A stretch of 64,000 nt of DNA from a virus (IMGVR_UViG_3300021963_000037:32001-96000), one strand, 5' to 3'; shown: positions 1 to 64,000, counted from the stretch's first letter. Made by a program: numbers and translations. The notes: generated from the sequence alone by a model not told the origin.

Positions 1-2
1 AA

Positions 3-749
3 CATGGTATCAAGCTTTACAGGATGTCTTCTGATATGATTCCATGGATGTCTGAGTATGAAATCAAAGATCTACCAGATTATACTAAAATCTCTAATCT
101 TTTAAAAGGTGCAGGTAAAATTGCAATGGATGCTGGCCAAAGATTAACCTTTCATCCTGGTCATTTTTGTGTAATTGCTAGTCAAAATCCAGATGTTGTT
201 GTTCGTTCTATCAAAGAACTAAATCAACATGGCGAAATCATGGATCTAATCGGTCTACCAAGAACTCCAGATGCTGCTATCAATATTCATGTCAATACCA
301 CTGCAATTAGTAAAGAAGATTCTCTTAATCGTTTTATAAAAGCATTCGATACTCTAGATCTTTCTGTTAAAGAACGTATGACTGTTGAGAATGACGATAA
401 AAAAGCTCAATATTCTACAAGTGATTTAGTTTATGGGTTATCAGCTCACACAGGAATTCCAATCGTATTTGACTACCATCATCATTGGTGTTATGAAGAT
501 CCTATGTCACAAAAGGATGCATTGTATCTAGCAGCATCGACTTGGCCAGAAGGTATCAGACAGCTTGTTCATTATAGTTCATGTAAGAAAATCCACGAAG
601 ATGCTTCAGTTGTAAATCGTGCCCATGCCGATTACATTTACGAGCAAATCGATTCGTATGGTCTTTCAATTGATATTGACCTAGAAGCAAAAGCCAAAGA
701 AAAAGCTCTAATAAATTATATTAGAAAGTATGAAACAATCTTAATTTAA
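3..749 (+). CDS. uvsE: UV damage endonuclease UvsE/UvdE (5'-truncated at window edge)
   Basis: Frame is open upstream of the ATG at 24 (HGIKLYRMSSD). Motifs RLTFHPGHF, VENDDK, IPIVFDYHHH, RAHADYI, DIDLEAKAKE are typical of UvdE. Confidence 0.92.
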   Translation, partial: HGIKLYRMSSDMIPWMSEYEIKDLPDYTKISNLLKGAGKIAMDAGQRLTFHPGHFCVIASQNPDVVVRSIKELNQHGEIMDLIGLPRTPDAAINIHVNTTAISKEDSLNRFIKAFDTLDLSVKERMTVENDDKKAQYSTSDLVYGLSAHTGIPIVFDYHHHWCYEDPMSQKDALYLAASTWPEGIRQLVHYSSCKKIHEDASVVNRAHADYIYEQIDSYGLSIDIDLEAKAKEKALINYIRKYETILI

Positions 750-758
750 TCCATATAA
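732..758 (+). promoter_or_regulatory. Class A (early/middle) promoter GAAAC-N17-TATAA
   Basis: GAAAC 732-736, 17-nt spacer, TATAA 754-758; same geometry recurs at 1898, 43909, 57767, 59147. Confidence 0.65.
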
Positions 759-780
759 TTCAGTAAATAAATCAATTTAT

Positions 781-1014
781 ATGTCATCTCTAAAAGTAGA
801 AGCGTTAAAGGCCAGATATGAAGCGCAAAAGAAAGAAGCACTGGCAACTCTGGAAATATATTATGGTAATTCAGTCGGTATTGGTGAACACCCTCAAGTC
901 ATTGACGAAATGGACAAACTAGTACGAAAAGTTAGCGAAGCTAATGACCTAATTGCGACCTTGGAAACATTATTTATTGCTACTGCAGTAGAAGAGCCTA
1001 AAAAACCAGAGTAA
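781..1014 (+). CDS. Conserved small phage protein
   Basis: 77 aa, GIGEHPQ motif familiar from T4-like phages; flanked by a promoter and a terminator. Confidence 0.7.
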   Translation: MSSLKVEALKARYEAQKKEALATLEIYYGNSVGIGEHPQVIDEMDKLVRKVSEANDLIATLETLFIATAVEEPKKPE

Positions 1015-1034
1015 TTTGCATCTCACATGATGAC

Positions 1035-1061
1035 AAGGGATCCGAAAGGATCCCTTTTTTT
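1035..1061 (+). terminator. Rho-independent terminator
   Basis: AAGGGATCC-GAAA-GGATCCCTT followed by a T run. Confidence 0.9.
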
Positions 1062-1063
1062 AT

Positions 1064-1073
1064 GAATATATAA
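1064..1073 (+). promoter_or_regulatory. Late-promoter-like motif (DATAWATA)
   Basis: GAATATATAA immediately after the terminator and upstream of the ATG at 1095; resembles T4 late TATAAATA. Confidence 0.55.
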
Positions 1074-1094
1074 AGAAATCAAAAACAATTTTAT

Positions 1095-1367
1095 ATGACA
1101 GTAATTATTATTTTAGCGGCTCTGATCGCACTAGCATGGTACCTTTCAAAGAAATTTGTTGCTCCTAAGCAATCTAATGAAGACTTTTTTAAAATATCAG
1201 AAGATGACATCATCAATGATATTCCAACAATCTCAAATGTTGAGAAAGCACCTAAAATGAAAGCTACTCCGAAAAAGAAAAAAGAGACTAAATCTGAATT
1301 TCCAATCGAACCACATCATGAAACGGTTAAACCAAAGAGAAAATACAATAAAAAGCCTAAAGCTTAA
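1095..1367 (+). CDS. Small membrane-anchored, Lys-rich protein
   Basis: N-terminal hydrophobic helix (VIIILAALIALAWYL) and basic C-terminus. Confidence 0.7.
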   Translation: MTVIIILAALIALAWYLSKKFVAPKQSNEDFFKISEDDIINDIPTISNVEKAPKMKATPKKKKETKSEFPIEPHHETVKPKRKYNKKPKA

Positions 1368-1401
1368 TATATACTACATAATCTAAAAAAATTAAATTAA
1401 A

Positions 1402-1884
1402 ATGAGATATAAATCATTTGATCAGTTCGTATCTGAAATGGATCGTTCTGAAGAAGTAGAAAAAGAAATTACAGACTTAGGTACTCCTGATAAAAAGGAT
1501 ATTGAAGAAACTGAAGCTGAAGCCGACAAGGTTCAAACTAACGAAGCTGAAGAAAAGCCAGAAGGCGAAGAAGCTAAAGAAGAGGAAATCGAAGAAATGG
1601 TTTCTGAAATTTTAGAAAAATGCTACGAAAAAGTAGTTAAAGAAGCTAAAGCATGGGAAACTGATGCACATGACGATCATACTATTGAAACTTATATGTG
1701 TGAAAATGCTGCTCTAGTTGCTGGTCTTTCTGCAAAAGCAATAAAAGATTGTAAAGAAGAGTTTGGTTTAGAAGCTTACGAAGCAGCTCTTAATATGGTT
1801 AAAGAAGCTTTCTCTAAGAAAATCGAAGAGATTAAATTGGCTGAAAGCGGTCATGCAGCTGAAGAAGCAGCAGAAGGCGAATAA
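1402..1884 (+). CDS. Acidic protein with capsid-targeting-like N-terminus (putative prohead core/internal protein)
   Basis: Starts MRYKSFDQFVSE (compare T4 internal-protein MKTYQEFIAE); AATATATA at 1366; very Glu-rich. Confidence 0.55.
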   Translation: MRYKSFDQFVSEMDRSEEVEKEITDLGTPDKKDIEETEAEADKVQTNEAEEKPEGEEAKEEEIEEMVSEILEKCYEKVVKEAKAWETDAHDDHTIETYMCENAALVAGLSAKAIKDCKEEFGLEAYEAALNMVKEAFSKKIEEIKLAESGHAAEEAAEGE

Positions 1885-1908
1885 TCCCTATTTAAAATAA
1901 ACTATTTG

Positions 1909-1942
1909 ATGGATCTGAATATAATTATTCAGATCCATTTTT
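1909..1942 (+). terminator. Terminator hairpin overlapping a class A promoter
   Basis: ATGGATCTGAATA-TAAT-TATTCAGATCCAT then TTTT; TAAAC 1898-1902 + N17 + TATAA 1920-1924. Confidence 0.75.
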
Positions 1943-1950
1943 ATTTTAAT

Positions 1951-2388
1951 ATGCCGAGAATTCCGATAGACAAAATACACATGCAGATCGCATATCAAAT
2001 TGCGAAACTAAGTTATGCTGAGCGCCGAAAGGTAGGTTGCATCATTGTAAAAGATGGTCAAATTATCAGTGTTGGGTATAATGGAACTCCTCATGGATTC
2101 GAGAATGAATGTGAACATACTGATTCAATGGGACAGTGTGTTACTAAACGTGAAGTTCTACATGCTGAATCTAACGCAATTACTAAATTAGCAAAATCCA
2201 CTATTAGTTCGGTTGGAACTACTCTCTATACTACAACAATGCCTTGTTTCGAATGTTCTAAATTGATTATTCAAGCTGGAATATCCGAAGTTAGATATTG
2301 TGAAGAGTATAGAGATACTAGTGGAGTTGATTTATTGGAAAAGGCTGGAATTCCAGTCTACCAAGACATAGTCTGGAATAACGAATAA
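1951..2388 (+). CDS. cd: dCMP deaminase
   Basis: VGC, GYNG, HAESNAI and PCFEC zinc motifs. Start moved to MPRIP at 1951, downstream of the hairpin. Confidence 0.93.
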   Translation: MPRIPIDKIHMQIAYQIAKLSYAERRKVGCIIVKDGQIISVGYNGTPHGFENECEHTDSMGQCVTKREVLHAESNAITKLAKSTISSVGTTLYTTTMPCFECSKLIIQAGISEVRYCEEYRDTSGVDLLEKAGIPVYQDIVWNNE

Positions 2389-2403
2389 ATATAATATAAT
2401 ATT

Positions 2404-2616
2404 ATGGGATTTAATGTAAGGCACTATCCAGAGGATGTGAAGATTTTAGAGGACAAATTAAAGAATGAAGGTTCTCATTATTTTTACAACATGTATATTA
2501 AGAGAGTAGAATGTTGGATGGGATCTGAAAAAGGAAAAGAATCTGAAAGATTTATAGAAAAATTCATGAAAAAATATAATGAGTCCGACGAAGAATTCCA
2601 TGTTCTCGAAAATTAG
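2404..2616 (+). CDS. Hypothetical protein
   Basis: 70-aa ORF in a tightly packed run. Confidence 0.6.
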   Translation: MGFNVRHYPEDVKILEDKLKNEGSHYFYNMYIKRVECWMGSEKGKESERFIEKFMKKYNESDEEFHVLEN

Positions 2617-3205
2617 TAATTTTTTAAGAATGAAAAAAGAAGATAAAGAAAAAAGTATGAGCGAAGTTATTGAAACTCCTATTGTTGAAACAATCAGTAT
2701 TGAAGAAAAAGAAGAACCTAGAAAATTTCAATGGAAGAAAGGTGAAAACTTCGGATTTACCGTAGTACTTGATCGTGAAGATACTGAAATGTTGTACTTT
2801 ACAGATGGTTCTAGAATTTTTAAACATCTACAAAATGAATTTTTAGAAGAGATTCATGACGGTCAATTACCTTTTCCTCCTGCAAATGAGCGTATTAAAA
2901 CTGAAAAAAGAGTTGAGCAACCTGCGTTTGTTCAACCGACAGTTGCTGTACAGCCAGAAGTTTCACCATTAGAAAAACTTATAATCAAGTTATCTTCTAA
3001 AAATGTAGAAACAATAGATTTAAGTGTTGGTATTAATTTACCAAAAAGAGAAGTATTCTCAATGTTATTAGATAACAGTGATGAAACTCGCGAAGAAATG
3101 ATTGCTACAATCTCACAAATTGTGACATCTCAAATCCAGATAGATAAACTACAAAGTTATATTAATCAAGAAGTCGTTAACTATTTAAACAATTATTATG
3201 AATAA
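2600..3205 (+). CDS. Hypothetical protein
   Basis: ORF overlapping both neighbours; start uncertain (2579, 2600 or 2630). Confidence 0.65.
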   Translation: MFSKISNFLRMKKEDKEKSMSEVIETPIVETISIEEKEEPRKFQWKKGENFGFTVVLDREDTEMLYFTDGSRIFKHLQNEFLEEIHDGQLPFPPANERIKTEKRVEQPAFVQPTVAVQPEVSPLEKLIIKLSSKNVETIDLSVGINLPKREVFSMLLDNSDETREEMIATISQIVTSQIQIDKLQSYINQEVVNYLNNYYE

Positions 3206-3578
3206 TCCACCGAACAGACGTGAACGCCGTAACATGTATAAAAATGCCGGCATGCTTAAAGCAAAAGAACAATTGGGTACATCTTCACCAGTAAAACAAG
3301 AATGGTACAAGAAGATGAGAGAGGAGGGCGAGCGAATCCATGAAATGAACATGAGAAATGCGCAAGACCAAATCGAAAATCAATTACAAATTATCTTAGA
3401 TCGCCAAAAAGAAACATGGACAGAACTAGGATATAATGAGGCTGAAATAGCTTTATTAGAAGAATCTTGGACTTTGATGGCTGTAAAAGACAAAGAAACT
3501 TACAGAGAAGACAAGAAAAAAGCAAGAGAACTTAGTAAACAAGCTAATCAATTACGTTTAGCTAGAAAAGAACAATAA
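3198..3578 (+). CDS. Hypothetical helical protein
   Basis: 126 aa; N-terminal NRRERR motif, charged helical sequence. Confidence 0.65.
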   Translation: MNNPPNRRERRNMYKNAGMLKAKEQLGTSSPVKQEWYKKMREEGERIHEMNMRNAQDQIENQLQIILDRQKETWTELGYNEAEIALLEESWTLMAVKDKETYREDKKKARELSKQANQLRLARKEQ

Positions 3579-3583
3579 TAGTT

Positions 3584-3910
3584 ATGCAAACTATAACAAT
3601 AGAACTAGCCGACAATGGCGTAATCAAATACGTATTAGAAGACAATGCAAATGCAGCGGGCGAAAGCTATAGTTCTGTTATTGTTTATGATTTTGAGTCT
3701 GAAAATTCAAGTGAAAACAAAATTAAATTTCTTTTAGAAGTTTCTGAAGATTGTGGACTAGAATTTGGAAGCACTAAAGACCAAGATCAAATAAAAATAA
3801 TCGCGGATTGGGGAGAACATTATAAGCCTTCTAAGGCTGAAATTGAAGAGAAGCTTGCTGAATTAAATAAGCAAGTTTCTGATCTTCAAACTCTGCTTAA
3901 TAAATCATGA
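3584..3910 (+). CDS. Hypothetical protein
   Basis: 108 aa with C-terminal coiled coil. Confidence 0.65.
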   Translation: MQTITIELADNGVIKYVLEDNANAAGESYSSVIVYDFESENSSENKIKFLLEVSEDCGLEFGSTKDQDQIKIIADWGEHYKPSKAEIEEKLAELNKQVSDLQTLLNKS

Positions 3911-4311
3911 GTTTAATAATCGACTGTGTTTGGTCAGAACATAGAAGAGACTACGTTCGTTTTACAAAGGGACTAGAATCTAATTATGACACAATTATAG
4001 ATTACCATGCTATTTCAAATAAGCTGGCCAAATCCTGTCCTTATGGAGAGGAACCAAATCAGTCTGTTGTTGGGCTTCATATTTTTAAGACACTCGAAGC
4101 TACATTGTTATTTCATCAGGACCATAGAATCCTGTACTTATTAAAAAACCTAGAACCAGTAACGATTGCTAATCTTAAAGAGATCGTTACTGATTTCTAT
4201 TATCGAGAGTTTACATTTAATCTAACTATGATTAGTGAAACTCCTTTGACGAATGAAAACATATTGACACTTTTTGATGGTGTCACTCATTTAACAAATG
4301 ATAAAGCATAA
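3907..4311 (+). CDS. Hypothetical protein
   Basis: 134 aa; ATGA overlap with the upstream gene. Confidence 0.6.
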   Translation: MSLIIDCVWSEHRRDYVRFTKGLESNYDTIIDYHAISNKLAKSCPYGEEPNQSVVGLHIFKTLEATLLFHQDHRILYLLKNLEPVTIANLKEIVTDFYYREFTFNLTMISETPLTNENILTLFDGVTHLTNDKA

Positions 4312-4891
4312 GATATTTACCAAAGGTGATAAAATCCATGCTCTCTTATCAAATAAACGTTTTCCAAACATTCTATTCCCGGTAAGAGCAATTATCTATG
4401 ATGTCAAGTTCGAAGAGAACATGCCAAGATATATGCTTAAAATCGACAAAATGTACGATGATGTTGATTTCCTAAAAAGATACTTTTTTGGGTTAACTTT
4501 TGACGGTAGTTTTGAAGGCAAACAAACTAAAATTAATTTAAGTCGCCGAGAATATTCTAAAGTAGAAGACCTTGAAAGACTATTCTCTGAAAAATGGGAA
4601 AGTTACATGTTTGCTGTTGATTCTATCTTTTGTGTTAAAACAAGAGTTGAACAATTAGAACTATTCAATAACCTACACGATTTCTTTATTGAGAAACATT
4701 TAAAAGAGCTTTATGAGCTCTCAAACCGTTCAGCCTATTCTAAAGGCAAATATTACTATCACGTTAAAGATGAGTTTGTAATTGCTCTTAAGAAATTCTT
4801 AGGCGAAAGAGCACCTGATCAAAAAGATTATTTTGATAAATTATTATATAGATCAGACTCTGCTGAACTAGATAAAATAGACAAGGGATAA
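4298..4891 (+). CDS. Hypothetical protein
   Basis: 197-aa ORF coupled to neighbours. Confidence 0.65.
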   Translation: MIKHKIFTKGDKIHALLSNKRFPNILFPVRAIIYDVKFEENMPRYMLKIDKMYDDVDFLKRYFFGLTFDGSFEGKQTKINLSRREYSKVEDLERLFSEKWESYMFAVDSIFCVKTRVEQLELFNNLHDFFIEKHLKELYELSNRSAYSKGKYYYHVKDEFVIALKKFLGERAPDQKDYFDKLLYRSDSAELDKIDKG

Positions 4892-5628
4892 TGCTACAAC
4901 CTAAGATTTCAGTAATTATGCAGGCATATCTAGGAGACTATCCTGGATCACGAAGCAATTCAATTAATAAATTTATAAGAGCCATAAACACGTTCAAGGC
5001 TCAAACCTATTCTAATTCAGAATTAATCATAGTTAGCGATGGATGTGAAATAGTACATAACACATACAATACTCTTTTTAAAACAGATCCTCGGATTAAA
5101 TACGCCTTTGTAGATAAAAAAGGAATTCCAAATATGTATGAACTTATTGATGGTCAAAAATACTATCGTGGGGTTCCTAGACAAGTTGGAATCACTCTAT
5201 CGACTGGTGATTTAATAACATACATGGATTCTGATGATTTCTTACTTCCTAACTTCTTAGAATCTATTGTATCTGAATTCAATAAGAACCCTAATTTAGA
5301 TTTTTATTCAAATGGATCTTGGTTTGATAATCATATTGCAACATGGCCCGAAACTTCTGCAATGTTTGCTTCAGATCAAACTGTAAAATATAGAGTACCA
5401 GGTCTAGATAGTGAATGGATTATTACTCGCATGAAACCTGGAATGTTAACTATGGCGCCATGGTTATTCATACATAAAAAAGTTGATGACATCCAGTGGC
5501 AAGATACGACTGAAACCAGTGAAGATGTTGACTTTAATACTAGATTCCGTAAGAAATATAAAATTGGTATTCAGATAAATATTCCATCATACGTTAGATG
5601 CCACTATTCCCAACTCTGGGACTACTAA
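4891..5628 (+). CDS. GT2 (GT-A fold) glycosyltransferase
   Basis: KISVIM start, ELIIVSDG, ITYMDSDD (DxD), EDVDF. Confidence 0.85.
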   Translation: MLQPKISVIMQAYLGDYPGSRSNSINKFIRAINTFKAQTYSNSELIIVSDGCEIVHNTYNTLFKTDPRIKYAFVDKKGIPNMYELIDGQKYYRGVPRQVGITLSTGDLITYMDSDDFLLPNFLESIVSEFNKNPNLDFYSNGSWFDNHIATWPETSAMFASDQTVKYRVPGLDSEWIITRMKPGMLTMAPWLFIHKKVDDIQWQDTTETSEDVDFNTRFRKKYKIGIQINIPSYVRCHYSQLWDY

Positions 5629-5653
5629 AACCCTGGCATTATTTTTAATATAT

Positions 5654-5669
5654 GAATATATAAGATAAG
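5654..5669 (+). promoter_or_regulatory. Late promoter heading the structural module
   Basis: GAATATATAAGATAAG, identical 16-mer to 48221-48236. Confidence 0.7.
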
Positions 5670-5701
5670 GTCGATGTGCCTTTAAAAAAATGATGAGATA
5701 A

Positions 5702-7591
5702 ATGCCTAATTTTGTTGATGGATTTGCTAAAGCAGCAGACGGTGCTTATAATAAAGTATGGAACCTTGGTAAGGAGCCTAAAGGTTCTTCTAAGCCGTCA
5801 GGCTCTGCTCCTAAGAAATATAAAACCATTAGTTCAAAGGATGCTACTAAAACAATTACAGAATCTAATGAGCTTCCTGATTTAATTTTAAATTCTGAAA
5901 ATAAAATTAGTCCACTTGAATCTCAAACTAATTTTGGTAGAAGTAGTGCATATGCTGCTGGAATACAAACAGCAGATACTAGAGATATTGATAAACTTAT
6001 TAAAGGAAACAATACTCTATACGATCAACCAGTTGATTCATATAAATACACACCTTCTGATGTTGAAGGTGCAAAAGGAGCAAAAGGAGAAGGTCGTAAA
6101 AAAGGACCTCCTGGACCAGCTATAAATGAAGGTCTAGTTCCATACTCTGCTTTTAACCGATACACATTAATGAAGTATCGAGGAACTCCTCTTACTGGTT
6201 TAGTTGCTGGTGCCAATGTTGATTTAAAGAAAGATTATAACTTAATTAATGCCGAAACTCTAGTAGAGCCAACGGTTACTAATATCATACAAATGACTAA
6301 TGAACATGGTTCGTTAGGTTATCGATATAATTATTCGGATTTTGCAATGTGTAAATATATTGGTAAAATTCCTAACAACTATATGATTACTCTTAGAAGA
6401 TTTCCATTTCCAGTTGAAGATGATATTATTACACCAATGGTAATTGCAGCAGATGGGAAGAAAGAAAACGCAAAAAGTCCTGATATTGCACGAGCAATAA
6501 CATGGATGTCTGAAGCTACTGGTAATAATTTATCAGATATGCTAGCGTTAGATTATAAATATCATTGGGAAGAAAAGAAAGCCGATGTTCAAACGGTCAC
6601 TGCAACAAATAGTGATTCTTCTGGTGGTAAATTAGGCTCTGGTTTAATGAGTACCCGAGTGGGTAAAGCTTTTATGGGAGCAGGACAAGGAATGAATGGT
6701 GTACAAGTTAAACAAACTGAAGCTGCTGGATCTGGATTTGATCCAATGAAAGAAACATATCCAAACCACGTATTTGGACCATTTAACAAAATAGTATCTA
6801 TGATGACTAGAGGTCAAGATGGTTTACTATTTGAAAAAGAATTCACGGTTAAATTTCAATATGAAATGAAGGGAATATATGGCGCAAATCCTAAAGTTTT
6901 ATTTATGGATCAATTCGCAAATATTTTAGCATTAACATATTCAAATGCACCGTTTTGGGGAGGAGAAGTAAAATATCTAGGTAGTGGATCTATCGGTAAA
7001 CCATTTGGAAATATTGACTTATTAAGAGGTGGACAATATAAAGAATTCTTAGGATCTGTAATGAAAGACTTACAGGGAATGGCAACTAATATTGTTGATG
7101 ATATTAAAAAGAATGGACTTGGTGGTTCTAAGGTTGTTAGTAACTTATTAGGTGGTGCGTTGATGGATTTATTTAATTCACCTCAAGCGCCTGCTATTGC
7201 AAACGCATTACTAACTGGTGATGCAACAGGTCAATGGCATATTACTGTTGGAAATCCGTTAAATCCAATGATGGTTATGGGTAACTTAATTATTACTGGA
7301 ACCAAGATTAATTTCAAAGGCGGTAATGGAGTACAAGATTTTCCAGAAGAAATGGAAGTTGAAATCACATTAAAACCAGGAAGACCAAGAGATAAAGCAG
7401 ATATTGAAAGCATGTTCAATGCGGGAAGAGGTAGATTCTATCTTAAACCAAATGATGGTGTTGATATTAATAAAACAAGAGATGTTTCTGAATATGGAGA
7501 AAAAGGAAGCCCAGCAGCCAATTTATCTGGTACTAGTGCTAAAAGCGGTTCTCATATAGATGATTCATTTAGAAAATTTGCAGCAGACTAA
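5702..7591 (+). CDS. Virion/baseplate-associated structural protein (possibly tube-cap/initiator-like)
   Basis: 629 aa, first gene behind a late promoter and directly upstream of the gp53-like gene; function inferred from position only. Confidence 0.45.
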   Translation: MPNFVDGFAKAADGAYNKVWNLGKEPKGSSKPSGSAPKKYKTISSKDATKTITESNELPDLILNSENKISPLESQTNFGRSSAYAAGIQTADTRDIDKLIKGNNTLYDQPVDSYKYTPSDVEGAKGAKGEGRKKGPPGPAINEGLVPYSAFNRYTLMKYRGTPLTGLVAGANVDLKKDYNLINAETLVEPTVTNIIQMTNEHGSLGYRYNYSDFAMCKYIGKIPNNYMITLRRFPFPVEDDIITPMVIAADGKKENAKSPDIARAITWMSEATGNNLSDMLALDYKYHWEEKKADVQTVTATNSDSSGGKLGSGLMSTRVGKAFMGAGQGMNGVQVKQTEAAGSGFDPMKETYPNHVFGPFNKIVSMMTRGQDGLLFEKEFTVKFQYEMKGIYGANPKVLFMDQFANILALTYSNAPFWGGEVKYLGSGSIGKPFGNIDLLRGGQYKEFLGSVMKDLQGMATNIVDDIKKNGLGGSKVVSNLLGGALMDLFNSPQAPAIANALLTGDATGQWHITVGNPLNPMMVMGNLIITGTKINFKGGNGVQDFPEEMEVEITLKPGRPRDKADIESMFNAGRGRFYLKPNDGVDINKTRDVSEYGEKGSPAANLSGTSAKSGSHIDDSFRKFAAD

Positions 7592-8211
7592 TGTTAAACA
7601 GTTTAGACAAAAAGAAAATCACGACTTCCGATTATGAATCGGAAAATAAGGTTATTATGACCGAACCTACAATGTTGTTCCCTGATTTTGTTAGGGTAGA
7701 CAAAACGTTTGTAGTTGATGATTATTATGCAGGTAGGATTGATTTGATTTCTCTTAATCTGTATAATAATGCTAATTATGGTGACCAAATTTTAAAATTT
7801 AATGGAATTTCAAATCCATTCTCAATCGGAGCTGGAGACATTTTATTAGTTCCACCATTAGATGTTTTATTAAAACAATGGAAGAAACCAGGAATTGGTG
7901 TAAAAGAAGCTAATGTTGTTAGAGATAAATTTATTGACACTAAAAGACTTCCAATCAAGGATCAAAATCGACTTGATTATCTTAAAAGAAAAGCTGCTGA
8001 AAAGCCAAATGGTGCAAAAGAAATTTTACCGCCAAACGTTTTAAAATCTGATCAAACTAATGTTGTTATTCAAAATGGAGAAACTATCGTAGGTAATGCA
8101 ATGCCTACAACTAAAGATAGAACTTCTGCTCTTTTAACTTCAAATAAAGCATTTGAAGGAGAGATTCAAAAGCTTAATAAAATTAATAACAATACTAATA
8201 ATAAACTTTAA
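7591..8211 (+). CDS. gp53: Baseplate wedge protein, gp53/LysM-like
   Basis: GRIDLISLNLY...ILKFNGISNPFSIGAGDILLVP matches the gp53/LysM pattern. Confidence 0.75.
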   Translation: MLNSLDKKKITTSDYESENKVIMTEPTMLFPDFVRVDKTFVVDDYYAGRIDLISLNLYNNANYGDQILKFNGISNPFSIGAGDILLVPPLDVLLKQWKKPGIGVKEANVVRDKFIDTKRLPIKDQNRLDYLKRKAAEKPNGAKEILPPNVLKSDQTNVVIQNGETIVGNAMPTTKDRTSALLTSNKAFEGEIQKLNKINNNTNNKL

Positions 8212-9740
8212 TGGCTAGCGATTTAGATAGACATATACTTGTAATTACTGAACCGACTATTAAGTTGGATCCGATGATTTATGATTCAGGAGATGAAGAA
8301 AAAGAAGGTGGTAAAAAGATTTCAAAATCAAATGGTAATATTACTCCAGCAGTAAGAATCAACAATATTGATATTCAAGAGTATGATTTGAATTCAATGA
8401 CAATTGATACTTCTAGTTTTTTACCAACATTAAATCTTGCCTTTATGGATAGTGATAACCAATTTAAAGGCGATTCTATTCCAAGAGACGGAGATATTGT
8501 TAGTATTCGATTGGCTTCTAGACAATCTGATACTTATAAGGATATTAGAATGGATTTTGATATTATTAATTGTAATGCAAGTTCTTCTGATGAAGGAGGA
8601 GCAAATCCACAATCTTTAGCAGGTGGACAATATTCAATACGTGGAAGACTTAAAGTTCCTAAAATATTAGCTGAAGAGTCTAAAGGATACGGAAAGAAAA
8701 CATCACTAGATCATTTAGAACAAATTGCAACCGAACTTCAATTAGGTTTTGCAACTAATATCGATAAAACCGATGACGAAATGTCTAGATTTTGTCCATT
8801 TATTTCTAAAGTTCAGTTCATTAATGATATTATAAAACATGGTTATATTGATGATGAGAGTTTTGTTGTCGGTAAAATAGATCCTTATTACAATTTAAAT
8901 TACGTCGATCTTAATAAAGTATTTAATTCTAAAAATGATTTGGAATTGACTTATTTTAATAAGATGCAGGAAGATATGAACAAAAATCCTGAAGATACTG
9001 ACGATACAAATAAAATTAAAGCAGCAATGCTTTTAACAAACCATCCAACATACAATTCAAGTTCTCAATTTTTTGAAAACTTTAAGGTGATTAATGAGGC
9101 TGGTGCAAAAACTGCTAAGTTTGGATATACTATGAAACTTCAGTATTTTGAAAATGACAGCGATGAAGGATTAGTTTCATTTGATGTTGAACCACGAGCT
9201 AGTAAAACAATGTCAGATATTGAAGAGCCTTTAAGAGGTCGTAGAAAAGAAGGTACTGGAAAAGAAGAGGAAACTAGATATAAAGATGAAGTTAAACAAA
9301 AATATGTTGGACGTATTGACGCTGATAAAACTCATGGCAACATGAATATTAATCATTATTTTGCAGCTATTCAAAATAAAATGAATTATGCGCAAAGTAC
9401 GAAAATGAAATTAGAAATAACATTAGACCAAATTAATCCAGGTCTTTATATGTTTCAAAAGATTCCTGTGTTTATCACAGCATATAATGATACAGAAGTT
9501 GCTAGATTAAATTCTCTTAAAGAAAAGAAAAAAGAAAAAGGATTCAGTACTGTAGGAGAAGAGTATGGAGAGGATCCAGCTTCTCCAGGTGGAGATAAAA
9601 TAGTTATGGATGAATTCCATACTGGATATTATATTATTGAAAACATTCAATATATTTATGATTCTGATGATGGTTTAGGAATTAGACAAAAACTAACTCT
9701 TTTGAGAAGAGAATGGCCATCCAAGCTTAATACAATTTAA
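8211..9740 (+). CDS. Baseplate hub protein (gp27-like)
   Basis: Lies between gp53 and the spike gene; C-terminal TGYYIIENIQY...QKLTLLRRE is typical of hub proteins. Confidence 0.55.
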   Translation: MASDLDRHILVITEPTIKLDPMIYDSGDEEKEGGKKISKSNGNITPAVRINNIDIQEYDLNSMTIDTSSFLPTLNLAFMDSDNQFKGDSIPRDGDIVSIRLASRQSDTYKDIRMDFDIINCNASSSDEGGANPQSLAGGQYSIRGRLKVPKILAEESKGYGKKTSLDHLEQIATELQLGFATNIDKTDDEMSRFCPFISKVQFINDIIKHGYIDDESFVVGKIDPYYNLNYVDLNKVFNSKNDLELTYFNKMQEDMNKNPEDTDDTNKIKAAMLLTNHPTYNSSSQFFENFKVINEAGAKTAKFGYTMKLQYFENDSDEGLVSFDVEPRASKTMSDIEEPLRGRRKEGTGKEEETRYKDEVKQKYVGRIDADKTHGNMNINHYFAAIQNKMNYAQSTKMKLEITLDQINPGLYMFQKIPVFITAYNDTEVARLNSLKEKKKEKGFSTVGEEYGEDPASPGGDKIVMDEFHTGYYIIENIQYIYDSDDGLGIRQKLTLLRREWPSKLNTI

Positions 9741-9756
9741 AAACAATATATAATTC

Positions 9757-11058
9757 ATGTCAGCATTCTTAGATTTAGATAGATTTAGAAAATCCGGACT
9801 TCTTTCAAAAGGAGCTACTGGTGGAGTTGATATGTCATCATATCAGGATCCGACATATTTATCTTTTACATTATTGTTTGACACTAGTTATAATTCACCT
9901 TTATTTAATGGTGAAGCCGAAGGTTTTATTAAAAAGCATCTTTCTGGTAATTCTGGCGGAGGACTAAATATTACTAAATATGAACATAAATTAAGTTCTC
10001 TTCTTGCATTTAAAGAAGCTTTATTTAAAATCAATAGTGAAATGCCATGGCATTGGCAATCTCTAGGCGGTATTGATCGATTAACTCAATTTACGCCCGA
10101 AAATGCTTATTTTGGTGGAGACGATGCTAAACTAATAATTGGTTGTTTAGAAACTATTAATTTAAATATTGCAGGTCTAATGCAACTTTACCGTAAAGCT
10201 GTATGGGACGAATCAAGATGGTCTTATGTGTTACCTCCAAACTTAAGAAAGTTTAACATGTACATCTATGTTTCTGATATTAGAGGGATATACGATAACT
10301 CTGCAGAAGGAGTTATAACTGGCGAGAATAATCGTCCATTTTTTATGTATGAACTTAGATATTGTGAATTTAATTTAGCTGAAAGTGGACACAAATCATT
10401 TGCTGATTTATCTGCTTCAGCACCTGAAGTTGCTGCAAATGAAATTACAATTAATTATCAAAGAGTTTATGACGTTGATGCAAGAGCATTAAATGGTGCT
10501 GTGTTTATGAGTAAAGATATTCAAAAAGGAAATCCAACTGCTTATAAAAACATAATTGCTCCAACTACTGAAATGGAAACATTGTTAGATCAAGGTGAAC
10601 GTAATCTTGATGATCCGGATGCTGGAATAGATAAAGCAACAGCAGATAAAATTGAAGAGATGGGAAAAAACACGGATCCTGCTGCTGAAAGAAAATTATC
10701 CTTTAAACAAAATATGTCTAAAGGATTTAAAAATCTTAAAAACAAGGCAAAGGATCAAGCTAAAGCGTACGGTAAAAGAGCTCAAGAAGATTTAAAAAGA
10801 ATGGCTAAATCTAAAATGGAAGAAGCTGAAATAGAAGCTAAAAGATATGTAAATAGGAGAATACCTAATTTAGAAAATATCTATGGTAAAACTATAAGAG
10901 CGTTGGATGCTGCAACTGACATTAAAGGAATTGCAGGTGGTATTGAAAGCGTCGTTGGTAAAAATGTCCATTTTCTAGATGGAACTCCAATCGTTGATGT
11001 TTTAAATAAGGCAAATAGAGACGCATTAATTAATATAGGAAACGTATATAAAAAGTAA
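9757..11058 (+). CDS. Structural protein, possibly tail-tube-fold (gp48/gp54-like)
   Basis: In the baseplate cluster; AATATATA at 9745; alternating beta-strand pattern in the N-terminal half. Confidence 0.4.
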   Translation: MSAFLDLDRFRKSGLLSKGATGGVDMSSYQDPTYLSFTLLFDTSYNSPLFNGEAEGFIKKHLSGNSGGGLNITKYEHKLSSLLAFKEALFKINSEMPWHWQSLGGIDRLTQFTPENAYFGGDDAKLIIGCLETINLNIAGLMQLYRKAVWDESRWSYVLPPNLRKFNMYIYVSDIRGIYDNSAEGVITGENNRPFFMYELRYCEFNLAESGHKSFADLSASAPEVAANEITINYQRVYDVDARALNGAVFMSKDIQKGNPTAYKNIIAPTTEMETLLDQGERNLDDPDAGIDKATADKIEEMGKNTDPAAERKLSFKQNMSKGFKNLKNKAKDQAKAYGKRAQEDLKRMAKSKMEEAEIEAKRYVNRRIPNLENIYGKTIRALDAATDIKGIAGGIESVVGKNVHFLDGTPIVDVLNKANRDALINIGNVYKK

Positions 11059-11060
11059 TA

Positions 11061-11789
11061 ATGGCTACAGTTGATGAAATAGGTGGTAGTGATAATATTA
11101 GGGACACTCATTGGCTTGGTAAAGTTGTTGAAAATAAAGACCCATTGAAAAATGGAAGATGTAAAGTCATGGTCTTTGGTAAATTTGATAACGTTCCAAC
11201 TGAAGATATTCCCTGGGCAGCATGTGGAAATAGAAATGCTGTAGGATCCCATGCGATTCCTAATATTGATGATATTGTTTCAATCCGTTTTGATAACGGT
11301 AATTTATATCATCCTGAATATTTTTATCAGGTTAATCAACGTAAAGCCTTAAAATCTGAAGTTTTAGATGCTCTATCAGAAGATGAAGCGCAACAAACAA
11401 TCTCATTAGTATACGATGAAATCCGTAACATCAGGATCTATCATTCTCCTAAAGATGGTATAATTATCACACGAGGTAAGGGTGCCAAGGAGAGACCCCT
11501 AATACAAATCGATGAAAAGAATAATATTAAAATAAGCACTGATACTAAAATCTTTTTAGATTCAGGTAACATATTCCTATCAAATACTGGAGAAGCATCG
11601 GAAGATGAGAAAGAACCCGCTGTTCGTGGAGTTTCTTTAGAAAAATGGTTAAATGTTCTATTAGATGATTATCAAAAGCACATTCATCCAACTCCAACTG
11701 GTCCTTCAGGACCTCCATCTCCTCCAACACCGTCAACAATCGGTCAGTTGAAAGGAAAGCACAAAGATTACCAGCAAAAAGGTAAATAA
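11061..11789 (+). CDS. gp5: Baseplate central spike (gp5 OB-fold / gpV-like)
   Basis: WLGKVVENKDPLKNGRCKV, IPWA, and a C-terminal HIHPTPTGPSGPP (HxH metal tip); no lysozyme domain seen. Confidence 0.85.
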   Translation: MATVDEIGGSDNIRDTHWLGKVVENKDPLKNGRCKVMVFGKFDNVPTEDIPWAACGNRNAVGSHAIPNIDDIVSIRFDNGNLYHPEYFYQVNQRKALKSEVLDALSEDEAQQTISLVYDEIRNIRIYHSPKDGIIITRGKGAKERPLIQIDEKNNIKISTDTKIFLDSGNIFLSNTGEASEDEKEPAVRGVSLEKWLNVLLDDYQKHIHPTPTGPSGPPSPPTPSTIGQLKGKHKDYQQKGK

Positions 11790-11825
11790 TTAATTCAGAT
11801 AAATATCTTATAAAAATATAGAATC

Positions 11826-13631
11826 ATGCCTGCACAGTGGCCAATATTTATAAATAACGTATCATCAAAACTAGCAAGTCGATCTTCTAAAGGAGCCGAT
11901 GACTTTGGTACGTTTATGGCTAACGAATACTTCAACGCAGTCAAGACCGCACAAACGCCATTTGGAAATCTTCATCAATCAGGTCAAAAGGTAATATTAG
12001 AACAAGGATTTAAAAAAGCATTTAACAATTTATTTAAATCAACAGCACCAACTCTCGAAGACAAGATTAAAGATCCAAATTTTTCTGATTTATTAGAAGC
12101 TTTACCAGTTCCGAAAAAATATAATGCCGAAGCTGAATTTAGAAAATGGACTATAGCAAAAGGTAATGCTTTACCTGATATTAAGTTCTATGAATTCTTT
12201 CCACCTCCGTCTGAACAAGTTGACTTAAAATCAAAAGGTAAAGATGCAAAATTAACGGAAGCTGATATATTTGGAACCTCAATTGATGCTAATCAACCAA
12301 TATTAACTTTTACCGGGACTGGCGGAATTGCACCATATAGATTCACGTACACTCTAAATGATGGCGAACCTATTGAAATTCTCTCAGACGAATTTGGATT
12401 CTATAATTTGTATGTTCCATTTGATACTCCTGGAAAACTAAAATATACTCTTACAAATGTTGTTGACTCAGCATTTCCAGATATTCAGCATCCATTAAGT
12501 CAAACTGTTGAAGTGAATATTCCAAAAGATGCTACTAAAGAGGCTAGTATTGTTAATGGCACTGAAAAAACTAAGCTAATATTAACAGAAGACCAGAAAT
12601 TTGAACTACTTGTAAAAAGAGTTTTGTATCAAAATGATGGCGATATAAAGTTTGTTCGATTTCTTACTAGACTTTCTTTAGCATATGAATCTGTTTATGG
12701 TAAAAAAATAGGAGATAAATGCCTTAGCATATTAGGAGCTGTTGATATAAAAACTATCACTAATCAAATCACTAAAAAATATACGGATTTGTATGATGCT
12801 AAAGTTTTAGTTCCAAAGCCTGGAACCGTAAATACTACGTTTATTGAATATCAAGTAAAAATCGGTAGCAAATTATATAACAGAAGAATTAGTGTTGGTG
12901 ATTATTTAAAAACAGTTGCTGACAAAATAAAAACAGAATCTGATACCGAGTACATTAAGCGTAATTCAAATCTTAAAACTGATTTAACAAATCCATTGAA
13001 TAAAAAACTTATTCAATTAGAATATAATGACGATAAAGACGTTTGGCCTACATGGTTGACCGATTATTTTATTTGTAAATTTTGTTATGTTCCTGGGATT
13101 GATGATATAACCGAAGAAAAACATTCTAAAGCAAATAATACTGACGAGAACGAAAGAATTGAGCTAAAGAAAAAATTGTATGCTCTAGATCGAGACAAAT
13201 ATAATGCTTTAAAAAGACAGTGGATTGATGAACTTGCTGTATCTGAAAAGAAAGATGCTGATCCAGATTCTGAAGCAGATCCTTATGATACTATGGCTAA
13301 AACCATTATTCAATATTGGATGTCTTGCACTGTTCAACCATTTAAAAACTCGCCACCTATTCCACCATGTAATATTCCCTCACCGGGAACTTATATTCCA
13401 TTATACTATGGAAGTCAAAAATCTTTAGCCAAAAATCTTAGAAGAGCATGGAACACAGGAAAATTAGCTCAGCTCGAACCATTAACACAACCTGTAACTA
13501 AAGCAGTTGCTTCTGCTGTTGCAGTTTGTTGTGCTAAACATCTTATGGAACTTAAATTTATTTATGTCGGACAATTAACAGTCGGTACTGCAACGATACC
13601 TATGATTGGATTTGTACCAACGTCTTTTTAA
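11826..13631 (+). CDS. Putative virion structural protein
   Basis: 601 aa after the spike gene; GATAAATA at 11798; Ig-like segment TGTGGIAPYRFTYTLN. Confidence 0.5.
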   Translation: MPAQWPIFINNVSSKLASRSSKGADDFGTFMANEYFNAVKTAQTPFGNLHQSGQKVILEQGFKKAFNNLFKSTAPTLEDKIKDPNFSDLLEALPVPKKYNAEAEFRKWTIAKGNALPDIKFYEFFPPPSEQVDLKSKGKDAKLTEADIFGTSIDANQPILTFTGTGGIAPYRFTYTLNDGEPIEILSDEFGFYNLYVPFDTPGKLKYTLTNVVDSAFPDIQHPLSQTVEVNIPKDATKEASIVNGTEKTKLILTEDQKFELLVKRVLYQNDGDIKFVRFLTRLSLAYESVYGKKIGDKCLSILGAVDIKTITNQITKKYTDLYDAKVLVPKPGTVNTTFIEYQVKIGSKLYNRRISVGDYLKTVADKIKTESDTEYIKRNSNLKTDLTNPLNKKLIQLEYNDDKDVWPTWLTDYFICKFCYVPGIDDITEEKHSKANNTDENERIELKKKLYALDRDKYNALKRQWIDELAVSEKKDADPDSEADPYDTMAKTIIQYWMSCTVQPFKNSPPIPPCNIPSPGTYIPLYYGSQKSLAKNLRRAWNTGKLAQLEPLTQPVTKAVASAVAVCCAKHLMELKFIYVGQLTVGTATIPMIGFVPTSF

Positions 13632-13677
13632 AAAATTAATATATAATCAAGTAGTTCACCTTTAATTAAATAAACAA

Positions 13678-14883
13678 ATGTTACAAGAATTAACAAAACA
13701 AAAAACAGAGGTCTTAACCAATAAAAATGTTGGTTTAGCAGATTTCGATTGGGACGCTCACACAGCAGATTGCCCTAGCAGAATGAGGAAAGGAAACCCT
13801 CACGTTAAAGTTCCTAAAGGAGTTAAAGTCTTCTCAATGTCAAAAGACGCACAGGTACAATATGAAATGTACAACAATTCTCTCAAGGATTTTGTATCTA
13901 ATATTTCAATTGGAGACCATCTAAAAGGTAAAATCTGGTCAGTAGATTCTCGTTGGGCATCGATCGATGTTGGACATAGAGAATTTGTTTACATTGATTT
14001 AGACCGAGAATCAAATGCATTCAAAAAACTTATTGTTAAGGACGCGGAATTTACCGTTAAAATAGTTGGAGACCATGCATTAAAAGGATTCTGTGTTGGA
14101 TCTGTTACAGAAGGAACTAGACAAGCGGTGTTTAATGAGTTATTAGCATCTGCTAAAACTGAAAGTACAGCATATGCTGGTAGAATTGAACAAATGATTC
14201 CAGGTGGAGGTTACATGGTAACAGTACAAGGTATTGAATGTTTCATGCCAGGTTCATTAGCTGGAATTAATAAACTTGCAAATTTTGAATCAATTATCGG
14301 AACAGATATGTATGTTGTTCCAGTATCTTTCTCACATGACAAAGGGACAATCGTAGTTTCTCACCGTAAATATCTACAAGCAATGATTCCTCAAGAAATT
14401 GAGACGCTTAGATCTAACATTGAAAATGAACAAGATGGTTATGTTACAGGTTCAACTAAATACGGAGTATTTGTTGAATTTAATGGTTGCTTAACTGGTA
14501 TGATTCACATCAATGATTTAGCATCTGATACTGCTGAATTATATGCAAAAGGAGAGTTACACCCTGGTACTCCAGTTAAATTCTTTGTTAAGGATATTAT
14601 ATCAACAACAAAGATTACATTAACACAGAAAACTGATTCAATGGTTAACCCATGGAACGGTGCGGCTTCAAGATATAAAGTACCAGTTGAGGTACAAGGA
14701 ACAATTAGATCTATTAAAGATTATGGATTGTTTATCGAAATCGAGGAGGGTATTACAGGACTTTTACATTCTAGCGAATTAAGTGGAATTGATACAACTC
14801 ATTTGAAAAAAGGAGATCCAATTACAGTATTAGTAAATAGAATCGAAGAGGAAACAAGAAAGGTATTTCTCAAGTTAGTTTAA
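13678..14883 (+). CDS. rpsA: Ribosomal protein bS1 homolog (about four S1 domains)
   Basis: CFMPGSL, IVVSHRKYL, YGVFVEFNGCLTGMIHINDL, DYGLFIEIEEGITGLLHSSEL, NPW; N-terminal DFDWDA. Confidence 0.88.
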   Translation: MLQELTKQKTEVLTNKNVGLADFDWDAHTADCPSRMRKGNPHVKVPKGVKVFSMSKDAQVQYEMYNNSLKDFVSNISIGDHLKGKIWSVDSRWASIDVGHREFVYIDLDRESNAFKKLIVKDAEFTVKIVGDHALKGFCVGSVTEGTRQAVFNELLASAKTESTAYAGRIEQMIPGGGYMVTVQGIECFMPGSLAGINKLANFESIIGTDMYVVPVSFSHDKGTIVVSHRKYLQAMIPQEIETLRSNIENEQDGYVTGSTKYGVFVEFNGCLTGMIHINDLASDTAELYAKGELHPGTPVKFFVKDIISTTKITLTQKTDSMVNPWNGAASRYKVPVEVQGTIRSIKDYGLFIEIEEGITGLLHSSELSGIDTTHLKKGDPITVLVNRIEEETRKVFLKLV

Positions 14884-14929
14884 ATCTTAACTGGATATAT
14901 ATAGTGAACATAACTATATAAATCCATAA

Positions 14930-16228
14930 ATGATTAACTTAAGTGATTCAGAGATTCTTCAAAAAGGTCTCGTAGGAATAGAATTCGAATTCTATGCAAA
15001 TGTATCTTTAGAAGAGACAGCCAAACAATTAGCTGAAACTCTAGGAAAAAAGATTAGAATCGAGAAAAAACATCATAGTGATTTTACTCCAAATCAAAAG
15101 GAGTTTAAAATCGAACCAGATATGAGTGGTGGCGCCGGACTAATGGAATTAGTTACCGGCGCTTTGCCATATTCTGAGGGTAGAATGATTATTATTAAAG
15201 TTTGTGATTGGATTAATAAGAATGGATATACTACAAACCGTTCTTCAATTCATTTAAACTTAAGCTTTGATTCTAAATTAACAGGTAATAGATACCAAAT
15301 CTCTAGAATGAGTCCACTTAAATTCATTTTAGATTTTAATGAAGAACAAGTATGGAAATCGTTTCCGGGTAGAAAAGATTCTGCTTATGCAAAATCAATT
15401 AAGTTTGTTCTTCCAAGAACAGAAACTTATGTATATGATGGAAATCATATTAGCCAAAACAATTTCATTTTCCCTCAATCTAAATATTATGGAGTAAACT
15501 TTGAAAAGTTACAAAAGAATTATTTAGAATTTAGATATTTAGGAGGAGAAGATTGGCACAAGAAGCAAACAAAAATCTTAACTCTTTTAGATTCATTTTT
15601 AATGCAGCTTTGGAAAACTTCAACTGATGATGGATTTACTAGTAACAATAGATTAGAACTTAAAAAGATTCTTACTAAAAATAAGAGAATTATTGATTCT
15701 CGAGTTGATTGGAGAAACATTGAAAAAGGTTGGAACGGTGTTGAATTAACCGTAGACCTTGATAAAGACGAGAGAGTTATTGATATTTACTGGCCGCAAA
15801 TCAAAGACCAAGTGATGAACTTATTCACCAATGGTCAACTTACTAAGGGTAAGATTAACTATGACTCAGATACTGGAAGAGTTCAGGTTGAAGGCGGTGA
15901 ATTACCATATTGTTTCGGAATCATGAACTATGAATTTATCAAATGTAGTATTATGGGAGAACTTACATATTGTGATATATTTCAATGTGATGTTAAAGCT
16001 TCCGATATTCGTTCATGTAATTTCTATCAAGGTACTCAAATTAATGGTTCTAAAATCGGATCATCTTATGTCAATAAAAGTTGTGTAGCAACAAATTGTT
16101 ACGTATATGGAGTTGACGGAGTATTTAGTGGACAAATGAATGATGGTATCTTTAGAGAGGGTAAATATACAAAATCTGCGATATTTAAAGATACTGAAAT
16201 AATTACATCAACAAAAATAGCTGGATAA
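14930..16228 (+). CDS. Putative amidoligase (COOH-NH2 ligase) with C-terminal repeat region
   Basis: GIEFEF, IEPDMS, MELVT, SIHLNLS, KYYGVN, YLEFRYLGG; GATATATA at 14894. Confidence 0.75.
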   Translation: MINLSDSEILQKGLVGIEFEFYANVSLEETAKQLAETLGKKIRIEKKHHSDFTPNQKEFKIEPDMSGGAGLMELVTGALPYSEGRMIIIKVCDWINKNGYTTNRSSIHLNLSFDSKLTGNRYQISRMSPLKFILDFNEEQVWKSFPGRKDSAYAKSIKFVLPRTETYVYDGNHISQNNFIFPQSKYYGVNFEKLQKNYLEFRYLGGEDWHKKQTKILTLLDSFLMQLWKTSTDDGFTSNNRLELKKILTKNKRIIDSRVDWRNIEKGWNGVELTVDLDKDERVIDIYWPQIKDQVMNLFTNGQLTKGKINYDSDTGRVQVEGGELPYCFGIMNYEFIKCSIMGELTYCDIFQCDVKASDIRSCNFYQGTQINGSKIGSSYVNKSCVATNCYVYGVDGVFSGQMNDGIFREGKYTKSAIFKDTEIITSTKIAG

Positions 16229-16230
16229 AA

Positions 16231-17064
16231 ATGAGTGATATTAATCAAAGCAATATAGGAACCATAACAACTCCACCTTCATGGGATAATGAGTGTTATA
16301 ATAATTTCGTAAATGAATTAGCTGACGATATTACAGGATCTTGTATGATACCTATGAATTTACCTAAAAAAGAAGTTCAGAATATTATACAACGCGCAAA
16401 GAAATGGTTCTTTAAAAATTATGAATATTCTGTAAGAGAAAGTTTTATAGGTATTCCTAAACAAGTTTTCGATACTGAATATTTTAAAAGAACTAGATCG
16501 TTAACTTTACCAAAAGAGAATCCATTAACCGGAGGAGGAGAAGTATATTCAGTATTTGGTGTTAGGTCAACTGGATCTAGATTTGGTGCTGGAACTTCAG
16601 TAACATTTACAACTGGAGACTTTGCATTAGAGAGAATGATGTATGGTGGTCTTTATGGAGGTACCGGTACTGTATCAGGTGCTGAAAATTTACAGTATTA
16701 TGTTATTAACGAAAGTTATTTTGATTTAGTTAGACAAATCTTAGATAACCCTTACAGTTTTCACTATAGTCAATTAACACATGAACTTCGTTTTACTGGT
16801 GAAATTCCTAACAGAGATACTATATTAGAAATATATGAAACTGTACCACAATGTGCTTTATTTGCAGACGAAATCTTTTTTAGATACTGTGCTGCTAAAA
16901 TTAAAATATCTCTAGGAAATAAAATGGGGATCTTTGGATTCAATCTTCCTGGTAATATATCAATCAATGCTGACAATATTCAATCTCTTGGAGAAGCTGA
17001 ACTTGAAAGAGTTCTTGAAGAAATTAAAGGAGATGAAGGTGTTGATTGGATGATGCACTCATAA
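16231..17064 (+). CDS. gp13: Neck protein (gp13-like)
   Basis: C-terminal RYCAAKIKISLG...FNLPGNISINADNIQSLGEAELE aligns by eye with gp13-family LPGGVTLNG. Confidence 0.75.
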   Translation: MSDINQSNIGTITTPPSWDNECYNNFVNELADDITGSCMIPMNLPKKEVQNIIQRAKKWFFKNYEYSVRESFIGIPKQVFDTEYFKRTRSLTLPKENPLTGGGEVYSVFGVRSTGSRFGAGTSVTFTTGDFALERMMYGGLYGGTGTVSGAENLQYYVINESYFDLVRQILDNPYSFHYSQLTHELRFTGEIPNRDTILEIYETVPQCALFADEIFFRYCAAKIKISLGNKMGIFGFNLPGNISINADNIQSLGEAELERVLEEIKGDEGVDWMMHS

Positions 17065-17083
17065 AAATAACGATACATACTAA

Positions 17084-17443
17084 ATGGAATTGTATATTAA
17101 GACGAATGGGGATCCTAATTATGATCCGACAAAATTGCAATCTGACAGCAGAATTGCAACGCTGTTGGCTCAAATTGATGTGATTCTTTTCACAAGAAAA
17201 GGAGAAGTCATCGGTTCACCAGCTCTTGGTTGCAATTTAGAAGACCTGGTATATAGCCTAAATTACAATGATTCTCAAATAAAAAATGAAATAGAATCTC
17301 AACTTGCAAGATACGTTCCGCTTGCTGCGGAAATGAATGTAACAGTTGACGTTGATTTTGATACCGCATCTCCTGACCGTGATGCTATCTTTATTAATAT
17401 TAATATCGATGGGGGTAAAGAATCAGTGCAAGTTGAAATATAA
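17084..17443 (+). CDS. gp25: Baseplate wedge subunit gp25
   Basis: ILFTRKGEVIGSPALGCNLEDLVY...IESQLARYVP. Confidence 0.88.
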   Translation: MELYIKTNGDPNYDPTKLQSDSRIATLLAQIDVILFTRKGEVIGSPALGCNLEDLVYSLNYNDSQIKNEIESQLARYVPLAAEMNVTVDVDFDTASPDRDAIFININIDGGKESVQVEI

Positions 17444-17454
17444 ATAAAATTAAC

Positions 17455-19275
17455 ATGGCAAACCTAACATTTTTACAAAAAACTAGAATACAGGCGAATC
17501 AGTTATTAACTGATACGAAGACCTATATGTCTAGGCTATATACAAGATTAGGTGAGGTTTTTACACCAGCTTCTCCATTCTTTCAGATTGTTACAGTATT
17601 AACTGAAATATCTGAACTAATCTTCTTTTATATTGAAGATGCGACAGTTGAACAAAATATCCTAACAGCTCAGCAACCTGAATCTATTTATGGTCTTGCT
17701 AGATTAACTGGACATGATGCATTTAGAGGTTCTTCTGCAATCGGTGAAATTAAAATTAGATTAAATACGTCTTCAATTAATGAAATTGCCGGAGATGCAA
17801 TTACAATTCCAGCAAACGCCGTTATTAAATCAAACGGAAATGGATTAGAATATATTTTAAGAACAAATACTGATTTATTTAGAATTGAAAAGTCTAATTT
17901 TAATTATATCACAATCCCAATTATACAAGGTTCTCACGAAGCACAAACTGTAACTGGAACCGGTGCAGCGTTACAATCATTTAACTTAAACGTTAAAGAA
18001 TACACTGATCATTTTAATATTAGAGTTTCAGTTAATGGTCAATTATGGACCAAATATGATTCACTATATGATATGTTACCTTCGTCTAAAGGATATTTAG
18101 TTAAAACTGGAATTAATGGAGGTTTAGATCTTTATTTTGGTAATGGTTCCTTTGGAATGATTCCAGATGTTGGAACTTCTATTATGGTTGAATATATTAT
18201 GCATAAAGGTTTTACCGGAAATTTAAATGATTCTAAAGACCTTACCTTTAAATTTATAACTGAAGGTTCAGATTCTACTGGTCAAACTTACGATTTGAAT
18301 AAAATATTAGAAGTTTATTGTACTCAATCTCCTAAAATGGGATCAGATCCAGAGAATATTAAAACAACTAAGTTGATTGCTCCTTTAGCATCTAAATCTT
18401 TTGTGCTAGCAACGCCTGAAAATTACGAATACTTCCTATCAAGATATGGATTGTTCTCTTATTTAGATGCTTATAATACAACCGATGATGGATATATCGA
18501 TGATGATAATATCATCTATTTGTTCATGCTTCCTGATACTAAAAAGAAATTAACAAAGAATAAAGACTATTTTAGTTTGGATCTTAACGAGTTCTTCTTT
18601 TCTCAAGATGAGAAAAATGGAATTCTTGGAATATTAGAAAATTCAGGACAACAAATGGTTACAACTGAAGTTCAGATTGTAGATCCAACTCCTAAATATT
18701 ATAGAATGGATATTAAAGTTAGATACTTTGAAGGACACTCAAAGACTAATATTTATACAAACATACGAGCAAAAGTTTCAGAATATTTAATGAATATTAC
18801 AAGAAGAGATCGCTTACCAAAATCTGATTTAATAGCAATTATTGAAGGTGTTGATGGTGTTGACTCTGTAAATATTAGATTTGTATCAGAAGCTGAAGAA
18901 ACTGCTAGAAAAAATGGTTACTATGTTTCAAAAACAGTTACAGTAACTCCTTCCACACCAACATTAGAAACAATTGGAAATGGAAAACAAAAATTTGTAT
19001 TCTTTAAAAGAACTGTAACCGAAACTCAAGTTAATTTTGAACCAAATGCTGCTTTACCAGAATCGGTAATTGGATTAGATTCTTTTGGTGATATTATATT
19101 AGGAAAAGAGGAAGTAGCAATGTTCAGAGGAGGATGGATAGATCGAGAAGGTATTACAGTACCAGACGATGCTAGAGCTGGAGAACTTGCAGCATTATCT
19201 GTTTATTTTGATGAACCACCAGTTCCAATGACAATTTATTCATCAATACAAACTCAAAATAGAAAACAAATCTAA
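17455..19275 (+). CDS. gp6: Baseplate wedge subunit gp6 (baseplate J-like)
   Basis: TAQQPESIYGLARLTG, LYFGNGSFGMIP, GSDPE, TPENYE; TATAAATA at 17439. Confidence 0.85.
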   Translation: MANLTFLQKTRIQANQLLTDTKTYMSRLYTRLGEVFTPASPFFQIVTVLTEISELIFFYIEDATVEQNILTAQQPESIYGLARLTGHDAFRGSSAIGEIKIRLNTSSINEIAGDAITIPANAVIKSNGNGLEYILRTNTDLFRIEKSNFNYITIPIIQGSHEAQTVTGTGAALQSFNLNVKEYTDHFNIRVSVNGQLWTKYDSLYDMLPSSKGYLVKTGINGGLDLYFGNGSFGMIPDVGTSIMVEYIMHKGFTGNLNDSKDLTFKFITEGSDSTGQTYDLNKILEVYCTQSPKMGSDPENIKTTKLIAPLASKSFVLATPENYEYFLSRYGLFSYLDAYNTTDDGYIDDDNIIYLFMLPDTKKKLTKNKDYFSLDLNEFFFSQDEKNGILGILENSGQQMVTTEVQIVDPTPKYYRMDIKVRYFEGHSKTNIYTNIRAKVSEYLMNITRRDRLPKSDLIAIIEGVDGVDSVNIRFVSEAEETARKNGYYVSKTVTVTPSTPTLETIGNGKQKFVFFKRTVTETQVNFEPNAALPESVIGLDSFGDIILGKEEVAMFRGGWIDREGITVPDDARAGELAALSVYFDEPPVPMTIYSSIQTQNRKQI

Positions 19276-19559
19276 TGGCTCAAGAGCAGATAAATTTATA
19301 TGATGGATTATTCTCGGCTGGTTATGAAAGTATTTACGACTTCCATAACCAATCTGTCGATAATAGGAAAAACCTAGGACATGATTTTAGAAATTCTGTT
19401 TTGACAAAATCTATCTCAAACGCGCTATTAAGAAATCAATATCTTAGCGATTTTATCATCTTACTACAAGATGTTGTTGTTATGTATATTGATTCAGTAA
19501 CTCATTTAAAGGTTTATAAGAACTTCACGGTGAGTAAAAATTATAAGAAAATAAGATAA
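19275..19559 (+). CDS. Small baseplate-associated protein
   Basis: 94 aa, translationally coupled between gp6 and the gp7-like gene. Confidence 0.55.
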   Translation: MAQEQINLYDGLFSAGYESIYDFHNQSVDNRKNLGHDFRNSVLTKSISNALLRNQYLSDFIILLQDVVVMYIDSVTHLKVYKNFTVSKNYKKIR

Positions 19560-19562
19560 TAC

Positions 19563-22418
19563 ATGGGAAAATATTCAAATCTTAGATTTTTTAACGGTGT
19601 ATCTCATGAATTAAATTTCAATTACGATACTACAACCGAAAAATGGGACGGAATTATATTCGTTCCCAAAGTTTCTGTTGGTTTGTATGAGACCGTTAAC
19701 CTATTTGTCCTTGAAGAAGTTCATAAAGAATTAGGTGGATTTGAGTACATTACTCCAATTGCTGAATCTTCTAGTGCTACAAAATTTCTTTTTGAAATTG
19801 AAGATAGCGAACTTTTTAAAGGAGACATTTTCTTATATGACGTTACTGACAATAATGGTTACTACACAGTTAATGCCATTTCAAAACAGTCTGAATCAAT
19901 ATTGGCTAACACTGTATCAACATCGACATATAATTATGTAAATACTAACAATACAAATTCTGCTACCAACCAAGGAAATACATATAAACAAATAAGCTCA
20001 GTTCCTTCACACGTTGCACTACATTGTAAAATTGCTTTAATGTCGGATGAAGAAAAGATCCACATTAAATTACTAAACATTTATGATACTGATTCTGCTG
20101 GAAATAAAATTAATTTAATTGGTACTATAAAAATATATGGAGAAACCGTAGGAGAAGACGAGCGTTTAACAACTCTTCTTTCTAACTTTGGTATGTCTCT
20201 GCAAGAAGAAGATTTCTTAATCTTCAAAAATACTGACATTAACGAATTTAAAGTCGATTATCAAATAATAAATGATAAAAGAAAAGAGCTACTTTTAGAA
20301 GCTCATAATATTAAGCCGTTCGTTGGTACTTATAAGGCTATTATTAATGCAATTAAATTCTTTGGTTATGATAATATCAAACTTAAAGAATATTGGTTGA
20401 ATATTAATGAGCAATCTGAAAACTTCGGTAAATTAAAAGCGGTTGCTGTTCCTGATCCATCTCAACCTGGTTATTTGGCTAAGAAGAACAACGATATACA
20501 ATTACCAAATTCAAATTTAAAGAAAACTTCAAGATTCTCATTAGTTTATAAACTTAATGAACCTGATGGTAATGTTGACGAGTGGGATGTTCCTACCGTT
20601 AAAGAGTCTTTTGACTTTACGCCAGAAGAAATCTTGGTTAAATTATACGGACTTAAGAGAAGATTACAAAAAGACTATCTTCCACTTCAAGCCAAAATTG
20701 TTGATATTACTGGAGAAGGAGACTTCTTTACTCAATTTACTCAAAATGTTTGGAGAGACCAACATACAATTCAGGTTCAGAGTTCTGGAACTGAAGTTGA
20801 TTTTACAGTTAGTCCTAAACGTAGACTATTTGTTGAAGATTTACGATTAATTAGCTTAGATCTGGCTGATCATTTTGAAAATAATGGAAACCAATGGCCT
20901 ATTGCTAGTCAATCTAGTGTGATTGTCGAAGTTGAAGATTTTTACAACAATTACTATAATCAAGCTCAAGATACTTATACCACATTAACTCCTGTGCCAA
21001 TCGGATGTCCAGTTATTTTAGAATGTACTTCATTGACTGACACATGGGATAGTTGTGATTTTAATTGGAATGATGCTGATTTAGCAGCAAATGATTATAC
21101 TGGAGTTGCATCTTCATTATATACATGGAGTACTCTTTGGAAAAAAGATGTATATGAAGCTGAATGGATTATTAATGGTCCAAGAGGCTATAATGTAACT
21201 TTAAGAGGTTCGGTTGATGATTATAAAAAGATGCTTGTTGTGCTTCCAAATGCTGGAACGCATGAAGTTATTTTAAACTTATATGACTTATACAACGCTA
21301 GATCGTATATGAGAAAACTTGATATTGTTGTTAACAATAAAGCAATTGATTTATACGGATTCTATTCATTTAAACCTGAATTAGATCAATGGAATCTTCA
21401 TGATTTACCATGGAATCTTTCTGGTGGTTATTTTGAACAACCTCAAGATAGTTACAATACAATGGATGAGATGATTGCATCTTGGTACTTAACTCTTGAT
21501 CGAGCAAATTACCCACATGATTCATCAAATGGAATTAACTTCTCAACAGTAACAAGATATGAAGACACTTCAACATCAACTAACTTTGCTGAGACAGCTG
21601 GTCCTTTTATTTGGAAAAACTTAAAGAATCATGTATGGGATGATGGTTATGGAATTACATGGGATTCAACTAGAATTGGGCCGGATTTAGCTGCATCTTT
21701 TGCATTTGAACTTGACCAATCTGGCGGATATACTAACGGATACCCATTAACGATTGTTCATACAAATACATCAAACAATCAAGATATTACAGAATCTTAT
21801 GAGATTCAAACAATATATCCTACCAATAACAATGATTTACAGGCGTACATTGATATTCAAGATGAGTTAAATAATTTAGATCCAATATTATATCCTATTT
21901 TTGCTAAGTTTAAATTTAATGCAATTTTAGTAGATAATAATGGAGATGGAATTGAAGATTCTTGTTTAAAGATAATTGCGGTTGGTAAGGAATATTCATC
22001 ATCTTACGATTTTAAGGATGTTCATTTTGATATTTCTTCGAATGGTGGAGCAATTCTACCAGATTCTAAAGTTAATTATAAAGCTTACAATCCTAAATTT
22101 AATGATATTATTCTTTTTAAAGATCACGCTAATATTTCAATGCTACAACATATTACAATGTCTTATGATAAAACTAATATGCCAGGAATTGTTAATCAAG
22201 AGTGGTCAATAATTAATAATAGAACTAATGAAACTGTAACATATCAAGGACAATGGTTGACATATCTTTTCAGCGAAAGAGGAGATTACACAATTCAATT
22301 AACCGTAACTGATTGTAATGGTAATATAAATACAACAAAACGAAATATGATTTCAGTGGTAGAGCCAATAAATGCTAGACCTAGAAAACGACCAAAATAT
22401 CAGTATGTCGCAGGATAA
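19563..22418 (+). CDS. Baseplate wedge protein (gp7/P2-gpI-like) with PKD-like domains
   Basis: VGTYKAIINAIKFFGY (gpI/gp7-type motif); C-terminal YLFSERGDYTIQLTVTD (PKD-like). Confidence 0.6.
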   Translation: MGKYSNLRFFNGVSHELNFNYDTTTEKWDGIIFVPKVSVGLYETVNLFVLEEVHKELGGFEYITPIAESSSATKFLFEIEDSELFKGDIFLYDVTDNNGYYTVNAISKQSESILANTVSTSTYNYVNTNNTNSATNQGNTYKQISSVPSHVALHCKIALMSDEEKIHIKLLNIYDTDSAGNKINLIGTIKIYGETVGEDERLTTLLSNFGMSLQEEDFLIFKNTDINEFKVDYQIINDKRKELLLEAHNIKPFVGTYKAIINAIKFFGYDNIKLKEYWLNINEQSENFGKLKAVAVPDPSQPGYLAKKNNDIQLPNSNLKKTSRFSLVYKLNEPDGNVDEWDVPTVKESFDFTPEEILVKLYGLKRRLQKDYLPLQAKIVDITGEGDFFTQFTQNVWRDQHTIQVQSSGTEVDFTVSPKRRLFVEDLRLISLDLADHFENNGNQWPIASQSSVIVEVEDFYNNYYNQAQDTYTTLTPVPIGCPVILECTSLTDTWDSCDFNWNDADLAANDYTGVASSLYTWSTLWKKDVYEAEWIINGPRGYNVTLRGSVDDYKKMLVVLPNAGTHEVILNLYDLYNARSYMRKLDIVVNNKAIDLYGFYSFKPELDQWNLHDLPWNLSGGYFEQPQDSYNTMDEMIASWYLTLDRANYPHDSSNGINFSTVTRYEDTSTSTNFAETAGPFIWKNLKNHVWDDGYGITWDSTRIGPDLAASFAFELDQSGGYTNGYPLTIVHTNTSNNQDITESYEIQTIYPTNNNDLQAYIDIQDELNNLDPILYPIFAKFKFNAILVDNNGDGIEDSCLKIIAVGKEYSSSYDFKDVHFDISSNGGAILPDSKVNYKAYNPKFNDIILFKDHANISMLQHITMSYDKTNMPGIVNQEWSIINNRTNETVTYQGQWLTYLFSERGDYTIQLTVTDCNGNINTTKRNMISVVEPINARPRKRPKYQYVAG

Positions 22419-22475
22419 TTATCGGTTATCTTGATATATACTAAGAGACATTTAAAAACAACAAAAATAACTAAA

Positions 22476-23021
22476 ATGGCAACAATCACAACAATTCTAG
22501 GTACCGATAGCGTATCGTCATCAAGAGTAACTCTAAATGACAATTTTGCTGCAATTAACCAGGAACTTGCTGACATCGCTGCATTGCTTGATGTACTAAA
22601 TGAAACTATTACACTTAGCGGTTTAGCTCAGTTCGGTTCATTAAATATTGCAAATGGTAAGGTAATAGCAAACAGTTCTTCATTAACATCAACGGTTCCA
22701 TTTACTATTAATGAGAAACTTAACATTGGTAGAGGAGTTTATCATTCTGTTACAACAGGAGTAACTACATTACCAACAGCTGGTAACTTTGTAAGTTCAA
22801 CTTATGTACTTAATGGTGCTGGTATCAGTGGAACTTTAGCACTTGCTGCAGGTTTATCTGGACAAGAAATCACATTAATCGCTGACGGTGGTCCAATTGC
22901 AGTAGCAGTAACTAACGTTAATGGTCCATCAGCAATTTCTATCGCCAATAAAGGTACTTTAACATTACGTTTCGTAGGAACTAAATGGTATGTTATGGGT
23001 TCTTATGGCGTAACATTCTAA
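22476..23021 (+). CDS. Virion structural protein
   Basis: MATITTILGTDSVSSSRVTLNDNF baseplate-anchor-like start; GATATATA at 22433; start moved to the ATG at 22476. Confidence 0.6.
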   Translation: MATITTILGTDSVSSSRVTLNDNFAAINQELADIAALLDVLNETITLSGLAQFGSLNIANGKVIANSSSLTSTVPFTINEKLNIGRGVYHSVTTGVTTLPTAGNFVSSTYVLNGAGISGTLALAAGLSGQEITLIADGGPIAVAVTNVNGPSAISIANKGTLTLRFVGTKWYVMGSYGVTF

Positions 23022-23039
23022 TAAAACAATTAACCGTAA

Positions 23040-24995
23040 ATGGCAACACCATTAGTAAGAATACCGCAAGAACAAGGAGGAACCTTGTATGCTTTTGCAT
23101 CTGCTGCTAGAGATTTAACTAGAGCTTATCATAATCCTGATATTAACTTCGAATTTTCGAAGTTTGCTCTATTAAACTTGCCGCCAGTTGCAATCCCTTC
23201 ATCGGGCTCAACAAATAACTATATTCAATTTAGTAACTTATTTGATGCATCTGGTGCAGGATACGATGATACTAGTGTTGATAATGCTAACGTACATTTT
23301 GCTCAAACATTTCAAAACTATGCTTTAAATTTCGAGCAATTAATTTTAACAGATGATGATTTTGATCCGGCTTTACTAAAGTCTGATTCAGAACAAATTA
23401 TGTTTAAATGGTTATATGAGATTGGTGCTATTAATTGGAAAGCTGGAAATTCTCAAGAAGTATCTAGCGGTTATTCAAGATTCATCGAATTAGATGATTC
23501 AATAAATGTAGGATCTGAATATTCTCAATTAGTTAAATATGTTGGAAACATTGATGTTTCAAATGATAAAAACTACCAAGGAAATACTTATAATGAAGTA
23601 TTCATTAACGTTCCTTCTGTTGTAGGACATACACCAGAAATTTTATTTAAATCAGGCGTTTGGAATACATCATCAACAATATACAATCCAGGAGACTACA
23701 TTGAAGGCCGTGCTGGACAAAATCATCCTGATGCAAACTTAAATATAGATGCATTAGCTGATTCAAATCAAGGCGAAATTAATTTTGATCCTAATACATA
23801 TCCAACCTATGGAATTGAGTGGGATGCTGCTAAATATGCTAGAGTCATAAACAATCCTGAATTAAGTACTCTTTTTGATTACTCAAAATTAGGTAGTGAC
23901 TTTAGTTTCAATGCTATTTTAGTTTATTACGATATTTACTCAAAATCAACATCCGTTAATAGAGCAACAAATCTATACGGTATTTTGATTCTAGATAATT
24001 TTAAAGAAGAACCAAACTTAAATGGTTGGTATATTCCTTCTTTAACAAAATACAAACCAAATGATGTTACTGGTCTAAATGGTAACGCATTTGCTCTTAA
24101 ATTAAACGTTAAGTTTAATACATCTTTAGATAATGTTGGAATTGAAAATAACATCAATGACTTTACAACATTCTCGATGGATATTTTCCTAGATACTTCT
24201 GCTGCTCTAGACCAAGCAACTAAGTTACTTCTTAATGCAAGCGCTAGATATGAGTCAATTGCTCAAAAAGTATCAGAATTAGAAACTTTGTTATTGACTT
24301 CTACACAAGTTGATAATATAGGAACTAGAATTGCTGCTTTAGAAACAATGGTTGAAGATGCTAAATTAAATTATGCTAATTCAACTTCATTATTAGGATT
24401 AATTCAATCAACTAATAAAAGAATCAATCAATTATTAGATGGTACGGTTCCAAGTGAAGTTCAATACAATATTGATGTTATCAAATCTGGTAACGGAGTT
24501 GAAGTTGATAAATCAGTTCCTGGCTTATTAACTTTAAAGAATAAAGTTTATGGTTACGAACTAGTAGATGCATTTAACTTTGATGTTAGTAACTCATCAA
24601 ATATTAACTGGTCAGTTGGTTCTAAAATTGAATCAACAAACGCTTATAATATTGCAAATGCTTCAACAAATGCAATTTGGGTTAGATTTAAAAATTACTC
24701 TAATAGAATTAATATCTGGTTAGATAACACTAGCTCATTAGTTTCAGATATTAATATATACATTGATGATACTGTTATCGATTGGAAAAGAGGTCATGTC
24801 CTTAAATTTAATTTTAAGAACAACTTGATTTTAAACGGAAACAATGTCAAATTCTTCACTGATAAAAATGGAACTAACGGTTGGAAACAAATAGGAGTTA
24901 TTAATGCTTCTGAAATTATGAATGCCAAACCATACGTTGAACTTATCTGTGTTGACGAAATAAACAAGTCATTTGAAATTGACATACTAAGATAA
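23040..24995 (+). CDS. Virion structural protein
   Basis: 651 aa with central coiled coil, within the structural module. Confidence 0.6.
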   Translation: MATPLVRIPQEQGGTLYAFASAARDLTRAYHNPDINFEFSKFALLNLPPVAIPSSGSTNNYIQFSNLFDASGAGYDDTSVDNANVHFAQTFQNYALNFEQLILTDDDFDPALLKSDSEQIMFKWLYEIGAINWKAGNSQEVSSGYSRFIELDDSINVGSEYSQLVKYVGNIDVSNDKNYQGNTYNEVFINVPSVVGHTPEILFKSGVWNTSSTIYNPGDYIEGRAGQNHPDANLNIDALADSNQGEINFDPNTYPTYGIEWDAAKYARVINNPELSTLFDYSKLGSDFSFNAILVYYDIYSKSTSVNRATNLYGILILDNFKEEPNLNGWYIPSLTKYKPNDVTGLNGNAFALKLNVKFNTSLDNVGIENNINDFTTFSMDIFLDTSAALDQATKLLLNASARYESIAQKVSELETLLLTSTQVDNIGTRIAALETMVEDAKLNYANSTSLLGLIQSTNKRINQLLDGTVPSEVQYNIDVIKSGNGVEVDKSVPGLLTLKNKVYGYELVDAFNFDVSNSSNINWSVGSKIESTNAYNIANASTNAIWVRFKNYSNRINIWLDNTSSLVSDINIYIDDTVIDWKRGHVLKFNFKNNLILNGNNVKFFTDKNGTNGWKQIGVINASEIMNAKPYVELICVDEINKSFEIDILR

Positions 24996-24997
24996 AT

Positions 24998-27900
24998 ATG
25001 AGCGCAAATAACTCGATATCAAAACTTCTAGAGCAGTTTATCGAACTGTACAACAACTCTTTAGCGACATTTGAAAAAACAAATGAAGCAATAACTACAG
25101 ATAAAGAAACTGTAACTATTGATTTGTATGACCCTACAACTGGTGCAACAAGCACTAAGTCGGTTCCTTCATTCGGATATTTAATGAGTGAAGTTAAAAG
25201 ATTGAGTAATAACGTTTCAACATTGACTGGTGCAAATGATGCATCATCTAATGTTAGACTTGCTGATGGTAGTTTTAGAAAAGTTTACACAAGTAAATTA
25301 AAAGGACCTGCTCCAACAATCAATTCAATCTCTGCACCAACTGGATTTGAAACTAAAGAAAACGAATTCTTTGAAGATTTCTTAAATCCATTACTTAAAG
25401 TTAAATTTGATTTAACTGGTCAGATTCCTGTAAATACAGAACAAGCTTATATCGAAAGATATGTTTTTAAAGGAGATGATGCTGCATCAGTTTCAGCATT
25501 TGATACTCTTTATAAAAACAATAGCGAAATTAATTACGATACATTTAAAACTGAGTTATCTAATAATGGTTACAAATACTTCTTGGACAAACAAGTTGTT
25601 GATATGCCAGTTAGATCAGTTCAGTATTATGGTTATTTTGATGTTATTTCAGTTGATAATGCTGAAGTAACAAGAATAGTCGACGGTGTATCTCAAACTA
25701 AAACAGTACGTTTATTTACTTTAAATAAGTTAACATATACAGATTCTAGTAAAGCCCTGAAGGAAACAGAAACAATCAAGGTTGGAGATTCTGTTGTTGT
25801 AAACACTGGTAAATTCTCAACAAGATATAAAATAGATGCAATCAATACTGACACTCTTCAAGTTGAACTTTCATTAATTGAAGGTTTTGAAGCTATTAAA
25901 GTTGGTGCTAATGCTCTTTCAGTATACAAAGATGTTGACACAGAAGTTGCATTAGAAATTAATGTATCTTTTGATGAAAGACAAATCATCTTTGCTAAAG
26001 CAGTTGATCCTGATTCAAAGGTTCAATCTGAGTTATTCTCTCCAGGAGCTGGATTCTATTCAAACGAATTACAAATTTTATTAACATCAGGAGTTACAAT
26101 GACTCTTGCTGAATATTATAAAAAAGAGGTTGCTGACTTTGGACAATTTATTAAGAGTCTTAAAGTTGATTCAATTCCGCCAGCATCGGTTGGAATTGTT
26201 CCAAATCAACCTGTCCTAGATACAACAAACTTTAAAGTTGTGCAAATTAATAAGCACTTAACTGATAATGATGCTACTTCTAAAATTGTTAAACTTAAAT
26301 CTGAAAAAGCAACAATTGAACAAAATATCAAGAAGATTGATAGTTCATTAGGAGCAACAAGATCCCTAGTTAACACTAAGAAATATGCTTCTAAAGTTGA
26401 AGCAGATAAAGACAAATCTCAATTAAATACGCTACTCTCTTCTAGAAAAGCTGAGGCCGACGCATACTCTTCTGTTGTAACAGAAATTGCAACTCTTGCA
26501 TCATCAAATAATTTAGCTAACGTTAGTCCTAAATATAGAGTAAGAGGATTTTGGTCTCTTCCAGAAGCAAAAGTTCTTAACGACTCTGCACCACAAGAAG
26601 TAGTACAATTTAAAATTAGATATAGATACCAATCAACAAATGGTTCTACAAGTCAAGTTGACCAAATTAAATTCCAAGACGGAACCACTGCAAAAACTGC
26701 AGCATTCTCAAACTGGGTTGAAGTTCCAGGTCCAATTAGAAAAAGACTTTTAGATCCATCAACTGGAAAATATTATTGGAAAGTAGAGAATGAGGAAGAT
26801 TCACAAGAAATCAACTTCAACTCATTAGATATTTCGATCCAACCTGGCGAAATTGTTGAGGTTATGATTAAATCAGTTTCTGAAGCTGGTTTCCCATCAA
26901 CTCCAGTAGAATCAGATTGGTCTTCAATTATCAGTATTCCATTCCCAGAAGGAGAAATTCCTGTTGAAAATTTAACTGATATTGTTAAAGAAAATAGTTT
27001 AGAAACTATTAGAGTTAAAATTAATAATGACTTAACCGCAACTGGAGTTTATTCTCACGTTGCAGATTCATTTAATGTTAATGACAAATATTTTGCGCAT
27101 ACTGCACAAGCTATTGCTTCTGGTTTCTTAACAGCTGAACAGAATCCAGTTACAGTATATGATAAATTAATTGAAATGCAACAAGAGATCGAAAGATTAA
27201 CTGCTAAATTAGCTGGTACTCTTGGAGAACTTCAAGTTTATATTGAAGATGAAGATGGTAATATCACTACAGTATCTAATAATAGCACAGTAAAATTATT
27301 TGCTGGTTATTATGTTGATGAAGTTAATGCTTTATCTGGAACTAAGAAAGGTGCTATTATTACTAAAGTATTTAAATTAAAACTTGCAAACTCTAAAGCA
27401 TCTCAATTAGAATTAATTTCTAGACTTGTTGGAGATTACGATACTCCTGCACATGTTTCAACAACTCTTACTGAATTCGGTAGAGGTAATGGAACAATTG
27501 ATACCGCAATTGCATCAGATACTTATTATACAAACGAAGGTCGTTATGACTTAGTTCCTATTCAATATCAAAATGCACCTAGTATAAATGCATCAACTCC
27601 TTGGTTTGGTCAAATTCCATTCCAATCTTCTCAGATGAAAGGACAATTCGTTTATTCTAGATTTAAGAATATTGCAAATGATGATTCATTATATGTTACT
27701 TCACCTGTAGATACTGGCACTAGTTTTGTAACTTCTGGTATTGATGACCATGAATTTGGTTTATCATACAACATGACTTATGGATCAGGAAATACACCTG
27801 TTGAAGGAACAGATAGAAATTACAATGGTGCATCTGGAATTCCATATACTACTACAACCGGTTCAAATGACTTTATTTGGTCTGGTGGTTATAACGCTTT

Positions 27901-28669
27901 AGTTCCATTAACAACTGCGTTAGATGGTGTTTCTGGTACTCCAACCTCAGCATTATATGACAATGGTTTATTTTTACATAAATCACATCCTATATTAAAT
28001 CAAGTTAATTTAGCAAATCAATTTGATATTCCTGAATTACAATCTTCTGGAGTTATTGGTATTCCAAAAACTGCAACTAGAAGAGTTAACATGGACAATG
28101 GTCTAAAACAAACACCATATAGAATTGCATCTTGGAGAAACTATGCTAATACATTAGTTAGTCGTCCAGTTAAAATGTCTTTTGATGCAAATGATGTTTA
28201 TTTATTAGGTGGTCGTTCATGTGGATCTTTCCTATTTGTTGCACCACTAGAACAAAAATCTTTATTAGTTGATTCTAAAAATAAATTTGGAGTAGCTAAA
28301 GTAGATTCAGGAGCTTCTAAAGCACTTTCAATCGATCTTATATTCCAATACAGAATGACTGATTATTATGGAGATGCTAATAGCGTTGGTCGAGTAGGAG
28401 GTATTGTTACAACTTCTCTTTCTAATATAACATATAGTAAGAAAATTGGTATCGATGTTTTAGATGCTAATAAAAACGAATTCCAATTCGACGTAGAAGT
28501 TTACTCAAAATATAAAACTGAAGGATCTTCGGTAACTAACATAACCAAATCAATGCTGACGAACTTTAACTCAGGTGGAGGCGGTGGAGGTTACTACCAC
28601 AGATGGTTAGAAAGAGATAATTTATCTCAACCTTCAGAATTTACGTTCTACACGAACTATCTTCAATAA
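24998..28669 (+). CDS. Large virion structural protein
   Basis: 1223 aa; coiled coils, Fn3-like segment (VMIKSVSEAG...ESDWS), poly-Gly near the C-terminus. Confidence 0.6.
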   Translation: MSANNSISKLLEQFIELYNNSLATFEKTNEAITTDKETVTIDLYDPTTGATSTKSVPSFGYLMSEVKRLSNNVSTLTGANDASSNVRLADGSFRKVYTSKLKGPAPTINSISAPTGFETKENEFFEDFLNPLLKVKFDLTGQIPVNTEQAYIERYVFKGDDAASVSAFDTLYKNNSEINYDTFKTELSNNGYKYFLDKQVVDMPVRSVQYYGYFDVISVDNAEVTRIVDGVSQTKTVRLFTLNKLTYTDSSKALKETETIKVGDSVVVNTGKFSTRYKIDAINTDTLQVELSLIEGFEAIKVGANALSVYKDVDTEVALEINVSFDERQIIFAKAVDPDSKVQSELFSPGAGFYSNELQILLTSGVTMTLAEYYKKEVADFGQFIKSLKVDSIPPASVGIVPNQPVLDTTNFKVVQINKHLTDNDATSKIVKLKSEKATIEQNIKKIDSSLGATRSLVNTKKYASKVEADKDKSQLNTLLSSRKAEADAYSSVVTEIATLASSNNLANVSPKYRVRGFWSLPEAKVLNDSAPQEVVQFKIRYRYQSTNGSTSQVDQIKFQDGTTAKTAAFSNWVEVPGPIRKRLLDPSTGKYYWKVENEEDSQEINFNSLDISIQPGEIVEVMIKSVSEAGFPSTPVESDWSSIISIPFPEGEIPVENLTDIVKENSLETIRVKINNDLTATGVYSHVADSFNVNDKYFAHTAQAIASGFLTAEQNPVTVYDKLIEMQQEIERLTAKLAGTLGELQVYIEDEDGNITTVSNNSTVKLFAGYYVDEVNALSGTKKGAIITKVFKLKLANSKASQLELISRLVGDYDTPAHVSTTLTEFGRGNGTIDTAIASDTYYTNEGRYDLVPIQYQNAPSINASTPWFGQIPFQSSQMKGQFVYSRFKNIANDDSLYVTSPVDTGTSFVTSGIDDHEFGLSYNMTYGSGNTPVEGTDRNYNGASGIPYTTTTGSNDFIWSGGYNALVPLTTALDGVSGTPTSALYDNGLFLHKSHPILNQVNLANQFDIPELQSSGVIGIPKTATRRVNMDNGLKQTPYRIASWRNYANTLVSRPVKMSFDANDVYLLGGRSCGSFLFVAPLEQKSLLVDSKNKFGVAKVDSGASKALSIDLIFQYRMTDYYGDANSVGRVGGIVTTSLSNITYSKKIGIDVLDANKNEFQFDVEVYSKYKTEGSSVTNITKSMLTNFNSGGGGGGYYHRWLERDNLSQPSEFTFYTNYLQ

Positions 28670-28679
28670 GCAATTACAA

Positions 28680-28738
28680 TAAGCCTTCTTTTTGATTCGA
28701 ATATATACCTTATAGAATTAGAACAAAAAGAAGGCTTA
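28680..28738 (+). promoter_or_regulatory. Inverted repeat enclosing a late promoter and covering the next translation-initiation region
   Basis: TAAGCCTTCTTTTTG (28680-28694) and CAAAAAGAAGGCTTA (28724-28738) form a perfect 15-bp inverted repeat; GAATATATA at 28699; ATG at 28743. Confidence 0.75.
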
Positions 28739-28742
28739 CTGA

Positions 28743-31700
28743 ATGGCTATTCAAATTAATCTCGACGCAACGAACAACAATATAGACGATTTATCATTCG
28801 GTCTATTAAGAACAAATCCTGCTCTGTCAACTAACGCAAAGTTAGTTGTTGATAGTGACGGGTATATTTTCATGGATGCTTTTTTAGCAGATAGTGAACT
28901 TGTAAAAACAGGGTATAGAAAGAATCCTATTAACCCAGACTCTGGAAATTATTCAAATGATGTTGCTAAGTTCTTCGGTTCTCTAGCAAATAATATAAAG
29001 TATAAAACTGGAAGAGTTTCTTCTGATGTTAACGTATATACTGATTATGCATTTCAATATGAAACACAGTATAGTTATGGAGCATCTTTCAACAACTCTA
29101 AAATTTACAAAGAGCAATATAAATTCTTTGCTCCTATTTGGTTAGATAAAATCATGCCGACTAACTTTGTAATTTACAGAGTTAATGGAACTGTATATTC
29201 TGAAAACTATGCAGAAACAATCAATGGACAAAATGGTCGTATTTTAGAATTGCTAAGAAATGCGACTCTTGTTAAATCATTTGACTTAACTGAAAATTCA
29301 TCAATTGGTAGATATTTAAGACGACATGTAAATGATGAAAAGTTCCCAACATCACCTATTTCTCAAAACTTTGAAAGAGACCAATATTCTATTTTTAGAG
29401 GTATTGATACTGTAAAAGGTGGTTTTGTTGAGAAAAAAGAAAATCTACATGAAGATTTTACGAATCATGATAACTTAGAAATTTTTAGCAATGAAGTATT
29501 CTCTTCTGCTTTTGAAAGAACTGGAGTTGCGGTTGCTAATTTAATTAACTTAGAATTTTTATTTGATGATTTCCAAGCGGACAATTATGACATATACAGA
29601 TATTTTGGAGTTTATGTAACTCCGCATAAAGAAGGCTACTTTGATGTTGATCGAGTAGTTAACAATGATACTAGAGAAGGAATATTTGTTGATAGAGCAA
29701 GCGCTGTTAGTACACTGGACCGAACTGGAACAACACTAACACATCTTGATATGTTACCTAAGTATTCTGAACTATTGTTTCCATCATTGAATTGGGTTAA
29801 ATCTAGAGATGGCGAATATTTTCATATTAGAAATTCTGAATTATTTACTGAAACTGATTTTTTACCAGTTTCTTTAAATAAATCCGCAGAATCTGAATTT
29901 AAAGGAGCTACAAAAATAAACAACTTACAAATTGAAGATTTTTCAGTAAATTTACGAGATTTCTTAAAACTTGAAGTTGTTCAAACTCCATCAAATGGAG
30001 ACAAAATATTTATAGTTCCATATACTGAATTAAAGGCAGTTGGATTTAATGCTGCTGAATATACAATTGCTGCTGAAAATTCTTTAGCAGCCGGAACATT
30101 TACTGATAATAAGTTTTCAATTAATGGTACTCTAGTTGATGTTACTAGAGCTCTTGTTGGATGCTTATCACAATCTGAATATGGTTATAAAATATCATAC
30201 GAAGGTACTAAGATAATTTTAGAAGATTATGCAGTTGGTTCTACACGAAAATCAACAATGTTTGGAATTAGAAAGGCAAATATATCTGATTTCCTATTAG
30301 TTTCTGAAGGTTTATTAGAAGTGCCAACAAATACAAATTCAACTATCGTAACAAACTGGGATATTTACTATCCTTACGGTGGAGCAGTTGAAAACCGAGC
30401 AGTTCTTGTTAAAACTGAAAATAAAGGTGTAGTTTCTATTGGAGACTTGGTTAAATCTGCGGTTTCAGATTCTTATGTAAAAATAACTCAAATCGTCGAA
30501 GATCCAAAACAAGGTTTATGGAGAATTATCTTTGAAAAAGAGATTCAACTTCCAAATTCTAGAACAATTAATGTTTATCAAAAGTATCAAACTTCTTTTG
30601 GTAGATTCCAGATATTCGATCTTAAAGATTTTGATTTTGATTTTCATGATACTTCTAATTCTGATTTAGGAGAGCTAGGCACTGAAGCGTACATATTAAC
30701 ATCTCAACAATATGCTCAATATTCTCCATCATCAAATCCTGATATTTCAATACCTCAGGAAAACTATTATGCTAATTTGCTACCAGTCACTGTTGAAGAT
30801 GTTATTGATAGAAGATCAAAAGTAAATTCATTAGAAGATCCAGGACAGGTTACTTCGTTTATAACTAATGTTACTTCCGAATATAATAGACTTAATGAAA
30901 ATGAAATTAAAGAAACTGCTATTTTAAGTAGAGTAGTTCCAAGAATCAATAAGTTTGTACTTAAAGACGGATTTAATGCGAGAATGAAGCCCTATCACTT
31001 ATCTGTGAATGAATCATTTGGTATTAATAATCTATCGCCAAGCCTTAATGGTGATACTAGAAGTCCCGAACTTCTTAATATGGAACACTTCCATATTAAT
31101 AAAACACCATCGTTTGTTTTAGCAGATACTGGAAATTTATATAAAAATTCAAGCTATTTAGATTTTGGATTAGGTAGAATATTAAGTGCAGCGGATTTAA
31201 AGTCAACTACTTTTAACTATTTTGACAAATATTTTACTTGGAATGGAGGATATTCTGAAGCTGTGGTATTACAAAGTATCACGCAACGTCCAATTGGAGG
31301 TATTAATTTCCAAACTACATTTAATTTTAGTGGACCACTTTCCGTATCATCAAGAACGTATACAACAGGTACTTCTATTTTTAGAGTTGGTGGTACTCCA
31401 GCAATGTATGACGCTGATGTTACTATTCTAGCGGGCAGTAACAAAATGGTAACAGTCGGAACACATGGCACGAGTTCTATCAATTCATTTAAAGTAGGAG
31501 ATGTTGTTTATAGAAATTTAGATTCAAATGATGATCCAACCGGGTTATTCATTAAGAATAAAAGACAAAAAAGATATTCTAAATTTTCTGGTGGAAATTC
31601 AATAAATCAATATCCATCAACTATATTCAGAGGATTAAGATATACTTTAAAAAATAGGAAGGAAAGTACACTATCTCTTCCAAAGGAATTTATTGCATCA

Positions 31701-33527
31701 CCAGAAACAAACGGTTATAAGTTTGGATTTACAGTAAATTATACAGTTGCGGGTGATACAACAACTCCTACTTCTAAAGCAATAAGTGTTATTAAGAACG
31801 ATAAGTTTAAAAATGTTTGTATCTATGTTAATTTAACTTTACAAAACAATTTAGTAAAAGCTCTTCCTAGAAAAATATTCTATGAATTAGAAAATGCACT
31901 AAATTTAAGTGGAGATCCAGTAAATACAAATATCACCGGTACTCTTAATTTAAATGGAGCAAACTGGAATAACTTTGAATCTCAAAACTCTGGATTAACA
32001 TTGATTAAAGGTATCGGTACATCATTTAAGAGTCAAATTAACCTAGTTGATGGTAAGTTTACGTATTTATTATTTACAGCAGGTGGAGTAGTAAGAGCTC
32101 TTAAAGTTTATCAAGTTATTGGAGACGATGCAATTGTTGTAAAAGGATGGCCTAGAACAGTTACACCAACAAATGAATCAACATTTGAAACAGGTCCTGA
32201 GTGGACTACTGCTGGTTTAATTTCAACTACAATTCAAGAATCTTTTGTTTACACATATTATAAAGGAGGAAAAGGAGCATTTATTGAAACATTAGAATCT
32301 TTAAATTCAAAAAGAATTGCAGATTTATTTAATAACAATCCTTCTGAAATAGAGTACATAACTGTTAAAGAAGATGGTACGATTTTAAATAATCAATTTA
32401 TATTAAATATCGAAGATGGTACTCAAATTATTAAGCTTTCTAGTTTATCAACTGAAGTAGATAATGAGAAGCCAAAATCGTATAAGGTAACTGCTGACGA
32501 GATAGGTAAAACTATTAAGCAGAGAGACGATGAATATTTTACAGTTCTTAAAAGAATGAATGGTGATTATCTTCCTAAGTTTAGAGATGTTATGTTCTTT
32601 GAAGAGTTATATCCATCAAACGTTTATTATACATTAGATGGTGCAGGAGCACCGATTAAAAACAAGCAAACTATATTATACAATAAGTACAATAATATGG
32701 GTATTGTTTTTGGTTCAGCATACTCATTTACTGGAGAAGACCATTATGGATATTTAAAAAATTATTACTTCCATAAAGTTAATCCAGAATCAGCAGATGC
32801 AGTATTAAAATTGTCAACATCATCTGACAAATTGCCTTTATATCCTAAAATTGGAGAAATCGCAATTGGTAAAAAAGATTTTAATATTCTTAAATCTAAG
32901 TATGAAGATGATTACTATGTTAAGTGTCTATTGAATGACAAAACTGAAACTGCATATGGAACAATTAATCCTGTAGAAAATATTTCTTTCATGGCTTCAA
33001 CTGTTATGAAAGTAGATGACGTATACACACTTTCTAGATTTAATGCAACGCAAGTTGGTTCAGAACAAGAATTAACAAATGCCAAAATTAAAGCATCTAG
33101 AACTAATTCTATTTTCTGGTATGAAAATGATTCTAAAATATACATTGACTTTTATTTAAGATTTGCATTACTTGATGAGTTAATTGAAAAGGGTGTAAAC
33201 GATAAATTCAATAAATATATTACTCCATCAAAATCATACGGTGATATAACCACGATTGAAGATGATTTGGTTAAATATGTAGATTCTAATATTGTTCCAA
33301 GGTTTATAATTGACACTGTTGAACTATATGCCAAAGAGAGTAAAGATATATCAACTAATTTCGTATCAGTTGTAGATGTTACCGATATTGACCAGACGAC
33401 TTACACAAAGCAGTCTAATTTTACATATTCAACTTTTGCCGAAGATCGATTAGGATTCAGGCTAATATATAACAAAAGGCCTGGTTATAAATACGAATTT
33501 ATTCCTGCCATTAAAATAATCGCATAA
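28743..33527 (+). CDS. Very large virion structural protein
   Basis: 1594 aa, beta-rich composition, upstream of the fibre genes. Confidence 0.6.
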   Translation: MAIQINLDATNNNIDDLSFGLLRTNPALSTNAKLVVDSDGYIFMDAFLADSELVKTGYRKNPINPDSGNYSNDVAKFFGSLANNIKYKTGRVSSDVNVYTDYAFQYETQYSYGASFNNSKIYKEQYKFFAPIWLDKIMPTNFVIYRVNGTVYSENYAETINGQNGRILELLRNATLVKSFDLTENSSIGRYLRRHVNDEKFPTSPISQNFERDQYSIFRGIDTVKGGFVEKKENLHEDFTNHDNLEIFSNEVFSSAFERTGVAVANLINLEFLFDDFQADNYDIYRYFGVYVTPHKEGYFDVDRVVNNDTREGIFVDRASAVSTLDRTGTTLTHLDMLPKYSELLFPSLNWVKSRDGEYFHIRNSELFTETDFLPVSLNKSAESEFKGATKINNLQIEDFSVNLRDFLKLEVVQTPSNGDKIFIVPYTELKAVGFNAAEYTIAAENSLAAGTFTDNKFSINGTLVDVTRALVGCLSQSEYGYKISYEGTKIILEDYAVGSTRKSTMFGIRKANISDFLLVSEGLLEVPTNTNSTIVTNWDIYYPYGGAVENRAVLVKTENKGVVSIGDLVKSAVSDSYVKITQIVEDPKQGLWRIIFEKEIQLPNSRTINVYQKYQTSFGRFQIFDLKDFDFDFHDTSNSDLGELGTEAYILTSQQYAQYSPSSNPDISIPQENYYANLLPVTVEDVIDRRSKVNSLEDPGQVTSFITNVTSEYNRLNENEIKETAILSRVVPRINKFVLKDGFNARMKPYHLSVNESFGINNLSPSLNGDTRSPELLNMEHFHINKTPSFVLADTGNLYKNSSYLDFGLGRILSAADLKSTTFNYFDKYFTWNGGYSEAVVLQSITQRPIGGINFQTTFNFSGPLSVSSRTYTTGTSIFRVGGTPAMYDADVTILAGSNKMVTVGTHGTSSINSFKVGDVVYRNLDSNDDPTGLFIKNKRQKRYSKFSGGNSINQYPSTIFRGLRYTLKNRKESTLSLPKEFIASPETNGYKFGFTVNYTVAGDTTTPTSKAISVIKNDKFKNVCIYVNLTLQNNLVKALPRKIFYELENALNLSGDPVNTNITGTLNLNGANWNNFESQNSGLTLIKGIGTSFKSQINLVDGKFTYLLFTAGGVVRALKVYQVIGDDAIVVKGWPRTVTPTNESTFETGPEWTTAGLISTTIQESFVYTYYKGGKGAFIETLESLNSKRIADLFNNNPSEIEYITVKEDGTILNNQFILNIEDGTQIIKLSSLSTEVDNEKPKSYKVTADEIGKTIKQRDDEYFTVLKRMNGDYLPKFRDVMFFEELYPSNVYYTLDGAGAPIKNKQTILYNKYNNMGIVFGSAYSFTGEDHYGYLKNYYFHKVNPESADAVLKLSTSSDKLPLYPKIGEIAIGKKDFNILKSKYEDDYYVKCLLNDKTETAYGTINPVENISFMASTVMKVDDVYTLSRFNATQVGSEQELTNAKIKASRTNSIFWYENDSKIYIDFYLRFALLDELIEKGVNDKFNKYITPSKSYGDITTIEDDLVKYVDSNIVPRFIIDTVELYAKESKDISTNFVSVVDVTDIDQTTYTKQSNFTYSTFAEDRLGFRLIYNKRPGYKYEFIPAIKIIA

Positions 33528-33530
33528 GGA

Positions 33531-36272
33531 ATGTCTATCGATATTAAAGAACTTTACAAATCCGATCTAGATCCAGCGTCTTCGTCACTGTGGTGGTCAA
33601 GCAAGAAAATTGAAAAACTTAACTGGAATTTCGATCAAATAGAATTGTTTGATGGTGGACCTTATGGACCTCAAGGATTTGAAGGTTCTATAGGATTTGA
33701 AGGTGCAACTGGAGTTCAAGGAGCTTCAGGTGTAAGAGGATTTCAAGGTACTCAAGGTGTTATTGGTGTAGTTGGTTTTAATGATTGGACAATAAACACA
33801 AAACCAAGTGGAACTAATACAACGATAAAATATAAAGAAGTAAAAAACAATCCAGCAAACTATCGTATAGGCTTCGCAGATACTGATACAGAATATGCTG
33901 AAAATGATAGTAGTGTTGCTGTTAAAAGATTTAACACAAAGAGTGCATTACAACCTAATTTAATTTTTATTGCTTCTAATATCGATGCTGGAAATACAAA
34001 CATTCCTGTTAGAGAACATTTTTATTATAATTTGTATGCAAATATAGATAATACTGGTGCTCTTACTAGTACTGTATTAGATTCTGGATTTAAAAATGTA
34101 ACTGATAGTAATTGGAAATTTAGACTTTCACCAACAGTAGGTGCTAGGTTTACATTTTTTACTCCAAAAAGTAACCCAACAACATTATTTGAATTAAATG
34201 CAACCGCATTTACGCCAAAGGTTGTTTCTACGTTTGATGGAGTTTCAACTATTAATGGTACTGTAAAAATCGCATCTAATATGTATGGTGCAGCAGGAAC
34301 CGGTAAAATTGCTGCAACTGCGTATGATACTAGTGGTCAATTAGGTACTGTGATGTGGAAAGAAGTGAATGAAGTATTACCTATCTTTCCAATAGGATCT
34401 ATTATTGCAGTTGATAAAGAATTTACAAGTCAATATTTTAATTTAGAAAAAACTGGAACCGTTAATAATTTAGCAGAAGTTGCTGGTTATGGATCTTTTA
34501 CTCCTACTTTTAAATTTGAGTACGGCGCTGGATTAGCATCAGGTAAATTTAAAGGATGGTACTTATGTAATGGTAAAACATGGTATAAAGGATCAGTTTC
34601 ATATACTTTACCAAATTTATGTAGCTTTGATTTAACAGTTGACTATCCAACATATTCTAGTTCTCTTTTAACACCACCTATATCAGGATATGGATCACTT
34701 ACATTTACAACAACTAATAGACAACATCTAGGAACTGCTCAAGTCGGATTTAAAGCTGATGAAGTATCTACTGGATATTATACTTATAATAATGGAACAA
34801 ATAGTCAAACTAAGGTTAAAGAATCTTATGTTGATGTTGGAGAACCATTAGTTACAATTTACGGTGGAGCAACAACATCAACTCAATTAAATACATCAAC
34901 TGGAAAAGGAGATGGATTATTATATCTATGTTTCTTAGGAGAAGATGGATTTATATGGGACACTGCTGGAACAGTTCCAACAGTTAGCGCAATATCTTTA
35001 GGTTACGATCTAGATGATTATGGAGATGCTTGTTCATCTTCAATAACTTCATTTGATTGTAATTTTGTAACGTCAACTTGGTCAGAAGCCAATAGTTGGA
35101 CTGCCAATGATAATAAATTATATGTTACAAATAGTTCTACTCTTGCTAATAGTGGATGGTATGCAAAAAGTGGAGTAGCAAGATATTGGAATAAAAACAC
35201 TGCTAAATTTGCAATTAGATTAGCATGTCCATCTTATACAGATATTCAATTAGTATATAACACAGCGGTAATTAATGCTGGAATAAACGGTGCTTTTAGT
35301 GGATTGACAAAATCAACATATTATATTAACGGATCTAGTTTATCAAATTCAACTAGCTTATTTACTAATTCAGGTGGTAGCACAAATGCAACACAAGGAT
35401 GGTATAGAGATTCTAGTTCTAGAAGATATTGGAATGGATCATCTTTTGAAGGAGCAATATTCACAGCAGATTATGTTAATGCTATTGACATATACACGCC
35501 ATTAGGATTTGAAACAACTTCTTCTGGCGCATGCGGTTTTTCATTAGAAATTTATGGATATTATCAAAACAGTATTGCAACTTCACAAACTTTTTCAGCA
35601 ATTTCAAATCTTTTTGTTGGAGATTCAAGTGCCGGTTCAGGCGTAATAAATTATGCAGATGCTGCATATTATTATAGCAATGGTTCTATTTACAGAAAAT
35701 GTAATAATAGTTCAACTGGAGCCTTAAACTCTGCTGTATCTTGTTCTTATTCGCCAAGTCCAAGTCCTACACCTGGTGGTGGAAGTGGAGGTTGCGTTCT
35801 TTTTGGAACTAGAATATCCATGAATGATGGTACTATCAAACAAGTTCAAGATCTTTCTATTGGAGATACTCTATATAGTAAAACAATTGTTGGATTACCA
35901 ATGTTAGAAAATACAAAAGATCTGTTTGAATGGAAATCTGATAAATTAGATATTTATGATGAAGATGTTACTGTTGTAGGAATTCAAACATTTAATGTCA
36001 ACGTAGTTCTTTCATTTAATGATGGTAAATTATTTACAACAAAAGACCACTTACACCTTTATAAATCTAATGGTTTATGGAAAATTGGATATGCCGTAGA
36101 TATTAAAACTGGAGATATGTTATTTACAGAAAAAGGAGTAGAATTAGAAGTTAATAGTATCGTTGAAACCAAAGGCCACTACATTGTTTATAAAGTTGAT
36201 GTTGAAGAAAATGATATGTTTTTTGCAAATGGAATATTAACTCATAATAAAGTAGAAGCTAGTCAAGAGTAA
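33531..36272 (+). CDS. Tail fibre with collagen repeats, collar-like domain and C-terminal Hint domain
   Basis: GxY repeats (GPQGFEG...GVQGASG); PIGSII...GWYLCNGK...LPNL collar; Hint from Cys755 (CVLFGT) through TKDH to FFANGILTHN906. Confidence 0.85.
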   Translation: MSIDIKELYKSDLDPASSSLWWSSKKIEKLNWNFDQIELFDGGPYGPQGFEGSIGFEGATGVQGASGVRGFQGTQGVIGVVGFNDWTINTKPSGTNTTIKYKEVKNNPANYRIGFADTDTEYAENDSSVAVKRFNTKSALQPNLIFIASNIDAGNTNIPVREHFYYNLYANIDNTGALTSTVLDSGFKNVTDSNWKFRLSPTVGARFTFFTPKSNPTTLFELNATAFTPKVVSTFDGVSTINGTVKIASNMYGAAGTGKIAATAYDTSGQLGTVMWKEVNEVLPIFPIGSIIAVDKEFTSQYFNLEKTGTVNNLAEVAGYGSFTPTFKFEYGAGLASGKFKGWYLCNGKTWYKGSVSYTLPNLCSFDLTVDYPTYSSSLLTPPISGYGSLTFTTTNRQHLGTAQVGFKADEVSTGYYTYNNGTNSQTKVKESYVDVGEPLVTIYGGATTSTQLNTSTGKGDGLLYLCFLGEDGFIWDTAGTVPTVSAISLGYDLDDYGDACSSSITSFDCNFVTSTWSEANSWTANDNKLYVTNSSTLANSGWYAKSGVARYWNKNTAKFAIRLACPSYTDIQLVYNTAVINAGINGAFSGLTKSTYYINGSSLSNSTSLFTNSGGSTNATQGWYRDSSSRRYWNGSSFEGAIFTADYVNAIDIYTPLGFETTSSGACGFSLEIYGYYQNSIATSQTFSAISNLFVGDSSAGSGVINYADAAYYYSNGSIYRKCNNSSTGALNSAVSCSYSPSPSPTPGGGSGGCVLFGTRISMNDGTIKQVQDLSIGDTLYSKTIVGLPMLENTKDLFEWKSDKLDIYDEDVTVVGIQTFNVNVVLSFNDGKLFTTKDHLHLYKSNGLWKIGYAVDIKTGDMLFTEKGVELEVNSIVETKGHYIVYKVDVEENDMFFANGILTHNKVEASQE
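35793..36248 (+). other. Hint (bacterial intein-like) domain
   Basis: Block A CVLFGTRI, IGD, block B TTKDH, block F/G VYKVDVEENDMFFANGILTHN; the residue after Asn is Lys. Confidence 0.85.
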
Positions 36273-36273
36273 T

Positions 36274-36888
36274 ATGGATTTTTATTATCAAATAGGAGAG
36301 TTTTCAACTACAACAATTTGGGGTCGACCTAGTTGGATGAAAATTAGAAGATTTCTATTAGAACTAAAGAAAACAGAAATTTATAATAAATACAAGATAA
36401 TCATATACGGTGGAATCATGTATGATATTAATAATACATGGGATCTAGATATTCAATTAGTATCTGAAAATTTAGATTCATACGAAGAATTAGAAAAGGA
36501 TTTGTATTTTATTTATGATATTGCGTTAAATAAGCATAGGCTTCTTGTAGATGCTGGATTTTTTTATAAAGAATGGAATCCAAATATAACTAAAACCGAT
36601 TTCTATTCAAATAATTACGATGACATTCCATTTGATTTTATTAAAATAGGATATATTAAAAAAATAATGGACGGTCAAATAGAAGAACATGACCGATTAG
36701 AAAAAGGAGAAGATTTTGTTGCTCGTTTAACTAAATATCTTGTTAAGCGTAGTAGATCTTATCCAAGTTGTTTGAACAAAAAAGGTCATGCACGATGGTT
36801 TAAACATGAAAATTCTAAAAAATTCTATACAATAGATGAATTTCTAGATGACACCGATGTTGATTTCTTTAATAAGACGAATAAGTGA
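36274..36888 (+). CDS. Pol-beta-like nucleotidyltransferase-fold protein
   Basis: IIIYGG...NTWDLDIQL (GG + DxD) and a downstream LLVD third Asp. Confidence 0.55.
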   Translation: MDFYYQIGEFSTTTIWGRPSWMKIRRFLLELKKTEIYNKYKIIIYGGIMYDINNTWDLDIQLVSENLDSYEELEKDLYFIYDIALNKHRLLVDAGFFYKEWNPNITKTDFYSNNYDDIPFDFIKIGYIKKIMDGQIEEHDRLEKGEDFVARLTKYLVKRSRSYPSCLNKKGHARWFKHENSKKFYTIDEFLDDTDVDFFNKTNK

Positions 36889-36933
36889 AAATAAAATCTA
36901 GATAAATATAAAGACAAAAATACCTTAGAGTAG

Positions 36934-39264
36934 ATGCCAATAAATTTAAAACCGATATTAGATTCGCAGACCGATAACGAAAAGTTAGATGCGGTCAATT
37001 ATAATTTCGACCAGATCGTAAGTAACGGTGGTGGTCCAATGGGGTATCAAGGTGCTAAAGGAGCGCAAGGTTTAGATGGACTGACAGGTGCTCAAGGTTC
37101 TCAAGGTGTACAAGGATTTCAAGGTCGTCAAGGTCCTCAAGGACTTAATGCTAATGAGTATTGGATTAAAAATGACGGACCGCAAAATAACACATTGCAG
37201 CCTTTACATGATTCAGCAGGAGGACAAGTTAATCCTCCAACTGTTATGTTTGGTGTTGATGAAACAGATCCATTGTATGGACAAGTAGTTGATACTGCTT
37301 CTGTTTTAATTAATAGAAAATCTAGTGCGTATGTAAATAACTTAGAACTTACCGATGATGGCGTAACAAATTCAGATGGAAATAAAGTTTTTTATACTCT
37401 TAAATTAGAGGGTGGAAAAACCATATATGAAATGGGATTTGCAAATAACACGGTTGGATTACCAACTGAATGGAAACTATATGCAAATCATTTTTATTTT
37501 TCTGATGGTACAAATAATTTCTTAGCATTAGAATCTACTGGAATGACGGTTTATGTACCTGCTCTTTTTACAAATCCAGTAACATTCAATAATACCGTTA
37601 AAATAACTTCTGGTAATCCAGCTGCTGGTAAAATTTTAGTATCGAACGACAACGTTGGTACTGCAGTATGGAAATCAGCGTCTGAAATTTCTGGATTAGT
37701 TCCAGTTGGTACAATCGTACCGATATTAACTAGTGCTTTTGATAGTTCTAGTAATTTCTATAAGGACGCGATTAATGGTTCTCCATTACCCGCAACAGAC
37801 ACTTTAAAAATAAGACATGGTGCCGGTAAAGACAAATATGCAGGTTGGTATCTTTGTAATGGTAAAACTTGGACTAATGGAACTGGTACTTCAACTGAGG
37901 TTCCAGATCTAGTATCTTTTGATTATGAAATTGAAGAAAGAACTTCAGGTACAGGTTCTAATAAGCAAAATGCGGTAACTGTTATTAATACTAAACTTTC
38001 TCTTATTTCAGGTGGTAACGTTGCAGTAACAGCATCTTATGGCGCTAATCCAACGTATCCTAATAATTATACAATAACACAAGATATAGATGCTTCTGTA
38101 AATACTCTTAATGTTCCAACTTCAGGAGGAACTGCATATGATTTAACTAAATTAGTTTACATTATATACTTAGGAGATTCTGGATTATATTGGTCAGATG
38201 CAGGTGCTGCAGGTACAACAATAACACATTATTATGCGTTAGTATCTCGTAAATCAACTAGCAATAGTGATTCTGGAAATTATACGTTTACTGTTGGATC
38301 AACTTATACATTAACTGGTATTCAAGGATCTACACAAACGTTTACAATTACAATGACTCCTTCTGCTGGATATTCATTTACTAGTACATCAAATGTTGCA
38401 TTATATACTACTGGAATATTTGGAACTAATCCAGATGCTTCAGTTACACAAACAAGTGCATCAATTAACAGTTCAGGACAATTAGTCTTAACGTTAACTG
38501 ATTCTGATTTCCAAAATACTGGAAGTTCATTATCATATTTACAATTCGTTGGAAATGCAGTAGGATCAACTACTGGGACGGGAATCAATGTTAGTAAATC
38601 AACGGTTGGTTTCTCTGGAACAAGTTCAGCAGGTTGGACATCGAGTACTGTTTATATTTCAGCAACAGAAAATAATCTTTCAGATGCTACTGCACTAAAA
38701 AGTGTAAGTGATTTAAGTACAAATGCTCAAGCAGGATGGTATGCTCAAAACATATCAGGATCTGGATGGTGCTATAGATATTGGACAGGAAGTGGATTCT
38801 CAACATTAAAAATAACTGGATCTTCTACTGCTCCTGGAAGTTGGTATGATATATCATCAACTTCTGTTGCAATATATGGAACAGTTGGTAATATAATGTA
38901 TGCGAATGGAACATATAATGCATGTACATCTACTGTTAATCCAAATGATGTTGCAACTACAAAAATATGGTCAACTGTATCTAATTTAGATAATTTAGCG
39001 TCTGGTCAAAGTGCTTTTGCAGTAGGAGTTGCATCAGGTTCTAATGCTCCTGTAGATTTTTCATATGGAGGTACAACTTATGGAAGTGGATATATTTCAT
39101 CATCACCTTGTTATAGACTATTAAGTTATAACAATAATACAGGTATCGTAGCTAGACAATCAATATCTTGTGTTGAATACAATTCATCATACGATAATCC
39201 TGGAGGCGGAGGATATTGTTCAACATTCTCATCTGGAGGCGGAGGAGGATCATCGTTCTCATAA
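36934..39264 (+). CDS. Tail fibre paralog (collagen + collar), no Hint
   Basis: NYNFDQI...GGPMGYQG collagen, PVGTIV...GWYLCNGK...VPDL; Ser/Thr/Gly-rich C-terminus; GATAAATA at 36901. Confidence 0.85.
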   Translation: MPINLKPILDSQTDNEKLDAVNYNFDQIVSNGGGPMGYQGAKGAQGLDGLTGAQGSQGVQGFQGRQGPQGLNANEYWIKNDGPQNNTLQPLHDSAGGQVNPPTVMFGVDETDPLYGQVVDTASVLINRKSSAYVNNLELTDDGVTNSDGNKVFYTLKLEGGKTIYEMGFANNTVGLPTEWKLYANHFYFSDGTNNFLALESTGMTVYVPALFTNPVTFNNTVKITSGNPAAGKILVSNDNVGTAVWKSASEISGLVPVGTIVPILTSAFDSSSNFYKDAINGSPLPATDTLKIRHGAGKDKYAGWYLCNGKTWTNGTGTSTEVPDLVSFDYEIEERTSGTGSNKQNAVTVINTKLSLISGGNVAVTASYGANPTYPNNYTITQDIDASVNTLNVPTSGGTAYDLTKLVYIIYLGDSGLYWSDAGAAGTTITHYYALVSRKSTSNSDSGNYTFTVGSTYTLTGIQGSTQTFTITMTPSAGYSFTSTSNVALYTTGIFGTNPDASVTQTSASINSSGQLVLTLTDSDFQNTGSSLSYLQFVGNAVGSTTGTGINVSKSTVGFSGTSSAGWTSSTVYISATENNLSDATALKSVSDLSTNAQAGWYAQNISGSGWCYRYWTGSGFSTLKITGSSTAPGSWYDISSTSVAIYGTVGNIMYANGTYNACTSTVNPNDVATTKIWSTVSNLDNLASGQSAFAVGVASGSNAPVDFSYGGTTYGSGYISSSPCYRLLSYNNNTGIVARQSISCVEYNSSYDNPGGGGYCSTFSSGGGGGSSFS

Positions 39265-39281
39265 TTAGTAATTAAATTAAA

Positions 39282-40100
39282 ATGATAAAAATGTTAGAAT
39301 ACTTAAAAAATATAAAGATGACAAGGAGTACCATTAGCTTCATAGCCGGGGCAATTGTCATACTTTTGTTCTTGAAGCAATGTAATTCTATTTCTACTTT
39401 AAAAAACGAAAAGGCAATTGCACAAACTGAAGCAAATAGACAATTGAATAATCTATTAGCGTCACAAGATAGCGTTAGAGTTCTTATAAAAGAAAACGGT
39501 GGAATTGTAGCTTCTAAAAGAACTTTAGAATATACATATGCTGAATTAGAAAAAAGCAATGCTAATACGATTGCTGAATTTAAATCAGCTATGGGTGATA
39601 TTAAAAACTTAAAGAATGCTAATTCTCTTCTTAAAACTAAAATTGATATTTTAAGTAAATTTAGTGGAGATCCTACAATAGTTGAACAAATTTCTGATAC
39701 AACTGCAACTTTAACTTTTAATAAAAACGACGATTTTGGAAAAGGTAACACTAGAAAATTTAATGGAAAGGTAGAAGTATCTTATATTAATAATAAGTTC
39801 GGTGCTTCTGCTGGAGATTTTACTTTAAACCAAACTATCAAACTATATGCGATGACTGAAAAAACCAAAGATGGTGTTGAGCAAATTAAAATTGCAACTG
39901 ACTATCCTGGAATTACATTCGGAGAGATTGAAAATATAAACTTGATAAATAATAAACTGAATAAGCCTGAGAAAAAAGCGGGTTGGTCAATTGGAATGGG
40001 TCTTGGATATGGTATTACGTTAAACAACGGACAAACAATTCAAATGGGACCTAACCTAAGTATCGGATTATTCTGGAGCCCTAAGTGGTTAAGATTCTAA
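39282..40100 (+). CDS. Membrane protein with coiled coil and C-terminal beta-hairpin (spanin-like)
   Basis: TM segment ISFIAGAIVILLFL, coiled coil, C-terminal KKAGWSIGMGLGYG...GPNLSIGLFW..WLRF. Confidence 0.5.
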   Translation: MIKMLEYLKNIKMTRSTISFIAGAIVILLFLKQCNSISTLKNEKAIAQTEANRQLNNLLASQDSVRVLIKENGGIVASKRTLEYTYAELEKSNANTIAEFKSAMGDIKNLKNANSLLKTKIDILSKFSGDPTIVEQISDTTATLTFNKNDDFGKGNTRKFNGKVEVSYINNKFGASAGDFTLNQTIKLYAMTEKTKDGVEQIKIATDYPGITFGEIENINLINNKLNKPEKKAGWSIGMGLGYGITLNNGQTIQMGPNLSIGLFWSPKWLRF

Positions 40101-40118
40101 AATTATTATAAAAAGAAA

Positions 40119-42185
40119 ATGGCAAAATCATCTAAGTTTATTGGATTAGACCAAGATATTATTCTGGAATTCATATATCATGACCAGACAAATTCGCAAG
40201 ATTATGCAATCGAAACGGATAACAATGGTAGTGAGATTAAGATTCTAGATACCGTTGATGGAGACACAACGGAGACAAGATATTTAATTCACGAACTTGG
40301 AGCTGATGTTGTAGAATTTAGTGTTGATACTGATGGAATCTATGTTACTGTAAATAATTTTGCAGGTAGAGAACTTCAATTACAAAATGGTAAAACATAT
40401 AAATTCGATTTAAGTAACCTAAACGATCCAACTAATTTTACAATCAGTGGAGGAGGAACAGCAAGTTACTCTGCTTTATCTGGAATATTAACTTATAATC
40501 CTAACACAAATGGATCTTATAGTTATGGATATACCGATACAACATTAACACCTGATATAATTTATACCGGTGGAAAGATTGTTGTTGGAGATAAAGCAAA
40601 CCCTTTATTTTCAGTTCCTTTCCAACAAACTGGTAATACAATCAAAACTGCAAGTGGAGAGATTGGAAGATACTATGCCGTTCAACATGATGTTGATGGT
40701 AATAGATATGCTCTTTTAAATAACTCACTTGATTATTTAGATACAACAGGATGGGACGGTACTAATAGTGCTGGTTTAACTCCAGTTACGATTCCATCGA
40801 ATACAATTTATTATGATACAATTAGATTGCACTTAAGAACTGGATTCAGTTTTGGAGCTAGAGGTTACGATGGATTCTTATTCCAAGTTAAAACACCTAG
40901 ACTTTCTGGAATTGAAAACTACTTAACTTCAATTGTTTATAAAAATTCAAGTAACTTTGAGATTCAGAATCCAAATCCATTTGTTCTTTCTGGAGTTTCA
41001 TATTCAAAATTCATTGAGATTAAAGTTCCATCTTTAGTTAACATGTTTGATAATAACTTGAACTTAGATTTTCAAGATGCATTTTACGCAGACCACATAA
41101 CTGGAGGTTATGATATTTTAGATGCAACTGCTGGTTATGGAATCAATTTTAAATTAATTGACCAAATTGTAGAAATTTCTGGAATTGAGTATGCTGATGT
41201 TTCACATGGTATCGAGTTAACTCTTCCACAAGAAGACGAATTCCAAGATATTGTTGGTGTTATTGAAGAAGCAGCAGACGGAGACTATTTTAATCTATAT
41301 GGACTTAAAGATGGTAGTAGAAATGAATTTGAAGATTATATTTTAACTAGACAAAATAATAGCGGAGACGATATTACGGTTTTCCATGATATTGAAATTA
41401 GAGAAGCTCTTGGTTTAAGTTATGAAAAAACTTTTAGTACAACGTTTGTTCAAACTGAAGAATATGACCAACCTATTATTTTTAGACCAGTTATTAAGAA
41501 TGCGAATGTTGCATCTGCATTTTTAATTAACTATATTTTAAGGATCTATAATGAGACTGATAATACTCAAATCGTAAAACAGTCAACTCTTATTTATAAC
41601 CAACCTGCAAAATATGGTAAAAGAATTGCAAAAATAGACTTAGGTTCTAATGCTGTAAATAAAATTTACAATACTCTAGCTGATACAACATCAAATAGAA
41701 GTTTAACTAGTTTTGTTAATTCTATTAGACCAACTGTTGGAGAAACCAAATATGTTCCTGTTGCAATTGATACAACCAATATTCTTGCTGGAAATAGTAA
41801 TGTTGCATTAGGAAATGCAGTTTCAATTGGTGAATATTTTACCGAAGGAAACGCAACAATAACTCTTTCTAAAGTTTCAGATAACTTTGTTAAATTTAGA
41901 ATTGCACAAGTTGATGGAAATTCTACAAAGGCAATAAGCTTAGTTGGAGCTGAAAGTATCGAACTTTTATTAAAAAGCGGAGATATTAAATCAAGCGTAA
42001 CATTTGATCCATCTTTTCCTGGAGTAGACGCTGGAATTGGAGAAATCCTATTTAAAATTCCAAAGGCAATGTCTGCTAGGTTTGATGAGTCTGATGCAAA
42101 CACTAATAAAGACATGTTCTATATTAATTTAGTTAATGGCAACACAAGTTCTTTATTATATTACGGAAATGTAAACATCATATAA
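40119..42185 (+). CDS. Virion structural protein
   Basis: 688 aa, acidic and beta-rich, coupled to the gp3-like gene. Confidence 0.55.
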   Translation: MAKSSKFIGLDQDIILEFIYHDQTNSQDYAIETDNNGSEIKILDTVDGDTTETRYLIHELGADVVEFSVDTDGIYVTVNNFAGRELQLQNGKTYKFDLSNLNDPTNFTISGGGTASYSALSGILTYNPNTNGSYSYGYTDTTLTPDIIYTGGKIVVGDKANPLFSVPFQQTGNTIKTASGEIGRYYAVQHDVDGNRYALLNNSLDYLDTTGWDGTNSAGLTPVTIPSNTIYYDTIRLHLRTGFSFGARGYDGFLFQVKTPRLSGIENYLTSIVYKNSSNFEIQNPNPFVLSGVSYSKFIEIKVPSLVNMFDNNLNLDFQDAFYADHITGGYDILDATAGYGINFKLIDQIVEISGIEYADVSHGIELTLPQEDEFQDIVGVIEEAADGDYFNLYGLKDGSRNEFEDYILTRQNNSGDDITVFHDIEIREALGLSYEKTFSTTFVQTEEYDQPIIFRPVIKNANVASAFLINYILRIYNETDNTQIVKQSTLIYNQPAKYGKRIAKIDLGSNAVNKIYNTLADTTSNRSLTSFVNSIRPTVGETKYVPVAIDTTNILAGNSNVALGNAVSIGEYFTEGNATITLSKVSDNFVKFRIAQVDGNSTKAISLVGAESIELLLKSGDIKSSVTFDPSFPGVDAGIGEILFKIPKAMSARFDESDANTNKDMFYINLVNGNTSSLLYYGNVNII

Positions 42186-42736
42186 TGATATTAAATAGTA
42201 GAAATAACCTATATAACTTCAAGCTTCCAAGGAATTTCATTCCTAAGGAGGTTGCTGATCAGTATAAAAAGTATTTGAATAGAATGCCAGGTTCGATTAT
42301 TACTGAACCAATTGATTATATCAACTATTCAATTCAGGGTATTAATTTACCAGGTGTTACATTTGAACCAGTAACTCAAGCAAACAATGATGGTACTGTT
42401 AATTACCATAGAGGAGCTTATCCTGTACAAAACTTGATTGAAAGAGAGTTTACAATAACAATGCAACTATTAGATGGATTCATCAATTATTTTATTATGA
42501 TGGACACATTGTTATATTATTATGCAAAACAAACCAGACCTGAATATACTGACGATTTGAAATTACAAATCATGGACGCTGAAGGTATTCACGTGATTTC
42601 AGCAGTATTTCATCAGCCAATCATGCATTCAATTTCAGAGCTTGATTTAAATATGAGTCAAAATGTTGCAGAATTTAATACATTTACATGTAACTTCAAG
42701 TATAACAAATTTGCTCTTAAGCTAGAAATTGACTAA
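42185..42736 (+). CDS. gp3: Tail completion/tube-terminator protein (gp3-like, tube fold)
   Basis: YSIQGINLPGVTF and FTCNFKYNKF resemble the gp3/tail-tube family. Confidence 0.6.
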   Translation: MILNSRNNLYNFKLPRNFIPKEVADQYKKYLNRMPGSIITEPIDYINYSIQGINLPGVTFEPVTQANNDGTVNYHRGAYPVQNLIEREFTITMQLLDGFINYFIMMDTLLYYYAKQTRPEYTDDLKLQIMDAEGIHVISAVFHQPIMHSISELDLNMSQNVAEFNTFTCNFKYNKFALKLEID

Positions 42737-42757
42737 TAAAAATCTAATATATACTAT

Positions 42758-43126
42758 ATGAAAACATTTGCTGAATATTTAGCTGAACAAGACGTAACTG
42801 CAAAAGACCTACAGGTTCTATCAGAATCTCTTGTTTCAGAATGGACTCCAGAATTAGAGGCTAAAGTAGATGCTGCATTAGAAGAATTTACTGCTACATA
42901 TATGAACGAAGACGGTACTTATAATATCGAAAAATTCAATGATGAACTTACTAATGAAGGTCTTCTTGGTTCTATTATTGGTGGTTTAACTGGATTTGCT
43001 CTTGGTTCTACAATTGGTAAAACAGTAGCTAAAGTATTGGGAGTTCAAAGTGGAGTCCTTTACGATTTATTAACTTCAAGACTTGTTGGCGCCGCTCTTG
43101 GTGCAACTCTTGGTAATAGAATCTAA
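42758..43126 (+). CDS. Capsid-targeted glycine-zipper protein
   Basis: Starts MKTFAEYLAE; C-terminal GxxxG-rich hydrophobic helices; AATATATA at 42746. Confidence 0.6.
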   Translation: MKTFAEYLAEQDVTAKDLQVLSESLVSEWTPELEAKVDAALEEFTATYMNEDGTYNIEKFNDELTNEGLLGSIIGGLTGFALGSTIGKTVAKVLGVQSGVLYDLLTSRLVGAALGATLGNRI

Positions 43127-43127
43127 T

Positions 43128-43763
43128 ATGAATTATATAGGGATAGATTTCTCATTAAACTCTCCGGGTATTGTTGTTCTAAATAATGAACTTAACTTTA
43201 TTTCTTTCTTAAAGCCAGGATCTGGCACAAAAGCTGACCAAGCTTTACAATCTCATATCTCAACTCTTAATGGTGTAACTCTTGTTTCTCAACCAGAATA
43301 CGAGAAGTCCAAAGAGTTTTCTTCTCAAGAACTTTTAAAACTTAATCGTTTTGTCGATATGGCAGAACAAATTATCGGTCTTATTAAAACCAAGATTGAT
43401 GACACTCCATGTGTTTTTGCCTTTGAAGGCGTTTCTTATGGGTCGAATGGAGGAACAAATAATCTTATTGATATGGCGGCTGCCGCTGCAATCTTCAAAT
43501 ACAAGATAATTACTTCTTTTAGTAATATTGAGAATATTCTTACGGTTGCTCCATCAACAATTAAGAAACATGCTGGAAAAGGAAACATGAATAAAAGGCT
43601 TTTGTGGGACGTTTTTACCGAGAATCGTTTGAGTGATCCGAACCTGGAATCCTCAGAGCTCCATAAGCACGTTAAAACCCTTGAAATTGGGAAGTCCGTC
43701 CCGAAGCCCTTAGATGATTTAGTGGACGCTTACTTCCTTGCAAGCTATATCTCAGCGCTCTAA
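43128..43763 (+). CDS. ruvC: RuvC-like Holliday junction resolvase
   Basis: YIGIDFSLNSPG, FAFEG, PSTIKKHAGKGN, DDLVDAY; start moved to 43128. Confidence 0.85.
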   Translation: MNYIGIDFSLNSPGIVVLNNELNFISFLKPGSGTKADQALQSHISTLNGVTLVSQPEYEKSKEFSSQELLKLNRFVDMAEQIIGLIKTKIDDTPCVFAFEGVSYGSNGGTNNLIDMAAAAAIFKYKIITSFSNIENILTVAPSTIKKHAGKGNMNKRLLWDVFTENRLSDPNLESSELHKHVKTLEIGKSVPKPLDDLVDAYFLASYISAL

Positions 43764-43908
43764 GAACCTTATCTTCACCTGAAACCCAAATCTTATATTA
43801 CACTTGTCACGGTTTGTTTCAAGATTTTAGAACTATTTTTAAAAAAAGTGAAAATAATTTTAGAGATATATAGAATGAGTGAGTAAGACACCTTTTATTT
43901 GAAAAAAT

Positions 43909-43935
43909 GAAACAAATCTAATTTACTCGATATAA
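43909..43935 (+). promoter_or_regulatory. Class A promoter for ssb
   Basis: GAAAC-N17-TATAA; a late motif GATATATA also lies at 43865. Confidence 0.7.
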
Positions 43936-43939
43936 ACCT

Positions 43940-44014
43940 TAACGTTTTAAAATTTAAAGGGCCCTTAAAGTTTAACGTATTAAACAATTTAAAGAAAATT
44001 AAAGTATTAAAGAC
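43940..44014 (+). promoter_or_regulatory. gp32-type autoregulatory leader (TTAAA repeats + hairpin)
   Basis: About seven TTAAA copies plus TTAA in 75 nt, with an imperfect hairpin centred on AAGGGCCCTT. Confidence 0.55.
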
Positions 44015-44941
44015 ATGGCAGATTTTGACATTTTCAACCTTAGTGTTGACGCAGTAGACACACATGAAGTACAGAGCACTGGTTCTGGCAACGACATCTA
44101 CAAACCAACAGCCGATGAAGGCAAAGACGGAACTTACAAAGCACTTATTCGTTTTGTTCCAAACCCAAAGAATCCCCGCAATTCACTTGTTAAAAAGTAC
44201 GTACATTGGCTAACTGATGCTAGTGGTGACGGAAAATTAGTTGACTCACCATCTTCTATCGGTGAAAAGTGTCCAATTGCAGAGGCATTCTTCAAATTAC
44301 GTAAATCAGACTCAGCAGTTGATCGCAAGATTGCAGACAAGTTGAAAAGACGTGAACAGTATTACGCTTTGATTAAAATTATCAAAGATCCTCAACACCC
44401 TGAATTCGAAGGTCAGTACAAAATCTTCAAGTTTGGTTACAAAATCAAAGAGAAAATCGATGAAGAATTGAAACCAGCATTTGGAGAACCAACTCAAATT
44501 TTCGATCTATTCAATGGTAAAAACTTCGAACTTATTATTACTCGTCAAGGAGAATATAATAACTACGATAAGTCTAAATTCGCATCTAGCAAATCAGCAA
44601 TTACTGTTGATGGAGAAGCTGCAGAAAAGACTCAAGAAGTTATGACCAAAATCAAAACTGAATTAGATGCAGCTCCTTCTTTAGAACCATACGAATACAA
44701 AGCATGGGATGATGAAACTCGCGATTTCGTGAACTCATTACTTCGTCAGTATTTGAATCCAGGTTCTTCAATCGATGAGATTGTATCAAAACCTAAAGCT
44801 AAAGCAGCTCCTAAAGCTGAGCCAAAAGTAGAAGAGTCAAATGATTTTGATTTCGATACAACACCAGCTCCTAAGACAGAAGCAGCAGCGGTAGATAGTT
44901 CTGATGACTTAGATTCGTTTTTGAATGACCTCGACCTCTAA
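44015..44941 (+). CDS. gp32: Single-stranded DNA-binding protein gp32
   Basis: YKPTAD, ALIRFVP, GEKCPI, IFKFGYKI, FDLFNGKNF, NYDKSKF, acidic tail DDLDSFLNDLDL. Confidence 0.93.
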   Translation: MADFDIFNLSVDAVDTHEVQSTGSGNDIYKPTADEGKDGTYKALIRFVPNPKNPRNSLVKKYVHWLTDASGDGKLVDSPSSIGEKCPIAEAFFKLRKSDSAVDRKIADKLKRREQYYALIKIIKDPQHPEFEGQYKIFKFGYKIKEKIDEELKPAFGEPTQIFDLFNGKNFELIITRQGEYNNYDKSKFASSKSAITVDGEAAEKTQEVMTKIKTELDAAPSLEPYEYKAWDDETRDFVNSLLRQYLNPGSSIDEIVSKPKAKAAPKAEPKVEESNDFDFDTTPAPKTEAAAVDSSDDLDSFLNDLDL

Positions 44942-46004
44942 TATATCAGAAGACTTAAAACACACAATCAAACTCTTAGTTAAGAAAGTATTAGTTCAAG
45001 AACATACGGTCCAAAATAAGACGATGATTAAGGAAATGCCAGGGCGAATAACTCTGGCATGTCCTTATTGTGGTGACTCGTATTCCGATGACAAAAAGAA
45101 ACGTGGTAATATCTATTGGGACACTTTACAGTATCATTGTTTTAACTGTTCCCAACATGGAGATGTTTATAGTTTCTTAAAAGATCACGGTGTCCGTTTT
45201 GGTAGTTCTGAAGATTCAGTTCAAGTAATTGAGTGGATTAAAGAAAACAAAGCAGAGTCCCATCATGTTGATGTTTTACAGTATGGTATATTTGAAAAGA
45301 TTGGACAATTAGCGCCAACTATCGAAGAATTACGAGTTGCACTTAAGATGACCTACATTTCGGTAGGAGATGCACCTTGGTTATATCTAAGAAAGAGATT
45401 TCTTTCAAACAAATTAGAAAACTTCCTCTATTCCCCCAAAGACAAAAGAATCTATGTTCTAAATTTAGGACCAGACGGAAAAGTAATTGGAATGCAGTCA
45501 AGAACTCTTGTTAAAACTAGCAATTCTAAATACTTAACCTACGATCTTGAAAAGATATTAGAGTGGATGGGAAAGCCTATTGAAATAGATGAAGCAGAGA
45601 AAATGGCAATTAGTAAAATATCAACCTTATTTGGTATTATGAAAACTGACTTTACTCGACCAGTTACAATATTTGAAGGACCATTAGATCGAATGTTTAT
45701 GAATAATTCATTAGCACTTTCCTCTGTAGGGCGAGACACGACTGAGCTCGACCAGGTTCCAACAATTCGTTATATGTTCGATAATGATAAAGCTGGTAAA
45801 ACAAAAATGATTGAAAAGCTAAAAGCTGGAAAATCAGTCTTTATGTGGTCCAAATTTCTCAAAGATACTAAAATGGATAAATATAAAGAACCTATTAAAG
45901 ATTTAAACGACTTAGTAATGGCCGCTTACATAAACAAAAGTGATTGTTTAACTAAAATAAACGACTACTTTTCAAACTCAATGTTAGATGCGTACTACTT
46001 ATAA
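44925..46004 (+). CDS. gp61: DNA primase gp61
   Basis: CPYCGDS...YHCFNC zinc finger; FEGPLD, FDNDKAG, KDLND TOPRIM motifs. Confidence 0.92.
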   Translation: MTSTSNISEDLKHTIKLLVKKVLVQEHTVQNKTMIKEMPGRITLACPYCGDSYSDDKKKRGNIYWDTLQYHCFNCSQHGDVYSFLKDHGVRFGSSEDSVQVIEWIKENKAESHHVDVLQYGIFEKIGQLAPTIEELRVALKMTYISVGDAPWLYLRKRFLSNKLENFLYSPKDKRIYVLNLGPDGKVIGMQSRTLVKTSNSKYLTYDLEKILEWMGKPIEIDEAEKMAISKISTLFGIMKTDFTRPVTIFEGPLDRMFMNNSLALSSVGRDTTELDQVPTIRYMFDNDKAGKTKMIEKLKAGKSVFMWSKFLKDTKMDKYKEPIKDLNDLVMAAYINKSDCLTKINDYFSNSMLDAYYL

Positions 46005-46023
46005 AAATAGACAGGTTCTAGCT

Positions 46024-46227
46024 ATGATAGAACAAGAATTTGAAGATTTCGAAAAGGACAGAGAAAACAGCAGCAAAGGACTAAAAACCATTGTTGACTT
46101 TGGCGTTTCGAAAATTGAATATGATGGTACAACAATTAAAACACAGTTGAAACCTAAGTTCAAAGCAAAGATTAAAAGCAGTGTTTATATTAAACCTAAC
46201 TCAGACAGCAAAAACTCGCTGTTTTAA
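46024..46227 (+). CDS. Hypothetical protein
   Basis: Small ORF between primase and UvsY; probable start MIEQEF. Confidence 0.55.
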   Translation: MIEQEFEDFEKDRENSSKGLKTIVDFGVSKIEYDGTTIKTQLKPKFKAKIKSSVYIKPNSDSKNSLF

Positions 46228-46237
46228 AATTAAATAA

Positions 46238-46672
46238 ATGGAAGTTGAAACTAAAGTAAATAAATTGCAGCAGTTAGATGAGTATCTAGCTACTCAAAGG
46301 ACTGAATGGACTAGTAAAATTCGAGGTGTTGCAGATGATTTAAAACATGGTAACAATCTCCCAGAAGTCTCATCTTACGCATTAAGTTATCGACAAATTT
46401 TAGTCGATATGATTGCATCTATTAGTTCTAAAATCAGAACTCAAAAAGCAAAAATAGATCGAGAATATAAATCAGCGTGGGTAGGATATTATCAATATGA
46501 TTATAAACTATCTGATGGACAACGCGCTAAATTTATTGAGGCTGACTTGTCAGAAGATTATCAAGTACAACAATTATTAGAGATGCAAAGAGATTTCTTT
46601 AATGGTTCTGTAAAAACTCTTGATAACATTGGATTTGCAATTAAGAATCGAATTGACATGAAACAGTTATAA
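46238..46672 (+). CDS. uvsY: UvsY-like recombination mediator
   Basis: Helical 144 aa; YYQYDYKL...FIEAD...LDNIGFAIKNRID; adjacent to UvsW as in T4. Confidence 0.7.
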   Translation: MEVETKVNKLQQLDEYLATQRTEWTSKIRGVADDLKHGNNLPEVSSYALSYRQILVDMIASISSKIRTQKAKIDREYKSAWVGYYQYDYKLSDGQRAKFIEADLSEDYQVQQLLEMQRDFFNGSVKTLDNIGFAIKNRIDMKQL

Positions 46673-46687
46673 AAATATTAGAATGTT

Positions 46688-48196
46688 TTGGTAATAACAT
46701 TAACAGACGATAATAGGTTTCTAAGAATCGACGAAGCAAGTGAAATTGAAATTGAACAAATTAATTTAAGTCTCACTAAAAGAATTGACGGATGGAGATT
46801 CAACCCCTTAGTTAAGAGGGGAGTATGGGATGGTTACGTCTCGTATATTAAAGATAACAAATGGATTCCTGTAGGTTTATGGAGATATGTCATGGAAACC
46901 TGCAAGGAATACAATTTTGATTTAAAACTAAATGGTATTACCAGATTGTTTGATCGAAATATTTCAGCCGAAGGATTTGAAACTTGGGCAAATGCATTTT
47001 TTGATGGCTATCATCTTCAACCGAGAGATTATCAAATTGATGCATCTTATAATATCTTAAAATTTAGAAAGTGTCTTGCTGAATTGGCAACATCTGCTGG
47101 AAAAACGATGATTTCGTTTATGACAGTTGCTTATATGCTAGAGAAACAGAAGGCACAGAAAATCCTTTTTATAGTACCTAACGTTTCACTGGTTGTACAA
47201 GCTAGCGAAGACTTTGTTGACTATAATTGGAGAAACCAAGTGAAGATACGTATCCAACAAATCTACGCAGGTCAGAAAATTAAACCCAATTCAAATGTCG
47301 TAATTGGTACATATCAATCCCTAATTAAAAAAGAAAAAGAATATTTTGATGACTTTGATGCTGTTATTGTTGATGAAACACATAAAGCAAAATCACAGTC
47401 AATTAAAGATATTTTAGCAAAGTGTAGAAATGCACAATATAAATTTGGTTTATCTGGTACAATTCCAAAAGATGGTACACTAGATAAACTAACACTAATG
47501 TCCCAAACCGGCCCGGTAATTACTGAAGTAAAAGCAGCTTTCTTACAACAAGAAGGGCATATTGCAAAATGCCGAGTTAAGGTTATTGAAATGGATTACG
47601 CTCCCGCTGCAACAAAGCAAGCATTTATGGAGTTAGCACAAAATAGATATGAAAGCAAAGATGTTTTCCAACTCGAACAAAATTATATCATCAACAACAA
47701 AGCACGCCTTGACTTTGTTGTCAACGTTATTTCCAGAATACCAAGGAATTCTCTTGTACTTTTCCACAGAATCGAACATGGTAAAAAATTATACGATGCT
47801 CTTCGCCAAAGAAGCCAAAAGAAGGTTTATTATGTTGACGGAGGGACAGATTCTGATATTCGAGAAGAATACAAAAAGAAAATGGAAGCTGGTGAAGAGA
47901 TCGTCATCGTTGCCTCTTATGGCACGTTTTCTACCGGAATCTCAATTAAAAAGATTCATAGCGTATTCTTCACAGAATCATTTAAATCAGAAGTCATCAT
48001 TAGACAATCAATTGGTCGAGGACTTAGACAACATGAGTCCAAAAAAGAGGTAATTATTGTAGATTTCGTTGATAATTTATCAACACCTGATTGGGAATGT
48101 TACCTATTTAGACATGGTCAAGTTAGACAACAAATCTATAAGCAAGAAAAATTCAATTTCGACATCAAACAGGTCACATTTGATGGGTCTGAATAA
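46688..48196 (+). CDS. uvsW: UvsW SF2 helicase
   Basis: WDG, PRDYQ, LATSAGKT, VIVDETH, GLSGT, ASYGTFSTGISI, QSIGRGLR; TTG start. Confidence 0.95.
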   Translation: MVITLTDDNRFLRIDEASEIEIEQINLSLTKRIDGWRFNPLVKRGVWDGYVSYIKDNKWIPVGLWRYVMETCKEYNFDLKLNGITRLFDRNISAEGFETWANAFFDGYHLQPRDYQIDASYNILKFRKCLAELATSAGKTMISFMTVAYMLEKQKAQKILFIVPNVSLVVQASEDFVDYNWRNQVKIRIQQIYAGQKIKPNSNVVIGTYQSLIKKEKEYFDDFDAVIVDETHKAKSQSIKDILAKCRNAQYKFGLSGTIPKDGTLDKLTLMSQTGPVITEVKAAFLQQEGHIAKCRVKVIEMDYAPAATKQAFMELAQNRYESKDVFQLEQNYIINNKARLDFVVNVISRIPRNSLVLFHRIEHGKKLYDALRQRSQKKVYYVDGGTDSDIREEYKKKMEAGEEIVIVASYGTFSTGISIKKIHSVFFTESFKSEVIIRQSIGRGLRQHESKKEVIIVDFVDNLSTPDWECYLFRHGQVRQQIYKQEKFNFDIKQVTFDGSE

Positions 48197-48220
48197 TGGA
48201 CAAAGTTCATTAAATCATAC

Positions 48221-48236
48221 GAATATATAAGATAAG
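48221..48236 (+). promoter_or_regulatory. Late promoter
   Basis: GAATATATAAGATAAG, identical to 5654-5669. Confidence 0.7.
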
Positions 48237-48258
48237 ACTGTAAAAAAATATTAAAACA

Positions 48259-50475
48259 ATGGAACTAAACAAAATTACATCGTTTAAGACTTTCTCAGAA
48301 TTAAAATCTCAAAAGGATGCAGTTAAAACTGAGCAAGAAAATAAGACGAAAAGAGTTAAATCTTTAGAGAAAATCTCTTCTATTTTAGATGAATTGGAAA
48401 TCAACGATATGTCTGAATTAGACGAAGAGAAGAAAAAAGCGTTATATGCTAAACTATTTAGTGAAGATCGTGCTGAAGAAATTGAAGCAGAAATCGTTGC
48501 TAAAGGTAAAGAAAAAGATGAGTCTGACGAAGTTGGAGACCTTATAAATAAAGGTATTGCTGACGAAGTTGAAGAAGATAAAGCTGAAGATATCGAAGAC
48601 GATATTAATAAATTAGGAGAACCTAAAGAAGAAGATCCTAAAGATGGTGAAGAATTAGAATCTGAACTTGATGAGGCTAAAGTTACATTAGATGCAATGG
48701 AACCAGACGAAGAAGGTCTTGTTAAATTCTGTAAAAAGAAAGGCATCAAATGGAAAATTGTAAATATGAATGGTCCAGCTGCTAATTACCCAGAAGTTGA
48801 GTACATTGGTAAAAAGAAGGATCTTGAAACAATGATTCAAGATTTTTGGGGTAAAGATAGTGGTTTAGAAGAGTTTATCGAAGAATCTATTGTTTCTGAA
48901 GCTCGTTCTATTAATAAGATCCAAAATGACTGGACCAAAGTAACAGCTGGTATGGCTGAACTTGCTAAACAATGGAAAGCCGCTGAAGGTGATGCAAAAG
49001 CTGCATTACTTGCTAAAATGAAAGAAGAAACTGCTAAGAAAAAAGCTTTAGAAGCTGAATTAGACGATGCAGTTACTGGTAAAGATAAAGATTTGGAATT
49101 AGTAGTTACTGAAGGTAATGCTTTTACTGGAGCCTTATTTGCTGCTAGAAATAAAGGAGAGAAAACATTTGAATTTAACGGTAAAACTTATAATGTTCGT
49201 GGTTCTAAAGTTAATGAAGAAGACGATGAAGTTAAAGAAGCTGTTGAAGTTGAAGAAGGTAATGCTTTTGGAGATGCTGTTAGAAAAGCTAAAGAAGCTG
49301 GAGAGAAAGAATTTGAATTTGATGGTAAAACATACAAAGTAGAAGAAGCTTTAACTGAAGGTTCTCATGGTATGGCTAAAAGATTACTTCAAGAAATTAT
49401 TGATGGTAATACTTCAAGAGCAGAAGGTACTAAAATGTCTAAAGAGTTAGCTGCACATTTTCTAACTTGGGTTGAAAGTTCTCCATTCGGAAAGAAAAAC
49501 GGAAACTTACCATTAGATATGTTGATTAAAGCATCATTTAACTGGGGTATTGAAAGAGGTTTAGATCCTAAATTAAAAGGTGAATTATCAAAATTAAAAG
49601 AAACTGTTAAAGAATCTAATGAAATCGAAGAAGGTAATGCTTTTGGAGATGCTGTTAGAAAAGCTAAAGAAGCTGGAGAGAAGGAATTCGAATTTGACGG
49701 TAAGAAATATAAAGTTGAAGAGTCTAAACACAATCCATCTGTTAAAGTGGTTGTAGAATCTGTAAATGAAGCAAAGCAATTTGATAAAGATTATGCAGAT
49801 ATGGAAACTTCTATTAAAAGAGGTATTGGTTGGATCGATCCTGAATATACAGCAGATACTTGGGAAAATTCATCAGACACTATAGATTTTGAATTAGTAA
49901 GTTCTGAAATCTATAAAAGATTAATCAAAGCCGGTTTATTATGGACATCTGAAGATGGCGAAACAAAAGATAAACAAATAAAATCTTTAAAAGAATTAGG
50001 TATTAAAGAATCAGTTGTTAATGAAGCTGAAATTAAATCTGAAGACGAATTTAAAGATTATGCAATGACTGTTTTAAAAAAAGCATTTGGCGACGAATTT
50101 GATGAAGCTAAAGCTGGAGAAGTAGTTGATGGTATTCTTAAAAAATGTGATGGTGATTTCGGTGCAGCAGTTGGTATGTTGACAAGTTCTCTTGGAGAAT
50201 CTGTTACTAATGAAGCAATAGACACTAAATATTGGGCAGATTACAACACTGATACTTCTGGTCATGGAGATCCAGCAAACTCAATTAAATTAAAAGTTTT
50301 TGATATTGCTTTTGAAGAAGCCGTAGAATCATGGAATGATGAAGCAGATGGTGAAGAAAATCAAATCAATGACAAACAAGCTGATAAGATTGAAAGATTA
50401 GCAAAAGAATTCTTTAGAAAAGAAAAATGGATTTCAATTAATGTCATTCACGCAATGATTGCACAGGAATCCTAA
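48259..50475 (+). CDS. Acidic multi-module protein, putative protease-processed internal head polyprotein
   Basis: KITSFKTFSE start; repeated [LIV]xE-[AG] junctions; three EGNAF...FEF[DN]GKxY modules. Confidence 0.6.
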   Translation: MELNKITSFKTFSELKSQKDAVKTEQENKTKRVKSLEKISSILDELEINDMSELDEEKKKALYAKLFSEDRAEEIEAEIVAKGKEKDESDEVGDLINKGIADEVEEDKAEDIEDDINKLGEPKEEDPKDGEELESELDEAKVTLDAMEPDEEGLVKFCKKKGIKWKIVNMNGPAANYPEVEYIGKKKDLETMIQDFWGKDSGLEEFIEESIVSEARSINKIQNDWTKVTAGMAELAKQWKAAEGDAKAALLAKMKEETAKKKALEAELDDAVTGKDKDLELVVTEGNAFTGALFAARNKGEKTFEFNGKTYNVRGSKVNEEDDEVKEAVEVEEGNAFGDAVRKAKEAGEKEFEFDGKTYKVEEALTEGSHGMAKRLLQEIIDGNTSRAEGTKMSKELAAHFLTWVESSPFGKKNGNLPLDMLIKASFNWGIERGLDPKLKGELSKLKETVKESNEIEEGNAFGDAVRKAKEAGEKEFEFDGKKYKVEESKHNPSVKVVVESVNEAKQFDKDYADMETSIKRGIGWIDPEYTADTWENSSDTIDFELVSSEIYKRLIKAGLLWTSEDGETKDKQIKSLKELGIKESVVNEAEIKSEDEFKDYAMTVLKKAFGDEFDEAKAGEVVDGILKKCDGDFGAAVGMLTSSLGESVTNEAIDTKYWADYNTDTSGHGDPANSIKLKVFDIAFEEAVESWNDEADGEENQINDKQADKIERLAKEFFRKEKWISINVIHAMIAQES
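49252..49682 (+). repeat. 56-bp perfect direct repeat (49252-49307 and 49627-49682); diverged third copy near 49111
   Basis: GAAGAAGGTAATGCTTTTGGAGATGCTGTTAGAAAAGCTAAAGAAGCTGGAGAGAA occurs twice. Confidence 0.9.
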
Positions 50476-50493
50476 TAAAATAGAATAAATATT

Positions 50494-50525
50494 AGACCTG
50501 AGTATAAAACACTCGGGTCTTTTTT
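50494..50525 (+). terminator. Rho-independent terminator
   Basis: AGACCTGAGT-ATAAAAC-ACTCGGGTCT (one G-U pair) followed by TTTTT. Confidence 0.8.
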
Positions 50526-50532
50526 GAATATT

Positions 50533-51813
50533 ATGAAACTATACAACTACAACGAATTCTTACTAGAAAAATGGAACTCAAAGTTTCCATCATTGGTAAT
50601 GGAAGGTGGAGCAGCAGGTCATATGATGCATCCATTTGATGATAACTCATTGACTTTCGGAGATATGAAACATTTAATCGATTCTGCTTTGCAAGGTCGT
50701 TTAGATTTTGAAGAGGCTCCAACTGAAAAAACTGATGGACAAAACTTATTTGTTACAGTTACTGCAGCAGGTAAAGTTTTATTTGCTAGAAATAAAGGTC
50801 AAATGGCTAACCCAATTGATTTAAGCTCAATCACTTCGATGTTCAAGGATCACCCTTCAGCTGGAGTAAGAGATACATTCACTTATGCAGCAAGTGACTT
50901 AGCAAGTGCTTTAGGATCACTAAAGGGTACAGATATAGAAGACTTCAATGACGGTAAATCATTTATGAATATGGAGTTAATTTATTCTGGAAATTCAAAT
51001 GTAATTAATTATGACCGTGACGTTATTCAATTCCATGGTATTGTTCATACTGATGGAGCTGGAAATCAAATAGGTTCTGATTCTAGTGTAGCTAGAAAAG
51101 TACAAGCTGCTCTTAATAAAGTAACAGCTGACGTACAAAAGACATTTAAAATTATTCCTCCACAAGATTTGCAGATTGGAAAAACTGTAAACTTTGACGA
51201 GAAAAAGAAATACTTTTTAGATAAAGTTATTGCATTACAAAACACTTATAAATTATCTGATTCAGATCCTGTATCTAAATACCATGAAATGTGGTGGACC
51301 GAATTAATTGCTAAAACTTTCTCTAATTTAGATACAATCACACAAGCTGGATTGGTACAAAGATGGGCGTTTGATGACAAGAAAACATTAAACATGAGAG
51401 ATGTTAGTAAACAAATTGGAGATAGTGAATATAAAAAACTACAAGAATTTGAAAAAACTGATGCTAAAAAGAAATATAAAGAAAACATCATGCCATTCGA
51501 AAATATCTTTCTTGAATTAGGTTCAGTAGTATTAAAGAATGTTTCAAATTTATTAGCAGCAAACCCAGATCAAGAGATGCAGAGACTTCACAATCAAATT
51601 AGAACTGAAGCTGACAAAATCAAACAAAACGGAGACCTTTCACAAATTTCAAAAGTTGAATCAGAATTGGCACGTTTAGAAAGAATTGGCGGAATCGATT
51701 CAATTATTCCAAGTGAAGGTTTAGTTTTTAAATTTAAAGGTAAATTGTACAAATTAACCGGTACATTCGCTGCAATAAATCAATTAATGGGTATTATAAA
51801 ATACGGAAGATAA
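50533..51813 (+). CDS. RNA/DNA-ligase-fold protein (DUF6267-like)
   Basis: GGAAGHMMHP, TEKTDGQN (motif I KxDG), SEGLVF...YKLTG (motifs IV/V); start MKLYNYNEFLLE. Confidence 0.65.
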   Translation: MKLYNYNEFLLEKWNSKFPSLVMEGGAAGHMMHPFDDNSLTFGDMKHLIDSALQGRLDFEEAPTEKTDGQNLFVTVTAAGKVLFARNKGQMANPIDLSSITSMFKDHPSAGVRDTFTYAASDLASALGSLKGTDIEDFNDGKSFMNMELIYSGNSNVINYDRDVIQFHGIVHTDGAGNQIGSDSSVARKVQAALNKVTADVQKTFKIIPPQDLQIGKTVNFDEKKKYFLDKVIALQNTYKLSDSDPVSKYHEMWWTELIAKTFSNLDTITQAGLVQRWAFDDKKTLNMRDVSKQIGDSEYKKLQEFEKTDAKKKYKENIMPFENIFLELGSVVLKNVSNLLAANPDQEMQRLHNQIRTEADKIKQNGDLSQISKVESELARLERIGGIDSIIPSEGLVFKFKGKLYKLTGTFAAINQLMGIIKYGR

Positions 51814-51814
51814 A

Positions 51815-53668
51815 ATGGCACTACAAAAACTTAGAGATTTCTATCAATCTTCGAACACTGAAGTATTCAATGACTTAATGAAGAATAAAGTTGTTGTGTC
51901 AGAAAAGATAGCAGCACCGTCTCTTTATGTTAGAAGAGGTTTAAATGGTTTTGAATTTTTTAAAAATGGAACCAGCGAAGAGCTATCGATTGTTGATAGA
52001 ACTTTAGTATCTTTGTATGAAACTGCAATTAAATATTTCCAAGGACTTTCTCCAGAAATTAAACAATCGATGCCAATTGATTGGAAATTTGGATTTGAGT
52101 ATCTTCCGGAAGCAGATGCATCGCCTTTAAATTATGATTCAGTTCCATTAAACTATTTAATACTTACACATATCCAAGTTACTGGAGATAATGGTAAACC
52201 TAGAAAGATTATCAATGATACACATGTCCTAAATAAATGGGCAAAAACTTTTGAGGTTCAACAACCACCTGTTCTTTTTGAAGGAATGTTAGATGTAAAT
52301 CAACAAACCAGATTAAGAGATTTGGTATCTATGAGTAACGAACAATACCAAAAAGAATTCTCTGACAAATCTTTTACAAGAGAAGCATTTCATATCTTTA
52401 ATAGTAATTTATCAAAATCTACATTAAATGATAATTTAGATAAAGAAATTGATGGTTTAATTATCTCATTTGTAGAAGGTACAAAAATCAAATCATTTAA
52501 AATGGAAGCCTTTGATCGTGTAAATGAATCAAAGGATGATAGAGAGTCTAGCCATATGTATCAGATCACAATGGTTGACTTATTAGAATTCTTAAATGAT
52601 TTTAATTTAGACGAAATTGAATTAAACGAGGAGAACTCGGATTTACGATACATTGAATTAGTTTCAGCTGTCTACAATCAATATCTAAACAAAAACGCAT
52701 TTAAATATGTTGGAGCTAAATTTGATTCAGCTAGCTTTGCTACTGCAGAATGCTTCCAACTTAATACACAATATATTAAGAACGAAACAACATTAAAGTA
52801 TCTTGAGAACAATGTTCTTGCTGAGCTTTATAAAATTGTTGTTGGTAGTTTAAGAAAGAAACGAGTTAAAGAGAGTTCAATTATTACTGGACTTTTATTT
52901 ACTCAATTAAATGAAATCGTAGAAAAGATCGAACAAAAAATCTTTGTTGAAAATGCTGATGAACATGCAGTATATGATTTCAAAAATTATATCATTCATG
53001 ACAGAGTAGCAAACAGTCAAAAAATTACTGAAGCTCTTAAGATTGATTATCCTGCACAAGGAAAAGAGAAAGTAAATATCTTTGTTGGTAGATTCCAACC
53101 TTTTACTTTAGGACATGTTAAAGTTTTAGAAACTCTTTATAAACAAAACGGTTTTCCAGTTATAGTATTCTTAGTTAAAGCAAAAACTGTTAAGAAAGAG
53201 GATGCTGTTAAACGTCCTTATGATGTTGAAACACAAATTGAAATGTTTAACAATGTACAGAGAGAATACAAATTCTTAAAGCAAGTTATTGTTGTTCCTT
53301 CTGCTGCAATTGATGTTATGTTCAATCAACTTAGACCAAATTACGAACCAGTTCTTTGGGGTACCGGAACTGACCGAATGAAAGCATATGGATATATGGT
53401 TAATAATGACAAGTATCGTGATGAACTTGGAGTTTTACCAGAATTTGGTTTATATGAAATCCAAAGAGGAGATGATGATATTTCCGCAACAAAAGTTAGA
53501 CAATCTTTACTTGATAACAACGTTAAAGAATTTAACAAAATGACCCCAAACTCGCTTCACTCTATGTTTAATGACCTTAAACAAAAATTAGAGACTTCTA
53601 TTGCTAATGAATCAGTAGAACATGATGAAGAGTTTTTAACATTCGAACAATTTATAAATAAGATATAA
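51815..53668 (+). CDS. Degenerate ligase-fold domain fused to an HxGH-type nucleotidyltransferase
   Basis: VSEKIAA and IDGLII...SFK in the N-half; GRFQPFTLGH, GTDR, ISATKVR in the C-half. Confidence 0.7.
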   Translation: MALQKLRDFYQSSNTEVFNDLMKNKVVVSEKIAAPSLYVRRGLNGFEFFKNGTSEELSIVDRTLVSLYETAIKYFQGLSPEIKQSMPIDWKFGFEYLPEADASPLNYDSVPLNYLILTHIQVTGDNGKPRKIINDTHVLNKWAKTFEVQQPPVLFEGMLDVNQQTRLRDLVSMSNEQYQKEFSDKSFTREAFHIFNSNLSKSTLNDNLDKEIDGLIISFVEGTKIKSFKMEAFDRVNESKDDRESSHMYQITMVDLLEFLNDFNLDEIELNEENSDLRYIELVSAVYNQYLNKNAFKYVGAKFDSASFATAECFQLNTQYIKNETTLKYLENNVLAELYKIVVGSLRKKRVKESSIITGLLFTQLNEIVEKIEQKIFVENADEHAVYDFKNYIIHDRVANSQKITEALKIDYPAQGKEKVNIFVGRFQPFTLGHVKVLETLYKQNGFPVIVFLVKAKTVKKEDAVKRPYDVETQIEMFNNVQREYKFLKQVIVVPSAAIDVMFNQLRPNYEPVLWGTGTDRMKAYGYMVNNDKYRDELGVLPEFGLYEIQRGDDDISATKVRQSLLDNNVKEFNKMTPNSLHSMFNDLKQKLETSIANESVEHDEEFLTFEQFINKI

Positions 53669-54777
53669 TGGCACAAACAAACGGAGACATTAGAGCAAGA
53701 TTTGCTGCAGCGTTATCAGCATTAGAAGAACTTAATGAAGGTTCTGAAATTCCAGTTTCTATCGGTAGAGATGTAATTGGAACAGTAAAACCAAACGATA
53801 CCGATACTATCGATCATCTTAAAAGTCTAGTAAATTCATCAGCTTCTAAAGAAACAATTATTAATTTTCTTTTAGGAATTGGTTATCCTGCTGACCAAGC
53901 AGAAATATTGTTTACAATTATTTCTAGAAACAATGATTTATCATCGTTTGTTAGTTATATTCAAAATAGAACAGTAACAATATCAAGTTTACTTGGTAAA
54001 GTCTCAGATTCAAATAGTATTAATTCAAGTATTGGAGTACCCGGAAAAGCATCTGCTGGTTTTTATGGTATGTCATGGAGAACTTCTCCGCCAATGGGAC
54101 CTGGTGAAGTATGGTTAAGTACTATATTGGCAGGCGGTAGAAGACCTAATGGATCTGAAAAGGGAGATGTTATTGTTGATGGTACCGAATTAGAAGTTAA
54201 AGGTCCAAATGGACGTTTAATTGGTCAAAGTGGATATGGCGATGCTAAACAAATGAGAGTTCATTTTTATAATGCAATGACCAATGTTGCTGCTAATTTA
54301 GGACATACTGATTTTACTGCTATTGATAGTGGTAAAGACAACTTTTGGAATGTTGGTAAAAAATCTGGAGAAGGAATTGAAATTAATCTAAAAGCAATTT
54401 CTAAATTAAATAAAGGTTTCTCTTCTAAAGAAATGTTAATGATTTCTGCTGAAATTATTGGAGCATTTAAAAATTACCTACTTAATTTAGATGTTTCTAA
54501 ATATTCTGGAGTATTAGCAAACTGTATTGGTAAAGATGGTTCTATTAATACTAGTAAATGGCATGCTGAAATACTACCAATGTATTTTGAATATTATCAA
54601 TCTCATGAGCTATTTAATTATATTGCGTTTACCAGAGAAGATGGTAGATTTTTATTAATTGATGCTTCTACATTTAGAGATGCTTATAATAAGGGTCTAA
54701 TTAATTTTACAGCAGCTCCAAGTTTTACTAATGGAGCGGGTTCTCAAGGTGGAACTTATGGCATAACTATAAAATAA
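53668..54777 (+). CDS. PD-(D/E)XK nuclease-like protein
   Basis: GPGEVWL...KGDVIVDGTELEVKG; TATAAATA at 53653. Confidence 0.55.
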   Translation: MAQTNGDIRARFAAALSALEELNEGSEIPVSIGRDVIGTVKPNDTDTIDHLKSLVNSSASKETIINFLLGIGYPADQAEILFTIISRNNDLSSFVSYIQNRTVTISSLLGKVSDSNSINSSIGVPGKASAGFYGMSWRTSPPMGPGEVWLSTILAGGRRPNGSEKGDVIVDGTELEVKGPNGRLIGQSGYGDAKQMRVHFYNAMTNVAANLGHTDFTAIDSGKDNFWNVGKKSGEGIEINLKAISKLNKGFSSKEMLMISAEIIGAFKNYLLNLDVSKYSGVLANCIGKDGSINTSKWHAEILPMYFEYYQSHELFNYIAFTREDGRFLLIDASTFRDAYNKGLINFTAAPSFTNGAGSQGGTYGITIK

Positions 54778-54812
54778 TCTGATATATAGAATATAAAAAT
54801 AAGAATTTAAGA

Positions 54813-56165
54813 ATGAATTTCGACGATTTTTTACAATCACTTAACGAATCTGAATCAGTAAATGAAGCAGGAATTGTCCTAAAAAGACAATATACTGAAG
54901 CTCATCCTGCTAAAACTGCATCTAAAACAGCGGTTATTCGTAATAAAGTTATTGAAGCCATCAAAGATGGTAAATTAACTAAAGAGGAATTTAACCTAAT
55001 TTTGACTAAAGTTTCTGAAGACCAAAAAAGATGGTTAAAAAGAAATTCTAGTCTTTTTAATGTTTCTGAAGACGGTGTTACATTGTCAAAAGCAGGACTT
55101 AAAATATATAATGAGCTTACAAAAGAAAATAAAATACAAAATAAACCTAGATTTGAAATGAAAAGATTAGTTGAATCATTCTCAGAATTTGTTGAGAATT
55201 TAAACAATGACCATATTAATGAGGCATTTGCATCTTCAAAGCTTGCAAGTCTTTTGACTGGCGGCGCAAAAATGCCAAAGGATCTTCCAGGAGCATTCTA
55301 TAATATGTCACAATTAGCACTTGATAAAATTCAAGATGTTGATATTATTGAAATGGATCCAGAAACTGCTAAAAAAGAAAAAAGAGCTAACGCTGTATAT
55401 TTCTATTTTACAACAAATGAAAAAGAGAATCCATATACTCAACAAGATTGGGGTACAAGAACAATTCCAGCAAATACTCTATTAGCTATCACTAATGGTC
55501 AAAATGAATGGATGAATGCTGAATGGTCAAGCAGATATGGTAGATCATCAAGCAGAACTTTAAAAGTAACTAAAAGAGATGATTCTGCTGGTATTTCAAA
55601 ATCTTCTGCAAACTCTAGTTACGGTTCTAAAATCTCAAGCTTAAAACAAGTTGTTGAACTTGCTGATAGAGCATATTGTTTAGATTTAGATATTCTTAGA
55701 GCAAGGTATTCTACAAGAGCTTTAAAAGATGAAAGATATGCTGCTAAAAAAGGAGCTGTTGCATTCCAAACTGATAAAGATTTTAAAGCAGAAAACTTAA
55801 AGAGATACAATGAAATTTTAGCTACTAAAGCAGCTGCATTACCATTAGATTCTCTAGTTGCAAACGCTATTGATACAATCGCTGGTCAAATCAAAGATGG
55901 TTTATCTAAAGGTTTAAAAGGAAGATACGATGAACTTATTGTTGGATTAGATCCAAAAGGAAGAGAAGTTAAAATGAACGATGCTGCAAATCTAATGAGA
56001 AATATCTTAGATGAATATTCTAGATATTGTGGAGATGCTGCAAATCAAGAAAAAGAAGTAGCTGCAGGTTACGGTGGTTCTTACTACGAAGGTAGCATGA
56101 AACAACGCGCTAAAAATCTTCAAGATTACATGAAGAAAATTGACAACCTAAACTACGCTTGGTAA
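54813..56165 (+). CDS. Putative internal head protein (possible nested start at 55158)
   Basis: MNFDDFLQSLNE start, ESVNEA site, internal MKRLVESFSEF; GATATATA at 54781. Confidence 0.6.
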   Translation: MNFDDFLQSLNESESVNEAGIVLKRQYTEAHPAKTASKTAVIRNKVIEAIKDGKLTKEEFNLILTKVSEDQKRWLKRNSSLFNVSEDGVTLSKAGLKIYNELTKENKIQNKPRFEMKRLVESFSEFVENLNNDHINEAFASSKLASLLTGGAKMPKDLPGAFYNMSQLALDKIQDVDIIEMDPETAKKEKRANAVYFYFTTNEKENPYTQQDWGTRTIPANTLLAITNGQNEWMNAEWSSRYGRSSSRTLKVTKRDDSAGISKSSANSSYGSKISSLKQVVELADRAYCLDLDILRARYSTRALKDERYAAKKGAVAFQTDKDFKAENLKRYNEILATKAAALPLDSLVANAIDTIAGQIKDGLSKGLKGRYDELIVGLDPKGREVKMNDAANLMRNILDEYSRYCGDAANQEKEVAAGYGGSYYEGSMKQRAKNLQDYMKKIDNLNYAW

Positions 56166-56169
56166 TAAT

Positions 56170-56715
56170 ATGAAACATGTACAACTATACGAACAATTCG
56201 TAACTGAAAAAGCATACCAATTGACTGGAATTTACGGTGCAAAAGGTATTATTGGAAAAGTTCTATTTGCTTTTAAGAAAGAAATCGAACGAATTAAATA
56301 CGAAGGAGATGCTGACTCAACTTTAGCAGAACTTAACGATGTTTGGACCAAATGGGCTGATAAAGACGGCGCAAAAATCATCGAACAGGAAGTAATGAAA
56401 GTTGTTAAAGACAAGGAAGCTATTGTTTATATAGTTGCAACTTTATCTGAAGCTCAATGGATCGCAGATGTAGTTAATAGATTAAACACACCGACTGGTA
56501 CAGAACTTTTTGTTTCTTTAAATAACGATTTCGTAATTAATGTTGGTTTTGCGGATGATGTTGATGGAGATAAATTCTCTAGAAAACTTGATGGTATGAC
56601 AAACACTGCGGTTCCAGTAAGTATAACTGAAATTGTTGGATCTTTCGATTCTGCAGTAGGTTATAATAATGTTGAAATCAGAAAGAGCATCTTTTTATCA
56701 ATAGATGCAAAATAA
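56170..56715 (+). CDS. Putative internal head protein
   Basis: Starts MKHVQLYEQFVTE. Confidence 0.6.
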   Translation: MKHVQLYEQFVTEKAYQLTGIYGAKGIIGKVLFAFKKEIERIKYEGDADSTLAELNDVWTKWADKDGAKIIEQEVMKVVKDKEAIVYIVATLSEAQWIADVVNRLNTPTGTELFVSLNNDFVINVGFADDVDGDKFSRKLDGMTNTAVPVSITEIVGSFDSAVGYNNVEIRKSIFLSIDAK

Positions 56716-56723
56716 TTTATAAG

Positions 56724-57191
56724 ATGCCTGCAACAAGCAAATCACAACAAAGACTAATGGGAGCAGCATATGCCGTAAAAGCCGGATATATGCTGCTTTC
56801 TGATGTTTCTGCAGAATACCAAGACAAAGTAAAGGACTTGACACTTTCAATGACTTTAAAACAACTTAAAGATTTTGCAGAAACTCCACATGAAGGACTT
56901 CCTGAGACTGTTGAAGAATCTAGTTTAGGATTTGCAACAAATACTGGTGGACCACAAAGTACTTTTATGCCAGGTGCTGGAATGGGAGCTATTAAACTTC
57001 CAAATATGGGAACTGGAGAAATAGGTTCTGGTGATGTTCCAAAAGGAGCTGGTTGGGCAGAAGACGAATACGAGAAAGAGAAAAAGAAAAAGAAAAGAAG
57101 AGAACAACTTCAAAAGAAAACTGAAAAACCAGTAAAAACATTTGAACAGTTTATTTTCGAAAAACTTAATCCATCTATAAAGGACAAATAA
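56724..57191 (+). CDS. DUF3008-like protein
   Basis: MPATSKSQQRLMGAA...QLKDFAETPHEGLPE; C-terminal VKTFEQFIFE. Confidence 0.6.
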   Translation: MPATSKSQQRLMGAAYAVKAGYMLLSDVSAEYQDKVKDLTLSMTLKQLKDFAETPHEGLPETVEESSLGFATNTGGPQSTFMPGAGMGAIKLPNMGTGEIGSGDVPKGAGWAEDEYEKEKKKKKRREQLQKKTEKPVKTFEQFIFEKLNPSIKDK

Positions 57192-57458
57192 ATGCTAAAC
57201 ATTATTTTACTAGGCGGAGAAAAAGACAAAAATTGGTCAGAAGCAGCAGTTGAAAAAATCATTAATTCAATTAATTCTTGCCAATCTTTAAAACAACTAA
57301 TGACATGTCGAGCATTAGTTAATAATTACCTATTTGCTGCAATCATAGCAGGAAACGAGACAGATGATAGCAATCTACGATTAGTCTCATCTCTATTACA
57401 CTTCTTAGTTAAGAGTAAAGAGAATCAACTTATTAAGGAAATGGATCTTATTTCCTAA
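57192..57458 (+). CDS. Hypothetical protein
   Basis: 88 aa, INSCQSLKQL motif. Confidence 0.55.
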   Translation: MLNIILLGGEKDKNWSEAAVEKIINSINSCQSLKQLMTCRALVNNYLFAAIIAGNETDDSNLRLVSSLLHFLVKSKENQLIKEMDLIS

Positions 57459-57474
57459 AATATTTCACTAAATA

Positions 57475-57512
57475 TTTTTTTATGTCATGGAAATTGTTTA
57501 TATTTACATATA
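57475..57512 (+). promoter_or_regulatory. Possible host-sigma (Bacteroidota -7 like) early promoter
   Basis: TATATTTA at 57499-57506 resembles TAnnTTTG with one mismatch; the upstream T run lacks a clean TTTG. Confidence 0.35.
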
Positions 57513-57531
57513 ATATTTAAACAATCTCAAC

Positions 57532-57762
57532 ATGATAAAATCAGCTAAAGACAGAAAGAAAGGTCCAATCGAAATCGATCTTAATGGACCAGAAGGAAAT
57601 GCATTCTACTTAATGGGAATGGCAATGGACTTTGCTAAAAAGCTCGGTTGGACCAAGGAGCAAAAAGCAAAACTTAGAGTAGAACTGACATTCTCAGACT
57701 ACGAAAATCTAATTAACATCTTCGATAAACATTTTGGTGAATTTGTAATTTTATATCGATAA
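57532..57762 (+). CDS. Conserved small phage protein
   Basis: IEIDLNGPEGNAFYLMG...DYENL...FDKHFG. Confidence 0.7.
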   Translation: MIKSAKDRKKGPIEIDLNGPEGNAFYLMGMAMDFAKKLGWTKEQKAKLRVELTFSDYENLINIFDKHFGEFVILYR

Positions 57763-57766
57763 TTTC

Positions 57767-57793
57767 GAAACTTTTTTGAACTTACTTATATAA
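57767..57793 (+). promoter_or_regulatory. Class A promoter heading the modification cluster
   Basis: GAAAC-N17-TATAA. Confidence 0.7.
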
Positions 57794-57812
57794 TTACTAA
57801 ACATATCGAGAA

Positions 57813-58106
57813 ATGAGTATTTTAGAAGAAGCAGACAAAATCGTTAATCACAGATCAGAAGAAGCAGATCGTAACTATGGACCTTTCTCAGAAGGTATGG
57901 ATCGTGCAGCAATGATTTTTCAAGGAATGACTGGAATCCCAGTAACTGGAGAACACATGTTTAAAGCACTAGTTGCTTTGAAATTCTCTAGAGAATCTTA
58001 TAACCATAAGAAAGACAATTTGCTTGATGCAGTTGCCTATATTCAAGGATTAGAGAATTACCTTAATGAGATTGAAGAATCTCGCCCAATCAAATCAAAT
58101 GACTAG
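57813..58106 (+). CDS. DUF6378-like protein (all-alpha NTP pyrophosphohydrolase-related)
   Basis: SILEEADKIV..R....YGPF...LKFSRE...KDNLLDAVAY. Confidence 0.7.
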   Translation: MSILEEADKIVNHRSEEADRNYGPFSEGMDRAAMIFQGMTGIPVTGEHMFKALVALKFSRESYNHKKDNLLDAVAYIQGLENYLNEIEESRPIKSND

Positions 58107-59148
58107 TATCTACGATATTAAAGAAAAGTTAGCTGGTAAAAAGATTGCAATTGATGATGTTGTAACAACTTACAGCTCGAAAAAAGAATCACATAAATCT
58201 GCGTGGGCATATTTACTTATGTCCCAATTAAAAAGTCTAGGATTGGATGTTACTGTTTTAACAAAAGACGGTAACATTCATGATTTTGACGTTTGGATGG
58301 TAGCCTTACCAATGGAATTCCAAGGTAGTTACAATCTTTTTGGCGGTGCAGGAGATGAACCAGCTGCCAGAATCCAGAGATTTATTGATTTTAAAGGAGA
58401 TGTGTATTGTCTTAATCGAGAAATGCCAGATGTTGGAGCATTTGCTCAATCTCGTATGAATTCTTGTACAGACAATTGGAAATCATTAGACGTTGCAATC
58501 CTGTCATCAAGGTCAAAATCAGTTGAGACAATTGATTTAACCCTTAACTCAGATACCTTTGTACTAGGCGATAGCCATTCAGTATCTGCTTACGTTCCAG
58601 GAGCAAACATTTCCAGAAATGATGGTAAAACATTATTTGGAGTTATTAAAGAAGGAATGCAGAATTATATTCCTGCTGGAACAAAACACATAATCACATA
58701 TTTTGGTAACATTGATGTTAGACACCATTTGTGCCGCCAACCAGATCCAATTGCAGCAACTGAATCTCTAGTTAAAAACTATGTTGAACACTTAAAAAGT
58801 TTAGGCATGGAAAAGATCAGTGTTATGCAATTACTACCAATCGACCACGAAGAGAGAAGAATTCCAAAGACTGGATTCTATAAAGGAACACCTTTTTATG
58901 GAAATTTAGAAAAAAGATTGGAAATTTGTCGAATTTTTAACAATAAGCTGAGTATATATCTAAGTGAGGCCGGATACGAATTTATCCAATGGCCAAGCGA
59001 ATGGTACAAGCTAAGCCCAAAAGACTATGCGGACATTTATATGGAGAAACCAGGATCGGTGCACCTTTCACGAAATTATTATCAATATGATTTCGAAACT
59101 GGCCAAAAGAATCCAGCATTAAAACCAAAAGTCACGAGTTTATTTTGA
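58099..59148 (+). CDS. BGT N-domain-like region fused to an SGNH/GDSL-like domain
   Basis: N-half LKSLGLDVTVL...YNLFGG...VYCL; C-half VLGDSHS, FGNIDVRHH, GSVHL; start moved to 58099. Confidence 0.5.
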   Translation: MTSIYDIKEKLAGKKIAIDDVVTTYSSKKESHKSAWAYLLMSQLKSLGLDVTVLTKDGNIHDFDVWMVALPMEFQGSYNLFGGAGDEPAARIQRFIDFKGDVYCLNREMPDVGAFAQSRMNSCTDNWKSLDVAILSSRSKSVETIDLTLNSDTFVLGDSHSVSAYVPGANISRNDGKTLFGVIKEGMQNYIPAGTKHIITYFGNIDVRHHLCRQPDPIAATESLVKNYVEHLKSLGMEKISVMQLLPIDHEERRIPKTGFYKGTPFYGNLEKRLEICRIFNNKLSIYLSEAGYEFIQWPSEWYKLSPKDYADIYMEKPGSVHLSRNYYQYDFETGQKNPALKPKVTSLF

Positions 59149-59173
59149 AACCTTTTATAAATTATAAGTATAA
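59147..59173 (+). promoter_or_regulatory. Class A promoter for ino1
   Basis: GAAAC-N17-TATAA. Confidence 0.7.
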
Positions 59174-59196
59174 CTTAAAACAAATTACTAAAAATC

Positions 59197-60375
59197 ATGA
59201 GTAAAATTAAAGTTGCAATTATTGGTACAGGAAACTGTGCTAAGTCTCTAGTAGAAGGAGTACAATTCTACACGGAAAATCAAGCAAATATCGATGGTAT
59301 GATGCGTAGCGATATCGGTGGATATGGTGCAAAAGACATTGAATTTGTTTGTGCATTTGATATTGATGAGCGTAAAGTGAATCAACCATTAGGTGTTGCA
59401 TTGAAGCAACGTCCAAATTCTGCATGGGATATCGTTCCAACTATCAATTCAACAGCTCCAGTTTATGAAGCTCCAGTTATTGATGGTTATGCATTATTAA
59501 TGGACGCATACCCAGAAGCAAATCGTTTCTTGGTTTCTGAAGAGTTGAGAAATTCAACTGAGACAAATCGTACTGAATGGACTGATAAAAAAGACAGACA
59601 GTGGAAAGACAAAGTTATTGCTCAATTAAAAGAGCACGAAGTTGAAGTATTGATTAACTACTTACCAGTAGGTTCTCAAGCAGCAACAGAATTTTGGGCA
59701 GAAATCTGCTTAGAAACTGGAATTTCTTTCGTAAACTGTATTCCAGTATTTATTGCATCTGATCCGGCATGGGAGAAACGTTTTATCGACGCAGGTATTC
59801 CATTGATTGGTGATGATATGCGTTCTCAATTTGGTGCATCTATCTTGTCTCAAATGTTACAAGAACTTGCATTCGAAAGAGGTCACGTAGTAAGAGCACA
59901 CATTCAACGTAACGTTGGTGGTAACACTGACTTCTTGAATATGGAAGACAAAACTCGTTTGAAATCTAAAAAGATTTCTAAAGAGAACGTAATCCGCGCT
60001 CAAAATGATATTCGTGGAATATCAACAGAAGGTTCATTCTTACATGCAGGTCCTTCAGAGTACATCTCATACTATGGAGATAACAAAGTTGCTAACTTCC
60101 GTTTAGAACTTGAAGGATTCGGTGGAGCACCAGTTATATTTGATGCTCAACTATCTGTACAAGATAGTCCAAACTCTGCAGGAGTCGTAATCGACGCTCT
60201 TCGTTATCTTAGAGTTGCAAGAGAAATGGGAATTGTTGGTGCTTTAAGAGGACCATCAGCATTTACTCAAAAGACACCACCTCAACAAATGATGTTTGTT
60301 GATGCTGTTCAAGAATGCGAAGCTTTAGCAAATCGTAAACTTACTAAAGTTACGGAGAAACAAGTTAAAGCTTAA
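59197..60375 (+). CDS. ino1: myo-inositol-1-phosphate synthase
   Basis: VAIIGTGNCAKSLVEG, NYLPVGS, FVNCIPVFIASDP, GDDMRSQFGA, NVGGNTDFLNM, KKISK, VQDSPNSAG. Confidence 0.95.
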   Translation: MSKIKVAIIGTGNCAKSLVEGVQFYTENQANIDGMMRSDIGGYGAKDIEFVCAFDIDERKVNQPLGVALKQRPNSAWDIVPTINSTAPVYEAPVIDGYALLMDAYPEANRFLVSEELRNSTETNRTEWTDKKDRQWKDKVIAQLKEHEVEVLINYLPVGSQAATEFWAEICLETGISFVNCIPVFIASDPAWEKRFIDAGIPLIGDDMRSQFGASILSQMLQELAFERGHVVRAHIQRNVGGNTDFLNMEDKTRLKSKKISKENVIRAQNDIRGISTEGSFLHAGPSEYISYYGDNKVANFRLELEGFGGAPVIFDAQLSVQDSPNSAGVVIDALRYLRVAREMGIVGALRGPSAFTQKTPPQQMMFVDAVQECEALANRKLTKVTEKQVKA

Positions 60376-60385
60376 TTAATCCAAC

Positions 60386-60416
60386 AAGATGGAGAGTTTT
60401 GCTCTCCATCTTTTTT
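60386..60416 (+). terminator. Rho-independent terminator after ino1
   Basis: AAGATGGAGAG-TTTTG-CTCTCCATCTT then TTTT. Confidence 0.85.
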
Positions 60417-60428
60417 CAATTTAGAAAG

Positions 60429-60806
60429 ATGAAAAATCAAGAAATATTTGCATATGATTTTGATGGTGTAGTTTCATTAGGAATTAGACCAAGATTTAGT
60501 GATGATGTTATTATCACAGGTAGATGTCAAGAAGAGGCGCCACACGTTTTTGAAAAATTAGCAGAAATGGGAATCTCTACAAATGTTTACTTTAATCAAA
60601 TGACCTTACAAGAAAGGGGAAATCATACAGTAGAAGCTAGAATTTTCTCTGGTCGCCATAAAGCTAGAACTATTCATAACCTTAAAGAAGAAGGAATTGA
60701 TGTTGTTCGTTTCTTTGATGATGACGAAGTTCAAATTGCAGTTATTAAACAATGGCATCCTAATTTAGATATTGTTCATGTTGTATCAACTCTTGTAGAA
60801 AAATAA
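60429..60806 (+). CDS. Minimal (capless) HAD-family phosphatase
   Basis: YDFDGV (motif I), ITGR (II), HK (III), FFDDD (IV); start moved to 60429. Confidence 0.8.
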   Translation: MKNQEIFAYDFDGVVSLGIRPRFSDDVIITGRCQEEAPHVFEKLAEMGISTNVYFNQMTLQERGNHTVEARIFSGRHKARTIHNLKEEGIDVVRFFDDDEVQIAVIKQWHPNLDIVHVVSTLVEK

Positions 60807-60815
60807 AATTAATCA

Positions 60816-61838
60816 ATGAAATTCGGAATATTAAATATCTACATCAATACATCATGTAATACAAATCGAGCAAATGGATTAGAAATCTATTATCTTCGAA
60901 AAGCATTACTCGAGGCAGGACACGAAGTGTCTATTATTGGACATAAAAATTTAAGAAATGCCGACCAAGAATATTATGTAGATGCAAATGAAGCCGAATG
61001 GGAAACTTATGATGGTATATTCATTCAATTAGCAAAAGATAATTTCTTTGGTGGTGGATTAAAACCTCATACAGTTGCAATTGTTGAAGGTATTGCAAAA
61101 GCAAAGAACAAAATCTACAATCTTGCAACTGATCCAATGTTTCCACCAATTAATCCAGCTAGATCTTTAGCTAGATTTAATTTATGTCAAGATTATGTTG
61201 ATGTATGGGATGACCTAATCGAGGACTCGATTCAAATCTTTCCAGGAAAAGACATTAAGAAATTTAACGGATGGAAGAAGGGAAATGTAATGAACTTCAA
61301 CTTATTCGGATATATTTTTAAGAATCTATTTACTGAAAGAGAATTGGCTAATCCAACCTTATTTCAAGGAGAAGATACTAAAAAATGGGATGTTATCTAT
61401 TTCGGTAGAAACAGAAAAAGGTATCGTGAAAGCATGCTACAAAAATATATTCCAAAAGATACTAGAAATTTATTAGTTGGATATAAAAGTAAAAATGTAC
61501 CATCAACTCAAATAAATCCAGTTTCACATGACGAGATGATGTATCTTGTTAATCAATCTAAAGTTAGTCTAATTATTGGAGACGAAGAACATTTAGATAA
61601 TGTTGTAACATATCGTTTTTATGAAACTTTAGCTTCTAATTCATTAGCAGCAATTCAAATTGAATACGATCCTAACAAAGAGCTTATTCAAGACCCTGTA
61701 CTTAGAAAGGTATTATATGTTAAAAATGCCGAAGATGTTAAAGTACTAACTGAATTATATTCAAAGGATTTAATTGATCGTCAAAAACGAGAATTGGCCA
61801 GAATATTTAGTGAAATTAACAAACCTATAGAATTATAA
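60816..61838 (+). CDS. bgt: DNA beta-glucosyltransferase homolog (GT-B)
   Basis: Collinear with T4 BGT: NFFGG, KIYxLxTD, KKxDVIY, RES, LIIGD, DNxxTxRxxETxAS. Confidence 0.85.
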   Translation: MKFGILNIYINTSCNTNRANGLEIYYLRKALLEAGHEVSIIGHKNLRNADQEYYVDANEAEWETYDGIFIQLAKDNFFGGGLKPHTVAIVEGIAKAKNKIYNLATDPMFPPINPARSLARFNLCQDYVDVWDDLIEDSIQIFPGKDIKKFNGWKKGNVMNFNLFGYIFKNLFTERELANPTLFQGEDTKKWDVIYFGRNRKRYRESMLQKYIPKDTRNLLVGYKSKNVPSTQINPVSHDEMMYLVNQSKVSLIIGDEEHLDNVVTYRFYETLASNSLAAIQIEYDPNKELIQDPVLRKVLYVKNAEDVKVLTELYSKDLIDRQKRELARIFSEINKPIEL

Positions 61839-61839
61839 T

Positions 61840-62508
61840 ATGCTTACAAAAAGTCAAAGAGAACTAAGAGCAAACTACATAAAGTATCTTAATGCAACCG
61901 AAAGGATCGACAAAGATATGATTAAAGATTGCGTTATCCATTACATTAAACCCGAAGTAGATTATACTGATAAAGTATGTCTTGATTTAGGTGGAAACGT
62001 TGGTGGATTTACTAAATTAGCAATCGATCACGGTGCAAAACAAGTTATCACGGTAGAATGTGATGTTCGTAATTACACTAAACTTTCTGAAAGTTTTGCA
62101 GAAGAACCAAAGGCTAAAATTTTACATGCTGCAGTTTCAGGTTCTGACGAAAAAACAATTAAAATCTACAAAGGAACCAGAGGAGGTTCACATTGTTCTA
62201 CATCAATCATGAAAAGAAGTACTTTCCATGACTATGATGAGGTACAAAATTTGCATATTCAAGAATTGTTAGATACGTACAAACCAGATATTATCAAAAT
62301 TGATGTAGAAGGTGCAGAGTATCAAATCTTAGAATATATCGAAGCTTACTATCCTGAAGTAATTTTTATTGAATTACACATGGGAAAAGTAAAAGAGCAT
62401 GCCCAACCAGCTATTGAAAGATTAACAAATTTATACCCAATTAATGAGGTTAAAAGTTTTGTTGTCTTTAAAGAAATTGGTGGTTACGATTGTTGGTTTA
62501 AAAAATAA
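61840..62508 (+). CDS. FkbM-family SAM methyltransferase
   Basis: CLDLGGNVGGF, VECD, HAAVS, IKIDVEGAEY, IELH. Confidence 0.85.
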   Translation: MLTKSQRELRANYIKYLNATERIDKDMIKDCVIHYIKPEVDYTDKVCLDLGGNVGGFTKLAIDHGAKQVITVECDVRNYTKLSESFAEEPKAKILHAAVSGSDEKTIKIYKGTRGGSHCSTSIMKRSTFHDYDEVQNLHIQELLDTYKPDIIKIDVEGAEYQILEYIEAYYPEVIFIELHMGKVKEHAQPAIERLTNLYPINEVKSFVVFKEIGGYDCWFKK

Positions 62509-62517
62509 AATAGTAAA

Positions 62518-63567
62518 ATGAGTAATATAATTGAAAGCGTAAATATGGATGTCGTAAAAGACATTGGTCGTTTCTTTAATAAAGTAAACGAAAGAGCCCT
62601 TTATAATATGGGAGTGCTGGATAGTTATGATAGCGATGGAGACGATGCTCTTGGAGAAACTGTAGAGTATTTCCATCCTCAAATTACTCTAGATGACCGT
62701 ATGAGATATATTATGGAGAACATTGTATATGCTCCAATCTCAATGGACAATATTATTTGCAATACAATTATTTCTCACTTTTATGGAGCTCGTGGAATTC
62801 ACCAAGTTCTAACAAGAGATCCAAATCCAAAAACAGCATTAATTGATTTTGAAAGACTTTTAGTCGATCGAGATTATGAGAATAAAATTCGTAAGAATTT
62901 AGAAGATGCGGTTTCTTTAGGTTTACCAATTTATGGAAGTACGGAATTACGTACAAGTCTTTTTGGAGCAGCCAATAATTATGTTGCTCAGTTAAGAAAT
63001 CAACCAAGAGATGCTCATAAAATTAATATTCTTTTATGGGTAGCTTCTTTTATACCTCGAGGCATCACAGGAAGGATGGCCCAGGTTAAATCTCTAAACG
63101 AGATGTATGATATTATCTCTTCGCTTGAAGGAGTAGGACAGTACTACGGTTACCACTGTTCAACGTCTAACTCGGTAAATCCAAGAATTCCAATCAACCA
63201 TGACGAAAGATTTTGCGTACCAGGTCCTGGAGCAAGATTCACATTAGACCTAATGTTTGGAGAAGGTTGTAATATTCCTTATGGTGATAGAGTTATTTGG
63301 TTCCGTGAAAATTACAAAGACCTTATTGGAGATATTCCTCTACATGAATCAACACATAATGTTTATGTTGATGGTAAGAAGATTTTCCAAGAAGAACAAA
63401 ACGATCTTAAAACTTATGGTTGTGAAGTTGGTCTTTGTCAGTATGGCGTTTATTATCGCTTAAGAAACAATCCACATTTAATTAGTCGTCGAAAAGTAGC
63501 AAGAACTGATAATTCAGTTATGGAATACTTTTTTAACAATAATTTTGAACAAAACTCGCTTTTCTAA
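62518..63567 (+). CDS. aGPT-Pplase1 / hmdU-kinase helical-domain-like DNA modification protein
   Basis: GVGQYYGYH (HhH-like), PGPGAR, CEVGLCQYGVYYR. Confidence 0.65.
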   Translation: MSNIIESVNMDVVKDIGRFFNKVNERALYNMGVLDSYDSDGDDALGETVEYFHPQITLDDRMRYIMENIVYAPISMDNIICNTIISHFYGARGIHQVLTRDPNPKTALIDFERLLVDRDYENKIRKNLEDAVSLGLPIYGSTELRTSLFGAANNYVAQLRNQPRDAHKINILLWVASFIPRGITGRMAQVKSLNEMYDIISSLEGVGQYYGYHCSTSNSVNPRIPINHDERFCVPGPGARFTLDLMFGEGCNIPYGDRVIWFRENYKDLIGDIPLHESTHNVYVDGKKIFQEEQNDLKTYGCEVGLCQYGVYYRLRNNPHLISRRKVARTDNSVMEYFFNNNFEQNSLF

Positions 63568-63590
63568 TATAATAACCTAATAACGTTATT

Positions 63591-64000
63591 ATGAAAGCAA
63601 CGAGTATCAAAAACCTTTTCTTAGACGATTTCAGACATCCTTATGATTGCATGAGCTACATGCCTTACCGAATCGGTACAAATGCAGCAATGTATACTCA
63701 ACAAGAATGGTCAGTTGTTAAAAGCTATGATGAATTTACCAAGTGGATTACTTTAAATGGTCTTCCTAAAATGGTATCATTCGATCATGATTTAGCAGAT
63801 GAGCATTACAGTCCAGCAATGTGCGGAGACGGAGCTGACTATCCAACTGATTTTGATGAGAAAACAGGTTTAGACTGTGCAAAATGGTTAGTTAATTATT
63901 GTATCGACAATAAATTAGAATTTCCATGTTTTGAAGTACATTCAATGAATCCAGTTGGCTCAGAACGAATTAAAAATTATATTCAAGATTACATCAAATT
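63591..64000 (+). CDS. Cyclic-phosphate-processing receiver-domain protein (3'-truncated, absent from the ORF track)
   Basis: Hand translation: MKATSIKNLFLDDFRHP...VSFDHDL...KTGLDCAKWL...VHSMNPVG; TGAAC-N17-TATAA at 63546. Confidence 0.8.
   Translation, partial: MKATSIKNLFLDDFRHPYDCMSYMPYRIGTNAAMYTQQEWSVVKSYDEFTKWITLNGLPKMVSFDHDLADEHYSPAMCGDGADYPTDFDEKTGLDCAKWLVNYCIDNKLEFPCFEVHSMNPVGSERIKNYIQDYIK

Follow-up and report, generated by a model that had tools for sequence, protein, structure and literature searches.

An Ino1-containing gene cassette of a T4-like phage: a candidate pathway for attaching a cyclitol to hydroxymethylcytosine in DNA

In T-even phages, the hydroxymethylcytosine (hmC) pathway comprises the dCMP hydroxymethylase gp42, the dCTPase gp56 and the alpha- and beta-glucosyltransferases. 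Mycothiol synthesis follows the route Ino1, MshA, phosphatase, in which a GT-B enzyme glycosylates inositol phosphate before a phosphatase acts. Thymidine hypermodification in phages ViI, M6, PaMx11, PhiW-14 and SP10 depends on a 5-hmdU DNA kinase and an amino-acid:DNA transferase (aGPT-Pplase2/ADDT) (PMC8989533, PMC11472151). The nucleophile of ViI gp247 is a serine hydroxyl (PMC8989533) and E243 and C247 are key residues of PaMx11 gp46 (PMC11472151).

Here we describe a gene cluster in a window of 64,000 nucleotides (IMGVR_UViG_3300021963_000037:32001-96000), which is part of a 139-kb viral record with 147 ORFs and a completeness rating of about 50 %. With a probability of roughly one in two, we take it to belong to a T4-like phage with hmC in place of cytosine and to serve the hypermodification of DNA bases, its product being a 5-(inosityloxymethyl)cytosine-type base. 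Like the T-even phages, the carrier has virion and replication genes of T4-like type (judged from the gene content of the record), a gp42-like hydroxymethylase with the Cys and Asp, NTP pyrophosphatase-like genes and a full-length BGT homologue. It differs from them in that BGT is optional in this lineage and in that the constant genes p3, HMUDK_hel, Ino1, HAD, FkbM and DUF6378 are without T4 counterpart.

With thymidine hypermodification the cassette shares an HMUDK_hel-family protein, the E-x3-C motif of the transferase and the proposed post-replicative action on a 5-hydroxymethylpyrimidine in DNA; the serine of ViI gp247 also sets a precedent for a hydroxyl nucleophile. However, the base here is of the cytosine type, as indicated by the hydroxymethylase Asp, neither a kinase domain or gene nor a Pfam ADDT match was found, and an SGNH-fold partner occupies the place of the kinase in 5-HMUDK fusions. 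The nucleophile would be a phage-made cyclitol instead of the amino acid or polyamine that those systems draw from the host pool. As in the mycothiol route and for M. tuberculosis Ino1 (1gr0), there is an Ino1-family enzyme with a phosphatase-like partner and, in several phage lineages, glycosyltransferase neighbours, but instead of an IMPase-family enzyme the partner is a HAD-like protein, tiny and capless, set among DNA-modification genes.

Where Aeromonas phages lack Ino1, the neighbour of p3 or of a p3::HMUDK_hel fusion is a sodium:solute symporter or, in the case of phage 25, a UDP-galactopyranose mutase, which hints at another source of carbohydrate there. The fusion protein ORF233c of 44RR2.8t (about 795 aa, phrog_17781) is homologous to p3 (33 % identity, E 2e-51) and 24 % identical to our HMUDK_hel protein, and the fusion-carrying phages also possess gp42. 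Unlike here, the two parts lie in one protein and there is no Ino1 or HAD.

Layout of the cluster and probable hydroxymethylcytosine genes of the record

The seven ORFs of the contiguous cluster proposed in an earlier note on this DNA are all real and were found where it had placed them (Table 1), just upstream of the DNA polymerase gene. Pfam bears out its family labels DUF6378, Ino1, T4 BGT and FkbM, with structure matches in addition for Ino1 and BGT. The arrangement is not a matter of chance, since the DUF6378-p3-Ino1-HAD-FkbM-HMUDK_hel synteny is seen again in related viral contigs. Among 80 related loci, in which many of the missing genes simply reflect contig ends, DUF6378 (directly upstream of p3) was present in 77, p3 in 79, HAD in 76, FkbM in 70 and HMUDK_hel in 68; the five large related contigs each have a single HMUDK_hel copy, which adjoins Ino1. 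The BGT gene, part of the pathway proposed in the note, is not a core partner; it is present in just 6 of the 80 loci, two of which (L076, L082) lack the FkbM gene, and is an accessory add-on. The cREC_REC gene is a variable neighbour (11/80) and probably lies outside the pathway.

The cluster is preceded by a 76-aa ORF (57532-57762), just upstream of which lies a copy (window 57494) of a ~60-nt element with the core TTGTTTATATTTACATA. The record holds eight good + strand copies of this element with at most two mismatches; others precede early or replication-type genes, e.g. the FEN/RNase H gene, and we infer that the element is a promoter. The 'class A promoters' of the earlier note are a term of its own; a generic sigma-70 scan gave no excess (34 sites versus 32.7 in shuffles).

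Table 1. Features of the cluster and associated genes (window coordinates unless indicated)
Feature	Position	Strand	Basis or remark
Promoter-like repeat element, core TTGTTTATATTTACATA	57449..57522	+	Repeat search of record
DUF6378 protein, 97 aa	57813..58106	+	Pfam PF19905, E 8.7e-9; first gene of conserved cassette
p3, 349 aa; Rossmann-like N-terminal and SGNH domains, 'SLF' tail	58099..59148	+	AlphaFold2 model, fold matches
Ino1, 392 aa	59197..60375	+	Pfam PF01658 (Inos-1-P_synth), 3.5e-22
Hairpin, 12-bp stem, then T-run	60386..60412	+	Terminator-like, directly 3' of ino1 stop codon
Small capless HAD-like protein, 125 aa	60429..60806	+	Motifs
T4-type BGT homologue, 340 aa	60816..61838	+	Pfam 3.6e-7; 1bgt 6.9e-15
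FkbM-family SAM methyltransferase, 222 aa	61840..62508	+	Pfam PF05050 1.9e-14; TIGR01444 5.3e-19
Stand-alone HMUDK_hel protein, 349 aa	62518..63567	+	Pfam PF18723, 3.6e-12
cREC_REC-domain gene, crosses window edge	63591..63998	+	Pfam PF20274, 1.9e-20
dCMP deaminase, 55 kb from cluster	1906..2388	+	phrog_174 6.8e-53; Pfam dCMP_cyt_deam_1 3.7e-23
dCMP-hydroxymethylase-like (TS-family) gene	G000 5121-6017, outside window		Match to T4 dCMP hydroxymethylase

The best solved relative of the TS-family protein is T4 dCMP hydroxymethylase (2.3e-16); the catalytic Cys is present, and there is an Asp where wild-type and mutant T4 hydroxymethylase entries differ. The same Asp is found in 44RR gp42 and in TS-like genes from hmC-type loci, those from RP13-type loci having Asn. 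The supposed link to a hydroxymethylpyrimidine pathway is thus upheld by a hydroxymethylase-like gene with the cytosine-type Asp, and the dCMP deaminase reported elsewhere in the window is indeed there; in other lineages (L101, L115, L145) dCMP deaminase adjoins Ino1. The note had also suggested looking further in the genome for an hmdU kinase, but no such kinase, other nucleobase kinase or known hydroxymethyl-activating enzyme was found in the record, an absence that is not conclusive given its rating of about 50 % complete. Nor was an enzyme found that activates inositol as a nucleotide derivative.

Proteins of the cassette

The most likely start of p3 gives 349 aa instead of a 360-aa ORF and matches the homologues. 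On the evidence of its AlphaFold2 model (pLDDT 88.4, pTM 0.87), the C-terminal half is confirmed as an SGNH esterase/acyltransferase fold: residues ~144-338 resemble esterases of the GDSL/SGNH type as well as the O-acetyltransferases PatB and OatA, with a best Z of 11.9, and G157-D158-S159-H160, N204 and H322 are invariant in the homologue alignment. The SGNH half of the postulated 'BGT-N/SGNH fusion' therefore stands, whereas the BGT-N half, drawn from one weak profile alignment (8 % probability), is not established.

In the last protein of the cluster, HMUDK_hel is the one domain found by Pfam and there is no kinase domain. The designation 'aGPT-Pplase-like' is accordingly replaced: there is no Pfam ADDT match, though the E-x3-C of amino-acid:DNA transferases is present. 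This motif (E303-x3-C307-Q308) is invariant in the family alignment, its E and C are aligned with those of the RP13 HMUDK_hel protein (hhalign probability 85 %), and 81 of 87 members of the HMUDK_hel family, like all 20 ADDT proteins compared, have an E-x3-C-[QEN] pattern; homology between the two families is without statistical support in hhalign (0.2 % and 8 %). We regard the protein as a candidate transferase that would place a group on a flipped-out pyrimidine of DNA.

Five of the 147 ORFs end in SLF, namely the C-terminal half of DNA polymerase, RNase HII, a 79-aa ORF, p3 and HMUDK_hel. The tail is kept in HMUDK_hel homologues, takes the form [STG]LF in 85 of 101 ORFs homologous to p3, and is absent from Ino1, HAD, FkbM and BGT. 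Since it is the same as that of DNA polymerase, the sliding clamp probably tethers p3 and HMUDK_hel to DNA.

Ino1, which is 81-100 % identical across 80 viral contigs, matches the M. tuberculosis Ino1 structure 1gr0 at 2.3e-79 and 6k96, a five-membered-cyclitol-phosphate synthase, at 4.1e-47. Unlike bacterial Ino1, it scores 287 bits against NCBIfam TIGR03450, below the 638-bit equivalog cut-off. Because the family includes a five-membered-cyclitol synthase, the product may not be myo-inositol.

For the neighbouring small protein, the ATG in Table 1 is the more likely start since the mechanical 135-aa ORF begins at a TTG that the hairpin overlaps. Its DxDGV, TGR, K and DD motifs are invariant in 13 homologues, among them the proteins of phages Marzo, Cr30 and RP13, and its gene follows or adjoins ino1 in all 13 cases examined. 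A weak lead comes from Atlas (0.88-0.89 to viral HAD clusters). Of the label 'HAD phosphatase', the first word rests on the four motifs and this lead, in the face of no sequence match in Pfam, NCBIfam or PDB; the second is presumed.

Ino1 and its partner in other phage lineages

From viral contigs and cultured phages, 146 Ino1 loci gave 102 distinct Ino1 sequences, which form 20 clusters at 70 % identity. DNA-modification markers lie within 8 kb of Ino1 in 16 of the 20 and the same pattern is seen in all three groups of cultured carriers (Cr30, RP13 and the Stenotrophomonas Menderavirus phages), so that the co-occurrence of ino1 with DNA-modification genes, suggested in the earlier note as a test, is found. 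None of 18 PhoH-centred control loci has any such marker. Four clusters are without DNA-modification context, three of which look like giant viruses of eukaryotes.

The gene sets around Ino1 and HAD are of four kinds: hmC-type, TET/ADDT/kinase, HMUDK_hel/ADDT and 7-deazaguanine. Representative loci, confirmed by Pfam, contain Tet_JBP, ADDT, Ino1, HAD and Ploopntkinase3; TS-like, dCMP deaminase, Ino1, HAD, HMUDK_hel, p3 and C5 DNA methylase; HMUDK_hel, ADDT, FkbM, Ino1, HAD and TS-like; or FolE, Ino1, HAD and QueC/DpdA. In the 7-deazaguanine clusters it is hard to see by what chemistry inositol would be joined to the base, and the role of Ino1 and HAD might therefore differ from substituent supply.

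Ino1 and HAD are interleaved among DNA-acting genes and not merely placed alongside: in other lineages they stand directly between ADDT and a P-loop kinase, and the sole ADDT copy adjoins Ino1 in four of five records. Cluster type changes at least 17 times on the Ino1 tree, against a minimum possible of 4; Ino1 and the small HAD are a portable pair that moves among cluster types. FkbM genes adjoin Ino1 elsewhere as well, in L123 and L146 (TET/ADDT), L103 (HMUDK_hel/ADDT), L095 and L099, and glycosyltransferase-like neighbours include GT1 in L145 and L108, a weak TAGT-like match in Cr30 and BGT here. p3 and HMUDK_hel do not need Ino1, as both are found without it in 43 cultured-phage records. 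All these genes have an early/replication location, and common expression timing could contribute to their linkage.

A simpler account would have BGT perform plain T4-style glucosylation of hmC, the other genes being unrelated auxiliary or early genes that chance has brought together in the plastic surroundings of the polymerase gene. The record does encode a hydroxymethylase, the cluster sits just upstream of the polymerase gene, and the BGT homologue is full length (1bgt match over residues 1-323; Pfam 30.5 bits versus a cut-off of 27; 28 % identity to T4 b-gt over 95 % of the query), with the residues that we take to be catalytic conserved in the 1bgt alignment. We nevertheless find this account improbable: BGT is sporadic while the other genes are nearly constant, HMUDK_hel, p3 and Ino1 with HAD keep company in further lineages and in different gene orders, the tails of p3 and HMUDK_hel resemble that of the polymerase, and the PhoH control was devoid of markers.

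Carbohydrates are common targets of SGNH and FkbM proteins, and among the fold matches of p3 are esterases of carbohydrates as well as O-acetyltransferases of peptidoglycan and LPS. Elsewhere the record encodes a collagen-like fibre, a 2OG oxygenase and several GT2 enzymes, and the three giant-virus loci have Ino1 without DNA-modification genes. A role for Ino1, HAD, FkbM, BGT and the SGNH protein away from DNA, in building or altering a glycoconjugate of the host or virion such as an inositol lipid, wall polymer or glycosylated fibre, is nonetheless very hard to believe, for no cluster protein is found beside these glycan genes, which are tens of kb off, the constant partners belong to DNA-directed families (HMUDK_hel, ADDT, Tet_JBP, TS-like, DpdA), and p3 has a polymerase-type tail.

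A proposed route to a cyclitol-bearing cytosine

Our best reading is that the phage makes a cyclitol, which may be O-methylated, and links it to hydroxymethylcytosine in DNA. Judging by family membership, the dCMP-hydroxymethylase-like enzyme would produce hm-dCMP, and the NTP pyrophosphatase-like genes would aid incorporation of hm-dCTP into DNA, as in T4. Ino1 would cyclise glucose-6-phosphate to inositol-3-phosphate, the small HAD-like protein would remove the phosphate before or after transfer, and the FkbM enzyme might O-methylate a ring alcohol; these three would be small-molecule handlers, and they have no DNA-tethering tails. The HMUDK_hel protein and p3 would then work on hmC in newly made DNA. 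Attack of the former on C6 would yield an exocyclic methylene to which a cyclitol hydroxyl adds, the same course that the serine:DNA transferase of phage ViI takes with a serine hydroxyl. p3 may either turn the hydroxymethyl group into a leaving group by acylation, standing in for the missing kinase, or O-acylate the attached group. Finally, in this phage and a few relatives only, the BGT homologue might glucosylate remaining hmC or the cyclitol.

Alternatively, the cassette modifies DNA, but what Ino1 and HAD make never becomes part of the base and serves the machinery indirectly. The product might act as acceptor or carrier, on the model of mycothiol synthesis, or as an allosteric or protective small molecule, or the pair could divert glucose-6-phosphate. 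Such a role would suit a pair that joins chemically unrelated systems, including 7-deazaguanine clusters without evident attachment chemistry, and that has glycosyltransferase-like genes beside it in several cluster types; it would also suit the finding that Aeromonas phages use p3 and HMUDK_hel in the absence of Ino1 and that no inositol-activating enzyme was found. Still, the pair is interleaved between DNA-acting genes and stays adjacent while switching cluster types, and no cluster gene suggests a specific indirect role, which leads us to consider it possible but rather unlikely.

On the preferred reading, in which the cyclitol is attached to hmC, inositol may, as the earlier note proposed, be carried covalently by a DNA base and then be glycosylated, methylated or acylated. 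No described inositol-bearing DNA base was found in the literature searched. The linkage points to just such a base as the putative product.

The cluster and its setting in the record

The 139,480-bp record G000, of which the window covers bases 32001-96000, is linear according to IMG/VR and about 50% complete according to CheckV; it encodes T4-type capsid, portal, terminase, clamp-loader and replication proteins, all on the + strand. Its close relatives keep a constant gene order in this region: DUF6378, an SGNH-type protein (p3), Ino1, a small HAD-like protein, BGT where present, FkbM, a protein of the HMUDK_hel family, NTP-PPase and polymerase. The labels that the earlier note had given to DUF6378, Ino1, T4 BGT and FkbM are borne out by Pfam, NCBIfam and structure-profile matches; the DUF6378 protein has a Pfam E-value of 8.7e-9, and the FkbM protein lies above the curated cut-offs of both PF05050 (54.6 bits vs 22.7) and TIGR01444 (69.1 bits vs 37.7). 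The dCMP deaminase placed elsewhere in the window was likewise confirmed. Megablast of the cluster against cultured phages gave no match, and Rfam, run over window positions 56000-64000, gave a single match far under its gathering score.

A generic sigma-70 scan did not find promoter sites in excess. A conserved promoter-like element of about 60 nt with the core TTGTTTATATTTACATA occurs at one site in the window shortly before the cluster and at seven other sites on the + strand. Elements with this core precede early or replication-type genes, while many structural genes have an upstream ATATATA(A/G)-type box instead.

Several other features of the record deserve mention in their own right. 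The family-B DNA polymerase, located just past the right end of the window, is split into two parts about 3.9 kb apart, with two ribonucleotide reductase subunit genes and a 248-aa ORF in the gap; the polymerase of the viral contig locus L095 is split likewise. A 617-aa protein combines an N-terminal part of 380 aa with a C-terminal nucleotidyltransferase domain closest to NMN adenylyltransferases, and its gene may serve NAD salvage. A CDP-inositol route via this cytidylyltransferase-like gene was considered and rejected on account of that resemblance. To the left of the window, a block encodes DUF2827, a collagen-repeat fibre with an S74 chaperone domain, three GT2 glycosyltransferases, DUF6445, a 2OG-Fe(II) oxygenase and an ATP-grasp-like protein; it may be a set for fibre hydroxylation and glycosylation. 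A further GT2 is found inside the window. ClpB-like, ClpP, Hsp20 and DnaJ proteins and a homologue of ribosomal protein S21 are also encoded.

Coordinates of the features discussed (G000, whole record; L004, L005 and L006, stretches of it; other L numbers, loci of cultured phages)
Feature	Sequence	Position	Strand	Remark
Seven closely packed ORFs of the cluster	window	57813-63567	+	ORF calling
p3	window	58099-59148	+	from the probable start
Hairpin and T-run between ino1 and HAD gene	window	60386-60412		12 bp
HMUDK_hel protein	window	62518-63567	+	ends SLF
dCMP deaminase	window	1906-2388
GT2 glycosyltransferase	window	4891-5628
79-aa ORF	window	45988-46227		ends SLF
617-aa protein	window	51815-53668		nucleotidyltransferase domain
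TTGTTTATATTTACATA element	window	57449-57522	+
Other copies of the TTGTTTATATTTACATA element	G000	24259, 25796, 30142, 30504, 31262, 121482, 137868	+
Thymidylate-synthase-family gene	G000	5121-6017		outside window; PF00303, 1.6e-18
RNase HII	G000	29117-29746		ends SLF
DNA polymerase, N-terminal half	G000 (contig C1)	96504-97913		L006 1504-2913
DNA polymerase, C-terminal half	G000 (contig C1)	101804-103000		L006 6804-8000; ends SLF
DUF2827/collagen-fibre/GT2/oxygenase block	L004; L005	11736-19864; 1870-5953		G000 ~11.7-24 kb
ClpB-like, ClpP, Hsp20, DnaJ, S21 homologue	L004; L005	3077-6956; 7394-9585
Stretch of Aeromonas phage 44RR2.8t.2	L009	5459-6982		symporter beside fusion
Stretch of Aeromonas phage 25	L157	2773-4954		mutase, ORF, p3 homologue
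Tad6 and Acb1 in Ralstonia phage RP13	L003	11302-12221
Acb3 in Caulobacter phage Cr30	L002	14855-15655

The probable modified base and the predicted enzymes

The earlier note had proposed looking elsewhere in the genome for a dUMP or dCMP hydroxymethylase, and a gene resembling the dCMP type is indeed present. Among solved structures, T4 dCMP hydroxymethylase comes closest to this thymidylate-synthase-family protein (2.3e-16), with CMP hydroxymethylase and every thymidylate synthase ranking lower. The protein retains the catalytic Cys ('FVCT') and has an Asp where the wild-type and mutant T4 entries differ, a position that we take to be D179 of T4, the cytosine-specifying residue. Among 18 aligned TS-like proteins, those of the 5-hydroxymethylcytosine (hmC)-type loci and gp42 of 44RR have Asp, and those of RP13 and of the viral contig loci L103 and L147 have Asn. 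The cluster is followed directly by a cREC_REC gene, after which come an NTP-pyrophosphatase-like gene (phrog_173, 1.1e-12) and the DNA polymerase's N-terminal half. Since a dCMP-hydroxymethylase-like gene with Asp accompanies an NTP-pyrophosphatase-like gene beside the polymerase, the phage most likely makes hmC DNA in the manner of T4.

The BGT homologue scores 30.5 bits with PF09198 (cut-off 27), aligns with 1bgt over residues 1-323 of 340 (E 6.9e-15) and shares 28% identity with T4 b-gt over 95% of the query (tblastn). E, D, R, R, R and E are found at the aligned BGT positions (gl-E-iyy, la-TD-p, n-R-kry-RES, ty-R-fy-E-t), which presumably correspond to the catalytic and UDP-binding residues E22, D100, R191, R195, R269 and E272 of T4 BGT. 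By homology it is thus a predicted glucosyltransferase, and with such an enzyme in the cluster the DNA could be plainly glucosylated, the neighbouring genes being unrelated. That explanation appears improbable. As only six of 80 related loci carry BGT, the gene is, judged by its distribution, an add-on that this phage shares with a few relatives; in two viral contig loci, L076 and L082, BGT is present and FkbM missing.

The sole Pfam family of the 349-aa HMUDK_hel protein is PF18723, the helical domain of 5-hmdU DNA kinases (E 3.6e-12, residues 59-316), and comparison with the HMUDK_hel protein of RP13 gives an hhalign probability of 85%. In close relatives its gene occurs at the same position in two divergent forms, of 70-99% or about 27% identity. 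Pfam finds no P-loop kinase domain in the protein and no other kinase matches in the record; Ploopntkinase3 and HMUD2 had no match in the six-frame record, which is about 50% complete, and the HMUD2 search was also silent in control genomes. The hmdU kinase that the earlier note suggested seeking elsewhere in the genome did not turn up in this half-complete record. With neither a kinase domain nor a kinase match in the record, the protein is not filed as a 5-hmdU DNA kinase.

What it does carry is an invariant E303-x3-C307-Q308. The motif E-x3-C-[QEN] is present in 81 of the 87 HMUDK_hel-family sequences and all 20 sequences of amino-acid:DNA transferases (ADDT, aGPT-Pplase2) collected here. 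Among the six exceptions, three are ORFs within one base of a contig end and may be cut, while L103 and L147 contribute two canonical HMUDK_hel proteins, each with a separate ADDT adjoining. In the glycine:DNA transferase gp46 of PaMx11, the structure of which has been solved, E243 and C247 are key and the Cys is proposed to form a covalent C6 adduct (PMC11472151). For gp247 of ViI, a serine hydroxyl is described as the nucleophile that adds to the exocyclic methylene (PMC8989533). By analogy, we propose that the HMUDK_hel protein works like an ADDT. It is not filed as one because profile-profile comparison is weak: hhalign gives 0.2% against the ADDT of Cr30 and 8.3% family against family, with the motifs aligned on each other, and no match to ADDT (PF18724) was obtained at E up to 0.01. 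The label aGPT-Pplase-like is matched by the motif and fails at the level of the ADDT profile.

The 360-aa ORF of p3 probably starts at 58099, since its homologues are 349 aa long. It belongs to no Pfam family. An AlphaFold2 model built with 22 homologues (pLDDT 88.4, pTM 0.87) has an SGNH/GDSL fold over residues ~144-338, with a Foldseek probability of 1.00 to several GDSL esterases. VIA-align superposes 168 residues on 2hsj (Z 11.9, rmsd 4.0) and gives Z values of 9-11.6 to carbohydrate esterases and the peptidoglycan O-acetyltransferases PatB and OatA, with 10-11.6 for many further structures. G157, D158, S159 and H160, G203 and N204, and H322 are invariant in the 22 homologues; we take these to be the block I GDS(H) serine, the block III asparagine and the block V histidine of SGNH proteins. 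An Asp three residues before H322 is absent, which would allow for a Ser-His dyad. DSSP assigns alpha/beta structure to the N-terminal ~143 residues. While the SGNH part of the fusion described earlier stands, the 'BGT-N' half is a lead, its hhalign probability to the phage's own BGT being only 8% (E 0.0043). Profile searches of solved structures returned no credible match for p3, the HMUDK_hel protein or the HAD-like protein.

In Aeromonas phages, p3 is fused to HMUDK_hel in a protein of 795 aa. The kinase domain of 5-HMUDK occupies the position that p3 has in this p3::HMUDK_hel fusion, which suggests that the SGNH domain supplies a second catalytic step. Speculatively, it might acylate the hydroxymethyl group to make it a leaving group, or O-acylate the product.

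Of the 147 ORFs of the record, five have SLF as their last three residues: besides p3 and the HMUDK_hel protein these are RNase HII, a 79-aa ORF and the polymerase's C-terminal half. The FEN/RNase H homologue has KLF instead. Most p3 ORFs from related loci (85 of 101) carry [STG]LF at the C-terminus and, among the tails listed for 47 HMUDK_hel ORFs, 34 end in xLF. No tail of the xLF type was seen in the Ino1, HAD, FkbM and BGT ORFs of related loci. The C-terminal tail of T4 polymerase binds the sliding clamp. By analogy, SLF may serve this phage lineage as its clamp-binding tail, and since p3 and HMUDK_hel share it with the polymerase, both would be tethered to the clamp; a sliding clamp gene was not recognised among the candidate ORFs of the record. 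As read from the ORF ends, the tail pattern separates two putatively DNA-directed proteins from three predicted small-molecule enzymes.

The catalytic domain of Ino1 matches PF01658 (E 3.5e-22), and the protein aligns with Mycobacterium tuberculosis 1gr0 (E 2.3e-79) over both the NAD-binding and catalytic segments (residues 3-99 and 140-366). It falls below the NCBIfam equivalog TIGR03450 (287 bits vs a cut-off of 638). A five-membered-cyclitol-phosphate synthase, 6k96, is also a relative (E 4.1e-47), so that the product may be a cyclitol other than myo-inositol.

The HAD gene most likely starts at ATG 60429, because a hairpin covers the upstream TTG and homologues begin near that Met. This strong hairpin with its T-run, directly between ino1 and the HAD gene, may act as a terminator, attenuator or RNA-stabilising element within the cassette. 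The HAD motif pattern DxDx(T/V), S/T, K, DD or ED takes here the form DxDGV, TGR, K, DD, and D10, D12, G13, V14, T30, G31, R32, K78, D98 and D99 do not vary among 13 homologues drawn from four phage groups. Neither Pfam at E up to 1 nor NCBIfam nor a PDB profile search gave a match; an Atlas feature lead to small viral Acid_phosphat_B / HAD_PNKP clusters is weak (0.88-0.89), and pentatricopeptide matches were rejected as repeat artefacts. The protein is HAD-like by its four motifs and a putative phosphatase, which is what the earlier note had called it.

Linkage of Ino1 and the HAD-like protein with DNA-modification genes

With this Ino1 as query, 123 close relatives were found in viral contigs, and 80 of them (81-100% identity) were retained. 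By tblastn these loci contain DUF6378 in 77 cases, p3 in 79, HAD in 76, FkbM in 70, HMUDK_hel in 68, BGT in 6 and cREC in 11, misses being partly contig ends as many of the loci are short contigs. In cultured phages, a tblastn search for Ino1 matched 19 records, of which 16 are Stenotrophomonas phages, two are Caulobacter Cr30 and one is Ralstonia RP13, and in all three groups a HAD-like gene comes after ino1 within ~700 bp. The neighbours are genes of DNA modification: FolE, Ino1, HAD, QueC and DpdA-like in Marzo; Tet_JBP, dGTP_diPhyd_N, ADDT (1.3e-52), a weak TAGT-like match, Ino1 and HAD in Cr30; HMUDK_hel (3e-47), a helicase, Ino1, HAD and, further on, HMUD2 in RP13. A few kb downstream of the pair, anti-defence genes are encoded in RP13 (Tad6 and Acb1) and Cr30 (Acb3).

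Since Cr30 Ino1 as a lone query yielded just 2 loci, an alignment of seven diverse Ino1 proteins was used; it detected at least 498 relatives in viral contigs, 80 of which were retained. In total, 146 loci gave 102 distinct Ino1 sequences, which fall into 20 single-linkage clusters at 70% identity. Screening with a panel of 28 query proteins (phmmer, E 1e-4) placed a DNA-modification marker within the locus in 16 of the 20, and Pfam analysis of 148 neighbour ORFs from 13 representative loci confirmed the markers. Three of the four markerless clusters resemble giant viruses of eukaryotes (Rpb1, TFIIB, asparagine synthase), and the fourth is a 6-kb contig with only Ino1, HAD and a kinase-like ORF. 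In the giant-virus-like contigs L126, L137 and L154, the Ino1 relatives have neither a HAD partner nor DNA-modification neighbours. None of 18 PhoH-centred control loci contained any marker with the same flanks, panel and threshold, this control being small and confined to the phage's own lineage. The co-occurrence of ino1 with DNA-modification genes anticipated by the earlier note is therefore found across most clusters; BGT is not a core partner, with six of the 80 close relatives carrying it.

Four architectures recur. In type A, a TS-like protein with Asp, dCMP deaminase, Ino1, HAD, HMUDK_hel and p3 are often joined by a C5 DNA methylase; type B comprises Tet_JBP, FkbM or GT1, ADDT, Ino1, HAD and Ploopntkinase3; type C has FolE, sometimes GT1, then Ino1, HAD and QueC/DpdA; and type D unites family-A polymerase, HMUDK_hel, ADDT, FkbM, Ino1, HAD, a TS-like protein with Asn, and MazG. 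All five large related contigs (99-159 kb) have a single HMUDK_hel match per record, and it adjoins Ino1 and HAD. The lone ADDT match is placed likewise in four of five records; in RP13 none was obtained at the threshold used.

On a quick maximum-likelihood tree of 59 Ino1 proteins, which omits 43 additional sequences from the clade of this phage, the four types plus 'none' require 17 changes against a minimum of 4; judged by the well-supported branches, type A changed at least 6 times, type B at least 6 times and type C at least 4 times. Either the pair would have moved repeatedly between modification clusters or the clusters would have been swapped around the pair, adjacency being kept in both cases. 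That adjacency persists despite changes of cluster type is read as functional coupling. Part of the linkage could also stem from early expression in common and from the plasticity of the region close to the polymerase. A glycoconjugate other than DNA as the destination of the product seems very unlikely beside neighbourhoods of this kind, the markerless giant-virus-like clusters being the exceptions.

The Aeromonas phages provide a further comparison: 43 cultured-phage records have a p3 homologue and 19 have Ino1, with zero overlap by organism. In 44RR and B614, a sodium:solute symporter adjoins the fusion (Pfam 6e-53 and 7e-52), which Table 3 of PMC1524935 also lists. In Aeromonas phage 25, UDP-galactopyranose mutase (5e-54) is followed by an unknown ORF and then the p3 homologue. 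Where Ino1 is absent, another gene of predicted carbohydrate supply thus adjoins p3, which fits a sugar-like co-substrate. These T4-like phages encode gp42, and their cytosine modification may be more than plain hmC.

A proposed cyclitol on DNA and what it would mean

We put the probability that a cyclitol is carried on the DNA at roughly one half. A fuller version, which we hold a little less firmly, is that the phages produce myo-inositol or an O-methyl derivative of it as their cyclitol and bond this covalently to DNA bases. Here, the attachment would be an ether on the cytosine 5-methylene, fitted at the replication fork by a clamp-tethered Cys/Glu HMUDK_hel transferase together with the SGNH enzyme. 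The Ino1 and HAD module would also serve at least three other chemistries: TET/kinase/ADDT on thymine, dUMP-hydroxymethylase/ADDT, and 7-deazaguanine. There would then be a whole family of cyclitol-bearing DNA bases.

Several observations weigh against a cyclitol on DNA. Neither an activating kinase nor a nucleotide-activating enzyme for inositol was found in the half-complete record; the deazaguanine clusters are, as far as their gene content tells, without obvious attachment chemistry; and p3 and HMUDK_hel can do without Ino1. Moreover, the predicted Ino1 is under the equivalog cut-off in a family that includes a five-membered-cyclitol synthase, and the putative HAD is assigned by motif. These points leave room for an indirect role of the product of Ino1 and HAD, which we consider unlikely, though deserving some weight.

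The proposed system is rated as phage DNA hypermodification through 5-hydroxymethylpyrimidines, an established kind. In the openly accessible full-text literature, no description of an inositol-bearing DNA base was found; where the terms coincide, inositol figures just as part of the name of a structural match. Which restriction systems and other nucleic-acid defences a phage evades depends on the hypermodification of its DNA, and such modifications have been a source of enzymes for mapping hmC and hmU. If a cyclitol is indeed attached to the base, it would constitute a new chemical class of natural DNA modification, and, being isobaric with hexose (+162), one that routine mass-spectrometric analysis could mistake for glycosylation. 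A new kind of DNA group transferase and an SGNH enzyme directed at DNA would accompany it. Cultured carriers, namely Caulobacter phage Cr30, Ralstonia phage RP13 and the Stenotrophomonas Menderavirus phages, make the claim directly testable. At least 498 viral contig stretches encode relatives of this Ino1, which makes the trait widespread in nature.
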